Shown: positions 1 through 64,000, counted from the stretch's first letter. The stretch is DNA of 64,000 nt from Naegleria gruberi (GCA_000004985.1 GG738911.1); one strand, 5' to 3'. Program-made: numbers and translations. The notes: generated from the sequence alone by a model not told the origin.

Positions 1-3000
1 CACCTGTCTCATCATTAATTCAAAACAATCCTTGACCATGCTATTTTCAATTCCAAGTTTTGATAGGGAATTTAAATCCAATAGCTCACAATTTGATTCG
101 TCCAATTTCTTACATTTTTCATAGAGTTGAATGAATGCAGTTCTACTCTTTGATGGAATGTTAACTTCCATTTCTGCTCCAGTTTTGATGTACTTTTGGT
201 AGATTCGGTCAGCAAAGAAGACTAATCCTCCAAGATTTTCACCAGATACCACATCTGTACTTGCTTTAATGTCAGAGAAGAGGAATAAATTTTCAGAGCT
301 GAATTCCTTTTCACAAAAGTTTGCAAATAATTCATATCCTTCCTCAGATTCCAAAGTATTGTAAAGTTCTTGATTCATAATTTCATCGTTTTGCTTCTTT
401 TGTTCTTCCTTTTTGGTTCTACGTTGTCTGAACTTGTAGACAAGAGCAACAATGAGTGCATAACCACCAAATACTAAAATATAGGAAATGACATAGAGTA
501 CTTCAAAGATGAAGGAAATTGAATCAAATGTCAAGGCAAGTTTGAACATGGCCAAACTCTCAAATCTGTAAGACAAGCTGCTCAATCCAATAACTTGATT
601 CAAGATGAGTAAAATGAAGGAAATAATATAAATGAACATTTCCATTCTGAAATAGAGAGGTCCATCCATTGAGGTAAACCAATGGAATGCTGTTAATAAA
701 ATATTCTTATTGAGCTTCTTCTTTTCATTGATGTTTTCAGCATTATCAAGACTGAAAGTACTGGTAGGTTGTGAAAAGTTTACAGCTCTTCTTCTATTCT
801 TCTTTTGATCAACTTCTTTCTTTGATGAGAGAATCATGTCAAGGATGGCGACAGCTGTAATAATCACACCAAATGTCAAAATACAAACTGTATAAGAAAC
901 TGAAACAATGTAGGTATACTGTAATGAATCTAGAACTCCAGTTCTTCTCAAAATGACCCAAATAACCCAATAGACAACATTGACAGCAGCAAATATACCA
1001 ATCAATGAATAGAATAACACTTGTGAGGTTGCATACTTCAATGCTTTCAAAATTGTTGTACTTTGAGCTTGCGTTCTATTATCAGAGAGTTTCTTGTAGA
1101 GTAGTTTCATGAATTGGAATCTAAAAACTTGCATGACGTAACAGAAAATGGCTGTTAAATTGAGGGTGTTTACAATAATCATGACAATATTTGCAATGAT
1201 ATTGGCAGCAGCATCTCCACTTTCCCACATTTGACTATTTGCAGAATTCAATTGATCCACTAGAACAGATCTTTGTACAATATAAATCAATGTACATTCC
1301 ACAATTAATGCTATCAATCCAACATAAGGAGTAAGCAATCTAGAGCTCACAGGTTGAGACTTTCTCAAAACAATCAATCCAATCAAAATTGCACTTGCTG
1401 CAATCAAATAAATAATACCAAATGATATTTGGGCATAGTATAATGATGAAACTTGATCCTTGAGTTGAACGGTAAATGTTGTTGTCTTGGATTCAAGGAA
1501 AGTTGTAAACATGGTTGTGTGAGAACAAGCACATTCAATTGAGTTAGATGAAACTCTATGCAATGAACATCCATAACTGCTCCACATTTTGAGTTTCTCA
1601 TCCCAATACTTGCAATGATACGTACTGTTGGTAACAGTCGAATTGGAGATTATTGAGCTTGGAATAGTGGCAGCATTGAATGAAAGAATAAGAGGTGAAT
1701 CTAAATTATCCAAAACCAAGACATCTGTCTTTTTCATGAATTTGAAATCAGTAACAGAGGAGCTGAGGGTCATGTTACTAACTGAAGCATCATAATTTGT
1801 GTTCTTTGAATAAACTATCATTGTTGCTCCACAAGTCATTGAATAGGTGCCATATTTGGACATCACTGATGTCAAATTCATAGAAACCTTGCTTTCAGTA
1901 TCAGAAACGCTTTGCAAATTACTAGTTGGAGTTGGCACATTGAAACTAGAAACTGTAATATTAATGAGAGAAGATTTGTATGAACTTGTTGGTAAATCGG
2001 TTGAAGTAGAACTAACAACAGTTGGGATAGTTCCATAATAAATCAGAACAGTGACAAGACTAGCTGTCGATTTGGTTTTTTCAGAATCATATGAAGTAGA
2101 GAAGCAGTTTGAAATAACTTGAATTGTTTTGGAGATATCTGCACTGGAGAGGGATGATTTCACATAGCCATACAGAGCAAGTTCACTCAAATAAATGTCT
2201 GTCAAATTTGAAACAAATGAATCCACTTTGTTGATGACTAGACTGACGGTATCAGCTGTTAGTGTTTCATTATTGGATGTTAGTGTTTCCAAGCTTGATA
2301 AAGATGATGAAGGGTTCTTTGGATCAATTACTACATTAGAAATGAGGGCAGAGACCAATGATGACGATGCTGAACTTGTTGTAAAGGTTTGATCTACAGA
2401 GGCACCTAATAGCGACTCTCCACTCAAAGATTTTACAACTTCAATGTATTGCTCTTGAGTTCCATTAAATGGAGAGACTGTTACATTTGCTGATGCTTCA
2501 GTTTCCACATTTCCGAGGGCGTCCTTGACAAAGACAACCAGTGAGATTGTTTCTGTTGTTTCTAAAATACTTCTTGATTTGGTGGAAGAGCTTTCCGACC
2601 TAATGTAAGGTAAATAAGATGAGAAGGTAGTGTTGAGACTGTATTCAGTCAATCTAACAGACTCTGCCTTTGATTTATCATAATAACCAAATGCATATTT
2701 GAGTGGCAATAGTTCAGGTGATGTTGCAACCCATTCAGAAACCTGAATTGTAAACTTGTCATTCATTGAAATACCAGAGATTGGAGAAACGCTAACAAGA
2801 TTGGAAACACGTGTTGGAGGACTTGCAGAGGAGATAATTTGAATTTGAACAGAAGAGCTAATGTTTTGCTGCTTGCTATTGATAACTGTGAATGTGAACA
2901 AGACAGTCTCATTCAAATAGTTGGATGGAATGCTTGCTTGAATTGGAACTGATGGAGAAAATGATAATAGGTTAGTATTATCATATTTGGCCAAGACTGA

Positions 3001-6000
3001 ACCTGACCTTTTGTAAGAGAATACTCCTGCACTAACTTTCCATTCATAGGAAACCAAAGTTGAGCAATTTTTTCCACAACCTAAAAAGTATCTAATAGTA
3101 GTTGTGTTCAGAGTGATACTGTTAATAACAGTTGAAATGGTTTGATCTTGAGTACCTGAAACTAGAACAGATGGTAAACCAAAGCTTCCCAAAGTTGGCT
3201 CATTCAATTCATACTTGACTACTAATTTGAATTGTTGCAGGTTGGATTTTCTGCTTTGGAATGGTTGAATATTAGCAATGGATGCATTTGCAATGAAAGT
3301 GTAATTGCCTGCTTGAGTAACATCAGTTAATGTAGAGTTGATTAACAAACGATTGGATTCCACATAGAAAACCACATTTTGTCCATCACATTCAACACAT
3401 GACCAGGTGTAGGAAATATTTGGACTTTGGCTTAATACTTGATCTATTAATTGAATTTCCACACTGACAGTCTTGTTATCAAATTCCAAATAGACAACCT
3501 CTTCATATTTTGTAATGTTAATTTGGAATGGACTAATATTCACTGAACAATCCTTATTGGTGAATCCTTCAACACAAGAACAGTAATTTGGTGATACACA
3601 TTGTCCCTTTCCTGAGCAAACACTCGATTCGTTGAACAAGGTACCAAAGCAATTGTGCAATTCACATGTTTGGCCATAATATCCTGGTTGACATGTGCAG
3701 TTATCTGGAACAAAGCATGAACCATGACTTGAGCAAACGTTGGTATCATTAAAAAGAATTCCAAAGCAATTATGATTTGAACAATCAAATGAAAAATATC
3801 CTTCTTGGCATGAACAGTTATTTGGACTCAGACAAGTTCCATGTTTGAAACAAACATTTGAAGAATTCTTATGAACTCCAAAGCAATCATGTTCAGAACA
3901 TTCAGGTCCATAATACCCAGCTTCACAGAAGCAATTATTTGGAGATAAACATTGTCCATGAGTGGAACAAACATTAGAATTGTTAAATAAAGTGCCATAG
4001 CATTGGTGAGCTTCACACTGATATCCATAATATCCTGGTTGACATGTACAATTATTTGGAACTGGACATGAACCATGGCCACTACAAACATTCATTGTAT
4101 CATTGAATAAATGGCCATAACATTCATGGTTGGAACAATCAAATGAAAAATAACCGGTCTGACATGAACAATTATTTGGACTCTAACAAGTTCCATGCTG
4201 GAAGCACACATTCGAAGAATTCTTATGAACTCCAAAGCAATCATGTTCAGAACATTCAGCTCCATAATATCCAGCTTCACAGAAGCAATTATTTGGAGAT
4301 AAACATTGTCCATGAGTGGAACAAACACTTGAACTATTGAATAGAGTACCATAACAGTTGTGCAATTCACATGTTTGCCCATAATATCCAGCTTGACATG
4401 TGCAGATATTTGGTGAGTCACATGAACCGTGAGATGAGCAAGTACTACTATTTAAATGTTCCACTCCAAAGCAATTGTACAATCCACAATCAGATCCATA
4501 GAAAGGAACTAAACAACTACAATTATTATAGGCTGTACATGATCCTCGTCCTGAACAGACAGTTGAGGAATTCCTAGAAGCACCATAACAATCATAAATT
4601 TCACAATTCTATTTTCATCACATGTACAATTATTGAATGAATGACATTGACCGTGTGAGGAACAAATATTTGGATTGTTTGAGAGAACTCCATTACAAAT
4701 ATTAATTTCACAGAATTTGCCAGTATGTTGCTCATCACACTGACAAGTATCGAATGCTGTACAATTACCAAATCCAGTACACACATTTGTTTCATTTTTC
4801 AATATTCCACTACATTCGAATAATTCACAATCTTCTCCATAATAACCCTCTTGACAGGTACAATTTTCTGGTGAAGAACATGATCCATGTCCTGAACAAA
4901 CCATTGAAGAATTATTGATAATTCCATTACACATATAATTTTCACAATTATCTCCAAAGTATAACTCTGGACAAGTGCAATTATTCTTTGAATCACATGA
5001 TCCTACTCGAGAGCATACATTTGGTTGATCGAATCTAATTCCACCACAGTCATAGTACTGGCATTCAGATCCATATCTTCCTGCTTGACAATTACTACAT
5101 GTATTTGGTGAAGAACATGTTCCAAATCCACTGCAAACATTTGGATCACTTGGTGCAAGGCCATTACAATAATACAATTCACAAAATGTTCCTGAATATC
5201 CTGTTTGACATGAGCAAGTATTTGGACCAGTACATGTTCCACGACCATTGCAAACAGTACCAACTTGAGAATAGAGAATACTATTGCAATAGTAATTTGA
5301 ACACGTACTTCCTGAATATCCAGAATAGCATGAGCAACTATCTCGAGCATTACATGATCCATGTCCACTACAAGCACTCGATCCATATAATCCATAACAG
5401 AGATATTCATTACACTGAGAACCAGACCAAGTGTAGGTCAGTGAATTTCCAAAATACTGATTGGCTGTCCAGCAAACTTCCTTCTGGGCACCATAGAGTA
5501 CCAAATTACCATCTGATATTATCATTGATGATGTTGATGTTGATGGAATAAACAACTCACTCCATCATAACAATTCAATAGAAACTTACCTGATTGCATG
5601 ACTAATCTGAAAGGGGCTGTACCAGAGGTGCATGCAGAAGAAATTGTCTTTAAAACACCTCCCTGGTCTCGTATCTCAAGAGTGCCATCCAATGACAATA
5701 CTAAATTATACGGAGCTGTTCCTTGTCCATTAGTATCAGATGCCCAATAGGCAACCAATCCAGGTTTATAAAGCACCAAATTGCCATCCACTTGTTGTTT
5801 CAATTGGTAAATTCCATTCGATGAGTAAATAGAATTTGATTGATAGAGGTTGTTGGTTCCACCCGATGAATACAGAGTGTTACCACTTGTTGAATCCACA
5901 CAATAGCAATTATTTGACCCAGCACAGAAGCCATGTCCACCGCATGAGTTCAAATCTGTGGCCGAATAGCCATAACATGTATTGACAGCCAAAACTGAGA

Positions 6001-6088
6001 GTTGTTGTTGATGGTTGTGAAAACATGTCTGTACCACAAATGCAAAGACAAAATAGAGAAATAATGTGGAAGGTGCTTGGTGTTGCAT
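1..6088 (-). CDS. Giant surface receptor, 3' partial (runs off left edge). Domain order: signal peptide, bulb-type (GNA-like) mannose-binding lectin with three QxDxNxVxY subdomains, more than 20 tenascin-type EGF repeats, N-glycosylated stalk, GPS motif, 7TM, C-terminal RGS domain. One 77-nt phase-1 intron at about 5513-5589. In-frame TAG at about 4183-4185 and a frameshift at about 4590-4620.
   Basis: Minus-strand translation shows MQHQAPSTLFLYFVFAFVV (signal peptide) and the lectin motifs QQVDGNLVLY and, after splicing GTAAGT...TATCAG, QSDGNLVLY. Repeats of CxCxxGYYGxxCE follow to about 3540. Reading runs open from 4180 to position 1. GPS-like CKYWDEKLKMWSSYGCSL...IECACSHTTMFTTF at about 1620-1480. 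Seven hydrophobic helices at about 1440-480. RGS motifs EEGYELFANFCEKEFSSENLFLF and ADRIYQKYIKTGAEMEVNIPSKSRT at about 400-1. The listed ORFs 4092..4421, 3828..4091, 3540..3788 and 1404..1601 are wrong-frame. Confidence 0.6.
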
Positions 6089-7107
6089 GTTTTTTTTGTT
6101 GTGTTGTTGGTAAAATTAATGTTCCTGGCAGATGACATGTCTGAAACTCAATTTGTTTCTGGTGACACTTTCTTGAAGATGGATGACACTTCAGACAACA
6201 GGTCCTTTTAGCCAAATTGTGTTACTGTTTTGCAAGTATGCACATGTACACTACCATCTGTGTAATGAAATAAATTTCATTATTTGGTCAACGGACAGTT
6301 CACTGAAGATCAGCTGAAGGATTTGAAGAGGCCTTTTCAGCTGGTAGTGTTACTTGACTTGTTGGATATGTTTCTAATTCCGATAATCAGTTTGATGGAT
6401 TCAAATATTAATAAGCACCCGATGAAGGAAAATCCTTTTTGATGATTATTTTTATTTTTTTGTGTTTTTGAGTGTTAATTTTTTTAACGGTAACAATTTT
6501 AAAAATATGAAAGAACAACCAAAGGTGCTGCTCACTCTTGAATGATAATACTTCATCAGAATCATCATTGGATTGTTCTCTGCATTTTGGATGAATTTTA
6601 GAAACATCTTCCGGTGAGGAAACATCATTTTGTTAAGAGTTAGTTGGTATTGAAAAAGAAGAAGAATATATTATGATGATTATCAAACGATTTACGGAAG
6701 ATGGAGGAGGATTACTGTTAGGAAATAGAGGAAAATTAATAAATTATCTGATGATGATGATGATGAATATTATCCGTAGTGATTGAGGAATTATCAGATA
6801 ATATTACAACATAATAATAATAATAATAACAATATTTCCAACAAGAAGGAAGATTATATTATCAGAACCATTGTAGATGGAAACAATGCAAAGGTCTACG
6901 AAAAATTACTGACTATTCTAGCTCAGATAATACATATCAGATTCTTCCTTAAATTATTTGGAATTCACTGAAACCAGAAATATTCAATCATTATTGAATA
7001 GGAGTTGTTATATCACTTACTAATTTTGGTAAAAGACATTCCACAATTGAAATGTACACACTGAATAATAACTGAAAAGATTCTAAACACAAATTACAAT
7101 TATTGAA

Positions 7108-9021
7108 TTATGGAAGAGGTGAATTTTGAGAGGAAACTAAATTGTTTGTACTTGATATTGTCGACAATAGTTCAGAAGTTGATTCATTATTCACCACTGA
7201 TTGATCAATTGGATAGGCCATTTGTGAATTCTTGATAGAAGGCCTTCTGCTAGATTTCTCTTCCTTCTTCTCATCCCTCATTCCTTTCCATGTACATTTC
7301 ATCAATTCATAACATTTCATCACTCTATCAGTTATTCGATCTCCGTACATTATTCTAAACGATTCCTCATTCAAGGTAATGTAAGTACACGAACTGATGA
7401 GTGTTATCAAACTGGTATCGAGAAAGATATTTCTTGTAATTCCCCAAAATAATCCTAAAATGTCATAACCAAGAATGAATGTGAACAAGTTCAGGAAACA
7501 AACAATCAAGACACCAATTGACAAGATGGAAACAAGGAGAATAAACTTGGTGAAACGATATTCGAGAATTCCAGCATTCGAATCTCGTTTTCTCAAAGTT
7601 AAAAAGATTTTGAATCCATAAAACATAAAACCAATGACAAATGTCAATAAAAATAATGGAACTGAAGCTCCAAGTACAATCCATGCATAACCATAATCTG
7701 AAACTGTGGCGTAAACTATTCCAGAAATAATCAAAACTAAAATGACTCCCAAATAGAAAGCAATTAAAATTGCCTTATTAAGTTTGGACAAACCTTTGGA
7801 TCCTTGGTCTTTCCTTGTGGATATGTCAATCACGTGTGACCATGAAATAACCAATGAACTGTAGGCACAAACAACAAAGACTGCGGAGATTCCTCGGAAT
7901 AATCCAGAAAAGTAGCGATCATTGAAATCTTTGGTTTGGGAAAAGTTAAAAACAAATCGGAAAAGATTTTCTAAGCCACCACATAGACAACTCATACTTA
8001 ACATGATTGGAGGATGCATGACAATGTCAAAAAAGTGTTTCATCGTCTTTCTAAATTTGGAAAATAAAGCTGCTCCAGAAAAGGAAATATCTCTCATGGC
8101 CATTTGTCTAAATTTCTTAATTCTCTCAATCAACCTTGGTAGAAGAATAGCCCAAACAATGAACATGAACAATCCCTCGAAAATTATAAAGAAAATCCAC
8201 TGAACAGCTCTATAACTCAATGGAATAAAGAATAAATGATAAGCATCATTACAGTAGAAAGCAAACGAAAGTGAATTTGGATTTTGGTAATTACACCAAC
8301 ATAGAACAGGTAAGTGAAAAGGTCCTTGTCTTTTCAAATCAGCCAAATCTTCCCTAGAAATGCTATTGAAAAAGGAAAACATTTCGTATAGAGAAACATA
8401 TTTCGTATTCACAGTTTCGTTTCGACTTTTCTTATAATCTCCCAATTTTCCAACAAAGAACGGAGTAGTCAACATTTCATAATCAAACAATGGCAAATCC
8501 ACCATCTCCTCTCCAGTATTACATTGTCGTTTCAGAACCATTGTAAACTCAATCTCTGAAAATATTTGATTCACATCAAAACATGTTCCATTATTGTAAA
8601 TCTCCACAAATTCACCTCTATTTTCCATATGTTTACAATAAAGACAAGCATTCACAGCCGAATCCACCTGATCCAATTGTTCAATATTAGTCAAGTTCAG
8701 TAAAACTTGATTCATCTTGTTACAAAGAAGATCAGAACAAGAATTAATATCAAACTCTCCTAAAAGTTGAAATCTTTGCGAAAAACTTGCGTTTGTTGAA
8801 CAATATTCAAAAATTGTCGAGTCGAGTGAAAATAATCTTGGAAAATAGGATTGACTGACAGGTGGCAGACGCATTACTTCATCGACAGCCACAAGAACAT
8901 GATCAAGTTGTGGTAGCTGTCCTAGATGTTGTGTTTCGAAAGTTTGGCTTGTTGAGCTGTAACTGTCACTGATCAAGAGTGAAATGATTAACAGGACAAG
9001 TGTCAATGCAAATCGTGACAT
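7108..9021 (-). CDS. Signal peptide plus a roughly 260-aa cysteine-containing luminal domain plus 7TM. Possibly a LUSTR-family (GPR107/108/TMEM87-like) seven-transmembrane protein.
   Basis: 637-aa ORF. N-terminal hydrophobic leader MSRFALTLVLLIISLLIS. Seven predicted TM helices in the C-terminal half. Short cytosolic tail. Family assignment rests on architecture only. Confidence 0.35.
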   Translation of the reverse strand: MSRFALTLVLLIISLLISDSYSSTSQTFETQHLGQLPQLDHVLVAVDEVMRLPPVSQSYFPRLFSLDSTIFEYCSTNASFSQRFQLLGEFDINSCSDLLCNKMNQVLLNLTNIEQLDQVDSAVNACLYCKHMENRGEFVEIYNNGTCFDVNQIFSEIEFTMVLKRQCNTGEEMVDLPLFDYEMLTTPFFVGKLGDYKKSRNETVNTKYVSLYEMFSFFNSISREDLADLKRQGPFHLPVLCWCNYQNPNSLSFAFYCNDAYHLFFIPLSYRAVQWIFFIIFEGLFMFIVWAILLPRLIERIKKFRQMAMRDISFSGAALFSKFRKTMKHFFDIVMHPPIMLSMSCLCGGLENLFRFVFNFSQTKDFNDRYFSGLFRGISAVFVVCAYSSLVISWSHVIDISTRKDQGSKGLSKLNKAILIAFYLGVILVLIISGIVYATVSDYGYAWIVLGASVPLFLLTFVIGFMFYGFKIFLTLRKRDSNAGILEYRFTKFILLVSILSIGVLIVCFLNLFTFILGYDILGLFWGITRNIFLDTSLITLISSCTYITLNEESFRIMYGDRITDRVMKCYELMKCTWKGMRDEKKEEKSSRRPSIKNSQMAYPIDQSVVNNESTSELLSTISSTNNLVSSQNSPLP

Positions 9022-9489
9022 TTTTTTAAATTATGAAAAAGTTCGGTTTGACCTTTCGGATATGTTAGCGAGATCAAAGAATCCAAATGCCAAAACTTGG
9101 CAAGACGAAACTTGCAATTTTCATGGACACAAAAGTTTTTCTTCATGAAAAGTTGAGTCAGCTCAACTACTACATTGTGGACTGTGTGGTGAAACTAATT
9201 GTATTCTAATCTAAAGTTATTCGAAAGTTTCGAATAGTTACAATTAGAAGAACACAGAATAATCTTTGTAAGAATTCGAAATAGCATTTATTTACATTTC
9301 TGCAAATTTTCTCCTTTTCGTTCTCATCCAAATTTAGAAACATGATTATTTCAAATTTTACAATTTTGGAAATTTACATTAAGGTCATGTTTCTTCAATT
9401 GTAAACTTTCTCCATTCATTTCAGATAACAAACGAAATAAATTCGAATAGTTTGTTATCAATTCCTTTCCAATAACAAAAAAAAACAAA

Positions 9490-10443
9490 ATGAAAAAACA
9501 AATCATTGCAATCGCATTAATTCTCCTCTTGGCTTCAGTCTTTGTCTTGGCAGGTGACGTTGACAGTACAAGTGATAGCTCAGATTCTGTTGCTACCACC
9601 AAACCAGCAGAAATTCCAGTTGGTGAAAATTCTGAGAAGAAACAAGACGAAAGTTCTAAAAAGGAAAATCACAAGAGAGACGAAACTAATGGAAAAGACG
9701 ACTTTAAGGAAACCAAGTTTGATGAAGATAAGAAGAAGGATTCTGAAGAGAAGAAATCAGACGAAACTCATAAGAAATGCAAACTCGTTTGTGTTAAATT
9801 CAAGACTGAAAAGGGAAAGTGTTTGAAACACGAAATGAAAGATCAAGAAAAGGTTTGCATCAAACACAAGACAGAAGGTGAAGGTACATGTTTAGAATAC
9901 AAGCATTCCAAAAGTTGTGAAAAGTATTCGAAACCAACCAAGAAATGTATCAAGCACAAGAGCGAGAAAGTTTGTCAAAAGAAGAAAACTGAAAAGGTCT
10001 GCGATGAATATACCACCAAAAAAGTTTGTACTCGTCATGCTACTGAATGCGACCAATACACCACCAAGAAGAAATGCGAAACAGTTTCGTCCACAGATTC
10101 GTATTCCAAAAGTGGAAAATCTTGTAAGAATGTCAAAGTTTGTGCAAAGGAAAAGAAGGTCTGCAAGCACTACAAGAAGGAACAAGTTTGTAAGAAACAT
10201 AAGAAAGTTTCCAAATGTATCAAATTCAAGACTGAGAAGAAATGCATCAAGCACGAGCAAACCAAGAAGAAATGTTTAAAGTTTAAGAAATTGAAGAAAT
10301 GTATTAGAAAGTCAAAGGGAAAGAAGGTTTGCATCAAGCATAAACTTGTCGGTGGTAAGAAGGTCTGTAAGGAATATGAAAAGAAGAAAGTTTGTGAAAA
10401 GAAAGCTTGTGAAAAGAAGGAAGCAGATTCCTATTTAATGTAG
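9490..10443 (+). CDS. Secreted lysine- and cysteine-rich periodic-repeat protein: signal peptide, an acidic/K-rich stretch, then about 26 Cys spaced every 10-12 residues in K-rich units such as KKCIKHK and KVCxK.
   Basis: 317-aa ORF with ATG at 9490 and TAG stop. Leader MKKQIIAIALILLLASVFVLA. Regular Cys periodicity. No recognisable catalytic motif. Confidence 0.55.
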   Translation: MKKQIIAIALILLLASVFVLAGDVDSTSDSSDSVATTKPAEIPVGENSEKKQDESSKKENHKRDETNGKDDFKETKFDEDKKKDSEEKKSDETHKKCKLVCVKFKTEKGKCLKHEMKDQEKVCIKHKTEGEGTCLEYKHSKSCEKYSKPTKKCIKHKSEKVCQKKKTEKVCDEYTTKKVCTRHATECDQYTTKKKCETVSSTDSYSKSGKSCKNVKVCAKEKKVCKHYKKEQVCKKHKKVSKCIKFKTEKKCIKHEQTKKKCLKFKKLKKCIRKSKGKKVCIKHKLVGGKKVCKEYEKKKVCEKKACEKKEADSYLM

Positions 10444-10603
10444 ACGAAAGGTCAGCGAAAGTTCTGCAATTTTTGTAAATTTTGCACGATATGAAATTGT
10501 GTGTGATTCATACGAGTGAGTTCCATCAATAAATTTTGTAAACACATTTCCAAAAATAGCAAATTTATATATAGAAAATATTTAAAACAATTAGAATTTG
10601 AAA

Positions 10604-12352
10604 TTATTCTAAATATCTAAATAAAAAATCCAATTCCAATAAACCTCTTCCAAAGCACATAATAATCAAGTCAGCAATCAAATATTTCTTCTTTCCAATT
10701 TCCACAACTTCGTCTCTAATATCATTAACAATAAGACTCAGAATAGATTCGCCTTCTTTTCTCATAGTGACAACTCTATACGATTCCACTAGCATTTGAG
10801 GATCAAGCTCTAAATTTTCCTTATCCATCAGACCTTTCTCCAACAATTGGCTGACGATAGAGTTTGCATTGAATGGCAACCATTTTTTGATTACTTCAAA
10901 AGATGAGGCAGTATGCCCTAAGGAGGTATGTTCAAATTTCAATCGGCATTCAAGGGAGCTTAGGAAATCAGAGAACTTGCACTTGAGAGAGCGATCAGGT
11001 TTTTGGAGCATTACGTGAACCGGAAAGTCAAATGCCAATTGACCATTCTTGCTCAATTCTGAGGGATCCAACAAGATATGGAAATCACCAAAAGAAAAAT
11101 ACTCTGCATATCTGCTTGCGCCCAAAGGTGGTTCCAATTGGAACAAACAATCTTGAGAATCATTATTGTTGAGAGCTTCTTTCAATGAGGAATTCATCTC
11201 GAATTTAGAAAAACTCTTCCATGCAATATGAGACAAATAATTGACCGTAATTGATTCGTACTCTCTTCTCTTGATAACATTGGGAAATCTAGCACCAAGG
11301 TCCTTCAATTGAGAATAAACCTTACGTGTTAGAGGTAGGTCAATTGAATGAGTTTCTAATACCAAGGAACAAACATAAATATCGTCTGAAGATATGTACA
11401 TAGTCTTTGAAACCTTGTCAAGAAACACATCTCCTGCTTTAAAGCAAATATCTCCAATCCAGATTTTCTTGATAATTGCATGAGTTGTCTTATCATAAAG
11501 AAACATATAGGTACTATCCCTCAAAACAAGATAATGATCCAATTCACCAACAAAACGCAACCAACACTGAAATTTGACTCGTTGTTCACAATTTGAGAAG
11601 TTTCTACCAGTGAATAATCTGAGCTCTGATGTTTTGTCCTCAGTTCTAGTATTAATCCACAATGCATCTCTATTAGAATCATAGGTTATAGAATATGTGT
11701 TTTCTAACCTCAAAGTATCAACAAAGTATTTGTGTTGTAAAGTACTTCCATCCAAAACATGAATCTGTCTATCATTCGAAAGAATGACTTCATTTCTGGG
11801 AAGTGAATATTCCAACAAATCAGCTTCCAGATTTGTAATTCCCAAATTCCTTCTTTGCAAAACGGTGAATTTCCCATTGGGATCGATTTTAGCCTTCACC
11901 AAGTCCTACACGATTAAATCATCTGGACTTTCGTCTGGAGGATTCTCCTGAACAATACACATTGGATAGAATGCAATAAGATCACCCAAATCACACCGAT
12001 GAATAAATTTCTTACTGTCCATGTCGAAGACATGCAGAAAACAATTCGAGTTTGGTCTATCACTACTTTCGGAAACTATTATCAATCGTTTCTTCATGTG
12101 GATTCTAAGGTCGAGGGTTGTCTCGATTTCTATTTGAAAAGTGTTCAGGTGAGATAGAAAAGCCTTCTCCAAGCATAGAAGAGTTGGAGTGGAAAGTTTC
12201 TTCTCCAACCATAAATGTGTGAAATGTTTCTCCAAGATTCCATCAATGAAAACTAAACGGACTGGTGCGTGAGAGTCAAGGCTTTTTTCAATGTTTCTGT
12301 ATTTAGCTTTAGGTTCGTAATCATTCACCTCAAAGATATGCTTTGTTTTCAT
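10604..12352 (-). pseudogene. Third tandem copy of the unknown-function paralog family. The reading frame is interrupted by a single in-frame TAG at 11906-11908 where the paralogs encode Tyr. It is either a nonsense-mutated copy or a base-call error.
   Basis: ORFs 11906..12352 and 10604..11902 are co-linear and in the same frame, separated only by TAG. The N-terminal half aligns with the N-terminus of 12577..14466 and 14500..16368 (EYEPK...RLVF(L/I)DGI(E/L)(K/N)H(Y/F)T...L(H/S)TPT(I/L)(T/L)CLE). The C-terminal half aligns with their C-terminal halves (DK(S/T)(S/T)H(M/A)(V/I)IKKI...YSIDKPL / YSIDLPL). Confidence 0.4.
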
Positions 12353-12576
12353 TTTTTTTGTATTCGAAACTAGCCTTTATTTCTGCCTCTTTCAGTTTCA
12401 CAATACGAATCACAAACAAGCCTTCGTTTTAAATTGAATGAGAAACTAACATGGCAGGATGTTCCGTTATGGAAACATGGAAATATTGGGATGAACTAAT
12501 CACACAACATTGATCACTAAACTTGCCTAATTGAATCGAATATAATCACTCCATAGTATGCACTAATAAATTCTTC

Positions 12577-14466
12577 CTAATCCTCGTAAATGTCATTGTG
12601 GAAACTAAATACTTCTTTTTCGATAGCCAATGCCAATAAATCCATTAATAAATATTCCTTATTATTAAAGATCACCACATTCTTCCTGAACTTTTTCAAA
12701 ACCTTTAGCAAGTCTCCAAAATTAGGTGACAATGTAATATTTCTATAAACGTCCAATAACTTTCCAGAATCGAGCTCAAGAGTTTGTGGATCAATTAATG
12801 AATTATTATTTAAAGATTTGTACATTTCTTGCAAGTTAAATTTGATCTCTTTTGTATAATAATCATTTTCAAGACCCACACTAACGCATGGTTTTAAAGT
12901 GTCCAGAAAATCTGATAATTTACATTTGACAGTGAACTCTTGTGGTACACAAAGATACACTGGGAAATCTGTCAAATTCTTTCCGTTTTGTTGCAAATCT
13001 GATTGCAATACTGCTAAATGGTAATCATCGGGACTAATTGAGTTTGCACCAATAATGTGAACTTGATCAATTGGCAAATAATCGGATAAATACTCTAAAT
13101 CTGGTTTGATATTTTGCAATGCAATAGTAAAATCTATAGATTTTAGCTCGTCAACTACTTGCTTAAGGTCACAATCCACAAACTCGGAAATTACTGAAAC
13201 ATCCTTAAACCCCTTAAATTCTACAAGTTGTTTAAATCCAAAGTTCATATTTGCTAGAAAGCTCACAACGTTTGGCACATTATTTTCCCTCACAATCACT
13301 TGGGGTAACTTTGCTCCAAGTCTTTCCAATTGCAAACATATTTCCTCACCCAAAGGTTTATCTATAGAGTAAGTGTCTAATTTCAATTCTAATTGATACA
13401 CTTGCTCCTTACCACATGAAAATATGGTTTTAGAAACTCTATCGTATGCGTAAGCCTCCATCAGTACATCATCTCCAATTTTTTTGATAACCATGTGACT
13501 GGATTTGTCAATTAGATACAGACCGTCCTCATATCTAAGGACATGAAACTTATCAAGCTCCATTTCAAACATTAATTCCACCATCCCAATACGATCATCT
13601 TGTTCTACAGAAAATAATATTTCACTCTTTGCAAAGGTTGGACCATAATATTTTCTCACATAATGCTCCGAACTATGGCCATTACCAAACACTAACAAAT
13701 AATCAGAATGGGGATAATAACGAACAACATATTGTGCGTCATCATCAATAAATGTATACTTGAACACCAAGCTATCTCCATCAAATACTAGAATTTTTCC
13801 AAAGTTCACAACCATTAACTCATTTCTAGGTCCAATAAATTCCAAATTTGCACAAGTAAAGCTATCTGCATCCATTACTGGTTCTACTTCTTTCATAATT
13901 GGGAACTTCTGATCTGGATCAAGTAGAATTTTCATCAAACAATAATCTTGCGAAATAGTATACAAGATTTCTTTCCCATCACCATTTTCTACAATGTGCA
14001 TTGCTATCACATTTCCATGGAAATGATTAATATCATATAGAACATTTCCACTCTCTAAACAAACAATAAGAATTGAAGCCTTGTTGTTGGCGGCAAGTAG
14101 CCACCTTTTGGTGGGATGTATTGTTATGGATGGTATGCCATAGTCTTCTTCCGATAATTTAAAGGTTTTAAGAGTGATGAGACTAGTCTCTTCCAAACAA
14201 GTTATTGTTGGAGTGTGGAGTTTCTCCCGAAGCATTGAATTCGTATAATGATTCTCCACTCCATCAAGAAATACCAATCTTGTGAGATTTTCAGAGTCAT
14301 CATTCTCTTCATCATGAAGGCTTTCAATTTTCTTCTTTTTTAATTTTGGTTCGTGTTCGCTGATAGTTTCTTCAAGAAGCCTTGATTTCATTTTTTTGTA
14401 AAATATTTCCATTCCATTTAGGTAATTAATGGATGTTAATGTTTGATTGATGGACCATTTAAACAA
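12577..14466 (-). CDS. Paralog family member of unknown function (629 aa).
   Basis: Full-length ORF, about 45% identical by eye to 14500..16368 along the whole length. Acidic N-terminus with a KKKK patch. No recognisable catalytic motifs. Confidence 0.6.
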   Translation of the reverse strand: MFKWSINQTLTSINYLNGMEIFYKKMKSRLLEETISEHEPKLKKKKIESLHDEENDDSENLTRLVFLDGVENHYTNSMLREKLHTPTITCLEETSLITLKTFKLSEEDYGIPSITIHPTKRWLLAANNKASILIVCLESGNVLYDINHFHGNVIAMHIVENGDGKEILYTISQDYCLMKILLDPDQKFPIMKEVEPVMDADSFTCANLEFIGPRNELMVVNFGKILVFDGDSLVFKYTFIDDDAQYVVRYYPHSDYLLVFGNGHSSEHYVRKYYGPTFAKSEILFSVEQDDRIGMVELMFEMELDKFHVLRYEDGLYLIDKSSHMVIKKIGDDVLMEAYAYDRVSKTIFSCGKEQVYQLELKLDTYSIDKPLGEEICLQLERLGAKLPQVIVRENNVPNVVSFLANMNFGFKQLVEFKGFKDVSVISEFVDCDLKQVVDELKSIDFTIALQNIKPDLEYLSDYLPIDQVHIIGANSISPDDYHLAVLQSDLQQNGKNLTDFPVYLCVPQEFTVKCKLSDFLDTLKPCVSVGLENDYYTKEIKFNLQEMYKSLNNNSLIDPQTLELDSGKLLDVYRNITLSPNFGDLLKVLKKFRKNVVIFNNKEYLLMDLLALAIEKEVFSFHNDIYED

Positions 14467-14499
14467 GCTTTACCAATTACTGTTAAATAATAAATTGAA

Positions 14500-16368
14500 C
14501 TATTCATCATTCTCAGAGTCATAAAAAGTTTCAGTTTGGAATTGTATCAATTCTCTTTTTCCACTAGCTTGTGCCATGACTAATAAATCTACCAATAAAT
14601 ATTCCGTCTTGTTGATTGTTACAATATGTTCCTTGAGTTCTTGATTAACCTGGAGCAAAGTACTAAACTGAGGTTTAGTTGCTACATTTCTGTAAGATTT
14701 TAATAATATGGTAGGGTTGAGCTCTAAAGAAATTTGAGAAATTAATGAATTATTCTTTAAAGCTTCGTACACTTCTTGCAACTTGAACTTGAACTCTTTG
14801 GTATCGTCATCCCTTTTAAGTTTCACACTAATGCATGGTTTTAGAGTGCCAAGGAAATCTGATAATTTACATTTAAATATATTCTTTTCTCGAATAACTA
14901 AGATTGGAAAATCTGTTAAATACTGTCCATTTTGATGCAAATCTGATAGTAATACTCCTATACAATACTTATCGCACCGAACTGAGTGACCACCAATAAG
15001 AAACACTTCGTCGTTTGGAAATTTGGTTGGAAAAAGGCCCTTTAAATCTTCCTGTACAATTGTTTTAAAACTAAAAGAGAAATCATAATGTACACCTCTA
15101 ACCTTGTCAAGTCTAACAGGCTTGTTTTCAATTATTTCATAATACTCAGAAATTAGTGATTGGTTCGCAACCCCTTCAAATTGAAGTTCAGCGAACGGCT
15201 TTGGTTCCGACCTCATTTGTTTCAAAAAGCTCACTGCATTTGGTGTATTGCTTTCCTTAACAATTACTCGAGGTAAATTTAATCCAAGTTTTTCCAATTT
15301 TAAACAAACATCCTCTTCCAAAGGTTTATCAATAGAGTAAGTGTCTAATTGTAATTCTAATTGATAGACTTTCCTCTCCCTAGTATATCCAAATATTGTT
15401 TTTGAAGCTCTATCGTAAGAATAGTTTTCTATCAGCAAATCAGTCTCAATTTTTTGGAGAAGTAAATGGTTTGATTTTTCGATAAGAAACAAGTCGTCTT
15501 CTACTCTCATTACGTAAAACTTATCAAGCTCCATTTCGAACAGTAATTCCGCAAGCCCAATACTATCATCCAGGTCAACGTACATTACCATTTCACTTTC
15601 TGAAAAGTTTGGTCCATAGTATTTCCTTAACACATGTTCCGGGTAATTATTAGAAAATACGAATAATTGATCATGAATTGGATTATAATGAGTGTAGTAT
15701 GTTCGATACAATTCACTTTCACTTGCAAACTTCGTCTTCACGAAAAATTCACCGTCAAATACTAATAATTGGTTTGTAAAACCCACAAATAACTCATTCC
15801 TAGATTCAATAAATTTCAAATCTGTAATATCACCAAACTGTAAGAATGATCTATGGTTCAAAATTGGTAAATCCCTCTCTGTATCAAGTTTGATTTTTAG
15901 TACTTCTCTATGGCTATACAAGAAGACAATATCATTATCCCCATGCTCACTCTCCACAATACACATTCCATAAACATCATTATCAATTTCTAATCTAAAA
16001 CTGTGCAATGTTACTCCACTCTCCAAACTGATAATTTTAAAACCAATATGATCAGAATCATCTTTTAAACAAGTAACAACAAGCAACCATTGCTTTTTTT
16101 GATGTATTTGAATGCATGATATTCCATCCGATATTTCAAATGTTCTACGAACAACAAGTTTAGCCCCCTCCAAACAAGTCATCGTGGATGGATTGCAAAG
16201 TTTCTTACAAAGCAATGAATTCATATAATGTTTCTCAATTCCATCAAGAAACACCAATCGGGTGCGATCGTCATCATTATTTAGATGATCTTCAATCTTC
16301 TTCTTTTTTAATTTTGGTTCATACTCGTATTGACCATCATTCATTTCCTCATCATTGTGTGATTTCAT
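14500..16368 (-). CDS. Paralog family member of unknown function (622 aa).
   Basis: Full-length ORF co-linear with 12577..14466. The three copies lie head-to-tail on the minus strand. Confidence 0.6.
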   Translation of the reverse strand: MKSHNDEEMNDGQYEYEPKLKKKKIEDHLNNDDDRTRLVFLDGIEKHYMNSLLCKKLCNPSTMTCLEGAKLVVRRTFEISDGISCIQIHQKKQWLLVVTCLKDDSDHIGFKIISLESGVTLHSFRLEIDNDVYGMCIVESEHGDNDIVFLYSHREVLKIKLDTERDLPILNHRSFLQFGDITDLKFIESRNELFVGFTNQLLVFDGEFFVKTKFASESELYRTYYTHYNPIHDQLFVFSNNYPEHVLRKYYGPNFSESEMVMYVDLDDSIGLAELLFEMELDKFYVMRVEDDLFLIEKSNHLLLQKIETDLLIENYSYDRASKTIFGYTRERKVYQLELQLDTYSIDKPLEEDVCLKLEKLGLNLPRVIVKESNTPNAVSFLKQMRSEPKPFAELQFEGVANQSLISEYYEIIENKPVRLDKVRGVHYDFSFSFKTIVQEDLKGLFPTKFPNDEVFLIGGHSVRCDKYCIGVLLSDLHQNGQYLTDFPILVIREKNIFKCKLSDFLGTLKPCISVKLKRDDDTKEFKFKLQEVYEALKNNSLISQISLELNPTILLKSYRNVATKPQFSTLLQVNQELKEHIVTINKTEYLLVDLLVMAQASGKRELIQFQTETFYDSENDE

Positions 16369-16649
16369 TTTTTAAATAATTTACAATTAATTCTTCATCA
16401 TCAATAATATATTTTCATCAATTTTTCTGAGCATCGGAATGCACACACTCTTTCATGGGAACCATCATCCTTACAAATTGTTGAAAAAGATGTTGTTGTG
16501 TCGCCTCTTTAATTTATTGTAAATTCCGTTTAATAATTTGCCCAAAAAAGTCGTCCAGCAAAAAACACTCGACACCTCTTTGTGTTGTATCGACTTGGCT
16601 TCACTTTAAGGCTTAAAAAACAACACGTTGCGTCGAGTTTACAATTTTT

Positions 16650-16662
16650 TTATGGCGCGCAA
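16650..16662 (+). promoter_or_regulatory. GC-rich 13-mer TTATGGCGCGCAA (palindromic GCGCGC core) in the divergent promoter region between the paralog gene start (16368) and RPL41 (16747).
   Basis: Exact 13/13 match to 22723-22735. Expected chance occurrence in this AT-rich window is far below 0.01. Both copies lie about 220-280 bp upstream of a minus-strand ATG. Confidence 0.4.
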
Positions 16663-16746
16663 CTTCACTTTCGCGAGAAAATAAGCTTAAATTGATTGAC
16701 GCTGTTGAATATTGGAGTTTTCATCTGCAAAAAAAATACAATAACC

Positions 16747-16887
16747 ATGAGAGAAAAGTGGAAGAAGAAGCGTATGCGTAGACTTAAGAAAAAGAGAAGG
16801 AAGGTAAGTGAATATTCATAGTATGGTGTGGTTTCTTAAACTGTTATTTTAATATTATTATTACAGATGAAGCAACGTGCCAAGTAA
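16747..16887 (+). CDS. RPL41: Ribosomal protein eL41 (RPL41), 25 aa. Two exons (16747-16803 and 16867-16887) with a 63-nt intron at 16804-16866 (GTAAGT...TTACAG).
   Basis: Spliced product [25 protein letters not shown], versus the canonical eL41 [25 protein letters not shown]. Too short to appear in the ORF track. Confidence 0.8.
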
Positions 16888-17292
16888 ATTAACTTGAATT
16901 GTTTTGCTCTTTCGTAAGAAGACTTGCACCTTTGTGCAACCAATTTTGTTCCGAGAGAATTTTCAATAAAAGTACAAAGTTTCGAAACGTAATTGTCCAG
17001 CTATTGTACAGAAAACTAATCGATAATTTTACAGCATGACGATGAGCCAATTTATCAAAATTTAGTAACCGAACAGCTGCAACGACGAAGTGTTGTCCAG
17101 AGACTGGGGAATATTTATGCTTTGCTTTAAATTACTGTGATGATACTATTTATCTGCACAAATTCATCAAGTAATGCTCCATCTTGTTACTTCACAACAT
17201 CAAGTGCTCCGACTGCATTTCAAATTCCTTCCCAGCACAGCCAACAATAATTTCATTCTTTAAAGCCTAACGTTCATTACGCTCAAGTTTAT

Positions 17293-20200
17293 TTAATGTA
17301 AAGTTTCATCTTCTGGTTGAATTTCACTAGATACATCTTCACCAATGAAATTATCAGCATTTGCATTCAATTCTTCACTGGTCAAGACAGCAGATTCGTG
17401 ATGCTTTGCAGAGAGGAGGTAAGTTTGTGTCATTCCCTTGCCCTTAACTTCAATCATTCTCTCTTCGAATGAAAAGCCCAAGTCATATACTCTCTCATAG
17501 GTAGACCGAGAAACTTGAATTCTTCCTGGCTTGGAATTTGATTCCATTCGAGAGGCTGTATTGATTGAATCACCCCATAAATCATAGGCAAACTTCTTAC
17601 GTCCAATGACACCTGCTACAACTGGTCCAGTGTTGATACCAATTCTAATGTTAACTTGTTCTTCAAATCTTCCCTTTCTAAAGTTGGAATTGAAAGAACG
17701 AATCACTCCAAAGGTATCAATGGCAAACTTTAAGACTCTTTCAGGATGGTCTGATTGAGCATTCAAATCATGCAAACCACCTGCTGCAAAGTAAGCATCA
17801 CCAATTGTCTTGATCTTTTCCAAATGATAACGATCTGTCAAATCGTCAAAGCCCATAACAATTTGATTCAACATTTGAACCAATTCATTAGGAGCTAATT
17901 TTGAAGATAAACTAGTAAATCCAACCATATCTGAGAAAAAGCAAGTGATATCAGCAAATTTCTCGGCAATCAATGATGTGCCATTTTTAAGTTTTGCTGC
18001 CACTGCTCCTGGTAGAATGTTCAATAATAAAGTTTCAGAGTTTTTCTTCTCCTCAGCAAGGAGAGCATTATGCTATATTATTGTAAGGTTTTAAGATGAT
18101 TATTATAGAATAGAACATGTAAAAAAACTAATAAAAAGAAAACAAACCTTCTTTTCTGATGTAATATCCTTAATAAAGCATGTGATAATTGGTTTCTTCT
18201 CAAAGAGAGTTACAAAAATATTCATTTTGGCTGGGAATGTAGTTTGATTCTTTCTAATACATTCCACGTCAAAGGATTCACCCTTTGGATCAAATTCTGT
18301 GACAGTTTGTTTCATACTGTCTACAGCTTTTCTAATTTCATCATGATGTTGTGGACACAGGAGTGTAAACAGCAATTTACCAATTACATCTTCCTGTTGA
18401 TTTCCAAACATTCTTTGAGCTGCTGGATTGAAAATTTCAATATCACCACGATGGCTACACAAAATGACGCCATCAACAGCAGCATTTAAGATATTTCTAA
18501 CTTTGGCATCTTCTCCCCCAACATTTCTCTTCTTGACAAATAATCGAGATAGGGCACCATCGCTGAGAGAGTGATAAAGAGCATAATTTCTCAATTGTTC
18601 ATTATTTTCAAATGTTTCAATTGATAAATAATTGAATAAGGACCTTAGAGAAAAGACATTCTTCCAGTGTATCCTTAAAAAGTAGTACATAATTACACAA
18701 CCAATAAGGTTGACTGTAAATCCAACAATGGCCAAAGCTGTTATTTGAGTTACCATTGGAGTTGAGGATTTAACAGCAAAAATAAGTGAAAAGTCAATCA
18801 ACTTGAACGATGCAGTATTAGCCAAAAAAGCAACTGCATAAAATTCTTGCAAGATAACAAGCAAGTCTTGATAGTTGGAAGTTTTGGTTGTTGCAACCAA
18901 ATCTTCGATAATTCTTGAGGATTTGAGAATAGTATCCTGAACCATATAATCAATACCAAAATCACATTGTGTGTAATTGTCTGGTTTGTATCCTTTTGGA
19001 ATGACCATGGCATTGTATATTGAAGAGACAGATTCAATTGTACAATTCAAATCCCCACGAATCATGTGATCAGTTTCTGGAAACATACCGACAACTAGAG
19101 TTTCGTACGCCTTAACAGCAGAACCATACATACACAAATTCCAAAAGTATCTCAATTTGAAAACAACATAGTCAAAGTTAGTCCTTAGCACTTTGATATC
19201 AGATTCTGCGAGTATGGGTATTTCATCTAGTCCATAATTGTTCAACATATTTGTGGAAGAATGATAGAATTGTTCTGCAACATTGAAAGACAATCGTTGT
19301 AAGAATGCCATTGCATCAAAACCATCTTCCATGGTAATGTAAGATTCAAAACTGTACTTGGAATTTCCAAGAGTTTCTTTAAGGAAAATACCCAAACTGA
19401 CAGACACAGCAATCATTACAAAAATACCAATAATGATAAAGATATTCTTCGGTTTAAGAATGGAGGTCTTGGGAATATGAATAGAAACTTCATCACCAAC
19501 TTTCTTACCAAGATCATGGAAGAGTTTACCAACTTCATTCTTTGACACATGGGTGTGAATTAGTTTGATTTGCTGTTTCATTGTAGAGAGTTCAAATCTA
19601 CTATATAGCAGGTAAATTGTTGCATAAACCACATAGAACGCAAGAACAACAGATGTAAATATGGTAAAGGTGTCGTTAATTCTTAGGGCATCCTCCTTTG
19701 CAGAATCTGTAAAAACTCTGCAAAACTTTTGATAGGCATAAGTGATGGTTTCTTGATTTCTGTACATGAGCATAAACCCATAACTATTTAAACTATTCAT
19801 TAATTGGTCGTCTCCACTGTTAACCATTTGATCAGAAAGCTTTACAAGAACATTGGTAATATCAGTAATGGTCACATTTTCTGCCATGGTTTCGTTGTAA
19901 AACTTGGTTTCCATTGTTGCATCTGATTGCATTTTTGGAACATAGAAAGGATAGTAAAATTCATGGTAATGTGAGTAAACTGATGGATTGAATTTGGCAT
20001 CATAGGCCTTTTGTTGTAAATTAACCAAGATTTGTCTCAATTTTACAATGTTCTGTTTCAGCAATTTAGGGCTAAGGAACATTTCACTGGTCATTGTTTT
20101 TGGAATTGAAGAAGACGTGGAATTCATTAAATTTACAGTAGATTGATAGGCACGAACTGTTACCAACATATTTGACAATGCAGCTATTGGCGAACAAGCA

Positions 20201-22500
20201 TCAATCACGTTAATAACATTCAATGTAACGACATCTGAAAAGTTGAGGGCAATTACGATACCAGCAATTAAAAAGGCAAATCCCAACCCAGCAAATAAGA
20301 AAAAGATGGTCATTTGAATATTTCTTGGTGCTGGCACAGAAAGCGCATTTCTAAATACCATTTCTCTCTTTTGTTCGCCAGAAACAGTATTTTCAATACC
20401 GTTGAAATTGTCAAAACTATCCTCAATACTACTCATTGTTTCATAATTCATTTGTGAAAAGGATTGAGGGTTTTCTACGGTAAAATTGATAGCATTAACG
20501 GAGGCTTGAATCAACTTTCTAGAGTTATCAACTGTCTCAGCTGTTCCAACAGAATTAGAGTCTGGATGTACTCTATTCTTTCTTGCTAGTTTGGCTTTGA
20601 AAGCAGCACCTCTTTTTTGGAAGTTACCTTCATCTTCCTCAAGAGTCATTGCTTCATTAAAGTATTCACTGGCAAGGTCCTTATTAAACTTGATATTCTC
20701 CAAATAGTTAGCATACATTCTCAAGACAGTCTTGTCGTTATAGTAGAGCGATAGTAAGCTGTTGAACATGTTATCACACTCCTCAATGAGAACGGCATTA
20801 CGAGAAGCAATGCTTTCAATCTTTTCATAGTTCACTATCTCTTGCATTTGCTCCTTCCAAAAATGGCGATGGAGAGATGTAATCTCAAGCATGGATTTTT
20901 CAATCTTTGAAAAGGTAGCTTTAAGATCGATTGCATTCTTTTGTCCCCTTATTCCCTCAGTAGTAGAAGTTTCAACTTCTTTCAATCGTTGACCCAGTAA
21001 AAATCTCATGTACAAATTTGGTCGTTGCTTGATAGCCTTTTTAAGGAGAGCAAGTGCAAACGTGGACGCGTTCAATTCTTCTCCCATAAAGTAGGCAGCA
21101 ATGCATGCAGAGCTGTTCAAAATGTTTTGGTCACTGAAACCCTTCTGAGAGGAAATAGCCCTGATGAATGAAATGATAAACATCAAGTCTGCATTTTCTT
21201 CTTCATCCTTTAGCATTACTTCCACTCCCATTGTAAACCTCATGTACATGTCCATCTTGGAAAGGTTTCCATCGTCCTCAAGCTGTTGATAAATATTAAG
21301 GGCCTCTCTTTCAATGTTTTTATCTTGAATTGCTGTAATAAACTTCTTTCTCAGCTTTTTTACAATGATTCTTGAGTATATTTCTGCAATGACGCCTCCT
21401 AGAATTCCAAGAAGAACCACCAAAGCAAGAGTCATCATTGATAACCCCACACCCATAACATTATCATTGGTTGGATTAGCCAAACTTGTCACGAGACCAC
21501 CAATACTGGCACCAATACGAGCGCTTATTACCCCAGCCACTATTGAGTTCTCAAACCTTCTCATCATTGGGAAAATCTTGAATAGCAAGACTAATAATAT
21601 GAAGGAACACACCAGATGCACAATCGATCTAATGAATGCATAGTTGGCTGGTATTAAAAAGTGTACAAGCATGCCCAAAATGTTGCAAATAACTCCCAAA
21701 AGAGGAAGAATGGCACTATCTCCGATCATTGGGGTTGTGCTTAAGGGATGAGAATTTGGAAGCATGATTACAGTCAGTAACGCCTCAACTTGTAAGAGGA
21801 CAATGAATATTAAGGAGAGGGCCATCATGACAATGTTCCTCGTTTCAAAACATGTAACTGAATCAAATCTATTCAAATAGGATGTCGTAGTGGTCGTGGA
21901 GTTACTCAGCAGTGAACCAACAGCCACACTTGTAGATCCTTGTTGTTGCACCAAATTGTTGGTATTGTATCCATAGTCACAATCAACAAAGCTCGTGAAG
22001 ATGTAGGTCATTGGTGCAGAGAGAATAAGGAGAGCAAACAAGGAAATGTGAAACACATACTTCACATAGGGAATAAACTTGGAAGTGGATCTCACAGCTC
22101 TAATGGTGAGTGCAAAGGCTCCAAGAGCGAAAAGCACGAAAAACATTGAAATACTAGCAAGAGCAATGGCTCCATCATATGGAATAAGATCCAACGATAA
22201 ACTTGTTGTATAGTTCAATACTGTGAAAATCCAAGATCCCCAAACACCAAAGTTAAAGTGATGTGGACTCAGTAAGGGCATCCAAATAAAACTCCAAAAC
22301 AAGAGAATGTATAATGTAAGGGTCATGACAAATGTACGTGTTCCATGTCTTCTTGATGTGTTTTGTGCAGTGAATACAAAGGAAAGAAATTCAGTTCTAA
22401 CCTTGACTTGGAGAGAACTTGCCGACTCTGAGACAATGCTTTCAGAGTTTTGAGAACTATCCGAGCCAATAAAAGAGGCTCCAGCAATAGAACTTCTCAT
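17293..22500 (-). CDS. Class III adenylyl/guanylyl cyclase. N-terminal multi-TM block, TPR-like region, second TM-flanked sensor region, PAS domain, C-terminal cyclase catalytic domain. Two exons (22500-18148 and 18072-17293) with a 75-nt intron at about 18073-18147.
   Basis: ORF 18103..22500 ends in a PAS-like segment (...VDGVILCSHRGDIEIFNPAAQRMFG...). The donor AAG|GTTTGT and acceptor ATATAG|CAT join it in frame to HNALLAEEKKNSETLLLNILPGAVAAKL. The catalytic motifs follow: FSDMVGFT, KIKTIGDAYFAAGGL, WGDSINTASRMES. Confidence 0.8.
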
Positions 22501-22722
22501 CTTGTTCTGATGATATTAACCGGAAAATCAAAATATCTATTACTAAGGCTTTAAAATTAAAGCCCAAGCAATCACTATTAAACAATGTTGTTGTATTGTT
22601 CTTGTTGTTCTTGGTGAAGGTGAAACCAAAATAACAATCGGTATTATCGTTAGAGTTGAACCGGTTTTTAAGGAAGGAGGAGAGGTAAGGCGTTTTTTTC
22701 TGTTCTGAAAACAAGTGGCGTA

Positions 22723-22735
22723 TTATGGCGCGCAA
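22723..22735 (+). promoter_or_regulatory. Second copy of TTATGGCGCGCAA, about 223 bp upstream of the cyclase ATG.
   Basis: Exact 13-mer repeat of 16650-16662, in the same orientation relative to the downstream minus-strand gene. Confidence 0.4.
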
Positions 22736-22917
22736 GTTGTGTGGTTCAACAGCGAGTTTTGTGAGTGAAGTGTCAAGCTACTATTAGGGAAGGTTAATCG
22801 ATACAGCTGTTCTCATCTCTTTTTGGCCTTCCTCTTCCATTAAGGGATGTCTTTTGTGGAATGGATTCTTGTTTTGTGGATCAAGTAAACTCCTCTTCTT
22901 TTGAAATACTATACAAT

Positions 22918-25900
22918 TTATTGGTATTCTTCTTCTTCGACTTCAATATATTCAACCTCTTCACCTTCAGCAAGTGTGATTGGTTCTCCATTTTCGTCAA
23001 CATACTCATACTCGACTTGTTCTTCCACTTCTTCCTGTTGTTGTTGTTGCTGTTGTGGAGTGTTAGCCGTTGTTGTCGGTTTTTGTGTTGGTGAAGATAC
23101 CTCTGGTTTAATGTCGCTCTTCTTAATACTTGCTCTCGAGTTTCTGACATTTCTGGAATTTGGTGTTGAAGATCCTGATGAACCTGTATCGGAACTTTCA
23201 GTGGTGTTTGGACTAGTAGAAGCAATTGGAGCCAGTGGTTTCTTTGGATTGAACTCGACAGACATGTAATCTTGATCCAAGAAGAAGGTCTTGATAAAAT
23301 CAATGTTAGAAGTAGATTGGGCCTTGTGTCTTTGAATAATTTCATTAATGTGGCTTCTTCTGGTTGGGAATGGCTTTCTGTATTGCTTTTGCTTATATCT
23401 CACAGCCTTGTTAGCATTAATGGCAGTCATTCTCACCAGTGGTCCCAAGTTCTTCTTATCCACAATCATTCCATCAAGGAGAGGTCCGAAAAGTGGAACT
23501 TCTGGCTTTGTATAAATTCTTACCCTAAATAAATATGTTTCCTTATGTCTTTGATATGGATAAACACAGATGTGAACAAAGTTAAATTGAGAAGGAATTG
23601 TCCATGGTTTGTAATCTCTGTCGTGCTCGCTCCAAACAATGTGGACAAAATCGTTACCGACGTGACGTTTCTTTTGGATTTGTTGCGAGTCATTGACCTT
23701 AGTTGGCATTCTTGTAACATCGTGGAAAATCACCTCAGTTGTTGCGTTTGAGTAATATGGAGCAGTATTACCAGTAGTCAAATTTTCATCTAAACCTCCC
23801 ATAAAACCACCATGAGTTCTCATATCAGCATCCCAACCAAGAGATTGAACAAATTCCTTGTAGATTCTAGAGCCTGATGTTTCATCATTTTTCAAAATAT
23901 CCTTTTGGGCTTCTTGTTGATTGGCAACATAGATGAGACCAACCTTGATGGTTTCTCTTTCAGTTAACTTGTCGAGTTGTTTAAGAGATCTGTAGAATCT
24001 ACCGTTGGCATTTACCAAACTGAAAGAAGCTCTACTGGTACCAGAGAGGAAACCAATATTATTGAGGAGGGATCTAAATGCCTTATGTACAGATTTGGTT
24101 AAATTATCATTTTCATAATCTGGCTTCTTTGGAGCATGAGCTTCGTTGAAACCAAGTGCTGGTGTATCCTNNNNNNNNNNNNNNNNNNNNNNNNNNNNNN
24201 NNNNNNNNNNNNNNNNNNNNNNNNNNNNNNNNNNNNNNNNNNNNNNNNNNNNNNNNNNNNNNNNNNNNNNNNNNNNNNNNNNNNNNNNNNNNNNNNNNNN
24301 NNNNNNNNNNNNNNNNNNNNNNNNNNNNNNNNNNNNNNNNNNNNNNNNNNNNNNNNNNNNNNNNNNNNNNNNNNNNNNNNNNNNNCGGCACATTCTGGGA
24401 AAACTTGAGTAACATAGTGTTGCAAAACTTCAAGCATATCAGTCTTATCAGTATCAATTTCAATATCATAGTGAGGATAATCGAGTTCTTCAGCACCTTC
24501 ATCTCCAGCCATTTGGCTTTCTTGTTCTTCAACCTTGATGGCTTCTTCTTCTTCATGATTTTCTTCGTCATCATCAGAATCTTCCTTAGTTTCTTGTTGG
24601 GCAGTTACTGGAACCTTGATATCTGGTGTTTCGAATGATTCCTTATCTACCTTCAAACCACCTGTTTGGTCGATATCAGCTGGCAGATCAACTGCTGCCA
24701 AATCTTGTCTGACAATTGGTTCAGCACGAGGATCATCAGCATCAAACAATTCTTCGTCACCACGATTAACAATGCTTGATACATAGAATGAGGCTCTATC
24801 TTCTTCTGGAGAACCAGGGCTATCAAAACCAGCTTTGGAAGCTCTTGGAGCATTTGAATTCTTGGCACCAGACTTGGATTCATCATCTACCAATTCATCG
24901 AATTCCAAATGGTCAATTCTAACCATGTTATCCTTCTTGAAGGTCATTGTTTCTGGAGAGTAAACTTGCTTGAATTCCCAACAATATTTACCAGTCATGT
25001 CACGTAAAATTACAACACAAGATTCAGTCTTGTTTGGATTTTCCATAATTGTCAACAAGGTATAATTGTTGAAAACAAAGTGGTGAACCTTTGGAGAAGT
25101 TACATACAAGCCATTTTCTTCTTGCAAGACATCAAATTCGGAAATTTCAGTACTCATTCTAGCAGCACCAATAGGAGTTGGGAATTGACTGAAAACGTTC
25201 AAAGCATAACACAACAAGCTTTCGGCAGCAGTAGCAATTTCCAAAGCACTGTCTTCCTTGCTGAGTGTATAATTTTCGAAAGAATACATCTTGGCTCCTC
25301 TATCAGCTGAGTCTTCAGTGGCAGCTTCAGTTACAGTATCCTTTTGTGGAGTCAACAATACACTCAATGAAACAACAGATAAACCTCTATTGATAGCACT
25401 GAAAAGCATTGAGGCAACTTCCTTGCTTTCCAAAACCTTCATTGGAATGTATTGCAAAATTTCAACAATGGAATAGAACAAGTGTTTGAAAATGCTCCAT
25501 TGTGCCAAGGCAGAATCAGAATCCTTCAACTGAGAGGACAAGGCAGTACAGATGGTCAACAAGAATGTACGAATGGTTGGAACACCTAACTTGGTGAATA
25601 AACCTAAATGAGCCAATGTAACTACAGCATCGTGAGCAGCACAGGCAACATCAGCATTCTTGTCAACAAAGAACTTGATGAACATTTCAACAATTTGTCT
25701 GGATGGATTAGATCTTCCGTTAACTCCTTCAAGTTGGAGCTCATTGTGGAGAATAGCATAGAGACCCCAAATACACTTGATTTGAACATCAACAAATCTG
25801 TCATCTTGAACACAAGATTGAAGTGTTTGAACAATACGACCTCTGAGTTTGGTGAAGGTGGTTACAGTTTCTGGGTTCAAATTTTCCAACTTGGCTTGTT

Positions 25901-28216
25901 TGAGTTTCAAAACTGTTTCAACGTGAGGAAGAGGACGATCTCCATAGAAGTAGCAAATAGGAATGAGGGAGGTAAGACCTTGTACAGCAGCAATACGCAA
26001 TTCTTGAGTTTCTGGTCCAATTGTAGCACTTGATTCCTTAAGAACCTTTTGACATGCTTGAACAAAGTATGGAACAAGAATATTCAAACCCATGTGACCC
26101 ATACTGAAAATGTTCCAGCCGTGTTTGATGATTGCTTCGATAGTACGATCAGTGGCTGTATATTCTGGAACCAATCCCTTGAAAAGAGCTCTATAACAAT
26201 TGGCAAGGTATTGAACATTCAAAGGTTGACTGAATTGTGTGACCAAGATTTGACACATCATGGTATAAGCAATAACACGTCCAGATTCGAATTGATCATC
26301 AGTTCTATCACAAGCTTCAATAATCCATTCCAAAAGGATGGCAAATAACTTGTTACCTTCTGGTGAGTGAAGGAATGTAACACTGTTGGTAGAACCTCTG
26401 ACAGCCTTGACTTCAGTAATTTCAATATCCAAGAAAAGATCCAAAACTTCCTTCAAAACAACCATTTTCTTTGCATGCAAGGCTCCGTTAGTGAGTTGTG
26501 TATTCTCATTACCGAACATGTTCAAAAACTTGTGGAAAAGATGCAAAACAGTATCAATAGAAATACTCTTTGACATGTAAGTATCCATTCCTTGGAAAAT
26601 GTGTTGTTTCTTTTCAGTTTTGGCCTTCTTCTTTACAACTGTTACAGTATACATATCAGTTGTATATTCAATAAAACCAACTCTCATTCTATCTGTTGGC
26701 ATTTCAAAGATTTGTTCACAAACAATACGAGCAAGATTGAGAACAGTAGCACGCCATAAACCAAAAGCAGATGGCATGTGAGCATAACTTTGCATTAATT
26801 CGTATAATTCTTCCCACAATTTAGGATATTGATCTGTTGGGTGAGACTTGATCCATATTATGTACAAATTTCTAAAGCAGGTCTTTTCTAAAATATCGCT
26901 ATACATGACGTCGTAGTTATCACCTCCTTTAGTCTTTCTATCAACCACAGTAGAACAGATACGTTTGTGAGCAGAAAGTAAATCACTCCATGTTTCAAAG
27001 TCAATCTTGTCAGAAATTTGTGTAAAGAACATGAACATTTCCAAAACTTCATAACTCATAGTGATATGCAAATCAATATATTGTTCATCTCCTTTCATGT
27101 AGAAAATTTGACTCAAATTATCAATGAAAATACGGAAGTAGAGATTTCTGTTTCTTTCCATAATTTCAGGCCAGTTGTATAAAAAGTAATCTCTACAAAT
27201 CCATGAACGATAAGTCTTCATCATCTTGGCTAACTGTTCGTAGTGTTGTGGTGGGAGGAGGAAACTTTGTCTGAAAATCATCAAGAAGAGATAAATATCT
27301 TTATCACTTTGATAAAGAATAGTAGAATTCTTTGGACTTTCCAAGCCAGACATGATAACATCAAGAATTAACAAGTGAATTCTTGTTGGAGCTTTTTCTG
27401 TGAAACCCATATCGTCCATTTTGTTTAAAAGATCTAAACTCTTACATTCATTAGGATAAAAGATTGGTGCAAGACGAAGTTTAAAGAATTTCCACCAATA
27501 ATCAAAGTGATCAGATTCCTTCATAAATGTGAAAAAGAATGTGAAAAGTTGATAATCTTCTTCAACTGTCAAATCATTTGTAGATGTGGCAACTGCCAAC
27601 TTTTCATCAGTATTCAAGGCACGTTGACCAAATGATGGGAGCTTGATATCACGTGAATCCTCTGTCAATGGTTTAAATTTAAGAGCATTCATAATCATAT
27701 CAAGAACTTGATTATCAACATTGTCTTGCATAATATCTACAAATCTTACAATCAATTCGAACCCCTTGAAACGAATTTGGAAGATGTTTTGCTCATCCAA
27801 TAACAGTTCAAGAGTGTGAATGATGGAACGTTGTTGCCACTTTTTTTGAATGATGTTCGAAGAGTGTGCAAACAAGTTGAGTAAAATATCAGTAAGTCCT
27901 AAAACATCACTTGTTGGAATAGTTTTAGCTATTAGAAATAGGTTATTATTAGTAAAACATGAAAAAACATTAATAACAACTCACATTTCTTCTTTGCTTC
28001 TGAATTCATAGAATTCAGAGTATCCAAAAAGATGTTATAAACAATAGAATAATTCTTTTGATAGAACGCCCGTAACTCTGTATCTGCACCATCCTTGTTA
28101 AATGATGCAAGACATTTGTATCTTTTCAAAGGTTGTTCAGTATCGTCGAGAATTTTCTTCTCATCCTTTGGATTTAAAGTTCCATTGGAACCTATTCTAA
28201 ATAAAGACATTGACAT
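22918..28216 (-). CDS. TSC2: Tuberin (TSC2)-like Rap-GAP protein, about 1750 aa. First exon 28216 to about 27985, 56-nt intron at about 27929-27984, then a long exon interrupted by the scaffold gap 24171-24385. C-terminal Rap-GAP domain at 22918-24100.
   Basis: C-terminal region ...VIFHDVTRMPTKVNDSQQIQKKRHVGNDFVHIVWSEHDRDYKPWTIPSQFNFVHICVYP is co-linear with the human tuberin GAP domain (...[58 protein letters not shown]). Intron GTGAGT...TTCTAATAG joins ...NSEAKKK to SKTIPTSDVLGLTDILLNLFAHSSNIIQKKW. Confidence 0.6.
24171..24385. other. Scaffold gap (215 N) inside the TSC2-like gene.
   Basis: N run. Confidence 0.99.
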
Positions 28217-29065
28217 TAAATAATAAATTAAATATGATGATCGAAAAACTTCTTTTTAAACAATATTGTACCAATTCCAACTACTATCATCACACATAAT
28301 AATAAATATAATTATTATATCATTATTATATTATATCATCATCATTCCACTCTTCATTACTTACTATTATACAAGCAATCAGAAAGTTGTTTATACGGAT
28401 ATATAAACTAGCACAGAGAGAGAAAAACGGAAGGCCTGTTGTTATCGTTGATGTTATTGTTGTTGTTATTGGGTGCTCTTCACAAGTAAAATCTGCAGCA
28501 GACGTCGACTTGGTGTAGACTTGACGAGTGTGTGAGTCTCCAAAATGCGATGAGAAATTTTTTAAAGTGAAAAAGAAGAAGGCTTTGATGGCTCGTCATG
28601 CAAAGAGTACAAAGTCTTCTGTGTGGTGAAAAAAGCTGATTCGCTTGCTTTTGATGATCGGAGAAAGATGATGGATGATTGGTTTAGCTTGTGTGTTTGA
28701 CGACTTTGTAAACCTGTAGGAAGACGATTAGAAATGTTTTTGTTGTTCATGAATAAGAAGAATACTGTATTATTGTTATTTACTGTAAAGAGCGTCGATT
28801 AGTACATCTTGTGTTGGAGAAGAAGCTTGAAAGAATTCATCCACATTGATCTTTAATGAAGTGAAACCAAATTGAGAAGACTCTTGGGAAGGAACAATGT
28901 GAAAAAAATGTTCTCCAAGCATTCGTCACTATTAGCCGTTTGAATCGTCATCAAATTGCTATGAATATTTCTGTTAGAGAGAACAATAAGTAACATCAGC
29001 TAACCAAATGCTATTTTAATACGTAGGATGAACGTTTGAATTCATTACCATCAAAAAAGAAAAAA

Positions 29066-30554
29066 ATGTCAACAACAGAAAGAAAGATTGTCGATTTGGG
29101 TATGTAAGGAAGAAGTAACATGATCACTGATATTAAAAACATTTGTGCGGAAATGATGAATATGCTATTCAATGCAAATTTGATTTATAAAATGTATAGT
29201 AATTATTGGAGTTGGTCAAAGAGGGCAAAACTATTCAAGATATGCAAGGGAATTTCCAGATCATTGCCGAGTTGTGGCCATTGCTGAGCCTAGAAAAGCT
29301 GTAAGAGCCAAAATGATCAAGTTGTACAATTTATCGGAGGATGTTTGTTTTACTGATTGGCAAACATTGTATCACACTTTGAAAAAGAATAATAATAAGG
29401 CTACATTCTTGGATGAGAGCCATGAACGTGCTGTAGTGATTGCTACACAGGATCAGTATCACGTTGAGCCAGCAATTGCCTTTGCTCACTTAAAGTTTAA
29501 CATTTTACTTGAAAAACCAATGGCTGTAAATGAGGAAGATTGTAAAAGAATTACCAAAGCTGTGGAGGAGAATAATGTCAAACTTGCTGTTTGCCATGTA
29601 CTGAGATATTCCATCTATACTCAAAAATTGAAGGAACTTCTCAAGAGTGGACTCATTGGAAATATTATCAATATTCAACATTTGGAACCTGTTGGTTACT
29701 TCCACTATGCACATTCATATGTGAGAGGAAAGTGGGCAAATGAAAACACTTCCTCACCAATGCTTCTTGCCAAATCTTGTCACGACATTGATTGGATTAG
29801 TTATGTCATGCAACCAGCAAAGGTTGTGAATGTATCATCATTTGGATCATTGATTCATTGCAGAAAAGAGAATAAGCCAGAGGGAGCAGCCAGTAGATGT
29901 TTGGATTGCCCATCTTCTATTGAGGAAAATTGCTGTTACTCAGCCAAGAAAATTTACTTGGATCAAGTCAAGATGGGAGAAACTGGATGGCCTGTTTCAG
30001 TTATAGTAGAAAGTGGTGAAGAGCCAACTGTTGAAAATGTTATTAATTCTTTAAAGACTAATAATTACGGTAGATGTGTCTATGATTCAGATAATAATGT
30101 TGTTGATAATCAAGTTGTTTCTCTTCAATTCGATAATGGTGCCACTTGCACCTTTACAATGATTGCCTACTCGAAGGAAATTTGCGAAAGAAAGAGTAGA
30201 ATTTATGGAACTAAGGGAGAAATTGAAGTTATTGGAAATGAAATCAAACACTTTGATTTTTTAACAGGATCCTACAAGACTATCGATTTGAATCAAGAAC
30301 TTCCAAATACTTCATTGAGAGGACATGGTTTTGCTGACTTTTACTTGATGAATCACTTTATTGACGCTGTTGGATTGAATGATTCTGCCAAACTTGTTTC
30401 CAATGCAAGAGAAACTCTCAATTCTCACCTTTTAGTTTTTGAAGCAGAAAAAGCCAGACATTCCAACACTGTTTTGAAATTCAATCACAATGTTGACTTG
30501 ACCAATGTAGTTGCTACTCCAATCCAAGATAACACCAAGTGTGAATTAATATAA
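29066..30554 (+). CDS. Gfo/Idh/MocA-family NAD(P)-dependent oxidoreductase. Tiny first exon 29066-29099 (MSTTERKIVDL), intron of about 99 nt (about 29100-29198), main exon to 30554.
   Basis: Spliced N-terminus ...KIVDLVIIGVGQRGQNYSRYAREFPDHCRVVAIAEPRKA gives the Rossmann GxGxxG start typical of the family. Downstream motif EKPMAVNEEDCKRITKAVEENNVKLAVCHVLRY. Confidence 0.65.
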
Positions 30555-31305
30555 CAGTTATATGATACTCAATTTCATTATGAAAATCCACTCGAAATAA
30601 TTTTCAAAAAGTAAAAAATTCAAAAAAATGCAACCATAATTTTTAAACAAGGAAATTGCAACATTCTTCATCACGATTAAAAAGCCTCCCAATTCCTAGA
30701 ATTCTTAACGACAATCTATTAGAGTCACCAGAAGATATAATGGGCGTCTATGTGGTACTGTCTGATTGTCCATAGGGAACTTACACTATACATTGCCAGA
30801 CACGATTCTGCTGCTTGGCGATTACCACGTAAGGAACACTCTTTTACTTTTAAATTCAAAATGAATATTTAATAAAAAGAAAATGATGAAATGTTTGATT
30901 TGAATAATTGATTTTGTTGTTGAATTAATCATATGAAAACAGATAAATTTTCTAATAAGAAGGAATTAAATCAATTGGCTCTTTAATATCTTTATTCGTA
31001 ATTGGCATTTGAAAGGTTCAAAACAGTAATACAAATATATTGACAGGTAGATTTTATATAAATGATTGTTTATTGGAAAAAAGGAACTATTTTGACCAAT
31101 TTTGGACGATGTAAACTTATTTCAGAAGACATTTATTCGAAATGCCAGCAACCTTAGGTTTTGTTGTATGCACAGTTGGATTTCTAACCAATAGAGAACA
31201 TGTGTGGTGTGCATCATTAGTAATCAACATTCGAAAAATTGCCTCAACACTCAACATACAACAGATCTTTAAATTCTATTCTAAACAATTCATCCTCTCA
31301 TCAGA

Positions 31306-33072
31306 ATGTCTGCCACCAATTTCGATCCGAGAAACTACCTCATCTACTATGAACAAGCCATACAATCGAAGGATTTCATGAATGTTTTCTCAGAATATCT
31401 AAAAGAAAGGTTTGGAGATGAAATTATCAGATTCATGAGACGAGTTGAATCCTATTCGAAAGATTATCACGATTCAGATATGCATACGTTCAATCAAATC
31501 ACTTCTCCAACCTCACCAACCCTCTCTGTAAATACATCAACCATCTCCACAACCAATGTAAATACTAAACAACAACAACGAAACGAAAGACAGCTCAGAA
31601 GATCGCTTAAGCATCTTGTCCTCAAAGCAAAGGAAATTATTGACGAATTTGTAGAATTGGAATCGAATAGTGAGTTAAATCTTGGTGCAACAGTACAGAG
31701 TAAAACATTAGAAAAATGGGATTCAATACTCACTTTGTTCAATAATTATCTGAAAGATTCTGGAAGAGCTAGCGAAATGATCAGACACAGTGGAGAATCA
31801 GATACATTATCCTCAGGTTCTGGAAAGGATCTCAATAACATTCAATCTCCAGACACTTTGACAATCAGTTCTGGATCTCTGTCATCCAGCTCAACATGCA
31901 GCAGCGGCTCTGCAAGTAATAGTGGATCAGGTGGCAGTGGAAACTTTGATTCGACACCACACGACAAATCGGCGCAGGGAATGTCAATACTGACCACTAT
32001 AAGCTATCAATTGGATCCAGAAGATTTATTCGGACAAGCCATGCTCATGGCATCTGTCGATTTAAAGATGAGCCATTTTCAGAGTTTTTCAAAGAGTGAA
32101 TTCTTGATGAAATTTCTAAAGGAAAAGGGTGAGAAATACACCAGAACTATGGGTGTTGATATCTCAAAAGGTTACAATGTTGATTTGAGATTTAAACCTC
32201 AAGATTTGAGAGTGCCCACCATAACGGACGATTACATTTATTTTGGACTGGGATTATGTGAAGAGACTCCTGATTGGGAGTTAGTTACCAAAGATTCCAA
32301 GTTGAATTATTCAGTTTATACCTCCAAGACTTCATATCTATTCGATAACAGCTCGAAAGGTATGAAACTTTCCAAGATTGTCATCGATTTGGAGTATCCA
32401 ATTGAGGATTTGTGGGCTATTTTCTGTCATACTGAAAACCAAATGGAATTCGACTCAATGTGTTATAAGGAACACGAATGTCATGGATACGTTCCTCCAA
32501 ATAGTGATCCTAAGAATCCATGTCCCTATGGTTTACAAAAGATTTCTTGTAATTTTGATATAAAATTACCAATGGCCAAGAAGAGACACATGAAAATGGT
32601 TGGAACAACCATTCATGATAGTGGAACAGATATGATCATGATTGTTAAGCATGCATGTGATTATGAATCGAGTCAATCTTCAGCAGATGAATTTTCCAAA
32701 AACTCATTACCAGTCGACACCTTACTAAGCTACTACATTATGTTCAGATGTGGCGAGTTCAAGAATAGCACTCGTCTCTATCACATCATGTATACTGACC
32801 TCCAACTTCCTCTCCAAGAATTCACATCAGGAAAATTAATGACAAAGAGAGCCAAGATGCTCTCTCAAGGAATGAATAAGATTCTGGAAAATCTGACCTA
32901 CAGGGGAAAGATATCTGTCGATACATCATGCATTATCGATCAGTTTGGATATTCGTCAGCTGCCAGAGATAACATGTCCGTTCATCAGGGTCGTTCCTGG
33001 TACAATGAATGGTTTGAGAAGAAAAAGGGAGTTTTACCTGAAAGTCCAGAATCATCAACAAATACTTTTTAA
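31306..33072 (+). CDS. RGS-domain protein. The RGS fold is split by a Ser-rich low-complexity insert. C-terminal roughly 250 aa may be a START/Bet v1-like lipid-binding domain.
   Basis: N-terminal RGS half YYEQAIQSKDFMNVFSEYLKERFGDEIIRFMRRVESY and distal half DLFGQAMLMASVDLKMSHFQSFSKSEFLMKFLKEK. Single 588-aa ORF. Confidence 0.5.
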   Translation: MSATNFDPRNYLIYYEQAIQSKDFMNVFSEYLKERFGDEIIRFMRRVESYSKDYHDSDMHTFNQITSPTSPTLSVNTSTISTTNVNTKQQQRNERQLRRSLKHLVLKAKEIIDEFVELESNSELNLGATVQSKTLEKWDSILTLFNNYLKDSGRASEMIRHSGESDTLSSGSGKDLNNIQSPDTLTISSGSLSSSSTCSSGSASNSGSGGSGNFDSTPHDKSAQGMSILTTISYQLDPEDLFGQAMLMASVDLKMSHFQSFSKSEFLMKFLKEKGEKYTRTMGVDISKGYNVDLRFKPQDLRVPTITDDYIYFGLGLCEETPDWELVTKDSKLNYSVYTSKTSYLFDNSSKGMKLSKIVIDLEYPIEDLWAIFCHTENQMEFDSMCYKEHECHGYVPPNSDPKNPCPYGLQKISCNFDIKLPMAKKRHMKMVGTTIHDSGTDMIMIVKHACDYESSQSSADEFSKNSLPVDTLLSYYIMFRCGEFKNSTRLYHIMYTDLQLPLQEFTSGKLMTKRAKMLSQGMNKILENLTYRGKISVDTSCIIDQFGYSSAARDNMSVHQGRSWYNEWFEKKKGVLPESPESSTNTF

Positions 33073-33108
33073 AAACCAAACTCTTAATTTCTCAAATTTC
33101 AACTTTCC

Positions 33109-33168
33109 TTAATATTAAATATTATTATTAAATATTATTATTAAATATTAAATATTAAATATTATAAA
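33109..33168. repeat. Microsatellite (ATTAAATATT)n in the intergenic spacer.
   Basis: Direct reading of tandem 10-mers. Confidence 0.8.
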
Positions 33169-33173
33169 AAAAA

Positions 33174-34226
33174 ATGATGTACTTTGGAAAGAGAAAATTA
33201 CACTCCTATCTAACAACGAAGACAATAACAGGCACACGATCCGAGGCTTTTCAGATTGAAACTCTCAATCAATTGTCCAATCATTCGCAAGGCTTTCATT
33301 TCCTTGATCGATTTCCTACAGAGAGGAGATGTATCTATCCTCATCAATTTAATGATCAATCCTCGGAATGGCATTGTATGGAGAGTGTTGATGCATTGGA
33401 GAAGATAAACTCTAAATTAATTCCCAAATATTTAAATATTGTAACGTTTAATGTTTGGTTTGCTCCCTTGATGATGAAGGAAAGAATGGAGGGAATAATG
33501 CAAATGCTAATGGCGAGAGAGGAATTACCTGATGTGATGTGCTTTCAGGAGGTAACTGATGAGGCATTGGAATTCATTGCTTCTCATGAATTGATAAGAA
33601 AGGAGTATTATTTGTCTGATTCTCCCAATGATTATTATACAACTGTGGATCCGTATGGAGTGTTGATGGCTGTGAGGAAGGGATTGCCTGTGAGGAGAAT
33701 GTTTTATAATACATTGCCTTCTAGAATGTATAGAGCTTGTTTGTCGGTTGAGTTGAATGATGGAAAGGAGAGTTTTTGTATATCAACAGTTCATTTGGAA
33801 AGTTTGGCCTCTACTGATATGAGATTCAAACAATTGGATGTTATTAGTGAATTTCAACAAGCATTTGATAATGCTGTACTGTGTGGTGATTTTAATTTTG
33901 ATTCTGAGAGGAATTATGATGAAGATTATCTTCCCTACCTTGAAAATGATTATTTGAATAATGAAAATTGGAAGAGCTACACTGATATCTGGAAGGAGTT
34001 GAAATATCCATCTAATGAGCTTGGAAAAACCTTCGATACCTCAGTTAATACAATGCTTAAAGGTCAAAAAGAAGAGTTGATGAGATATGACAGAGTTATG
34101 CTCAAATCCAAATCTTGGAAACCAACATTTGTTGAACTATTGGGGACTAGTCCAATTCAGACGAATCCAGATATTTTCCTATCAGACCACTTTGGAATTT
34201 GTACAAGAATCGAAAAAAGTGATTAG
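33174..34226 (+). CDS. TDP2: Tyrosyl-DNA phosphodiesterase 2 (TDP2)-like endonuclease/exonuclease/phosphatase-fold protein.
   Basis: EEP motifs in TDP2 order: VMCFQEV, TVHLES, LCGDFNFD, RYDRVM, LSDHFGI. The human TDP2 counterparts are LQEV, SHLES, GDTN, RFDRI, SDHWGL. Confidence 0.65.
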   Translation: MMYFGKRKLHSYLTTKTITGTRSEAFQIETLNQLSNHSQGFHFLDRFPTERRCIYPHQFNDQSSEWHCMESVDALEKINSKLIPKYLNIVTFNVWFAPLMMKERMEGIMQMLMAREELPDVMCFQEVTDEALEFIASHELIRKEYYLSDSPNDYYTTVDPYGVLMAVRKGLPVRRMFYNTLPSRMYRACLSVELNDGKESFCISTVHLESLASTDMRFKQLDVISEFQQAFDNAVLCGDFNFDSERNYDEDYLPYLENDYLNNENWKSYTDIWKELKYPSNELGKTFDTSVNTMLKGQKEELMRYDRVMLKSKSWKPTFVELLGTSPIQTNPDIFLSDHFGICTRIEKSD

Positions 34227-34456
34227 GAAATAAAAGTGAAATAAAACTGTGCCTTAGATTTGTTCGATTTTCATTTCATTGAGTTGCTAGTGAGATAAAA
34301 GATTTAGTGAGATCAGGATTTTATGAATGAATACCCACCCAAATATGTTGGCAACAAAATTACACTTTCAAACAACTGAAGGAATTACTTTCATCACTCG
34401 TATTTATTTACAATCAAAATGTACCTAGTTGTTATTGATGAAGAAATAGGTCAAAA

Positions 34457-36377
34457 TTACTTCTTCGTTATCCATTTCTTGTAGCCATCCAAAAACCAAT
34501 CGCTCTGCATGACATCCTCCAATGTCCATCTATTGGCCGAGTTGACTTCCAATAAATGTTCAATTACATATTTGGTCTTTTCCGAAATTCCTTCCTCTTC
34601 CTCAAGTGGAATGTAATAGTTCATTTCAAATTTTTCCTTAGCTGTCTTGAAAGGCAAAAAACCAGTGAGCAGCTTGTAAAGTACAACACCCAAAGCGTAT
34701 ATATCAATTTCCTCTGCATAACACTTTTTGAGCAATAATTCTGGACAGCAATAAGCACCATTACCAACAAATAATCTGTGATATTTCTTGCCCTTCTCGA
34801 ATTTATCTGACAAACCAAAATCAACAATTTTGACATTTCTATCAGCATCCAAACACACATTGGATAATGTTAAATCTCTGTGCAAAATTGACAAAACATT
34901 ATGCATGTGATCAATGGCCATTACCATTTGTACGAAATATCTCTGTACATCGTCTTCATTGTGTTGCTCGTGCTCTTCGAGTGGATTCTCCAGAGCTCCA
35001 TTCTCACAAAACTCAGTCACAATATAAACAAATGTCTTTGTGTGGATTCTCCTTAATTATTTTCATAATTTCCACTTCTCTTTGGGCAAATTCTATTGCT
35101 CCAATTTTATCCATCATTTCAAGATCCAACTCTTTCACAGCAACATTCTTTCCAGTCACTTTATCCAATCCCTTGTAAACTGTACCATAGGTCCCTTTAC
35201 TCAAAATTCTATAAAGTTCAAATTGTTCATTAATGATCATGTAAATATCGGCAGGTTTTAAATTCTTTTCATCCACAATATGATTGCTTGACTTAGGTGT
35301 TGGTGGACTACTATATCTCAAGCAGTATTCAATGACATTCTTCACCACAATAGGTTCTTGCTGAGCAGCATCAAATTGAGCAGTACTTTCACTTGGGGAA
35401 GGGAGCACACTACTCATTGAATATGACGTGATATTTCCAAAACTGGATGAGCAAGTTGTTGTACTATTGGGAGAAGATGGTTGGAAATATGTTGATTTTG
35501 GTGGTGAAAGAGATCGACTAAAAGTGTGTGATTCAGCCAAATGACTACTATCCATAATATTTGTCGTTTCAACAATGTGATCCTCAAATTGTGTTCTACA
35601 AGTAAATTCCTCAAATGTTCTAAAGTTAAATTGTTGTTGCAGATATTCCATCGTGTTTTGAAATTTAGACCACAACTCTGAATTGTAATATGTAAAATTA
35701 TCATAACAAACAAAACAATCCATCTGATATTGTTGCTGTTGTCTCAGTGATGATGAAGATGAAGTGGCTGGAAAGTAGAGTTTTCCATTCTTATCCTTTC
35801 GATGTTTTTGTGCTGTTTGTAAAATTGTTCTCATATGAGATCCAATACTTTCCTGCAATACTTGCTGTACTGTATTAACATCTTGAAGACTTCGTAGAGT
35901 AACTCCTGATAAATCTACCAACAGAAGCATTCTCTCCTTTATGAATTTAACTCTCTCCTGCAAAAGTGATTCCGTAACAAAGTATGATGATTTGGAAGCT
36001 GCAGTTCCTCCTCCTCCACCACCACCACCATCATCTGCTCCACCACCTGTTCCTTCTATTATATAAAGATGATGATCATTACCATTTACCAATCCAAAAG
36101 TACTGTTTGGTTTTTTAGAAGCCTTTGATTTTGCTGATGGTGAAGCAAGTGACGAAATGGATGGAAAACTAAACGACCTCAACAAGGGAGAGGATTCAGA
36201 TGATGATGAATCATACGACCTCGATACAGCAGCTGCTACTTTTGAAGCCGAACTAGGATATAAACAAGTAAAATCGATGGAAGTAAGTTTGGGTGTTGGT
36301 CGAAAAATTGAATTTTCCTTCGTTGGTGTTTTTGTTTCTTCGGAACGACCTAATGATGATGATGATGAATTTATCAT
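34457..36377 (-). CDS. Ser/Thr protein kinase with a long Ser-rich N-terminal region. The kinase domain is disrupted by a 1-nt frameshift at about 35020-35040, and the beta4 strand appears to be missing.
   Basis: Subdomains I-III (LSKGTYGTVYKG, VAVKELD, REVEIMKII) lie in ORF 35013..36377. Subdomains V-XI (FVYIVTEFCENG, HRDLTLSNVCL, DFGLSDKF, CCPELL, DIYALGVVLY) lie in ORF 34457..35020 in the +1 frame. No plausible intron joins them. Confidence 0.6.
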
Positions 36378-36825
36378 ATTCTCCTCTTCTTTCTCTCTCT
36401 ATTTTACTAATAAATCTATCACTATTACTAAATTCTAAAAGTTTTTTGTATTTTAATGTGATGAAAATTAATGAGGAAAATTTCTTTTGATTCCGTAATC
36501 CAAATGATTGAGAAAATCCTCAGATCTTTGTAGATCTTTTTTAAAGAAAATACACAATGAAAAGATATTAGTAATATTCGGATTGGGTTGTTCTTGGCTT
36601 GGCTTGCGATGATGTTCTATGAATTTTTTTCTTCTGTGTGATGAAAAATGATGAGAATAAATCTTTTGAGGTGGGTACCTCCAAACAAATACACCACCAA
36701 TTTTGGTACTGTAACTGTATTGAACAATGAAAATCTCGCTTTTTTGATTTGTTGTAAATTGCATTTCATTTGGATCATCCATGCATAAAAAGATTTTTGG
36801 AATTTGGGATGGAATGGCAAATAGT

Positions 36826-38105
36826 TTTATAAATTTAGATATCATATTTCTTGATTTGGGTATTGTTGATTTGTTCCAAAGCCAAGATGAGAGCTTGAGT
36901 ACCATTCTTAGCTCCACCATTGTTTCTGTAATATAATAATAATAATAATATTAGAAATATTAGAATATTAGTTTAAATGAATGAGAAATTAAACTTACCT
37001 CAATGAATCGTATAACATTTTGGCCAAATTCAAACCTGGAAGAACGAGTTGCATCTTGTTGGCTTCACTCAAAACAATTTCCATATCTATAATTATTATT
37101 ATAATTACAAAATAATTAGCAAGATAATTCATAAATAAACTAACCCTTAATGAAATGTTCAACATAAAAACCTGGTTCAAAATCTCTCTTCAAAATTCTT
37201 GGACCATATGATTGAAGGGAGAATGAGTTTGCAGCTCCTCCTGAAACAGCCTTAAGAGTTTGATGAACATCCAAACCAGCCTTATGTGCGTACAATAAAC
37301 CTTCACAAACACCAATCATTGAGGTGGCAATAATAACTTGATTGGCCATCTTGGCATGTTGTCCCTTACCACTTTCTCCCATAAAATTGATAGTCTTTCC
37401 GATAGATTCAAAGATTGGAGTAACAGCTCCCAAAACTGGTTCATCACCTCCAACAAAGATGGTAAGAGTGGCATTTCTAGCACCAATATCACCTCCACTG
37501 TGTTAAAAATTAGTCAACTAGTCCAATAACAAATGATCACTCACCTGCAAGGAGCATCCAAACTGTAAACACCCTTTTCCTTAGCCTTGTTATAAATTTC
37601 AACAGCAAGAGAAGGTTGAGAAGTAGTCATATCAACAATAACTCCACCTTCCTTCATTCCAGACAATACACCATTTTCTTCATCCAAAATTACACTTCTC
37701 ACATCCGATGGATAACCAACAATACTGATAACAACATCACTATTGGCTCCAACTTCCTTTGGTGAAGCAGCAAGCTTGGCTCCGAGTTCAATCAATGGAT
37801 CAGCCTTTGATTTAGTACGAGTATAAACAGTCATATTCTTGTATCCTTTGTTAATTAAATTAGTGGCAATGGACTTTCCCATAACACCAACTCCAAGGAA
37901 GCCGACTAATCAATATGTATCATCATCAATTCCGATCAATATTAATTTCAAATATTTAAATGAAATGATCCGATAATTAGATATTCACGAATATTACAAA
38001 ATGAATTAATAACACAATAATATTAATCACATTTAAATGTGATGATCAACAAAACTTACCTCTGGTAGAACCTGGTAAGAATTGTTTCAAGATTTGTGCG
38101 CTCAT
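36826..38105 (-). CDS. 3-hydroxyisobutyrate / beta-hydroxyacid dehydrogenase-like enzyme (NAD_binding_2/11 family), about 316 aa. Five exons at about 38105-38060, 37905-37545, 37497-37145, 37086-36999 and 36925-36826. Introns of about 154, 47, 58 and 73 nt.
   Basis: Spliced protein [15 protein letters not shown]|[17 protein letters not shown]...DAPCR|[22 protein letters not shown]...FIKG|[30 protein letters not shown]|[18 protein letters not shown]...YDYLNL. GxGxMG Rossmann start and a C-terminal KDxxLA-like helix. Donors GTAAGT, GTGAGT, GTTAGT, GTAAGT. The ORF-track entry 36468..36920 is a wrong-frame read of the last exon. Confidence 0.65.
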
Positions 38106-38921
38106 TTTTTTTGTGGATTCTTTTTGATATCAACTTGTTGTAAACTCTTAAAGAGAGTGTGTAATCTCATATTCTCATGAGCTGTGATATATCTCAAGAT
38201 TGCACATACCATTGTCCGTAATGGATTTTCAAAAGTATCATAAAACATCCTTTCCTTGGACTCCGTGGTAGACCAATGTTTGGAAATGTTTGGGTTTTAT
38301 TCGTTCGTCTATTGTGAATGAAATAATCAAAACTTGGAAAGACTGTAAAATTGCCAAAATAGAGTTGGCTTATTCACCACGTATTCTTTTCACGGTTGGC
38401 ATAAATGCCATCACACAACTCGAATAAACTCAGTATTTTATGTTTTAATTGTTGAAAATAATCATAGGAAAACTACTTTCAAGTTTGAAACCATTGTTAT
38501 GCTCGCAACGAAATTTCCATTCAGAGGGTGAAGTCAGATTCTGAAATTGTCAAGTATTTAATGAGAAATGCAATAATTTATAAGTTTCTACTGGATGCTG
38601 GTAAGATATGACACATAATCTTTTCCAACCCAAAACCAAAAATGCCAAACTTCATACCGGCCCACAACAAAGCTAAAATCCAAATCCCACAACCCAGCGT
38701 AAATAGTGCCTGAGCACGTGGTGCAGTAGTGTTTTGGGCAATCGTGTCCAAATTTTTGTAAAGTATCGATTTTCCATTGCTTGGAAGAAGAATTTGGCGC
38801 CACAATTTCATATCTGAAAAAAAAGAAGCAAAATGCCACACCGCATTATTTTGTTAGATTTTATGGTGCGTACTTTTAAATCAAAGTGATTGATCATCAA
38901 ATCGTTAATAAATTATTCTAG

Positions 38922-40055
38922 GAAACATGTAAAATCTCTCCCCAGGCTTCCTCGTCATCAGTTGATAACAATGATGAAAATTTTGAAAGTAGGCTCAAGA
39001 AGAGGAAGATCAATCCCGAAGAGGCCAAACAAGAAGAAACAAAGTTAACAAGTGAAGAGGTTGATAACTTGTTTGCCAAGTTGGGAAAGAAATTAAAATC
39101 GAAAATACCTGTTGCCTTTTCTTTGGATTTTGAATATGTGCAAACAAAGGGAGACAAGTTTAATACTCCTGAGAAGATGAATGCTCCTCTTGATGTGAAG
39201 ATTTCATATAGAAATGAGATTATTTTAGTATCGGATAGTGTGAATGGAAGAATAATGGTATTTGATTTGAATAGTGGTCTGTACAAATCTGATTTTTTCA
39301 CAGAGTTGGCTCCTTGGCAATTCGTATTGGAAGAAAATTATGATGGGGAAAAGAATGAAGCACTCATTTGCTCAACAGGTAACAATTATCTCAAATATGA
39401 TTTGTTACAATTGCTCAAGTCTGATAGATCACGTAGAGCTACACCCATTTGGAAGACCAAATTTGAAAGATTTAGCTGCTTTCAATGCTGTGCTATCAAG
39501 TATGAAACGAGTGGAAATACCTTGTATTGTTGCAATAGTGCAACTGATACCATTGTTGTCTACTCTTGTGCTAATGGGTCTGTAGTGAAGAAGATTACTC
39601 AAGCTGTTTCGTTTGAGATCCCAAATGACCCTATCAATTATTCATTCGCTAGACCTGTTGGTATAGATTATAATTTCAATTCTGGAGCTCATGAATTTGT
39701 CTTGGCAATGATGGGAGAGAGTGTTTTCTATATCAGAGAAAGTCCTGATGGTACTTGGGTGGTGAGAAATGAATTGGAAACTACTGTAGTTCAAGATGGA
39801 AGCGAGAAAACAATTTTAGATATGCCATGTGCTGCATTAATAGATAGAAATAACCATAATGTCATAATTTGCTCGTATGGAACAAGTTCAATGGCTGTTT
39901 TCAATAAGGAGGGAACATTTATTAAATCATTTGGTGCAAGAGGAAGGAATGAAAATAATAGATTTATGGATCAGACAAGTTGCTGTCTTAATGAAATCAC
40001 TGGTGAGCTACTCATTGTAGACTCACACAATAATCGTGTACAAATTTACAAATGA
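38922..40055 (+). CDS. NHL-repeat (six-bladed beta-propeller) protein. The 5' end is unresolved: there is no in-frame ATG. It is possibly initiated from an ATG-only or short first exon at about 38863 via donor ATG|GTGCGT and acceptor TTCTAG|GAA.
   Basis: NHL signatures SVNGRIMVFDLNSG ... HNNRVQIYK. The frame is open back to TAG at 38919-38921. Confidence 0.5.
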   Translation, partial: ETCKISPQASSSSVDNNDENFESRLKKRKINPEEAKQEETKLTSEEVDNLFAKLGKKLKSKIPVAFSLDFEYVQTKGDKFNTPEKMNAPLDVKISYRNEIILVSDSVNGRIMVFDLNSGLYKSDFFTELAPWQFVLEENYDGEKNEALICSTGNNYLKYDLLQLLKSDRSRRATPIWKTKFERFSCFQCCAIKYETSGNTLYCCNSATDTIVVYSCANGSVVKKITQAVSFEIPNDPINYSFARPVGIDYNFNSGAHEFVLAMMGESVFYIRESPDGTWVVRNELETTVVQDGSEKTILDMPCAALIDRNNHNVIICSYGTSSMAVFNKEGTFIKSFGARGRNENNRFMDQTSCCLNEITGELLIVDSHNNRVQIYK

Positions 40056-40088
40056 ATTTATTTTATTTTGAGTTATGATTTGAACTCT

Positions 40089-40779
40089 TTAAAGTGTCAA
40101 TAACATGGCAGACAATAATGCAACAATAACCAATACGGAAGCTTTCAAGATACCTGCATTATTGAAACAGTTGGCATCTCTGACCTTGATTTGCAATTGA
40201 TTGGAAGGATCATTCAAACCACTTTCACAAAAATCCTTTCCACTTGCATAAGAGGTAATGACAGGTTTTCCATTTGTAACTGGAACGAGAGCACATTTAC
40301 TGTACAATCTGTCACAGAATGATGAACACAAGTACAAGATAGATTTCTGACCCAGAATTTGAATCTTTTCCTCAATGAAATTGGTTTGTCCAGGAGAACA
40401 CAAATAACAAACTTAGGAAGTGATGTTAATAATTGGAAATTGAAAGTTTTCCCTACTTACTATATTGATGCAACTCATCTAAGCATCCACCAGCAAAAGC
40501 TTCAACAAGGAATTGAGGAATGGTAACATTTGATGAGCCACTGTTTCTTCCACTTTGACTTTCCCAACCTTGTTTAATTTTCTTTGAGCTGTCAACTGTG
40601 CAGCAACTGTTTGGGTTATACCATTGACAGGTGGCTAATTCTCTTGGAAGTGATGGAATATAACCTCTACAAGCAGATATTAATTGGTTGATGGATTCGT
40701 CCTTGGTTTGTTCTGATTGAATGAATTGAGCAGAGAACAGTAAGAGCAAGACAAAGATAATGAGAGATGAGTGAGACAT
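40089..40779 (-). CDS. Secreted folate-receptor-like (FOLR/riboflavin-binding family) cysteine-rich protein with a predicted GPI-anchor signal. Two exons (40779-40461 and 40411-40089) with a 49-nt intron.
   Basis: Signal peptide MSHSSLIIFVLLLLFSAQF. Motifs CQWYNPNSCC, CYLCSPGQ and CSSFCDRLYSKC parallel the FOLR motifs CRPWRKNACC, CLYECSPNL and CKEDCEQWWEDC. Hydrophobic C-terminus NAGILKASVLVIVALLSAMLLTL. Intron GTAAGT...CCTAAG is phase 1. Confidence 0.5.
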
Positions 40780-41274
40780 TTTTTAAATGATTGAAAATTG
40801 ATAATTAATTGGCGTTTGACATTTATTGTTCATAATGTTCAATGGTTGAACACGGAGGCCGTATAAAACTCAGTAACAGAAAATTACAGGAAGAATCACT
40901 GCCTATACGGTTCAGCACGATTCTCATAATCTATGAATATTTTAACCAATTGACACAAATTAGGCAAGGTATTTCATAGTGTTTTGGTATCCTATTTTAC
41001 ATGTTAGGAATATTTCAAATTATCCATGATTTTCGTCATTATTCTATTTGGAAGGCAGTTTTCTATTGAAAGTAAATGCTCCTCAGTGATTGCACCATTT
41101 GCTCTACAGTTTTTATCATATTATTTGGTATGTTGTCAACAACAAGTTATTAGAAATCGAAGCAATTGCATCAAGAATTCGATAAATTTATCTCTCAATA
41201 AAATTGTTATTATTATTTTCGTGATGATCAACAATATTACACCACAAATTTCAACAATATTTGGGAAGAATATT

Positions 41275-41649
41275 TTACCACTCCTTTTCTGCTTTCAAAT
41301 CATTACACTTTTCACACAAATCATCATACCAACATGGTGGCAGAGAATGCATATGATCGGGATAGGCCTTAATTAAATATCGATCTCTACTCAATCCTCC
41401 AGGTTCTTGGTACATTTCCTTGCAAATCTGTTGAAATTTCTCACATGAAATATTTGGGAATCGGAGATGATATTTGCCCTCACACAAAGTATTCTCCTCA
41501 AAATCAATTCCATGCTTGAGGTTGAACTTTTTTTCCAGAACAGAGTAGAATAGCTCGTCGGAATAATCATCCTGATCGTAATCGATCGTTACTAGAATGT
41601 GGTAGAGTTTCTGTGGTTTTGCTTGTTTCATTTTTTTTTGAAAATTCAA
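41275..41649 (-). CDS. Hypothetical 124-aa protein with no recognisable domain.
   Basis: Clean ORF with host-like codon usage, flanked by intergenic AT-rich sequence. Confidence 0.3.
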   Translation of the reverse strand: MNFQKKMKQAKPQKLYHILVTIDYDQDDYSDELFYSVLEKKFNLKHGIDFEENTLCEGKYHLRFPNISCEKFQQICKEMYQEPGGLSRDRYLIKAYPDHMHSLPPCWYDDLCEKCNDLKAEKEW

Positions 41650-41852
41650 AATTTAAATTAAAATTTAATTACATATTGTAAAGGTCAAAATTGCACCACC
41701 AACATGTTTTCAGACGAAAGTCCAATAATCTCATCCAACATAAAGTTCCAAAAAAAAGTCCAAATATTATTTAATAATTTAGTCTCAATTTCATTTATTA
41801 AAAAAGAAAAAATCAAAAGAGGAAATTAAATAATCAGTGTGTGAGATGATAA

Positions 41853-43075
41853 TTATTGAAAAGTTGGATAATCGATATAACCAGTAACAACATCATTGGA
41901 GCCATAGAAAGTACTTCTATCATAATGATTGAGTGGATGACCATTTCTAATTCTTTCAACCAAATCAGGATTAGAAATAAAGTGTCTTCCAAAAGCAATC
42001 ATATCTGTGGCACCCTCTTCAGTGGTACTCTTTGCTGTGGCTGGAGTAAAACCACCAGCTGAAATAATTGGAGATCTTGTCAATGGTTTCAATTCCTTGG
42101 TTACAACCACAGGTTTGGATTCAGCTTGGCCATCATCTGAGTTTGCTCCACCTGATATTCTTGGTTCTACAAGGTGAATATATGCCAAATCATATTCATC
42201 CAATGCCTTGACAGCTGCTTCAAAGAGTGGTTTTGGATCTGAATCACTAATTTCCAAGAAACATCCACTTGGACTCAAACGAATTCCAACTCTATCTGAT
42301 TCATTATCAAATCCTTCAATACATGCTGAAATAGCTTCACGCATAAATCTCAATCTATTTTCAATGGAGCCACCGTATTCATCAGTTCTCTTATTAACTC
42401 CATTTTGTAAAAATTGGTCAACTAGATAACCATTAGCAGCATGCAATTCTACTCCATCAAATCCAGCCAATTTAGCATTGCTAGCAGCTTGCTTATATTG
42501 TCCCATAATGACCTTAATTTCCTCAATGGACAATGCCTTTGGAGTGGTTGGCAATTGTTGTTCCCTGGTTTGCAAATTTGTAGATGTATCATTTTGAATT
42601 GGAACTGCAGAAGAGGAGACATTGTCAGCATAACGTTGTCTACCAACATGCCACAATTGCAAAAAGATGACACCTCCCTTTTGATGGACAGCATCTGTCA
42701 CCTTTTTCCAAGCTTTAACCTGAGCTTGAGAATAACAACCTGGAGAACATGGATATCCTTGTCCTTGTGGAGTAATTTGTGAAGCTTCAGCAATGATTAA
42801 ACCACCTGGTGTGGCACGTTGAGAGTAGTAAGTAATTGCGTGTTCTGTTTGTTCACAATCTCCCTAATATTTGTGTTTAACAGTTCAATATATGAAAATT
42901 GTTGATTAATCAAAATAGGAATAGTACTACTTACATCCACTGCTCTGCAACGAGTGAGTGGAGCCATCACAATACGATGGGACAAAGTAATTCTCTGAGT
43001 GGCTGGAATTTTGTCAGTTCCCAATGTGAGTGGTGTGAAAAGTTTTCTTGTTGTTGATTCAAAAGTGGCAGACAT
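41853..43075 (-). CDS. NADH:flavin oxidoreductase of the Old Yellow Enzyme / 12-oxophytodienoate reductase family. Two exons with an intron of about 70 nt at about 42864-42933.
   Basis: Spliced product ...RIVMAPLTRCRAVD|GDCEQTEHAITYYSQRATPGGLIIAEASQITPQGQGYPCSPGCYSQAQVKAWKKVTDAVHQKGGVIFLQLWHVGRQ matches the OYE N-terminal consensus (MAPLTR...YYaQRas.GGLiI.Ea...pG.ws..Qv.aWk.V.daVH..G..if.QLwH.GR). Confidence 0.8.
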
Positions 43076-43212
43076 TTTGATTTTTTCAAGTCAGAAAAGT
43101 ATTGGAACATGAATTGAAGCGAATTTAAACACAATTGAGGTAGGAATAATTTGGATAAGGTTTGGATATTGAGTAGTGATTTTCTTGGATGTCTTTGTAG
43201 AAAGTACGTACG

Positions 43213-43302
43213 NNNNNNNNNNNNNNNNNNNNNNNNNNNNNNNNNNNNNNNNNNNNNNNNNNNNNNNNNNNNNNNNNNNNNNNNNNNNNNNNNNNNNNNN
43301 NN
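43213..43302. other. Scaffold gap (90 N) in the OYE upstream region.
   Basis: N run. Confidence 0.99.
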
Positions 43303-43722
43303 GTTATATTCTTGGATGTTAATAATGCCCATTTTCCAATTTTAATTCTAATAACAACGAAAACCCCAAGAAAACAAACAAAAACTTTAAATTCTAAACG
43401 AAAGTCTTCTTTCAACTTTTTCAAGGTTAACAACAATAACTACAACTACATGAGCTTGATAACTACAGTTTGTAATCTTTACAGAGGCGGACAAATACAA
43501 CCAAGTAACACATTGCTCATAAAGGTGTTTCATTTGAAGAATATTGTCAAAATAATAGAAGCAAATATGCTACTTGATGTGACAGAACTTTCAATATTGT
43601 GAGGGAGAGGACAGAATAGCATATCTCTATAATTTCTGTCTTGCTTTAATTGAAAGAAATGCCAAATTATTTCAATAAAATCTAATTATATTAAAATTGA
43701 AAAAGTTAAAATTAAAGATTAT

Positions 43723-46700
43723 TTATTTAAAATAATCGAATTTGAGTAATTGTTGGGCAGTTGGACGAGTTTCTCGATTCTTATCCAACATTTGTAAAAT
43801 TAATTGAATTAGTTCATTGGAGTAGGAAATTGAACAGTTTCTCATTTGTTTAGTGAGGATGGTTTGAGCATTTGATGATTGATTTCCCATTAATAAATTA
43901 CTGATTGAAGTTGTTTCGTCTTTGGTCATGATTTGATAAATTGAAACTCCCAAAGAAAAGATATCCGTGTTGAAAGAGTATGAGCTTCCCAGGGCGATTT
44001 CAGGACTAAAAATTCATGTGAATTTAATGAGAATTGATAATACTTACCTCATGAAGAGAGGAGTTCCAACATATGATTGACCTTTCATTTCTTGATGCTT
44101 TTTTGCCAATCCAAAATCTGCAATTACTATTTCGATATTATCATTCTTCAAATATTTGACAAAAATGTTGGATGGTTTGATATCTCTATAATATTATTTA
44201 GTTTAACCGATATTTCTTTTGAAACGTACCTATGAATAATTGATAGTTGAGAATGAATATAATTCAAACCTTCGCATGATTGTTTCAGTATTTGCTTAAT
44301 AATATTTTCAGAACATTCTCTTTTCAAAAATTGATTCAAATCACCACTTTCATAATAATCCATGTCAATACACAGTAAACTATCTTGGGTTATGAAATAA
44401 TCATTGACTTTCAAAATGTTTGGATGTTTGATGTGGCTTAATTGGGAGGCTTCTTTCATTATTGTATTTAAATCAGAGAATGATTCAAACTTGATTACCT
44501 TAACTGCCTTGATTCGATTTCCTGCTTTTGAATCATTAGCTTTATAGACACTTCCAAATGCACCTTGTCCAATCCTTTCTATATTAGTATATCTTGAAAA
44601 GTAATCTTCAGAATTAGAAGCAGCTGATCCGGCTGAAGAGGTAATAATTGTTGATCCAGTTGGGAAATCAGACAACTCAATATTTGAAGTGTTGATACTT
44701 GCAATATCTTTTCCTTTGTTCTTTTTTTTCTTGGAAAGACAAACAATTATTACAATTACCACAATAACAATAATCACCAAAATTAGAAAACTTGCAACTA
44801 TTGGGATAGTAATTGAAACAATTAAAACAGTGGAGGTATCTATGGAATTTGTTGGAACTACTTGCTCACAATATTGGCCTTTGAATCCTCCTTTACAAGA
44901 GCAAATATTGAAATCTGAGCAGTAACCATTTCCATTACATACTGATAAATCTGATGCAAGTGTTCCATTACAAGAGAGGGACTCACATTTAGATCCATAA
45001 TATCCTTTCAAGCATTCACAGCTTTGGTTTTGAGAGTTGAATATTGCATTTCCCACACATGAAACACTCAATTTTCGTATTGTGGTTTTAGTCATTGTAA
45101 TGAACTGACTAAGTACTAAATCACTATCAATGAAATAAACCTCTTCTGTGTTTTCATTATAGCCAATAGATGGCGAGAAACCCATAAATTTAGTGTCTTT
45201 CCCAGAAAGATTGCCTGAGTAAACGTTAATATTTTCGTTAGCACTTCCTGCTAGTGTTGTCAACAGTCCAGTTGTTCTAGTGTATTTTCGTATTATGTAC
45301 GAACCATCCAAAATAATAATATCTCCATTCTTTTTAACATAAAAGGATATTGGAGATGATAGTGAAGATTCTAAGGCTGGTAGATTATTTCCTGAATAAC
45401 CAGTCTTACCATTTCCAATAATTGTTCTCAGATAATAAGTTCCATTTGCCATCTTTTCAATTACCCTTAATAGTGTACTTGTGCAATAATAGATGGAATC
45501 CTCATTAGAGGAGTAAGAGAAGAGAATAGTACCAAAATTGGTAAAATTGGTAACTGGACCATCTGGAGAGTATGAAGAAGTTACATTGGAGGCAAATCGA
45601 GTCACAATCATTCCTGTCCTTTTTTCAAGTTTACGAAAACTTGTACTGTCCGAAAGGTAGATATCTCCATTTTCTGGATTGACAGACAATCCTTTGATTG
45701 CAATGTTTCTAAATCGTGTGTCCAAAGCTGGACCATCTGTAACTGCACCACAACCATTTCCTGCAATTTTGGTTACATTCATAGTATCCAAAAAAACTTG
45801 TACAATATGGCACACATCTACAATGAATAATGAATTATCAAAGGAAGAGTGAGCCATTGTTAATATAGATTCCGAAACTAAGAAAAAGAATGGAATTTGG
45901 CCCATTGTAGGACTCGTACCCTTTACACTCTCCGTTTGGGAAATAATTTCACCAGATGTTTCATTAAACTTCTTCAAAGAAAATCTATCCAAATAATATA
46001 TTACATTATTGGCCTCATCTCTTGCAAATGCAGATGTAATTTTACCAACTTTTCTGGAGGGGTTGATGCCAACAATTGTTTGTGTGGTAGCATTTGAGAT
46101 TGTAATGTAGGATGCAAAGGCACTGTTGTAAATTGCTCCATTGATTACTTTTATACTGCCTGATTGTCTGCAACAATATTTTAGTAAATTAATTGTTACA
46201 CAACTTACAATAAAGACTTTGATAAACTAACATTCTCTCCACTGTATCCACTGAAGTGCAGAATATATTTCCTGAATTGTTATACGAATCTGCTCCTCCA
46301 ATTTTTATGAGCTGGGAATCATTCAATCTCATTTCATAAACTTTGGCTTGAAGCATTAAATATATTTTGTCGTTGTCACATGAAAAACTTTGAAATGAAT
46401 TATCAGATGAATAAACTGTTTCATAAACTGAGAGTTCCGCCAAATTAATCTTCATTATTTTAGAATAAGAAACTAAGAAATAAACACTATAGTTTCCATT
46501 TTGGTTTACAATACATGAAGAAGTAATTGGGGGAATATTGTAAATTTGTGATTGTTCTCCATTTCTGTATATAGTTATGAAATTTGGAGAGGAAAAAAGC
46601 AAGGTACCATTTGATAAAGAATTCCCTATTCCACTAATTGAAGTGATACCGGTTGGGATGTTCAATGAAGAAAGTTGCTCTGTATAAATATTAAATAAGA

Positions 46701-47812
46701 ATACATCTGTGGAAGTGACAATTACCATATCTCCATTTGGGAATATATAAGTGTTGGTTACTATACCAATATACTTCCTCTTCGGTGAGTTTTCTATTTG
46801 TAATTTGGAATAACTCCCCAAAACAGTTTTGACCAATCCATTAGAAACCTTTCTGACAATACTACTGGTTTCTATGAAAAATAGTTCATTCTTGAACGAA
46901 AACGGGTAAGAAAGTGAAGATGTTGGACTTGTTTCGAATTGTTGAATATTTTCTCCATATGGATGATTGATGACTCCTCCAGAAAATGTGGAAACCACCT
47001 TGGTTCTTGTATCAATTTTTCTAATACAGTTATTTGTCTGGTCAACTAGGTAAACTATAGAATTTTTCAAAACCAAAGAGGAGGGGTTATAAAATAGAAC
47101 TTTCGAGTAAGAATCAATCAGATCATCTCCTTCATATCCATAGAGGTCTTGCTGTCCAATGAAAGTTGATTGTACTGCTGATCCAACAGATTTCATTTGA
47201 ACAAAATGCGAAGAAGGTGAAGTTGTCCAAATTTCATTTGATGATGTTACAAATATTCCATATCTTGATAATTAATGGAGTGAATAAACTGTTTAAAATC
47301 TTCACTTACAAATTTGATTGAGGACTCAAACCGTCAACAACTCTGTACTTTCCATTGCTATCAATACGTTTCACCCTTTCCTCATCTGTGAAATAAACCG
47401 TATCCTCTTTGCCATTGGAAACAACGTGAATATTCTTTGGAGATTTCATAATGACTGAATTGGCATCCACATTATCATAACTTCCATCCAAATATGCTTT
47501 TTCACCGCCAATAGTCGAAAGTACCCTTGTTGAAATGTCATACTTTTTGATGAGGTTGTTTTGTGTATCTGCAATGTAAAGAATATTATTCGAAGAAACA
47601 ACAATTCCCAATGGTTTGTTAAATGTAGCAGAGATGGAAGAAACTAGTCCTGTTGAAGCAGAAACTATTCTAATCTTATTGTTTTGAGTATCAGCTATAT
47701 ACAAATCACCGTTTGGAGAAACACTAAGAGATGAAGGAGTATTAAATAGAGTTTCTTTTGCATGATATCCATCACTGAAACCAGCTGTTCCCAATCCTCC
47801 AAAAACTACCAT
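43723..47812 (-). CDS. Receptor protein kinase, about 1400 aa: roughly 12 NHL repeats, 3 EGF-like repeats, one TM helix (VLIVSITIPIVASFLILVIIVIVVIVIIV) and a Ser/Thr kinase domain. At least five exons: 47812 to about 47312, about 47265-46205, about 46150-44230, 44185-44048 and 44005-43723. Introns of about 46, 49-61, 44 and 42 nt. The 5' end and signal peptide are unresolved.
   Basis: Kinase motifs are split across exons: ...LSIIH|RDIKPSNIF...IADFGLAK...GTPLFMS|PEIALG...DIFSLGVSIYQ. NHL signatures LYIADTQNNKIRIV and IVYLVDQTNNCIRKID. Donors GTAAGT and GTACGT. The ORF-track pieces 47306..47812, 46189..47196, 44148..45992 and 43723..43953 are its exons. Confidence 0.6.
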
Positions 47813-48131
47813 GCTCTCATTCTTGAACCCGTATCCAAATTTCGTCTCGCCAAAGTGTTAATGGTTTAACAAAATAAAACACATTTGGTTATGTTGTGTT
47901 TAAAAGTGTGTTAGAAGAAGTAAAATTAAATTCCTTTTGTTTTGTCCTTCCGAAACAAAGATTGTTTATTACATAATAAATTGATTGTTTTGATTTTCGA
48001 AATGATGAAAGTATTGTTTAACAATAGTAATTTAGATCGAACCAAACAAAAGGATCTTTATTTAGTCTCCACTATAAATTATTCCGAAAAGACCAAACAA
48101 AGCCAATACTGTTACTGTGAAAACAAGAGGG

Positions 48132-48276
48132 CACCATTATAAATATTTATCACGGTTGCTTCATACATCACCACAGCCACCATTATAAATATTCATCACA
48201 GTTGCCACCATTATAAATATTTATCATGGTTGCTTTAAATTACAGTGCCCACCAATATAAATATTCATCACAGAAC
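48132..48276 (+). repeat. Four head-to-tail copies (two exact-like, two degenerate) of a 28-29-bp unit CCACCATTATAAATATT(C/T)ATCA(C/T)(A/G)GTTGC, 37-181 bp upstream of the ORF at 48313.
   Basis: Copies at 48132-48159, 48177-48205, 48205-48233 and 48248-48276. Each contains a TATAAATA box. Confidence 0.8.
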
Positions 48277-48312
48277 CCACCAATCATTATTACCACAAAC
48301 CATTAAAAACAA

Positions 48313-50019
48313 ATGCCACCAAAAATACAACCTCCTACATGGTCGGAGAATGATAGAACAAACATAAAACAAATGTTTGATGCTTTTAAAAACAAATCTA
48401 TCCCTGAAAATGTTGATTTAATGAATTATGGTAGATATATTGCAAATAACTATTTAAATAGTAAAATTGTATTAGGAAATTTAAATACAAACAAAAGTAA
48501 CACGTGGAAAGAATGGGAAAAAAAAGGTTATTTAAATGATTTAGAATACTTCTATAATAATTTACAAGTGAAATACTATTTAACAAATATTAAACTATCA
48601 CCTACTAATAATCCGATTGTTGGAAATAATTATTTGATCGGAAAGGAAGTACAAGTAGATCCTAAAAAGTTATTATTTAAATCTACAACAACCAAAACTA
48701 TTAGATTAGGAAAAGGTATTTTAAGTACAATTAATGAAAATAATTATTCTATGAAAGATATTATTTATAGTACTAAATATAAAGAATGTTTTAATGAAAC
48801 AAATAGTTCATTAGATATTCCTAAACATTTGCTTTTTGAAATACCAATTGATTCTAACAAATCTACTCCAATATCAAAATGTCAAACTAAAACAGATTTA
48901 AATTTACAATCAATCAAACAATCATTCCCTCCATTATCAAGCGAAGTTGAAGAAAGTAATGTTTTTGATAATAAGGAATTAAAAATTAAAGAATTATTAA
49001 TAGATTCAACTAATGATGATGATGATAATTTGTTCGATATGGATTTAGTTTCAGAAATCTTGAAAAACAAAACAAAACCTCCATCAACTCCACCATCAAC
49101 AAAACTACCCACAACTTCTCCACCAACAACTCCACTAACAATTACTCCAACAATACCACCAACTCCACTAACAATTACTCCAACATTAGATTCTCTATTA
49201 CAAATTGCCACACCAGTAATTTTAAAAGGAGAAGAAAAAAAAAGAAAATTCGATGATTATGAAAATGATGAACAAAATGAAAAGGTTTTAAAAAGATATA
49301 TAAAATCATTAGAAGAAAAAATTAATAAGTTAGAAAAGAAAATAGAAAAAAAATCCAAAATTATTGAAAATCTTATGGAAAATCAAAACAATTCCAAGAA
49401 AGTATCAGAAATTGAATATATTATACAACAAACTAAACCTATTGCCGAAAATATTATTAATAATTCTAAAATAGTACAAAATTTTATTGGTGATGTTAAT
49501 GAATTATTAAGTCAAACACATAATTGTAAACCTGTTATTATAATGGAAAAGAAAAACAAAATTATTTTATCAGATGAGGAGAAAAATAATTACTTAAAAA
49601 TGATTACTTATCATAATGATAAATCAGTAACGTTTAATTTGGATAGTATATTAGGTAAACAAATAAGAATTTCTGAAAGCCAATATCAACAATTATTAAA
49701 TAGAGGAAATTTAAAATCTGGATTTACAAAAAACTTATTTTTGGAATTTTTTAAATTAAAATCTTCAGATTTAACAGAAGAACAAATTGAAAAGGTTTTT
49801 AGATTCTTGGCTATAATTAAACCAATAACTTTTGATAAAAAAAGATTTAAAAAAGATAGGAAAAATTTGGAAAAGAAAAAAACAAAAAACGATGATGATG
49901 ATTTTGAAGAAAATGAAATAACAAAAGATATTAATAATTCTGATAATGAAAAATTTGAAATATCAGATAATAATGTTAATCAATATGATCTTACAAATAA
50001 TTTAGAATGTATGTATTAA
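48313..50019 (+). CDS. AT-rich K/N-rich protein of unknown function (568 aa) with a Pro/Thr-rich linker and a coiled-coil segment. First ORF of the candidate element.
   Basis: Long uninterrupted ORF at about 25% GC. PPSTPPSTKLPTTSPPTTPLTITPTIPPTP linker. KRYIKSLEEKINKLEKKIEKKSKIIENL coiled coil. No recognisable enzymatic motif. Confidence 0.45.
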   Translation: MPPKIQPPTWSENDRTNIKQMFDAFKNKSIPENVDLMNYGRYIANNYLNSKIVLGNLNTNKSNTWKEWEKKGYLNDLEYFYNNLQVKYYLTNIKLSPTNNPIVGNNYLIGKEVQVDPKKLLFKSTTTKTIRLGKGILSTINENNYSMKDIIYSTKYKECFNETNSSLDIPKHLLFEIPIDSNKSTPISKCQTKTDLNLQSIKQSFPPLSSEVEESNVFDNKELKIKELLIDSTNDDDDNLFDMDLVSEILKNKTKPPSTPPSTKLPTTSPPTTPLTITPTIPPTPLTITPTLDSLLQIATPVILKGEEKKRKFDDYENDEQNEKVLKRYIKSLEEKINKLEKKIEKKSKIIENLMENQNNSKKVSEIEYIIQQTKPIAENIINNSKIVQNFIGDVNELLSQTHNCKPVIIMEKKNKIILSDEEKNNYLKMITYHNDKSVTFNLDSILGKQIRISESQYQQLLNRGNLKSGFTKNLFLEFFKLKSSDLTEEQIEKVFRFLAIIKPITFDKKRFKKDRKNLEKKKTKNDDDDFEENEITKDINNSDNEKFEISDNNVNQYDLTNNLECMY

Positions 50020-50026
50020 TAATTTA

Positions 50027-50608
50027 ATGTTAAATTTTTTAGTTTTATTTATAAATAGAGAAAGAAATATGATTATGAATAATGAATGGTTAAACGGAGA
50101 TATAATGGATAAATATTTACATATTTTACAATTACAATTCCCTTTTCTTCATTTAACAAAATGTTCTCAAAGTATTTATTTTTTGGATACTGTTTTACGT
50201 ATTATTAAAAGTGCAGAAAAAATAATAGATTATTCAAAACTTAATTTTGTTACACTCAATATACCAGGTACACATTGGTTGTTATTATGTATTAGTAAGA
50301 TTAAATCAATTGTTTATATGGACATTATTGATTCTAAAATTGATTTATTATGTGACAATCTTAAAAAAATGTTAATTAAATCATTCACACAAAACTTTTT
50401 ACCAGAAAATTGTGAATTAGTTTTAAGAAATATCAAATGTAAACAACAATCAAATGGATTTGATTGTGGATTATATGTGTTATCATTTATCCGTCAAATA
50501 GGTCAATCAAATATTGAAAATTTTAATCTTAGTAATATCAATTTTGAAAATACATTGATTATAACAAGAAACGAAATGGCTGAACAGATTAAACCAAATG
50601 GTAATTAA
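50027..50608 (+). CDS. Ulp1/SENP-like C48 cysteine protease catalytic domain (clan CE, same clan as adenoviral, poxviral and asfarviral proteases), 193 aa. Starts 7 nt after the stop of the preceding ORF, in another frame.
   Basis: Catalytic-core signatures in order: WLNGDIMDKYLHIL, LNIPGTHWLLLCISKIKSIVYMDIIDS (His), NIKCKQQSNGFDCGLYVLSFI (Gln...Cys). Confidence 0.6.
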   Translation: MLNFLVLFINRERNMIMNNEWLNGDIMDKYLHILQLQFPFLHLTKCSQSIYFLDTVLRIIKSAEKIIDYSKLNFVTLNIPGTHWLLLCISKIKSIVYMDIIDSKIDLLCDNLKKMLIKSFTQNFLPENCELVLRNIKCKQQSNGFDCGLYVLSFIRQIGQSNIENFNLSNINFENTLIITRNEMAEQIKPNGN

Positions 50609-50692
50609 ATAAAGCTTCATTATTTTATGTTTTTATTAAATAATCAATTAACAAAAGTAATTTAGAAGAACTAAACAAAACCTATTTATAGC

Positions 50693-50720
50693 CACCATTA
50701 TAAATATTCATCACAGTTGT
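50693..50720 (+). repeat. Downstream copy of the 28-bp repeat (CCACCATTATAAATATTCATCACAGTTG), plus a degenerate remnant at about 50766-50790.
   Basis: Identical to the core of copy 2 at 48177-48205. Followed, like copy 3, by TTAATTACAGT. Confidence 0.8.
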
Positions 50721-51424
50721 TAATTACAGTATATACGGTTAACGCTTACAACGACAACTTCAAGGGCACCATTTATTAATATTTGGCGCCAATATTAATT
50801 AAAAAAAACAACCATACAACACACTTGGCTTATAATTGGAGGTGATATGTTGTATTAATATTCTTACAACTTTTAATACAACCAATAAGTTATTATTATA
50901 TTATAATTTAATATTTGTTTTAGTATTAATGGTAGTTAGATTATTAAAATTAGAAGAATAATAAAGAATAAATAGATTAAATATTCCCGATTTAGTCATT
51001 CGTGTAAGACATGAATTGATTTGTAATATATAAAACTAATCTCTCTCTTTACTTCTTGTAAGTAATTTATATTGGAATTTAAATTCAATTATTGTAGTTA
51101 ATTGTGTGGAAATGGAAGAAATGTGAGGAAATTTAGTATGAATATTGATGATCTTATCTTTTTGAAGATGATGGAAATAATGATGATAGTAATTAAGAAA
51201 ATATTTTAAATGATATAGTAGTGATGAAGATAACGATGGAAATAATAATGAAGTTGGAATAATATATCACATGTTTCCCTCTGCGGAATACTTTTTACCA
51301 TTCAGAACTTTATATCTGCTTAATCCAATTATGAAATTTTCTTAATCTAAACATTAATAAACATTCTTCTCGAGTTTAACAAAATTGACTTTGTGCATCA
51401 AAATCATCTATGTTTCGTTGGTCC

Positions 51425-51600
51425 AAACTATCTTTATATTTTAGACAAAACCATATTGGTTTGGTTAGTCAAAACTATTTTGGTTTGATTGGTCCAAACA
51501 ATCTTCGTTTAGTTAGTAAAAACCATGTTGGTTTGGTTAGTCGGACCGGTGTTGGTTTTGTTGGTCCAAACAATATTTGTTTTGTCAAACAAAACAAACT
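51425..51600. repeat. Degenerate minisatellite of about 24-bp units (CAAAACCATATTGGTTTGGTTAGT-like), about 7 copies.
   Basis: Tandem units are visible by eye: caaaaccatattggtttggttagt / caaaactattttggtttgattggtc / caaacaatcttcgtttagttagta / aaaaccatgttggtttggttagtc ... Confidence 0.7.
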
Positions 51601-51678
51601 CGGCTTCACAAATGGCAAACCAAATTTATTTATTTTAAATTGGTCCATCCGTTTTTTGTTTTGTGCGGAGCGATTTCC

Positions 51679-51993
51679 TCATTTTAGATCGACAAAATAA
51701 AGGACCGTCCTGACACTAGGGAATATTCTGAATATCAGATGTCTTTCACAATCAGATACGTACATGTCCTCTTCCATGCCAAAACAAATACCGCATGGGG
51801 TTTTGAGATAGGCATACTTGGCATCAAACATAGTCAGCATGTCATGACCGCTGGCAGTGTTTCCAATCAATGTTTGCACTTTATAATCGAGTGCATGTAC
51901 GAACAATGATGGAGATGTATCTTGTAGGAGTAACATGCTGCTGACACATGTCAACAACAGCAAACAATGGATTGTTACAAAGGGCGTGGACAT
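51679..51993 (-). CDS. Small hypothetical secreted protein (104 aa, N-terminal hydrophobic leader).
   Basis: ORF with leader MSTPFVTIHCLLLLTCVSSMLLL. Weak support. Confidence 0.2.
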   Translation of the reverse strand: MSTPFVTIHCLLLLTCVSSMLLLQDTSPSLFVHALDYKVQTLIGNTASGHDMLTMFDAKYAYLKTPCGICFGMEEDMYVSDCERHLIFRIFPSVRTVLYFVDLK

Positions 51994-52371
51994 GGTTTCT
52001 TTTTTTTTGAAAGTAACAATTACACGTTAGCCCAACAATTACAAAATTGGACCTTTACACCATCCAATATACATGGTAGTATCGGAAGAAACGCAAATTC
52101 CCCAACACAGAATTCTCCCTAGTTTTACTCAGCTGGAGTTGGGTTTAAAAGAATTCTGTTGGTTTTCTCGTGGTGTTCTAAATCATCGGTGATACATTGC
52201 TGCTTAGTAGGAAGTACTTCCACTCGAACAAACTTTTGGATTTGTCGCGGTTACACTGATGGATGCGCGTTGCTATTTTTTTAAAAAGCGTGTTTTGGCG
52301 CCTTTTTTGTGAATAACAGAACCACAACAAGAGAAGTAAGAAAACTTTATGTTGGTATTTTAGGTTTAGTC

Positions 52372-55300
52372 TCATTTCGAAAGTGCTTGAATTCTCTGGA
52401 GTATTTGTGAAGGACTAATTCTACTGGCAGGATCATATCGTATCATTTCCCACAATAAATCACAACAGAGTTCAAATACCTCCCCTTGGTACTTCACTTT
52501 CTTACTAAATTGAACAATGGCAGGGAGAAGAACTTTCGTATCGGCCTCATCATTTCCTTGCTTGACTCTCAGCAATACAGATGCATAATCTCCTGAAAGC
52601 AGTTGATAAACTATGCATCCTAAACTCCAAATATCACTTGGTGGTCCGAATTCTCCCTTAATAATTGCTTCTGGAGCACTGTATTGTAATGTACCTTCGT
52701 AGGCAGTGAGATTGGAACGATGTTGATGTCTTGATGATCCCCAATCACCGACACACAATAAAAAATCATTATTCCATTCCAAGATGGATTTTGATGAAGA
52801 TTGAGGGTTTTCTGGAGCTTTTGCAATGAAAATATTGGTTTGTTTCAAATCTCTGTGGACCATTCCTTTTGAATGGAGATAGTCGAGAGCAGATGCTATT
52901 TGCTTGATAATTTCCAAAACTAATTCTATTGGAATTTGATTTTGATGGGTGTGAATCCAATTTCTCAAATCACACTTGTACAATGGCATGATGATACAAA
53001 TGAATAAACTATTCTCGACCATTGTACAACCTAAAATTGGTACTATGAAAGGATTGGATTCCTCACTCAATTCATACATATTTACAACTTCCTTAAATTC
53101 ACTTCCAAATGGATTGGTAACTTCAATCTGTTTCACAGCAAATAATTCATCAGTTGTAATCTCTTTAAAAATAAATACAGATCCATAAGCTCCACTTCCT
53201 AATTTCTTAACTAGTACATATTCCTTTTCACGAATTCTGAAATGATTTCTTGATGATAAAAGGTTTGGTGAGCTCGTTGAGGCAAGAGGACTGCTGATTG
53301 ATTTACTATTGCCAGGTAAATCTCTTGGATGATTTTCGACCTCATCAATGGTTTGAAGAGATACTGCTGTCTTATTGGTTGATGAATCTATTGAACTAAT
53401 TGTTTCAGGTTCTGAACGATAAACAAATGATGGTAAAAGACTCTTCTTTTCTGGATCTTGGTTTTTGTTTCTTCTAAACTTTTTAAAATAGACAAATACA
53501 CCAATACCTATGAGTGCTGATGAGATGCAAAGGAGAATAATACTAACAACAATTGCTGCAGCTGTTCCATTTCCAGAATCAATATCTTGACAAAATTTTC
53601 CACTATACCCATCATCGCATTGACATTTTGTTGAGTTTTGATTGGAAGCATTTTGACTGAGGACACAAAGACCATTAGATGAACACCTTTTGGTTGAGTT
53701 TTGAGATGGGTTATTTGAGGACGGATCACAATCCAACCAAGAACATGTTTCTCCAAAATAAAAAGGAAAACACGAACACTTATTGAATGAGACACAAACT
53801 CCTTGATCATTGCATCCACTAGTTCTCAATTTTCCAAAGCAGTAAGGTAATGAACAATCATTACCTCCATATTCTGAATTACATTTGCATGTGTTATTAG
53901 AAATGCATGAACCATGAGGTTGACAATTATTAACACCATCACAATTATATTGTGTGCATAGTTGACCTTCCCATCCACTATCACATTTACAAGTATTGTT
54001 GGAAATACATTTACCATTCGAGTTGCAACAGGTTGAATCATTTGCCAATTTCCCAAAACATATTGGAATGTCACAGAGATTTCCAACCCATCCCTCTTCA
54101 CAATCATAAATATTTGGTCCAACACATATTCCATGTTGTGATGGAATATCACAAGAATATGATCCACATTGCTCATTTCCTTTCCATCCACTTTGACACA
54201 AACATGTGTTATTTGAGACACATGTACCGTGTGAATTACACACCAATGAATTATTAGCTATTATTCCAAAACAAACTGGAATATTACACAAATCTCCATA
54301 CCATCCACTGGTACAGGAATACTGATTTGGTCCAATGCAATTCAGTCCATGTGTTGGCTTGGGAACATCACAAGAAAAATTGCTACACATTGAATTACCC
54401 CTCCATCCAGATAGACAGGCGCAACTTCCATTCACACAATCACCATGACCTGAACAAACTTGACCTTGTGAATCAATACACGAGTCAGAGTATCTCATTC
54501 TAATGGTAAAAGAATCGCTATATAGAAGAGCACCTTCTGTAGTTATGGCAACACCATTAGTTCCCTGAATGGCATCAGTTGTAACAGTTGAAATTATTCC
54601 ATCAGTATTAATCTTTCTGATAGCATTATTGCCTTTACAATCGTTAATACTCTCAACTAAAACCAGAAACCTACCTGAATCTGCAATGAAAATAACTCCA
54701 TTTGAGGTGACAGTCACTGCAAGAGGATAGCTTAATTGAGCACTAGTTGCTTGTTTCCCATCTCCTTGATTACCTCTTGTTCCAGTACCTGTTGTTTTCA
54801 TATCATTAACATTTGAGGACTAATTTGAAATATTTTAAGCTTACCTGCAATTACTGAAATAGTTCCTTTCGATAATTTCAAGATTTGATTTCCTCCACTA
54901 TTCGCAATATATAAATCCCCATTAGGAGTATAAAATAAACTTGTCGGATAATTCAACAAGTTCGAGGTAGAAAGTGTTGTAATGGTCTTATCATTATTGA
55001 CCCTCCTAATAATATTCACTCTACTATCTGCAAAGTCGAAGAGGAATTGATCTGCCCACAATGATGGAGGCGCCACGACACCACTAGGTCCAGATAATGT
55101 ACATGAAGTAGCTGGTAATCCATCATTACAATTTCCATTATTGGATGCATATTTTCCTGCAATTGTTGAAATTATTCCAGTATTGTCCACTAATCTAATT
55201 AAGTTATTTGCACTATCTGCAATTAAAAGGCCGAGTGAAATCTTGGCCATAGCTTTTGGCTGATTCAAAAGAGATTGGATTGCTGGAATGCCATCATTGT

Positions 55301-56657
55301 TATAACCAGAATTGGACAAACTACCAGCAATTACATTAGCAAAACCAGTTTTCAAATCAAGTTTTAAAACTGCTGATTGATAGGAAGTAAGGTAGACTTC
55401 ACTATCACTTATGACTTGTAATTGATTCAAGTTTCGTAAAAAAGAGCTTGAAGCTGGTACATTCGGATTAAAAGTATATGGATAGAATCCACTAAAAAGG
55501 AGAGGTGTTTCCAAAGTACGAAAATTAAACTTCATTACTTGGGTTGCTGCCACATTTTGCATGGTTGACTTGAAGTAAATATGATCGTGTGAGTCCCATC
55601 CAAAAAAGTTAATTCCCACAATGTTGTTATCATACAGAACTTTCACCTTTGCCAACTGTTGAGTGGTTTGATTGAATAAAAGTAATTGACCTCCACCAGT
55701 AGAAACAACATAAGATGAATCATAACCCAAACTGATAATATGTAATGGATTTGTAATGGGTGCAAAATTGGCCCAATTATAAACTATTCCATTTGTACTG
55801 AACTGTAATAATCTATTATATCCAGAATCTACAACAATCATTCCATCTGAAGAAAGGGCAATACTTGTTGGATTTGACATTTTACAACTCAAAGGATCAG
55901 CACCATTACAATTACTTGATGATTGAGTATTCACACCTCCCATAATAACCTTACACAGAACACTATTTTCATCAAGAAATGTCATGGTTCTAATAAAATT
56001 ATTCCCACTATCAACAATGTAAAATATTCCATTATATTTTGTAATCATAGTTGGAGCACGAATGGCATTATACATGGCAGGATCATAACTCAAAGAAAGA
56101 GTTCTCAAAATTCCACTTTCCATATCAACAACTCTTATATAACTAGCAAAATTATAGACATCCAATATAAATAGAGAATTTGTCGATTCATCCAAGTAAA
56201 CTCCACTCGGTGATGTCAATGAAAATTCAGTAGCCAATCCACTCAATGATGGTTTATCTTGAGGCACAGAACAAATTCCATTTCCTGCCACAACCACACT
56301 CATATTTCCAATAATCCTTCTCACCACACAAAATTGAATATCCGATAAGTAAATTATTGGCAAACCACTCGAAATATCCAAAGATGATACATGAATATTA
56401 CCTTGTGGTGCTACAATTGGAAAATGGTAGGAATCAATAGTAGTGCCAATACTTCCGGCAACCATAATATTAGCATTAGAATATAGACCAGCAAATTGAT
56501 TCTCCAACTCCTTGGTTGAGTCAATTTCGACTGCAGAAGCTTCTGCTCGAATACTAATGTTGTGATGATCACAGTTGCAAAGTGTGATTACTGCTGTCGT
56601 CGTCGTGAGAAACCCCAAAATGATGCAAAGAAAGAGCTGCAGGAGTGATATCTTCAT
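52372..56657 (-). CDS. Receptor protein kinase, about 1420 aa: signal peptide, roughly 10 NHL repeats, roughly 8 EGF-like repeats, one TM helix and a Ser/Thr kinase domain. Two exons (56657-54845 and 54788-52372) with a 56-nt phase-1 intron at 54789-54844.
   Basis: Donor ATTGCAG|GTAAGC and acceptor AACAACAG|GTACTGG join ...ISVIAG to GTGTRGNQGDGKQ... in frame. Signal peptide MKISLLQLFLCIILGFLTTTTA. TM AAAIVVSIILLCISSALIGIGVFVYF. Kinase motifs LGSGAYGSVF, AVKQIE, HRDLKQTNIF, DWGSS, SAPE. Confidence 0.75.
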
Positions 56658-57019
56658 TTTTTTTCGGAGTTGGATTCGAATAATAATTGCCTAAACATGT
56701 CCATTAAAAGTGGTTGTGATATCTGAAATACCTCCTTCTGACAGATTATCAGGTTATGGTTACACAAATATAGAGTTGCCTTGCAGCAGTTGTACACTCA
56801 GTGAAATGTTAATTATTGAACTGAACAAGAGAGGTTAGAAATTCACAAGGGGAAAAACAACTTGGGATCTGTCATTCTACATTCTTGTGATGTTGGCAAA
56901 TGAATTATATTTTTTCAATATGAAATTTGTTCAGTAAATTTTGAAGAATGATTTTCTTACCTCAATGCAACACTTCTTAAACAAAGTTTTAAGCGGCGCC
57001 GGAAAATAAGCAAAAAAAA

Positions 57020-58510
57020 ATGTCCGAATCACTAAATACTTCTGCTACTACAAATGATGATCAATTCTATTGTCATCTTCATCATGGTGAAGAAGAACAT
57101 GAACATGATGATGAAGGGGTGATTAATTTTTGTGAAATAATGTCAAATACTAAATTATCCGATATTAATGATCAAAATTGTAAACAAACAATGTGTTTAT
57201 ATTATTTTTTAAATAAGGATCAGGATGTTAGTGATGGTGAATTTAAAATAATGAAATTTAATAATCAATTAAATTTAACTATTGAACAAATTGTTCATCC
57301 ACAAAATTTGGCATCAACTGCTATGTTTTTAATTAATATATGTGGAATTAATCATTTATATTATTTTAAATATTGTATTGCCGATGATGATGAAAATTCT
57401 CATATTGAACACGAATTTAATTCTTCTAATGAAGTTTTTATTAATGAACATTTAAAATTAGTACCATTTCCATTTAGAAAGAATGAATTTGTTACTAAAT
57501 TTGATAAAAGTGGAACCTTAATGAAAACTAATCTAAATTCTATTTGGGATAGTGAAGGTTCTATCATTAGTGTTAATAATAATACACTTGAACATTCTTA
57601 CCTAATGGTTAATGATCAAAGCAATATCAAATATATTGAAAATTTCAATGATGAAATAATTCATTTTGAACGAAATGGCCATCGTATATTTTTAACTAAA
57701 AGTGGTAAAATATATGGTTATGGAGAAAACTTGTATAATCAGTTAAATCTAAATGGGGGAAATGATAATTTCATTCAATTTATATCAGACATATCATTTG
57801 ATTCATTGTCATTTAAAAAAGTTATACCAGGCCTTTTTAAAACTCATTTCATTACTGAAAATGGTAAATTATATGCATCAGGTGAAAATTCTGATTACAA
57901 TTTAGGATGTTCAGAAGGAAAAACAAGACAGGAAATTCATAATGATATTTCAATAGATAATGGAAAGTTTCAATCAAATCCTGCACGTAAATGTGACATA
58001 ATAGATGAAAAATATGAAATTGAACATGTTTACCAAATTGGAATAAACGGGCTAAGCATTTTCTTAACTAGGGAAAAGAAATTATTAGCATGTGGAAAAT
58101 ATTTTGATGAAAATGGTAATCAAGTTATTTCAATTGGTGATATCTATCCACTAGATGGTGAAATCGATCAATTATTCATCTGTGCAAACAAGTATTTACT
58201 TGTGATTACTAAAAATGGAAAGGTTCATGTAATTGGTAAAAGAAATATCGATCCAAAGAATTATAACAAAAAATCAACTCGTATTTTAGAAGATAGATTT
58301 ATTGAAAGGGTCAAAACTCAAATTGAAACTTTAATTTCATTGGACGAAAGAATTTTTGGAAAATTAGAAATTTATCCAAATCCATTTGATATGGGTTGTG
58401 TTTTGAAATTGGAAATGTCCTTGGATTTGATAATATTTTTCAAGTCGTTGAGAAGTCAATCCCTCCAAAGCAAGACAGGCTTTTCAGATTTAACTTTCAA
58501 CTTTTGTTAA
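57020..58510 (+). CDS. RCC1-like repeat (seven-bladed propeller-type) protein with an N-terminal Cys/His-rich segment. Very AT-rich and N/K-rich.
   Basis: RCC1-type turns FLTKSGKIYGYGENLYNQLNL and ITENGKLYASGENSDYNLGC. 496-aa ORF. Confidence 0.45.
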   Translation: MSESLNTSATTNDDQFYCHLHHGEEEHEHDDEGVINFCEIMSNTKLSDINDQNCKQTMCLYYFLNKDQDVSDGEFKIMKFNNQLNLTIEQIVHPQNLASTAMFLINICGINHLYYFKYCIADDDENSHIEHEFNSSNEVFINEHLKLVPFPFRKNEFVTKFDKSGTLMKTNLNSIWDSEGSIISVNNNTLEHSYLMVNDQSNIKYIENFNDEIIHFERNGHRIFLTKSGKIYGYGENLYNQLNLNGGNDNFIQFISDISFDSLSFKKVIPGLFKTHFITENGKLYASGENSDYNLGCSEGKTRQEIHNDISIDNGKFQSNPARKCDIIDEKYEIEHVYQIGINGLSIFLTREKKLLACGKYFDENGNQVISIGDIYPLDGEIDQLFICANKYLLVITKNGKVHVIGKRNIDPKNYNKKSTRILEDRFIERVKTQIETLISLDERIFGKLEIYPNPFDMGCVLKLEMSLDLIIFFKSLRSQSLQSKTGFSDLTFNFC

Positions 58511-58594
58511 ATATATTATATTATTGTAATCATTCCCGCAAAAAAAGAACTTGGAACTGCAAGAACAAGTTGATTTATTTTAATAATAAAAAAA

Positions 58595-59476
58595 ATGTCT
58601 ACATTGGAGGGTGGGGAGATTCTCGTCCTCACAGAAGAGGATCAAATATCTAACAAAATTGAAATGTTTAATTCATGTCCTCTATCGGAGGTAATTTCAT
58701 CAACTCCGAAAAGAAAAATTGAAAATGATTCGAATAATCATCAAATGAAATTTGTCATCATTTCAGATACTCATAGTGCTCATGATAATTTAGAATTGCC
58801 TGATGATGGAGATGTTTTGGTTCATTGTGGAGATTTTACTAATAAGGGATTGTTTGGAGAAGTGAATTCATTCTTTGAGTTTTTGAGAGACAAATGTGAT
58901 GGAAAATTTAAATATATTATCGTGATTGTGGGTAGGTATTCTTGTTTCTTGTTGGATAATTGAGGATGTTTGGTTTTTTATATAGGAAATCATGAATGGA
59001 GTCCTGATTTGATAGTCAATCGACAATTTTCAAAGTATTTCAGAAATTCAAAACACAATCTCAAATCAAAGTATCATCTTTTATTGGATGATACAGTAAC
59101 TATACAAGATAATTGTGGAAATGATATCAAAATTCATGGAACTCGATTTAGATCTAAATGGAAATTTCCTCCATTCATGAGAGATTCATTGAGAAAGAAG
59201 GATTTTGATATTCCAAAAGATATTGACATTTTACTGTCACATTTTCCATCTGATAAGGGGAAATTGGATTCATCAAGAAGAGCTTCTACTGAGCTGACCG
59301 AATTGATCAACAGCAGCCACTTTACAAAATTAAAGATCCACTGTTTTGGGCACGTTCATGCATCTAGGGGACATTATTATGAAAGTGAAACTGATAGATT
59401 ATTTGTGAATGCAGCATCTATCAAGGGAGATAAGAAAAAGAAGGTTGTCAACAAACCATTTGCTTTCTACTTTTAA
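58595..59476 (+). CDS. Calcineurin-like metallophosphoesterase (MPP superfamily), about 290 aa. Two exons (58595-58931 and 58986-59476) with a 54-nt intron.
   Basis: Motifs VIISDTHS, HCGDFT, (splice GTAGGT...TATATAG) VIVGNHEW, GHVHASRG. The intron restores the GNHE motif across the two track ORFs. Confidence 0.65.
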
Positions 59477-59811
59477 ATTTTACTCGAATCTTTGAGAAAT
59501 GAAATCAATACTGAAACCTAATGTAAATATTGGAAGATTCAATACACCCGAATAGCTTCACCCTTTTTTGCGTCACCGAGTAAAAATTTACTCATTGAAA
59601 TGTTTAAATGATTGTAACTTGTGCGTACGATTATAAAAGAGTTTCTTTTGTATACTGTTTATATTCTCTTATTGAAATCATATCATTGGGATTGTTGCTC
59701 AAACTGTATTTAAATTTGATTGTTTTTTTGTTTTTGATAATATTAATTAAAGCTGCTTTTATTGGAAGAGTTGAAGAAAATCCTTGTCCATGTCCTCCAA
59801 ACGATTCATTA

Positions 59812-60507
59812 TCACTTTGTGCTGGATCTTGTTTCTTTAGATTGAAAGTTGTGCAGTATCTTCAGTATCCTCATCAGTATCTCCATCAGTATCTTCATCA
59901 GCATCATAACCATCCTTGATGAATTTAAAGTGTGAAGCTTGACAGATGTCAATTGTTGTATGAATAGCTTTCTCCTTCTTGGTTCTTCAACTGACATATC
60001 CAATTTTCTCTTTCTTTCATGGGATGATTGTTTCTTCTTTTTGGTGTCAATGGGTAAGGGTCGTTCATTTTCCCAATATTTAACAGGTTTACCAATCATT
60101 CTTCTCAATCTATTTTCTGTACAATTACTAGTTTGAATACCAAAATGGTCATCCCCATCAATCTCTTCATTTTGACTGGAAATTGTTATATTGAGATCGC
60201 TTTCCTCACCTTCACTCCTCATCTCAAAATCTAGATCTAGTCCATGCACGAAATCTATATCATCCAATACGGCATCCTTTAACAATTCTTCTCTTGGTAC
60301 ATACTGTCCAACCAATATAAAACCACCAACTTCTTCTTGATCTTCTTCATCTCCATCACTAATTTCTATGGCATCATCACATTGAGCAGTGCTTTCTTGT
60401 TTAGAAATGTTGCTGGCTTGAAGTTGCTTTCTTCTGGTAAGCATGCTTACCGAACTCTTGTTGTTTTTTTGAAGGAAATTAATAATAGATTTTAGGTTTT
60501 TCTGCAC
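59812..60507 (-). CDS. Hypothetical acidic protein. The 3' part is probably mis-modelled: its C-terminus is a translated coding microsatellite.
   Basis: 231-aa ORF. Residues MVMMLMKILMEILMRILKIL derive from the CATCAGTATC-type repeat at about 59860-59925. Confidence 0.3.
   Translation of the reverse strand: MQKNLKSIINFLQKNNKSSVSMLTRRKQLQASNISKQESTAQCDDAIEISDGDEEDQEEVGGFILVGQYVPREELLKDAVLDDIDFVHGLDLDFEMRSEGEESDLNITISSQNEEIDGDDHFGIQTSNCTENRLRRMIGKPVKYWENERPLPIDTKKKKQSSHERKRKLDMSVEEPRRRKLFIQQLTSVKLHTLNSSRMVMMLMKILMEILMRILKILHNFQSKETRSSTK
59860..59925. repeat. Imperfect microsatellite (CAGTATCTT / CATCAGTATC units).
   Basis: Read directly as gtatcttcagtatcctcatcagtatctccatcagtatcttcatcagcatcataacc. 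Confidence 0.7.
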
Positions 60508-60870
60508 GTTGTGTCATTCTACACGTATTGTAAAGCAGAGAGGCTGAAAAGGGAGGTGTTTACTGTACAACAAATATATGATCATCGCTATTTTGTTTCC
60601 TTAAGTATTATTATAAATTAAATACATGATGAAGATGGCATAAATTTGTTCCATAGTGTTTTGGAATGAAGCTTAAGATGTTGTTGTTCGATTTGAATTA
60701 TTCAAAGTAGGTTCTACCGTACGGCCATGGTCATTAAAAATCTTGCTCGTGTTGCTGAATAGGAGCAAGAAACGACTTTTCTTGTTTTTTTTGATATTTT
60801 TTTTAATTTGTTTTTAATATTAATATTTGGGCCAACTTTTTGTGTAACGGTTTTTTTTGAGATAATAAAT

Positions 60871-62214
60871 TTATTGCTCTGTTTCTTCCTTTTCCTCACT
60901 TGATTCAGTTCCAACCTCCTCATAGTCCTTCTCCAGAGCTGCCAAATCCTCCCTAGCCTCAGCAAACTCTCCCTCCTCCATTCCCTCCCCAACATACCAA
61001 TGGACGAAAGCTCTCTTTGCATACATTAAATCAAACTTGTGATCAATTCTCGAAAAGACCTCAGCAATGGCAGTCGAATTTGAAATCATGCACACAGCCC
61101 TCATCACCTTTGCCAAATCTCCACCTGGCACAACACTTGGTGCCTGATAATTAATTCCACATTTGAAACCTGTTGGCGACCAATCAACAAATTGCACCGT
61201 TCTCTTATGCTTGATTGTTTGTACGGCAGAGTTGACATCTTTTGGAACGACATCTCCTCTGTACATTAAACAACATGCCATGTATTTGCCATGACGTGGA
61301 TCGCATTTGGCCATCATTGAGGCAGGTTCAAAAACTGCATTTGTGATTTCACTCACACTGAGACGTTCGTGATAGGCCTTTTCGGCTGAGATTATTGGAG
61401 AATAGGATGAGAGCATAAAGTGGATTCTTGGATAGGGAACTAGATTAGTTTGGAATTCAGAAATGTCAACGTTGAGGGCACCATCGAATCTGAGAGAAGA
61501 AGTGAGGGAGGATATGACCTGAGCGATTATTCTGTTGAGATTCGTATAGGTTGGTTTTGGAATGTCGAGACATCGACGACAAATGTCATAAATTGCTTCG
61601 TTATCCAGAATTACAGATACGTCACTGTGTTCCAATAAGGCGTGAGTGGACAAGACTGAATTGTATGGCTCAACAACAGCGGTGGCAATCTGAGGTGATG
61701 GATAAATTGTGAAATTCAACTTGGGTTTCTTTCCATAATCAACTGACAACCTTTCCAATAACAAAGCACCTAAACCTGAACCAGTTCCACCCCCAACCGA
61801 TGAGAACACCAAGAAACCTTGCAAACCAGTGCAATTATCAGCTAACTTTCTAATTCTATCCAAACATAGGTCAACAATTTCCTTGCCAATCGTATAATGA
61901 CCTCTTGCATAATTATTGGCAGCATCTTCCTTGCCACTAATCAACTGATCAGGATGGAATAGCTGTCTATAGGTACCAGTTCTCACTTCATCCACAACTG
62001 TTGGTTCCAGATCGAGAAAAACAGCTCTTGGCACATGCTTTCCAATTCCAGTCTCTGAAAAGAAAGTATCGTTGGAATCATCATAGCCGAAACTCTTATC
62101 TGAAGGCTTCATTCCATCAGATTGAATACCATGCTCCAGACAGTACAATTCCCAACAGGCATTTCCTAACTGAACTCCTGCCTGTCCAATGTGAATTGAA
62201 ATAACTTCTCTCAT
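60871..62214 (-). CDS. TUBA: Alpha-tubulin, intronless, 447 aa. The C-terminal tail is acidic but lacks the terminal EEY/EEF.
   Basis: [31 protein letters not shown]..., GGGTGSG, K40 present, ...[43 protein letters not shown] stop. Confidence 0.95.
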
Positions 62215-62878
62215 CTTGAATTTTTGAGTTTTTTACGTTGTTTTATTTGTTTTTGAAATAGAAATCATGCAAACAAATGAAAAATTTATCATGATGAGGA
62301 ATTTAAGGGAATGCACAGAGGTGGAGTGGTAACTGTGAACTCTAAGGCATCAACACTGGTTTATTAAGGTTGGGAAAATAGTGAGGAAGAGAGAACTCTT
62401 AATCGGAAAGTAAAAACCGTCCTTAGAGAGATTTATTGATGTTACAGCTTTTGCTTTGGAATTTGGTTGATAAATATCTTCCCGCCAAATTCCATCCAAT
62501 TTTTTTAAAAAAATAAAAACAAACCACAAGCCTTGCCCTCTCAAAAATTTCCAAGCGAAAAGAGAGTAAAAACAAGATAAATAGAAGACTTGTTTTTAGT
62601 GATGATAACTATCCCAAAAGAACCATAATGAATAGGGTGTGAACGTTCTGTTCATTGCCCATTCAACCACTTTGATGAATTAACCTTATGTCATAGTTAC
62701 TCTGAATAATCGATGTATTGATTTTTTATTGTTGTAATAATCGGATCCGAGACAACCATTGGGAAATATTGAATTTTTCTAGATCGTGCTGATTTGATAA
62801 TGTTCCTTTTAAAGACTGTTTAAAATATTACATTACGTAATTTATTAAAATATTATTAATTTAAATTTTAGAAAAAAA

Positions 62879-63808
62879 ATGTTAGAAGCCATACTGAATT
62901 TTTTCTATTGGCTTTTGGCTTTGATCGGATTAGGCCAAGCAACACAACAACAACAAATTGTCGCTCCGGAACAACATCAAGATGAAGAAGAACATCATCA
63001 TCAACAACGAAGAAATATTCCGGCAGCAAGAGGACAAATACGGAGAAGAAAGAATGCTGCTGCTTCTGCTTCATCATCAACAAATGATGATCACGAATCT
63101 GCTAGTAGTGGCAGTGATGAAAGTGATGATGATGGTTCGGATCATGATTCTGAAGCTGGGGAAGAAGATATTCATATTCATTCTAAACTTACAAGAAATG
63201 AACGTGTAAATTTGAAAAAGATGGAAAAGAGACGTCAAAAGCAAGCCTTGAAGGAACAAAGAGAGGCCATGGTTCAAGCTGAAAAGGAGAGAAAGACTCA
63301 AATGAAAAAGAAAATGGAAGATGAGGAATTGGAACGTGAAGAAAAGGAAGCTGAATTGAGAGAAGCTGAAAGAATTCAACGTGAAGAAAAGGAAAAGAAA
63401 AAACAAGAGGAATATGAAGAATGGCGTCACTTGTTTGAAGTTTCTGAACAAGGTGAAGGAATTGATTCTGATATGACTCATAATGAGAGCATTTTGAGTG
63501 AATTTATCAATTACATCAAGGATCATAAAGTGGTTGTTCTTGAAGATTTGGCAAGTGAGTTCAAGATCAAGACTGAACATTGCATTAATAGAATTAAATC
63601 TCTTGAAGAGGAGGGTAAAATAACAGGTCTCCTGGACGATCGTGGTAAATTTATTTATATTTCCAAGGAAGAAATTGAAAAGGTTAAACAATTTATTTTA
63701 CAAGAAGGTAGAATTAGCATTTCAGATTTGAGAAATGAAAGTAACAAGTTAATTAATCTCAAACCAAAGGAAGAAGATGTAAATATTGAGGAAATTCTGG
63801 TGAAATAA
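62879..63808 (+). CDS. DDRGK1: DDRGK domain-containing protein 1 (UFM1 pathway ER-membrane adaptor).
   Basis: N-terminal membrane anchor MLEAILNFFYWLLALIGL, charged coiled-coil middle, C-terminal winged-helix region with the eponymous motif GLLDDRGKFIYIS. Confidence 0.75.
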   Translation: MLEAILNFFYWLLALIGLGQATQQQQIVAPEQHQDEEEHHHQQRRNIPAARGQIRRRKNAAASASSSTNDDHESASSGSDESDDDGSDHDSEAGEEDIHIHSKLTRNERVNLKKMEKRRQKQALKEQREAMVQAEKERKTQMKKKMEDEELEREEKEAELREAERIQREEKEKKKQEEYEEWRHLFEVSEQGEGIDSDMTHNESILSEFINYIKDHKVVVLEDLASEFKIKTEHCINRIKSLEEEGKITGLLDDRGKFIYISKEEIEKVKQFILQEGRISISDLRNESNKLINLKPKEEDVNIEEILVK

Positions 63809-63837
63809 TTAAATATTAATAATTTAATGGAACTAGC

Positions 63838-64000
63838 CATTTGTTGTTTCCATGATATTCCTCACCATGATGAATATCATAAAATCCTCGTTGGCGTTGT
63901 TTAAAAGCTTCCTCTTCTGCTTTTCTATACGAATCCAATAATCCAATAATTTCTGGATCCTTTCTCAGTGGATTATTCCTATTCCTCACAATCAACTCTA
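63838..64000 (-). CDS. 3' end of an unidentified minus-strand gene that runs off the right edge.
   Basis: Open minus-strand frame ...YRKAEEEAFKQRQRGFYDIHHGEEYHGNNKW ending in TAG at about 63838-63840. Confidence 0.25.

Follow-up and report, generated by a model that had tools for sequence, protein, structure and literature searches.

The locus described here is an AT-rich island of ~3.5 kb (~47860 to ~51400, unstranded; bounds taken from the composition profile) within a 64-kb stretch of eukaryotic DNA, the window. The GC content of the island is 19–26%, against ~34% for the window. The 1-kb bins covering 48001–51000 gave 0.26, 0.23, and 0.22, compared with 0.31–0.42 in most other bins, and the 200-nt profile ran at 0.17–0.34 across ~47900–51400, or at 0.17–0.26 once the promoter repeats and a PT-rich stretch were set aside. 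Both profiles agree with the drop to ~25% GC noted in a preliminary description of this DNA. The island holds a single protease gene, besides which no ORF longer than 41 aa was found. Downstream of the gene lies an AT-rich tail (50791..51410, unstranded; GC 0.19–0.28), also with no ORF >41 aa. No decayed second copy of the protease gene was detected in 50800–51400 by blastn or tblastx, no Rfam families or tRNAs were found in or near the island, including its tail, and scans for bacterial promoters and terminators showed no enrichment in the island.

The preliminary description placed two ORFs in the island, ORF1 of 568 aa and ORF2 of 193 aa, the latter starting 7 nt further on in a different frame, and our coordinates match (48313-50019 and 50027-50608). 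However, it took ORF2 to be a stand-alone protease and the island to be free of introns, and neither view held. A candidate spliceosomal intron of 34 nt (50009..50042, + strand; GTATGT...AAATTTTTTAG) unites the two frames: its donor and acceptor lie exactly at the ORF1/ORF2 frame switch, and splicing restores the frame. Along the + strand of 48313-50608, the donor pattern GT[AG]NGT occurs only once, at 50009, as does a polypyrimidine-AG acceptor (50035-50042), and such a donor/acceptor configuration was found at 13 of the 2136 positions tested in the same sequence (0.6%). A window-wide intron scan picked the 50009 site together with candidates at five other loci, where the sites at 46208, 37544, 27984, and 58932 resemble short host introns and the one at 5589/5560 is less clear. 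Host introns read directly are 41–46 nt long with GTAAGT...AG boundaries; the six host introns seen here span 41–56 nt, all longer than the 34-nt candidate. An alternative intron of 46 nt, from GTATTA at 50013 to the AG at 50058, would keep the frame as well, yet it was rejected for its poorer donor. From these sequence signals, we infer a single gene with ORF1 and ORF2 as its exons. As the ORF2 frame is open from 50006, a single-base assembly error in place of the intron could likewise fuse the ORFs, and the product would still be one protein.

The predicted spliced product joins ORF1 and ORF2 in frame into a protein of 753 aa with the usual Ulp1/SENP layout. Exon 1 (48313..50008, + strand), which derives from the 568-codon ORF in DNA of 23% GC, encodes a K/N-rich orphan N-terminus, a PT-rich linker, a K/E-rich stretch, and the ~40 residues that open the C48 domain. 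The linker, already noted in ORF1, was detected as short DNA repeats at 49071-49187. Exon 2 (50043..50608, + strand) encodes the remainder of the C48 catalytic domain and ends with a stop codon at 50606-50608.

The assignment of ORF2 to the Ulp1-type core of clan CE was borne out. ORF2 matched Pfam Peptidase_C48 (PF02902) with 42.7 bits (gathering score, 20.7; E=7.5e-11), and at E<=0.1 Pfam listed just one further match, RickCE_cat, which stayed below its cut-off (E=0.007). In HMMER alignments to PDB, the best solved relative of ORF2 was yeast Ulp1 (E=6e-7), followed by ChlaDub2 (E=2.7e-6). ORF2 residues H83, D99, Q141, and C147 align with the catalytic residues of Ulp1, which we take to be H514, D531, Q574, and C580, with Q141 six residues before C147. 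The tunnel tryptophans are also kept, W21 in WLNGD and W84 in THW, corresponding to WLND and HW in Ulp1. When the spliced C-terminus was used as the query, Ulp1 (E=2.8e-7, 33.8 bits) and SENP1 (E=3e-6, 30.3 bits) were matched; the Ulp1 alignment started at chain residue 6 rather than 43, and scores rose by ~1 bit. Both alignments cross the splice junction, the 'EIT' start motif of SENP1 pairing with 'ENEIT' of ORF1, and the N-terminal helix/strand subdomain of the C48 domain is present only in the spliced model. The order of motifs (the Trp of WLN(D), H-W, D, and QQxNGxDCG) is common to the island protein and Ulp1/SENP1-2 (MEROPS C48, clan CE), as is a long, non-conserved N-terminus with a charged helical stretch ahead of the domain. 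Unlike these proteases, the island protein reaches only ~33 bits with its best solved relative, and its N-terminal 520 aa are without relatives. Judged from these alignments, the gene is predicted to encode a very divergent Ulp1/SENP-type protease in an ordinary-looking, intron-containing layout.

No close homologue of the spliced protein or of ORF2 was found in a word search of 5.8 billion proteins. For ORF1, a HMMER scan of 1.84 billion representative proteins returned no relatives at E<=0.001, and no Pfam, PHROG, or NCBIfam family fell below E=0.001 (best PHROG, 0.0029; best Pfam, 0.081). A match of ORF1 residues 337-419 to Plasmodium eL22 (E=5e-5) was judged compositional, as only the AT-rich Plasmodium protein matches and Pfam L22e does not. 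Single-sequence AlphaFold2 modelling gave pLDDT values of 33–34 for both ORF2 and the ORF1 N-terminus. Amoebae are hosts of bacteria with clan CE effectors, and the ChlaDub2 and sub-cut-off RickCE_cat matches of ORF2 recall such proteins (ChlaDub1/2, RickCE, XopD/NopD). However, Ulp1 and SENP1 scored slightly higher, and only their alignments span the N-terminal subdomain when the spliced query is used. The island gene further differs from bacterial effector genes in its candidate spliceosomal intron and its eukaryote-style low-complexity N-terminus, and a close-relative scan of 185,579 prokaryotic genomes yielded no relative of ORF2.

Upstream of the gene, four 28–29-nt TATAAATA repeats form a putative promoter array (48131..48276, + strand), with copies at 48131-48159, 48177-48205, 48205-48233, and 48249-48276. 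The fourth copy is more degenerate, and the last TATA box of the array sits 50–57 nt upstream of the ATG. The array had been described as four tandem copies; the count stands, but the spacing is 46, 28, and 44 nt, so that only copies 2 and 3 are head to tail. Copies with 0–1 mismatch occur at 48131, 48177, 48205, and 50692, with 0 expected in shuffles, and 9 of the 12 occurrences of TATAAATA in the window fall in the island. No TATA box was found at the 14 other gene starts checked in the window, where host genes carry an A-run. An identical copy reported downstream of ORF2 was recovered as an exact 30-nt match, AGCCACCATTATAAATATTCATCACAGTTG being present at both 48175-48204 and 50690-50719. 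By contrast, the tail said to be shared by copy 3 and the downstream copy is alike but non-identical (TTTAAATTACAGT versus TTAATTACAGT). The 28-bp direct repeats thought to flank the gene are also real, but the flanking repeat is longer, comprising ~140 nt in diverged form (48010-48165 and 50640-50800, 2630 nt apart). On the left, a leader with a degenerate repeat copy (CTCCACTATAAATTATTCC; 48018..48084, + strand) is homologous to 50648-50709 (77.6% identity over 67 nt, blastn). The downstream diverged direct copy of 48018-48159 (50648..50790, + strand) consists of a leader, the 30-nt repeat at 50690-50719, a spacer, and a degenerate GGGCACC repeat (50763-50784) in which the TATA box is disrupted. 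The ~140-nt direct repeats most plausibly represent a promoter module that was duplicated, and its 30-nt core may have stayed identical through selection or gene conversion.

The codons of the protease gene were found to end mostly in A/T, as described before. Its GC3 is 0.12–0.13, compared with 0.19–0.41 in the other ORFs apart from an RCC1-like gene (0.16), and the GC content at 4-fold sites is 13/186 (0.07), compared with 880/3571 (0.25) in host genes (Fisher p ~1e-9). This value also lies below the GC content of the non-coding DNA of the window (0.30). These data support the view that the island segment is compositionally foreign, that is, off compositional equilibrium with the host. The RCC1-like gene (57020-58510) lies in the same window and is likewise AT-rich; given this gene, AT-rich genes may be ordinary for this genome.

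The island lies inside an interval (47822..51714, unstranded) that parts two pieces of a host NHL-EGF-kinase gene, with host exon fragments on both sides. On the right, within an ORF at 51993-51679, is a host exon fragment (51715..51993, - strand) encoding a hydrophobic, signal-peptide-like N-terminus and the first NHL-type repeat (…MYVSDCERHLIFRIFPS), with an A-run ahead of its ATG. On the left, the rest of the gene (47310..47821, - strand; NESMVVFGGLGTAGFSDG…) starts in mid-repeat and runs to 44148; it has no signal peptide, its ORF starting at 47812 on the same strand as the 51993-51679 ORF. The protease gene is antisense to both pieces. The best in-window matches of the right fragment are the NHL repeats across the island, in register, at E ~0.5. 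Joining the two pieces, which is possible in frame and with the right NHL spacing, lifted the NHL score from 51.4 to 57.8 bits. Thus, the earlier placement of the island between two receptor-kinase genes was not upheld: the fragments on either side look like one gene, and their sequences indicate that the island probably split one NHL-EGF-kinase receptor paralogue. Alternatively, the 104-aa ORF on the right could be what is left of a tandem paralogue, in which case the island would be intergenic. No canonical splice signals by which the host gene might remove the island were found, and the 104-aa ORF may therefore be a relic. At the Naegleria lovaniensis alpha-tubulin locus, used for a synteny comparison, unrelated neighbours were found. 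That foreign AT-rich DNA was joined into the scaffold as an assembly chimera or contaminant is hardly credible. The draft scaffold does contain runs of N (24171-24385 and 43213-43302), and the composition of the island is strongly different from that of the window, but no gap lies within 4.5 kb of the island and host-type coding sequence carries straight on at either side without a break.

A relic on the right would also suit a native gene, namely a fast-evolving, lineage-specific Ulp1/SENP paralogue that had become AT-rich through weak expression or mutation bias. Such a gene would sit between members of a tandem array of receptor-kinase paralogues, beside the dead 5' fragment of one paralogue, and its repeats would be local promoter duplications. 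A short host-type intron, the canonical Ulp1 layout, the single copy in the window without any mobile-element feature, the AT-rich RCC1-like gene close by, and a host gene without canonical splice signals to span the island are all in keeping with this origin. Orphans make up a third of the genes in the genome of Acrasis (PMC11589745), which favours a native gene if the host is Acrasis-like. However, a 4-fold GC of 0.07 is far under that of both the other genes and the non-coding DNA, none of the 14 other gene starts examined resembles the TATA-repeat promoter, and the 5.8 billion proteins searched held no close relative. On this evidence, we consider a native gene a serious contender, albeit an unlikely one.

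The island was originally put forward as a candidate mobile or viral insertion, but it shows no transposase, terminal inverted repeats (TIRs), viral hallmark gene, or second copy in the window. Ulp1 domains are carried by several transposon superfamilies, such as the Kaonashi/KI-MULEs of plants and KDZ/Zisupton-type elements, and viral clan CE proteases include adenain, the processing proteases of poxviruses and ASFV, and the cysteine proteases of polintons, virophages, and PLVs. Like the Ulp1-bearing transposons, the island has a C48 domain within a repeat-flanked, insertion-like segment of unusual composition; with the viral proteases it shares the clan, the catalytic order, and an AT-rich context with a reiterated promoter-like motif. 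Unlike the former, it has neither transposase nor TIRs and is single-copy in the window, and the promoter forms part of its repeats, which run in direct orientation. Unlike the latter, ORF2 matches only C48 in Pfam, sub-threshold RickCE_cat apart, and has no viral neighbours. Searches of the island with Pfam, PHROG, and NCBIfam, and with HMMER over 1.84e9 proteins for ORF1, revealed no transposase, and no capsid, packaging ATPase, pPolB/polymerase, or integrase was found in the island, whose flanks are host NHL-EGF-kinase sequence. As for terminal repeats, comparison of each flank with the reverse of the other was no better than shuffles, the palindromic TATA repeat apart, leaving only the diverged ~140-nt direct repeats. 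Next to these repeats, the sequence showed nothing resembling a PBS or PPT, and the interior contains the protease gene only. In the search for a target-site duplication, no significant short direct repeat was found at the composition boundaries, which place the ends of the island approximately. No virus-database match was obtained: scans that catch close relatives or exact patterns, with the repeat searched as a 27-nt pattern, returned no relative of ORF1, ORF2, or the repeat in IMG/VR, or of ORF2 or the repeat in JGI metagenomes.

A remnant that once carried the Ulp1-like protease and has since lost its transposase or capsid genes would nevertheless explain several features. Such a remnant could stem from a MULE/KDZ-type transposon that is non-autonomous, from an LTR-like element, or, as a fragment, from a nuclear DNA virus that is AT-rich and whose genes have a promoter module in common. 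The foreign composition (GC3, 4-fold GC), the direct repeats on both sides, and the interrupted host gene would all follow, as would the gene-less downstream promoter-like module, a feature expected of a piece of donor genome whose promoters are reiterated; in addition, Ulp1 domains are known to travel with transposon superfamilies. Against this, the island lacks every mobile or viral gene named above, ORF1 belongs to no family below E=0.001, neither TIRs nor PBS/PPT-like features accompany the single copy in 64 kb, the IMG/VR and JGI scans found no relatives, ORF2 is a Pfam C48 member, and the gene contains a candidate spliceosomal intron. We regard such a remnant as improbable.

The off-equilibrium composition and the antisense position within a split receptor paralogue therefore lead us to prefer an inserted cassette: one nuclear, spliced gene that was laterally acquired, or inserted in some other way, and is neither an autonomous transposon nor an integrated virus. 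We hold this reading with evenly balanced confidence. The 4-fold GC, the kind of promoter, and the nesting within another gene point to acquisition as a single-gene cassette, with a putative insertion event and source, and the foreign composition, a promoter unique in the window, the bracketing direct repeats, and the position inside what looks like one gene all fit insertion. On the other side, a native gene, too, would have a Ulp1-like layout and a spliceosomal intron, and the split of the host gene is based on similarity at E ~0.5 and on logic. In the proposed cassette, a promoter of four to five 28-nt TATA-box repeats would drive one transcript. Removal of the 34-nt intron would yield the 753-aa protein, in which a low-complexity N-terminus without relatives would precede a complete C48 domain with the triad, the Trp tunnel, and the oxyanion Gln intact. 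The predicted protease most likely cuts SUMO, or another ubiquitin-like modifier, off precursors and conjugates, and its N-terminal part, if it works as in Ulp1, would confer localisation or substrate choice. Once inserted, the cassette would have come to be processed by the host spliceosome. In a variant that we hold to be distinctly improbable, the island is a fragment or minimal mobile cassette of an unsampled AT-rich nuclear element of heterolobosean-type amoebae. This virus or episome would have intron-bearing genes sharing the reiterated ~140-nt TATA module, and it would deliver a SUMO-pathway protease and insert into host genes.

If the inserted-cassette reading is true, the island is a clean single-gene case of recent acquisition in a free-living amoeba, and its foreign promoter, host-spliced intron, and broken receptor gene would make it useful for studying the expression of acquired genes. 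Its cargo, a SUMO-type protease, would then be a hint that SUMOylation in the host is manipulated. If native, the gene is merely a very divergent SENP paralogue. Inserted or native, the island bears no transposon or virus signature.

A direct similarity between 47935-48050 and 51478-51598 was weak, being matched by 1 of 300 shuffles, and was not relied upon. No inverted minisatellite copies were detected on the left flank by PWM. The minisatellite itself (51411..51600, + strand) has a 24-nt unit with a 72-nt higher order and ~8 copies; with the 24-nt unit found at 51411-51597, it adjoins the island as the preliminary description had stated.

The AT-rich segment at ~47860–51400 (the island) contains two open reading frames on the plus strand: ORF1 (48313–50019; 568 aa, K/N-rich with a PT-rich stretch) and ORF2 (50027–50608; 193 aa), which begins 7 nt past ORF1 in the +1 frame. 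Both were present as given in the preliminary description, which had, however, taken the protease encoded by ORF2 to be stand-alone and free of introns. On the plus strand of 48313–50608, the strong donor consensus GT[AG]NGT has a single match, GTATGT at 50009, and the polypyrimidine-AG acceptor also has a single match, TTTTTTAG, ending at 50042. These sites are 34 nt apart, with the stop of ORF1 and the ATG of ORF2 both lying between them, and splicing of 50009–50042 in silico joined the two frames without a stop, yielding a 753-aa product. A comparable configuration was found at 0.6% of positions in 48313–50608, all around 50009–50042. An intron scan of the whole window returned this pair and candidates at five other loci, four of which resemble short host introns (47–56 nt; donors GTAAGT, GTGAGT or GTAGGT), with 5589/5560 being less clear; two introns read directly in the neighbouring host gene measure 41–46 nt.

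When the spliced C-terminus was used as the query, the Ulp1 alignment started at chain residue 6, versus 43 for ORF2 alone, and the SENP1 alignment extended back to 'EIT', where the catalytic domain starts; both scores were slightly higher than with ORF2 alone. The 3′ end of ORF1 therefore encodes the beginning of the protease domain, ~40 residues. An assembly error of a single base could take the place of the intron as the cause of the fusion, as the ORF2 reading frame is open from 50006, but the protease is not stand-alone under either explanation. We consider it very probable that ORF1 and ORF2 are one gene. Its one short predicted intron, located at the frame switch, runs counter to the intronless description and argues for a eukaryotic nuclear history of the protease gene.

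ORF2 matched Pfam Peptidase_C48 with 42.7 bits (cut-off 20.7), and its alignment to yeast Ulp1 placed WLNGD, H83-W84, D99, Q141, and C147 at catalytic positions, confirming the Ulp1-type clan CE core proposed earlier. At E ≤ 0.1, Pfam returned only C48 and a sub-threshold RickCE_cat for ORF2. Bacterial ChlaDub2 nearly equalled Ulp1 in score with the ORF2 query; with the spliced query, however, alignments spanning the N-terminal subdomain were obtained for Ulp1 and SENP1 only. The 753-aa product is also organised like Ulp1/SENP proteins: its N-terminal region is long and non-conserved, a charged helical stretch comes next, and the catalytic domain (spliced residues ~527–753) is C-terminal. The N-terminal part of the product is an orphan: Pfam, PHROG and NCBIfam gave no family under E = 0.001, a search of 1.84 billion representative proteins had zero matches at E ≤ 0.001, a word search was likewise empty, and single-sequence AlphaFold2 models gave nothing usable. 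The sole PDB match of this part, Plasmodium eL22 (phmmer, E = 5e-5, 25.7 bits; ORF1 residues 337–419, window 49321–49569), is most likely a K/N/I-rich compositional likeness, as neither another eL22 nor Pfam L22e was matched. As a 568-codon ORF in 23% GC DNA is not attainable by chance, the gene is intact. The protease, a divergent and probably active enzyme of the Ulp1/SENP family, adds a new member to a known protein family.

The reported drop in GC content was evident in 1-kb bins from 48001 to 51000 (0.26, 0.23, and 0.22), compared with ~34% for the window. At 200-nt resolution, GC ranged from 0.17 to 0.34 across ~47900–51400, and from 0.17 to 0.26 once the promoter repeats and the PT-rich stretch were set aside. 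The island is a compositionally foreign 3.5-kb segment. GC3 of the protease gene was 0.12–0.13, versus 0.19–0.41 in 24 of 25 other ORFs, the exception being an RCC1-like ORF (0.16). At 4-fold degenerate sites, GC was 13/186 (0.07) in the protease gene and 880/3571 (0.25) in 16 other ORFs (Fisher p ~1e-9), and the non-coding DNA of the window has a GC of 0.30. The silent sites of the protease gene are therefore more AT-rich than the presumably least constrained DNA of the host, which argues for a different mutational history. This argument is somewhat weakened by the AT-richness of the RCC1-like ORF, and a native, fast-evolving gene is a possible, though rather doubtful, explanation.

The TATA-containing direct repeat of 28–29 nt was located, as described, on both sides of the ORFs: copies with ≤1 mismatch start at 48131, 48177, 48205, and 50692 (0 in 100 shuffles), and a more degenerate one at 48249. 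Thirty bases are identical between 48175–48204 and 50690–50719. In copies 1 and 3, the TATA box lies within a perfect 12-nt palindrome, ATAAATATTTAT (48139–48150 and 48213–48224), in place of which copies 2, 4, and the downstream copy have ATAAATATTCAT. Nine of the 12 occurrences of TATAAATA in the 64-kb window fall in 48138–50706. TATA boxes were absent from −160 to −20 at all 14 of the further gene starts examined; an A-run of 6–9 directly 5′ of the ATG was seen at ~8 of 14 (e.g. 57020, 58596, 51993, 56657, 9490, and 33174). We predict that the protease gene carries a reiterated TATA promoter.

The downstream repeat belongs to a larger module, 50640–50800, which is a diverged direct copy of 48010–48165 and is built from a leader, the repeat, a spacer of ~40 nt, and a repeat of the GGGCACC type. 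As the 30-nt core is perfectly kept (100%) beside a drifted leader (~78% identity over 67 nt), the comparison suggests constraint or gene conversion acting on the core. The sequence 3′ of this module lacks any ORF >41 aa and shows no remnant of another copy of the gene; Rfam families and tRNAs are absent as well. The minisatellite noted beside the island was recovered at 51411–51597 (feature bounds 51411–51600), with a 24-nt unit and a 72-nt higher order; the window holds no further copies. The left flank of the island (47935–48050) shows weak direct-orientation similarity to it, matched by 1/300 shuffles.

A tandem cluster of NHL-repeat/teneurin-type EGF/TM/protein-kinase receptor genes occupies 44148–47821, 51679–51993, and 52372–56657, all on the minus strand. 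On one side of the island, the minus-strand ORF 51993–51679 (104 aa) opens with an A-run and ATG; its product has a hydrophobic N-terminus resembling a signal peptide, as well as an NHL-type repeat (…KTPCGICFGMEEDMYVSDCERHLIFRIFPS). Across the island, a gene starts at 47812 mid-repeat (MVVFGGLGTAGFSDG…), without a signal peptide, and continues through NHL, EGF, TM, and kinase parts down to 44148. Within the window, the 104-aa ORF is most similar to the NHL repeats of this gene, which it matches in register (E ~0.5). An in-frame join, …IFPS/NESMVVFGG…, reproduces the repeat spacing found elsewhere in the protein, and joining both parts raised the NHL score from 51.4 to 57.8 bits. Because of this NHL evidence and because no canonical donor or polypyrimidine acceptor for excising 3.9 kb was found, we favour a receptor paralogue split by the island over an island lying in a giant intron. 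Alternatively, the 104-aa ORF could be a relic of tandem-array turnover. Most likely, the segment interrupted a host receptor-kinase gene, and one receptor gene of the cluster appears split or 5′-truncated by it.

The proposal of a mobile or viral insertion gained no positive support. No transposase or viral hallmark gene, no inverted terminal repeats, and no demonstrable target-site duplication were found at the island, which is single-copy in the 64-kb window. Scans that catch close relatives or exact patterns only were empty for ORF1, ORF2, and the repeat in IMG/VR and for ORF2 and the repeat in JGI metagenomes; a scan limited to close relatives was likewise empty for ORF2 in prokaryotic genomes. 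We regard a remnant of a mobile element or virus as improbable and misassembly as extremely so, and give an acquired single-gene cassette about an even chance.

The window, which belongs to a draft assembly and has N runs (scaffold gaps) at 24171–24385 and 43213–43302, is eukaryotic and gene-dense; its introns are short. Its alpha-tubulin ORF (60871–62214, minus strand) shows 90% identity to Naegleria lovaniensis, the highest among the matches listed from 5.8 billion proteins, with plant and other tubulins at 85–88%, which suggests an amoeba of heterolobosean type; comparison with the N. lovaniensis tubulin locus revealed no synteny. Acrasis kona, for which introns of 9–95 bp and an abundance of both orphan genes and PAS proteins have been reported (PMC11589745), would be a fitting candidate. 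At 33080–33173, directly 5′ of the ORF at 33174, the sequence is AT-only and microsatellite-like, (AATATT/AAATATTATT)n. The RCC1-repeat ORF (57020–58510, plus strand; 496 aa) ranks second among the genes of the window in AT-richness (GC 0.26, GC3 0.16, 4-fold GC 0.13) and has no TATA repeat 5′ of it; it may have been acquired too, or it may reflect an AT-rich gene class in the genome.
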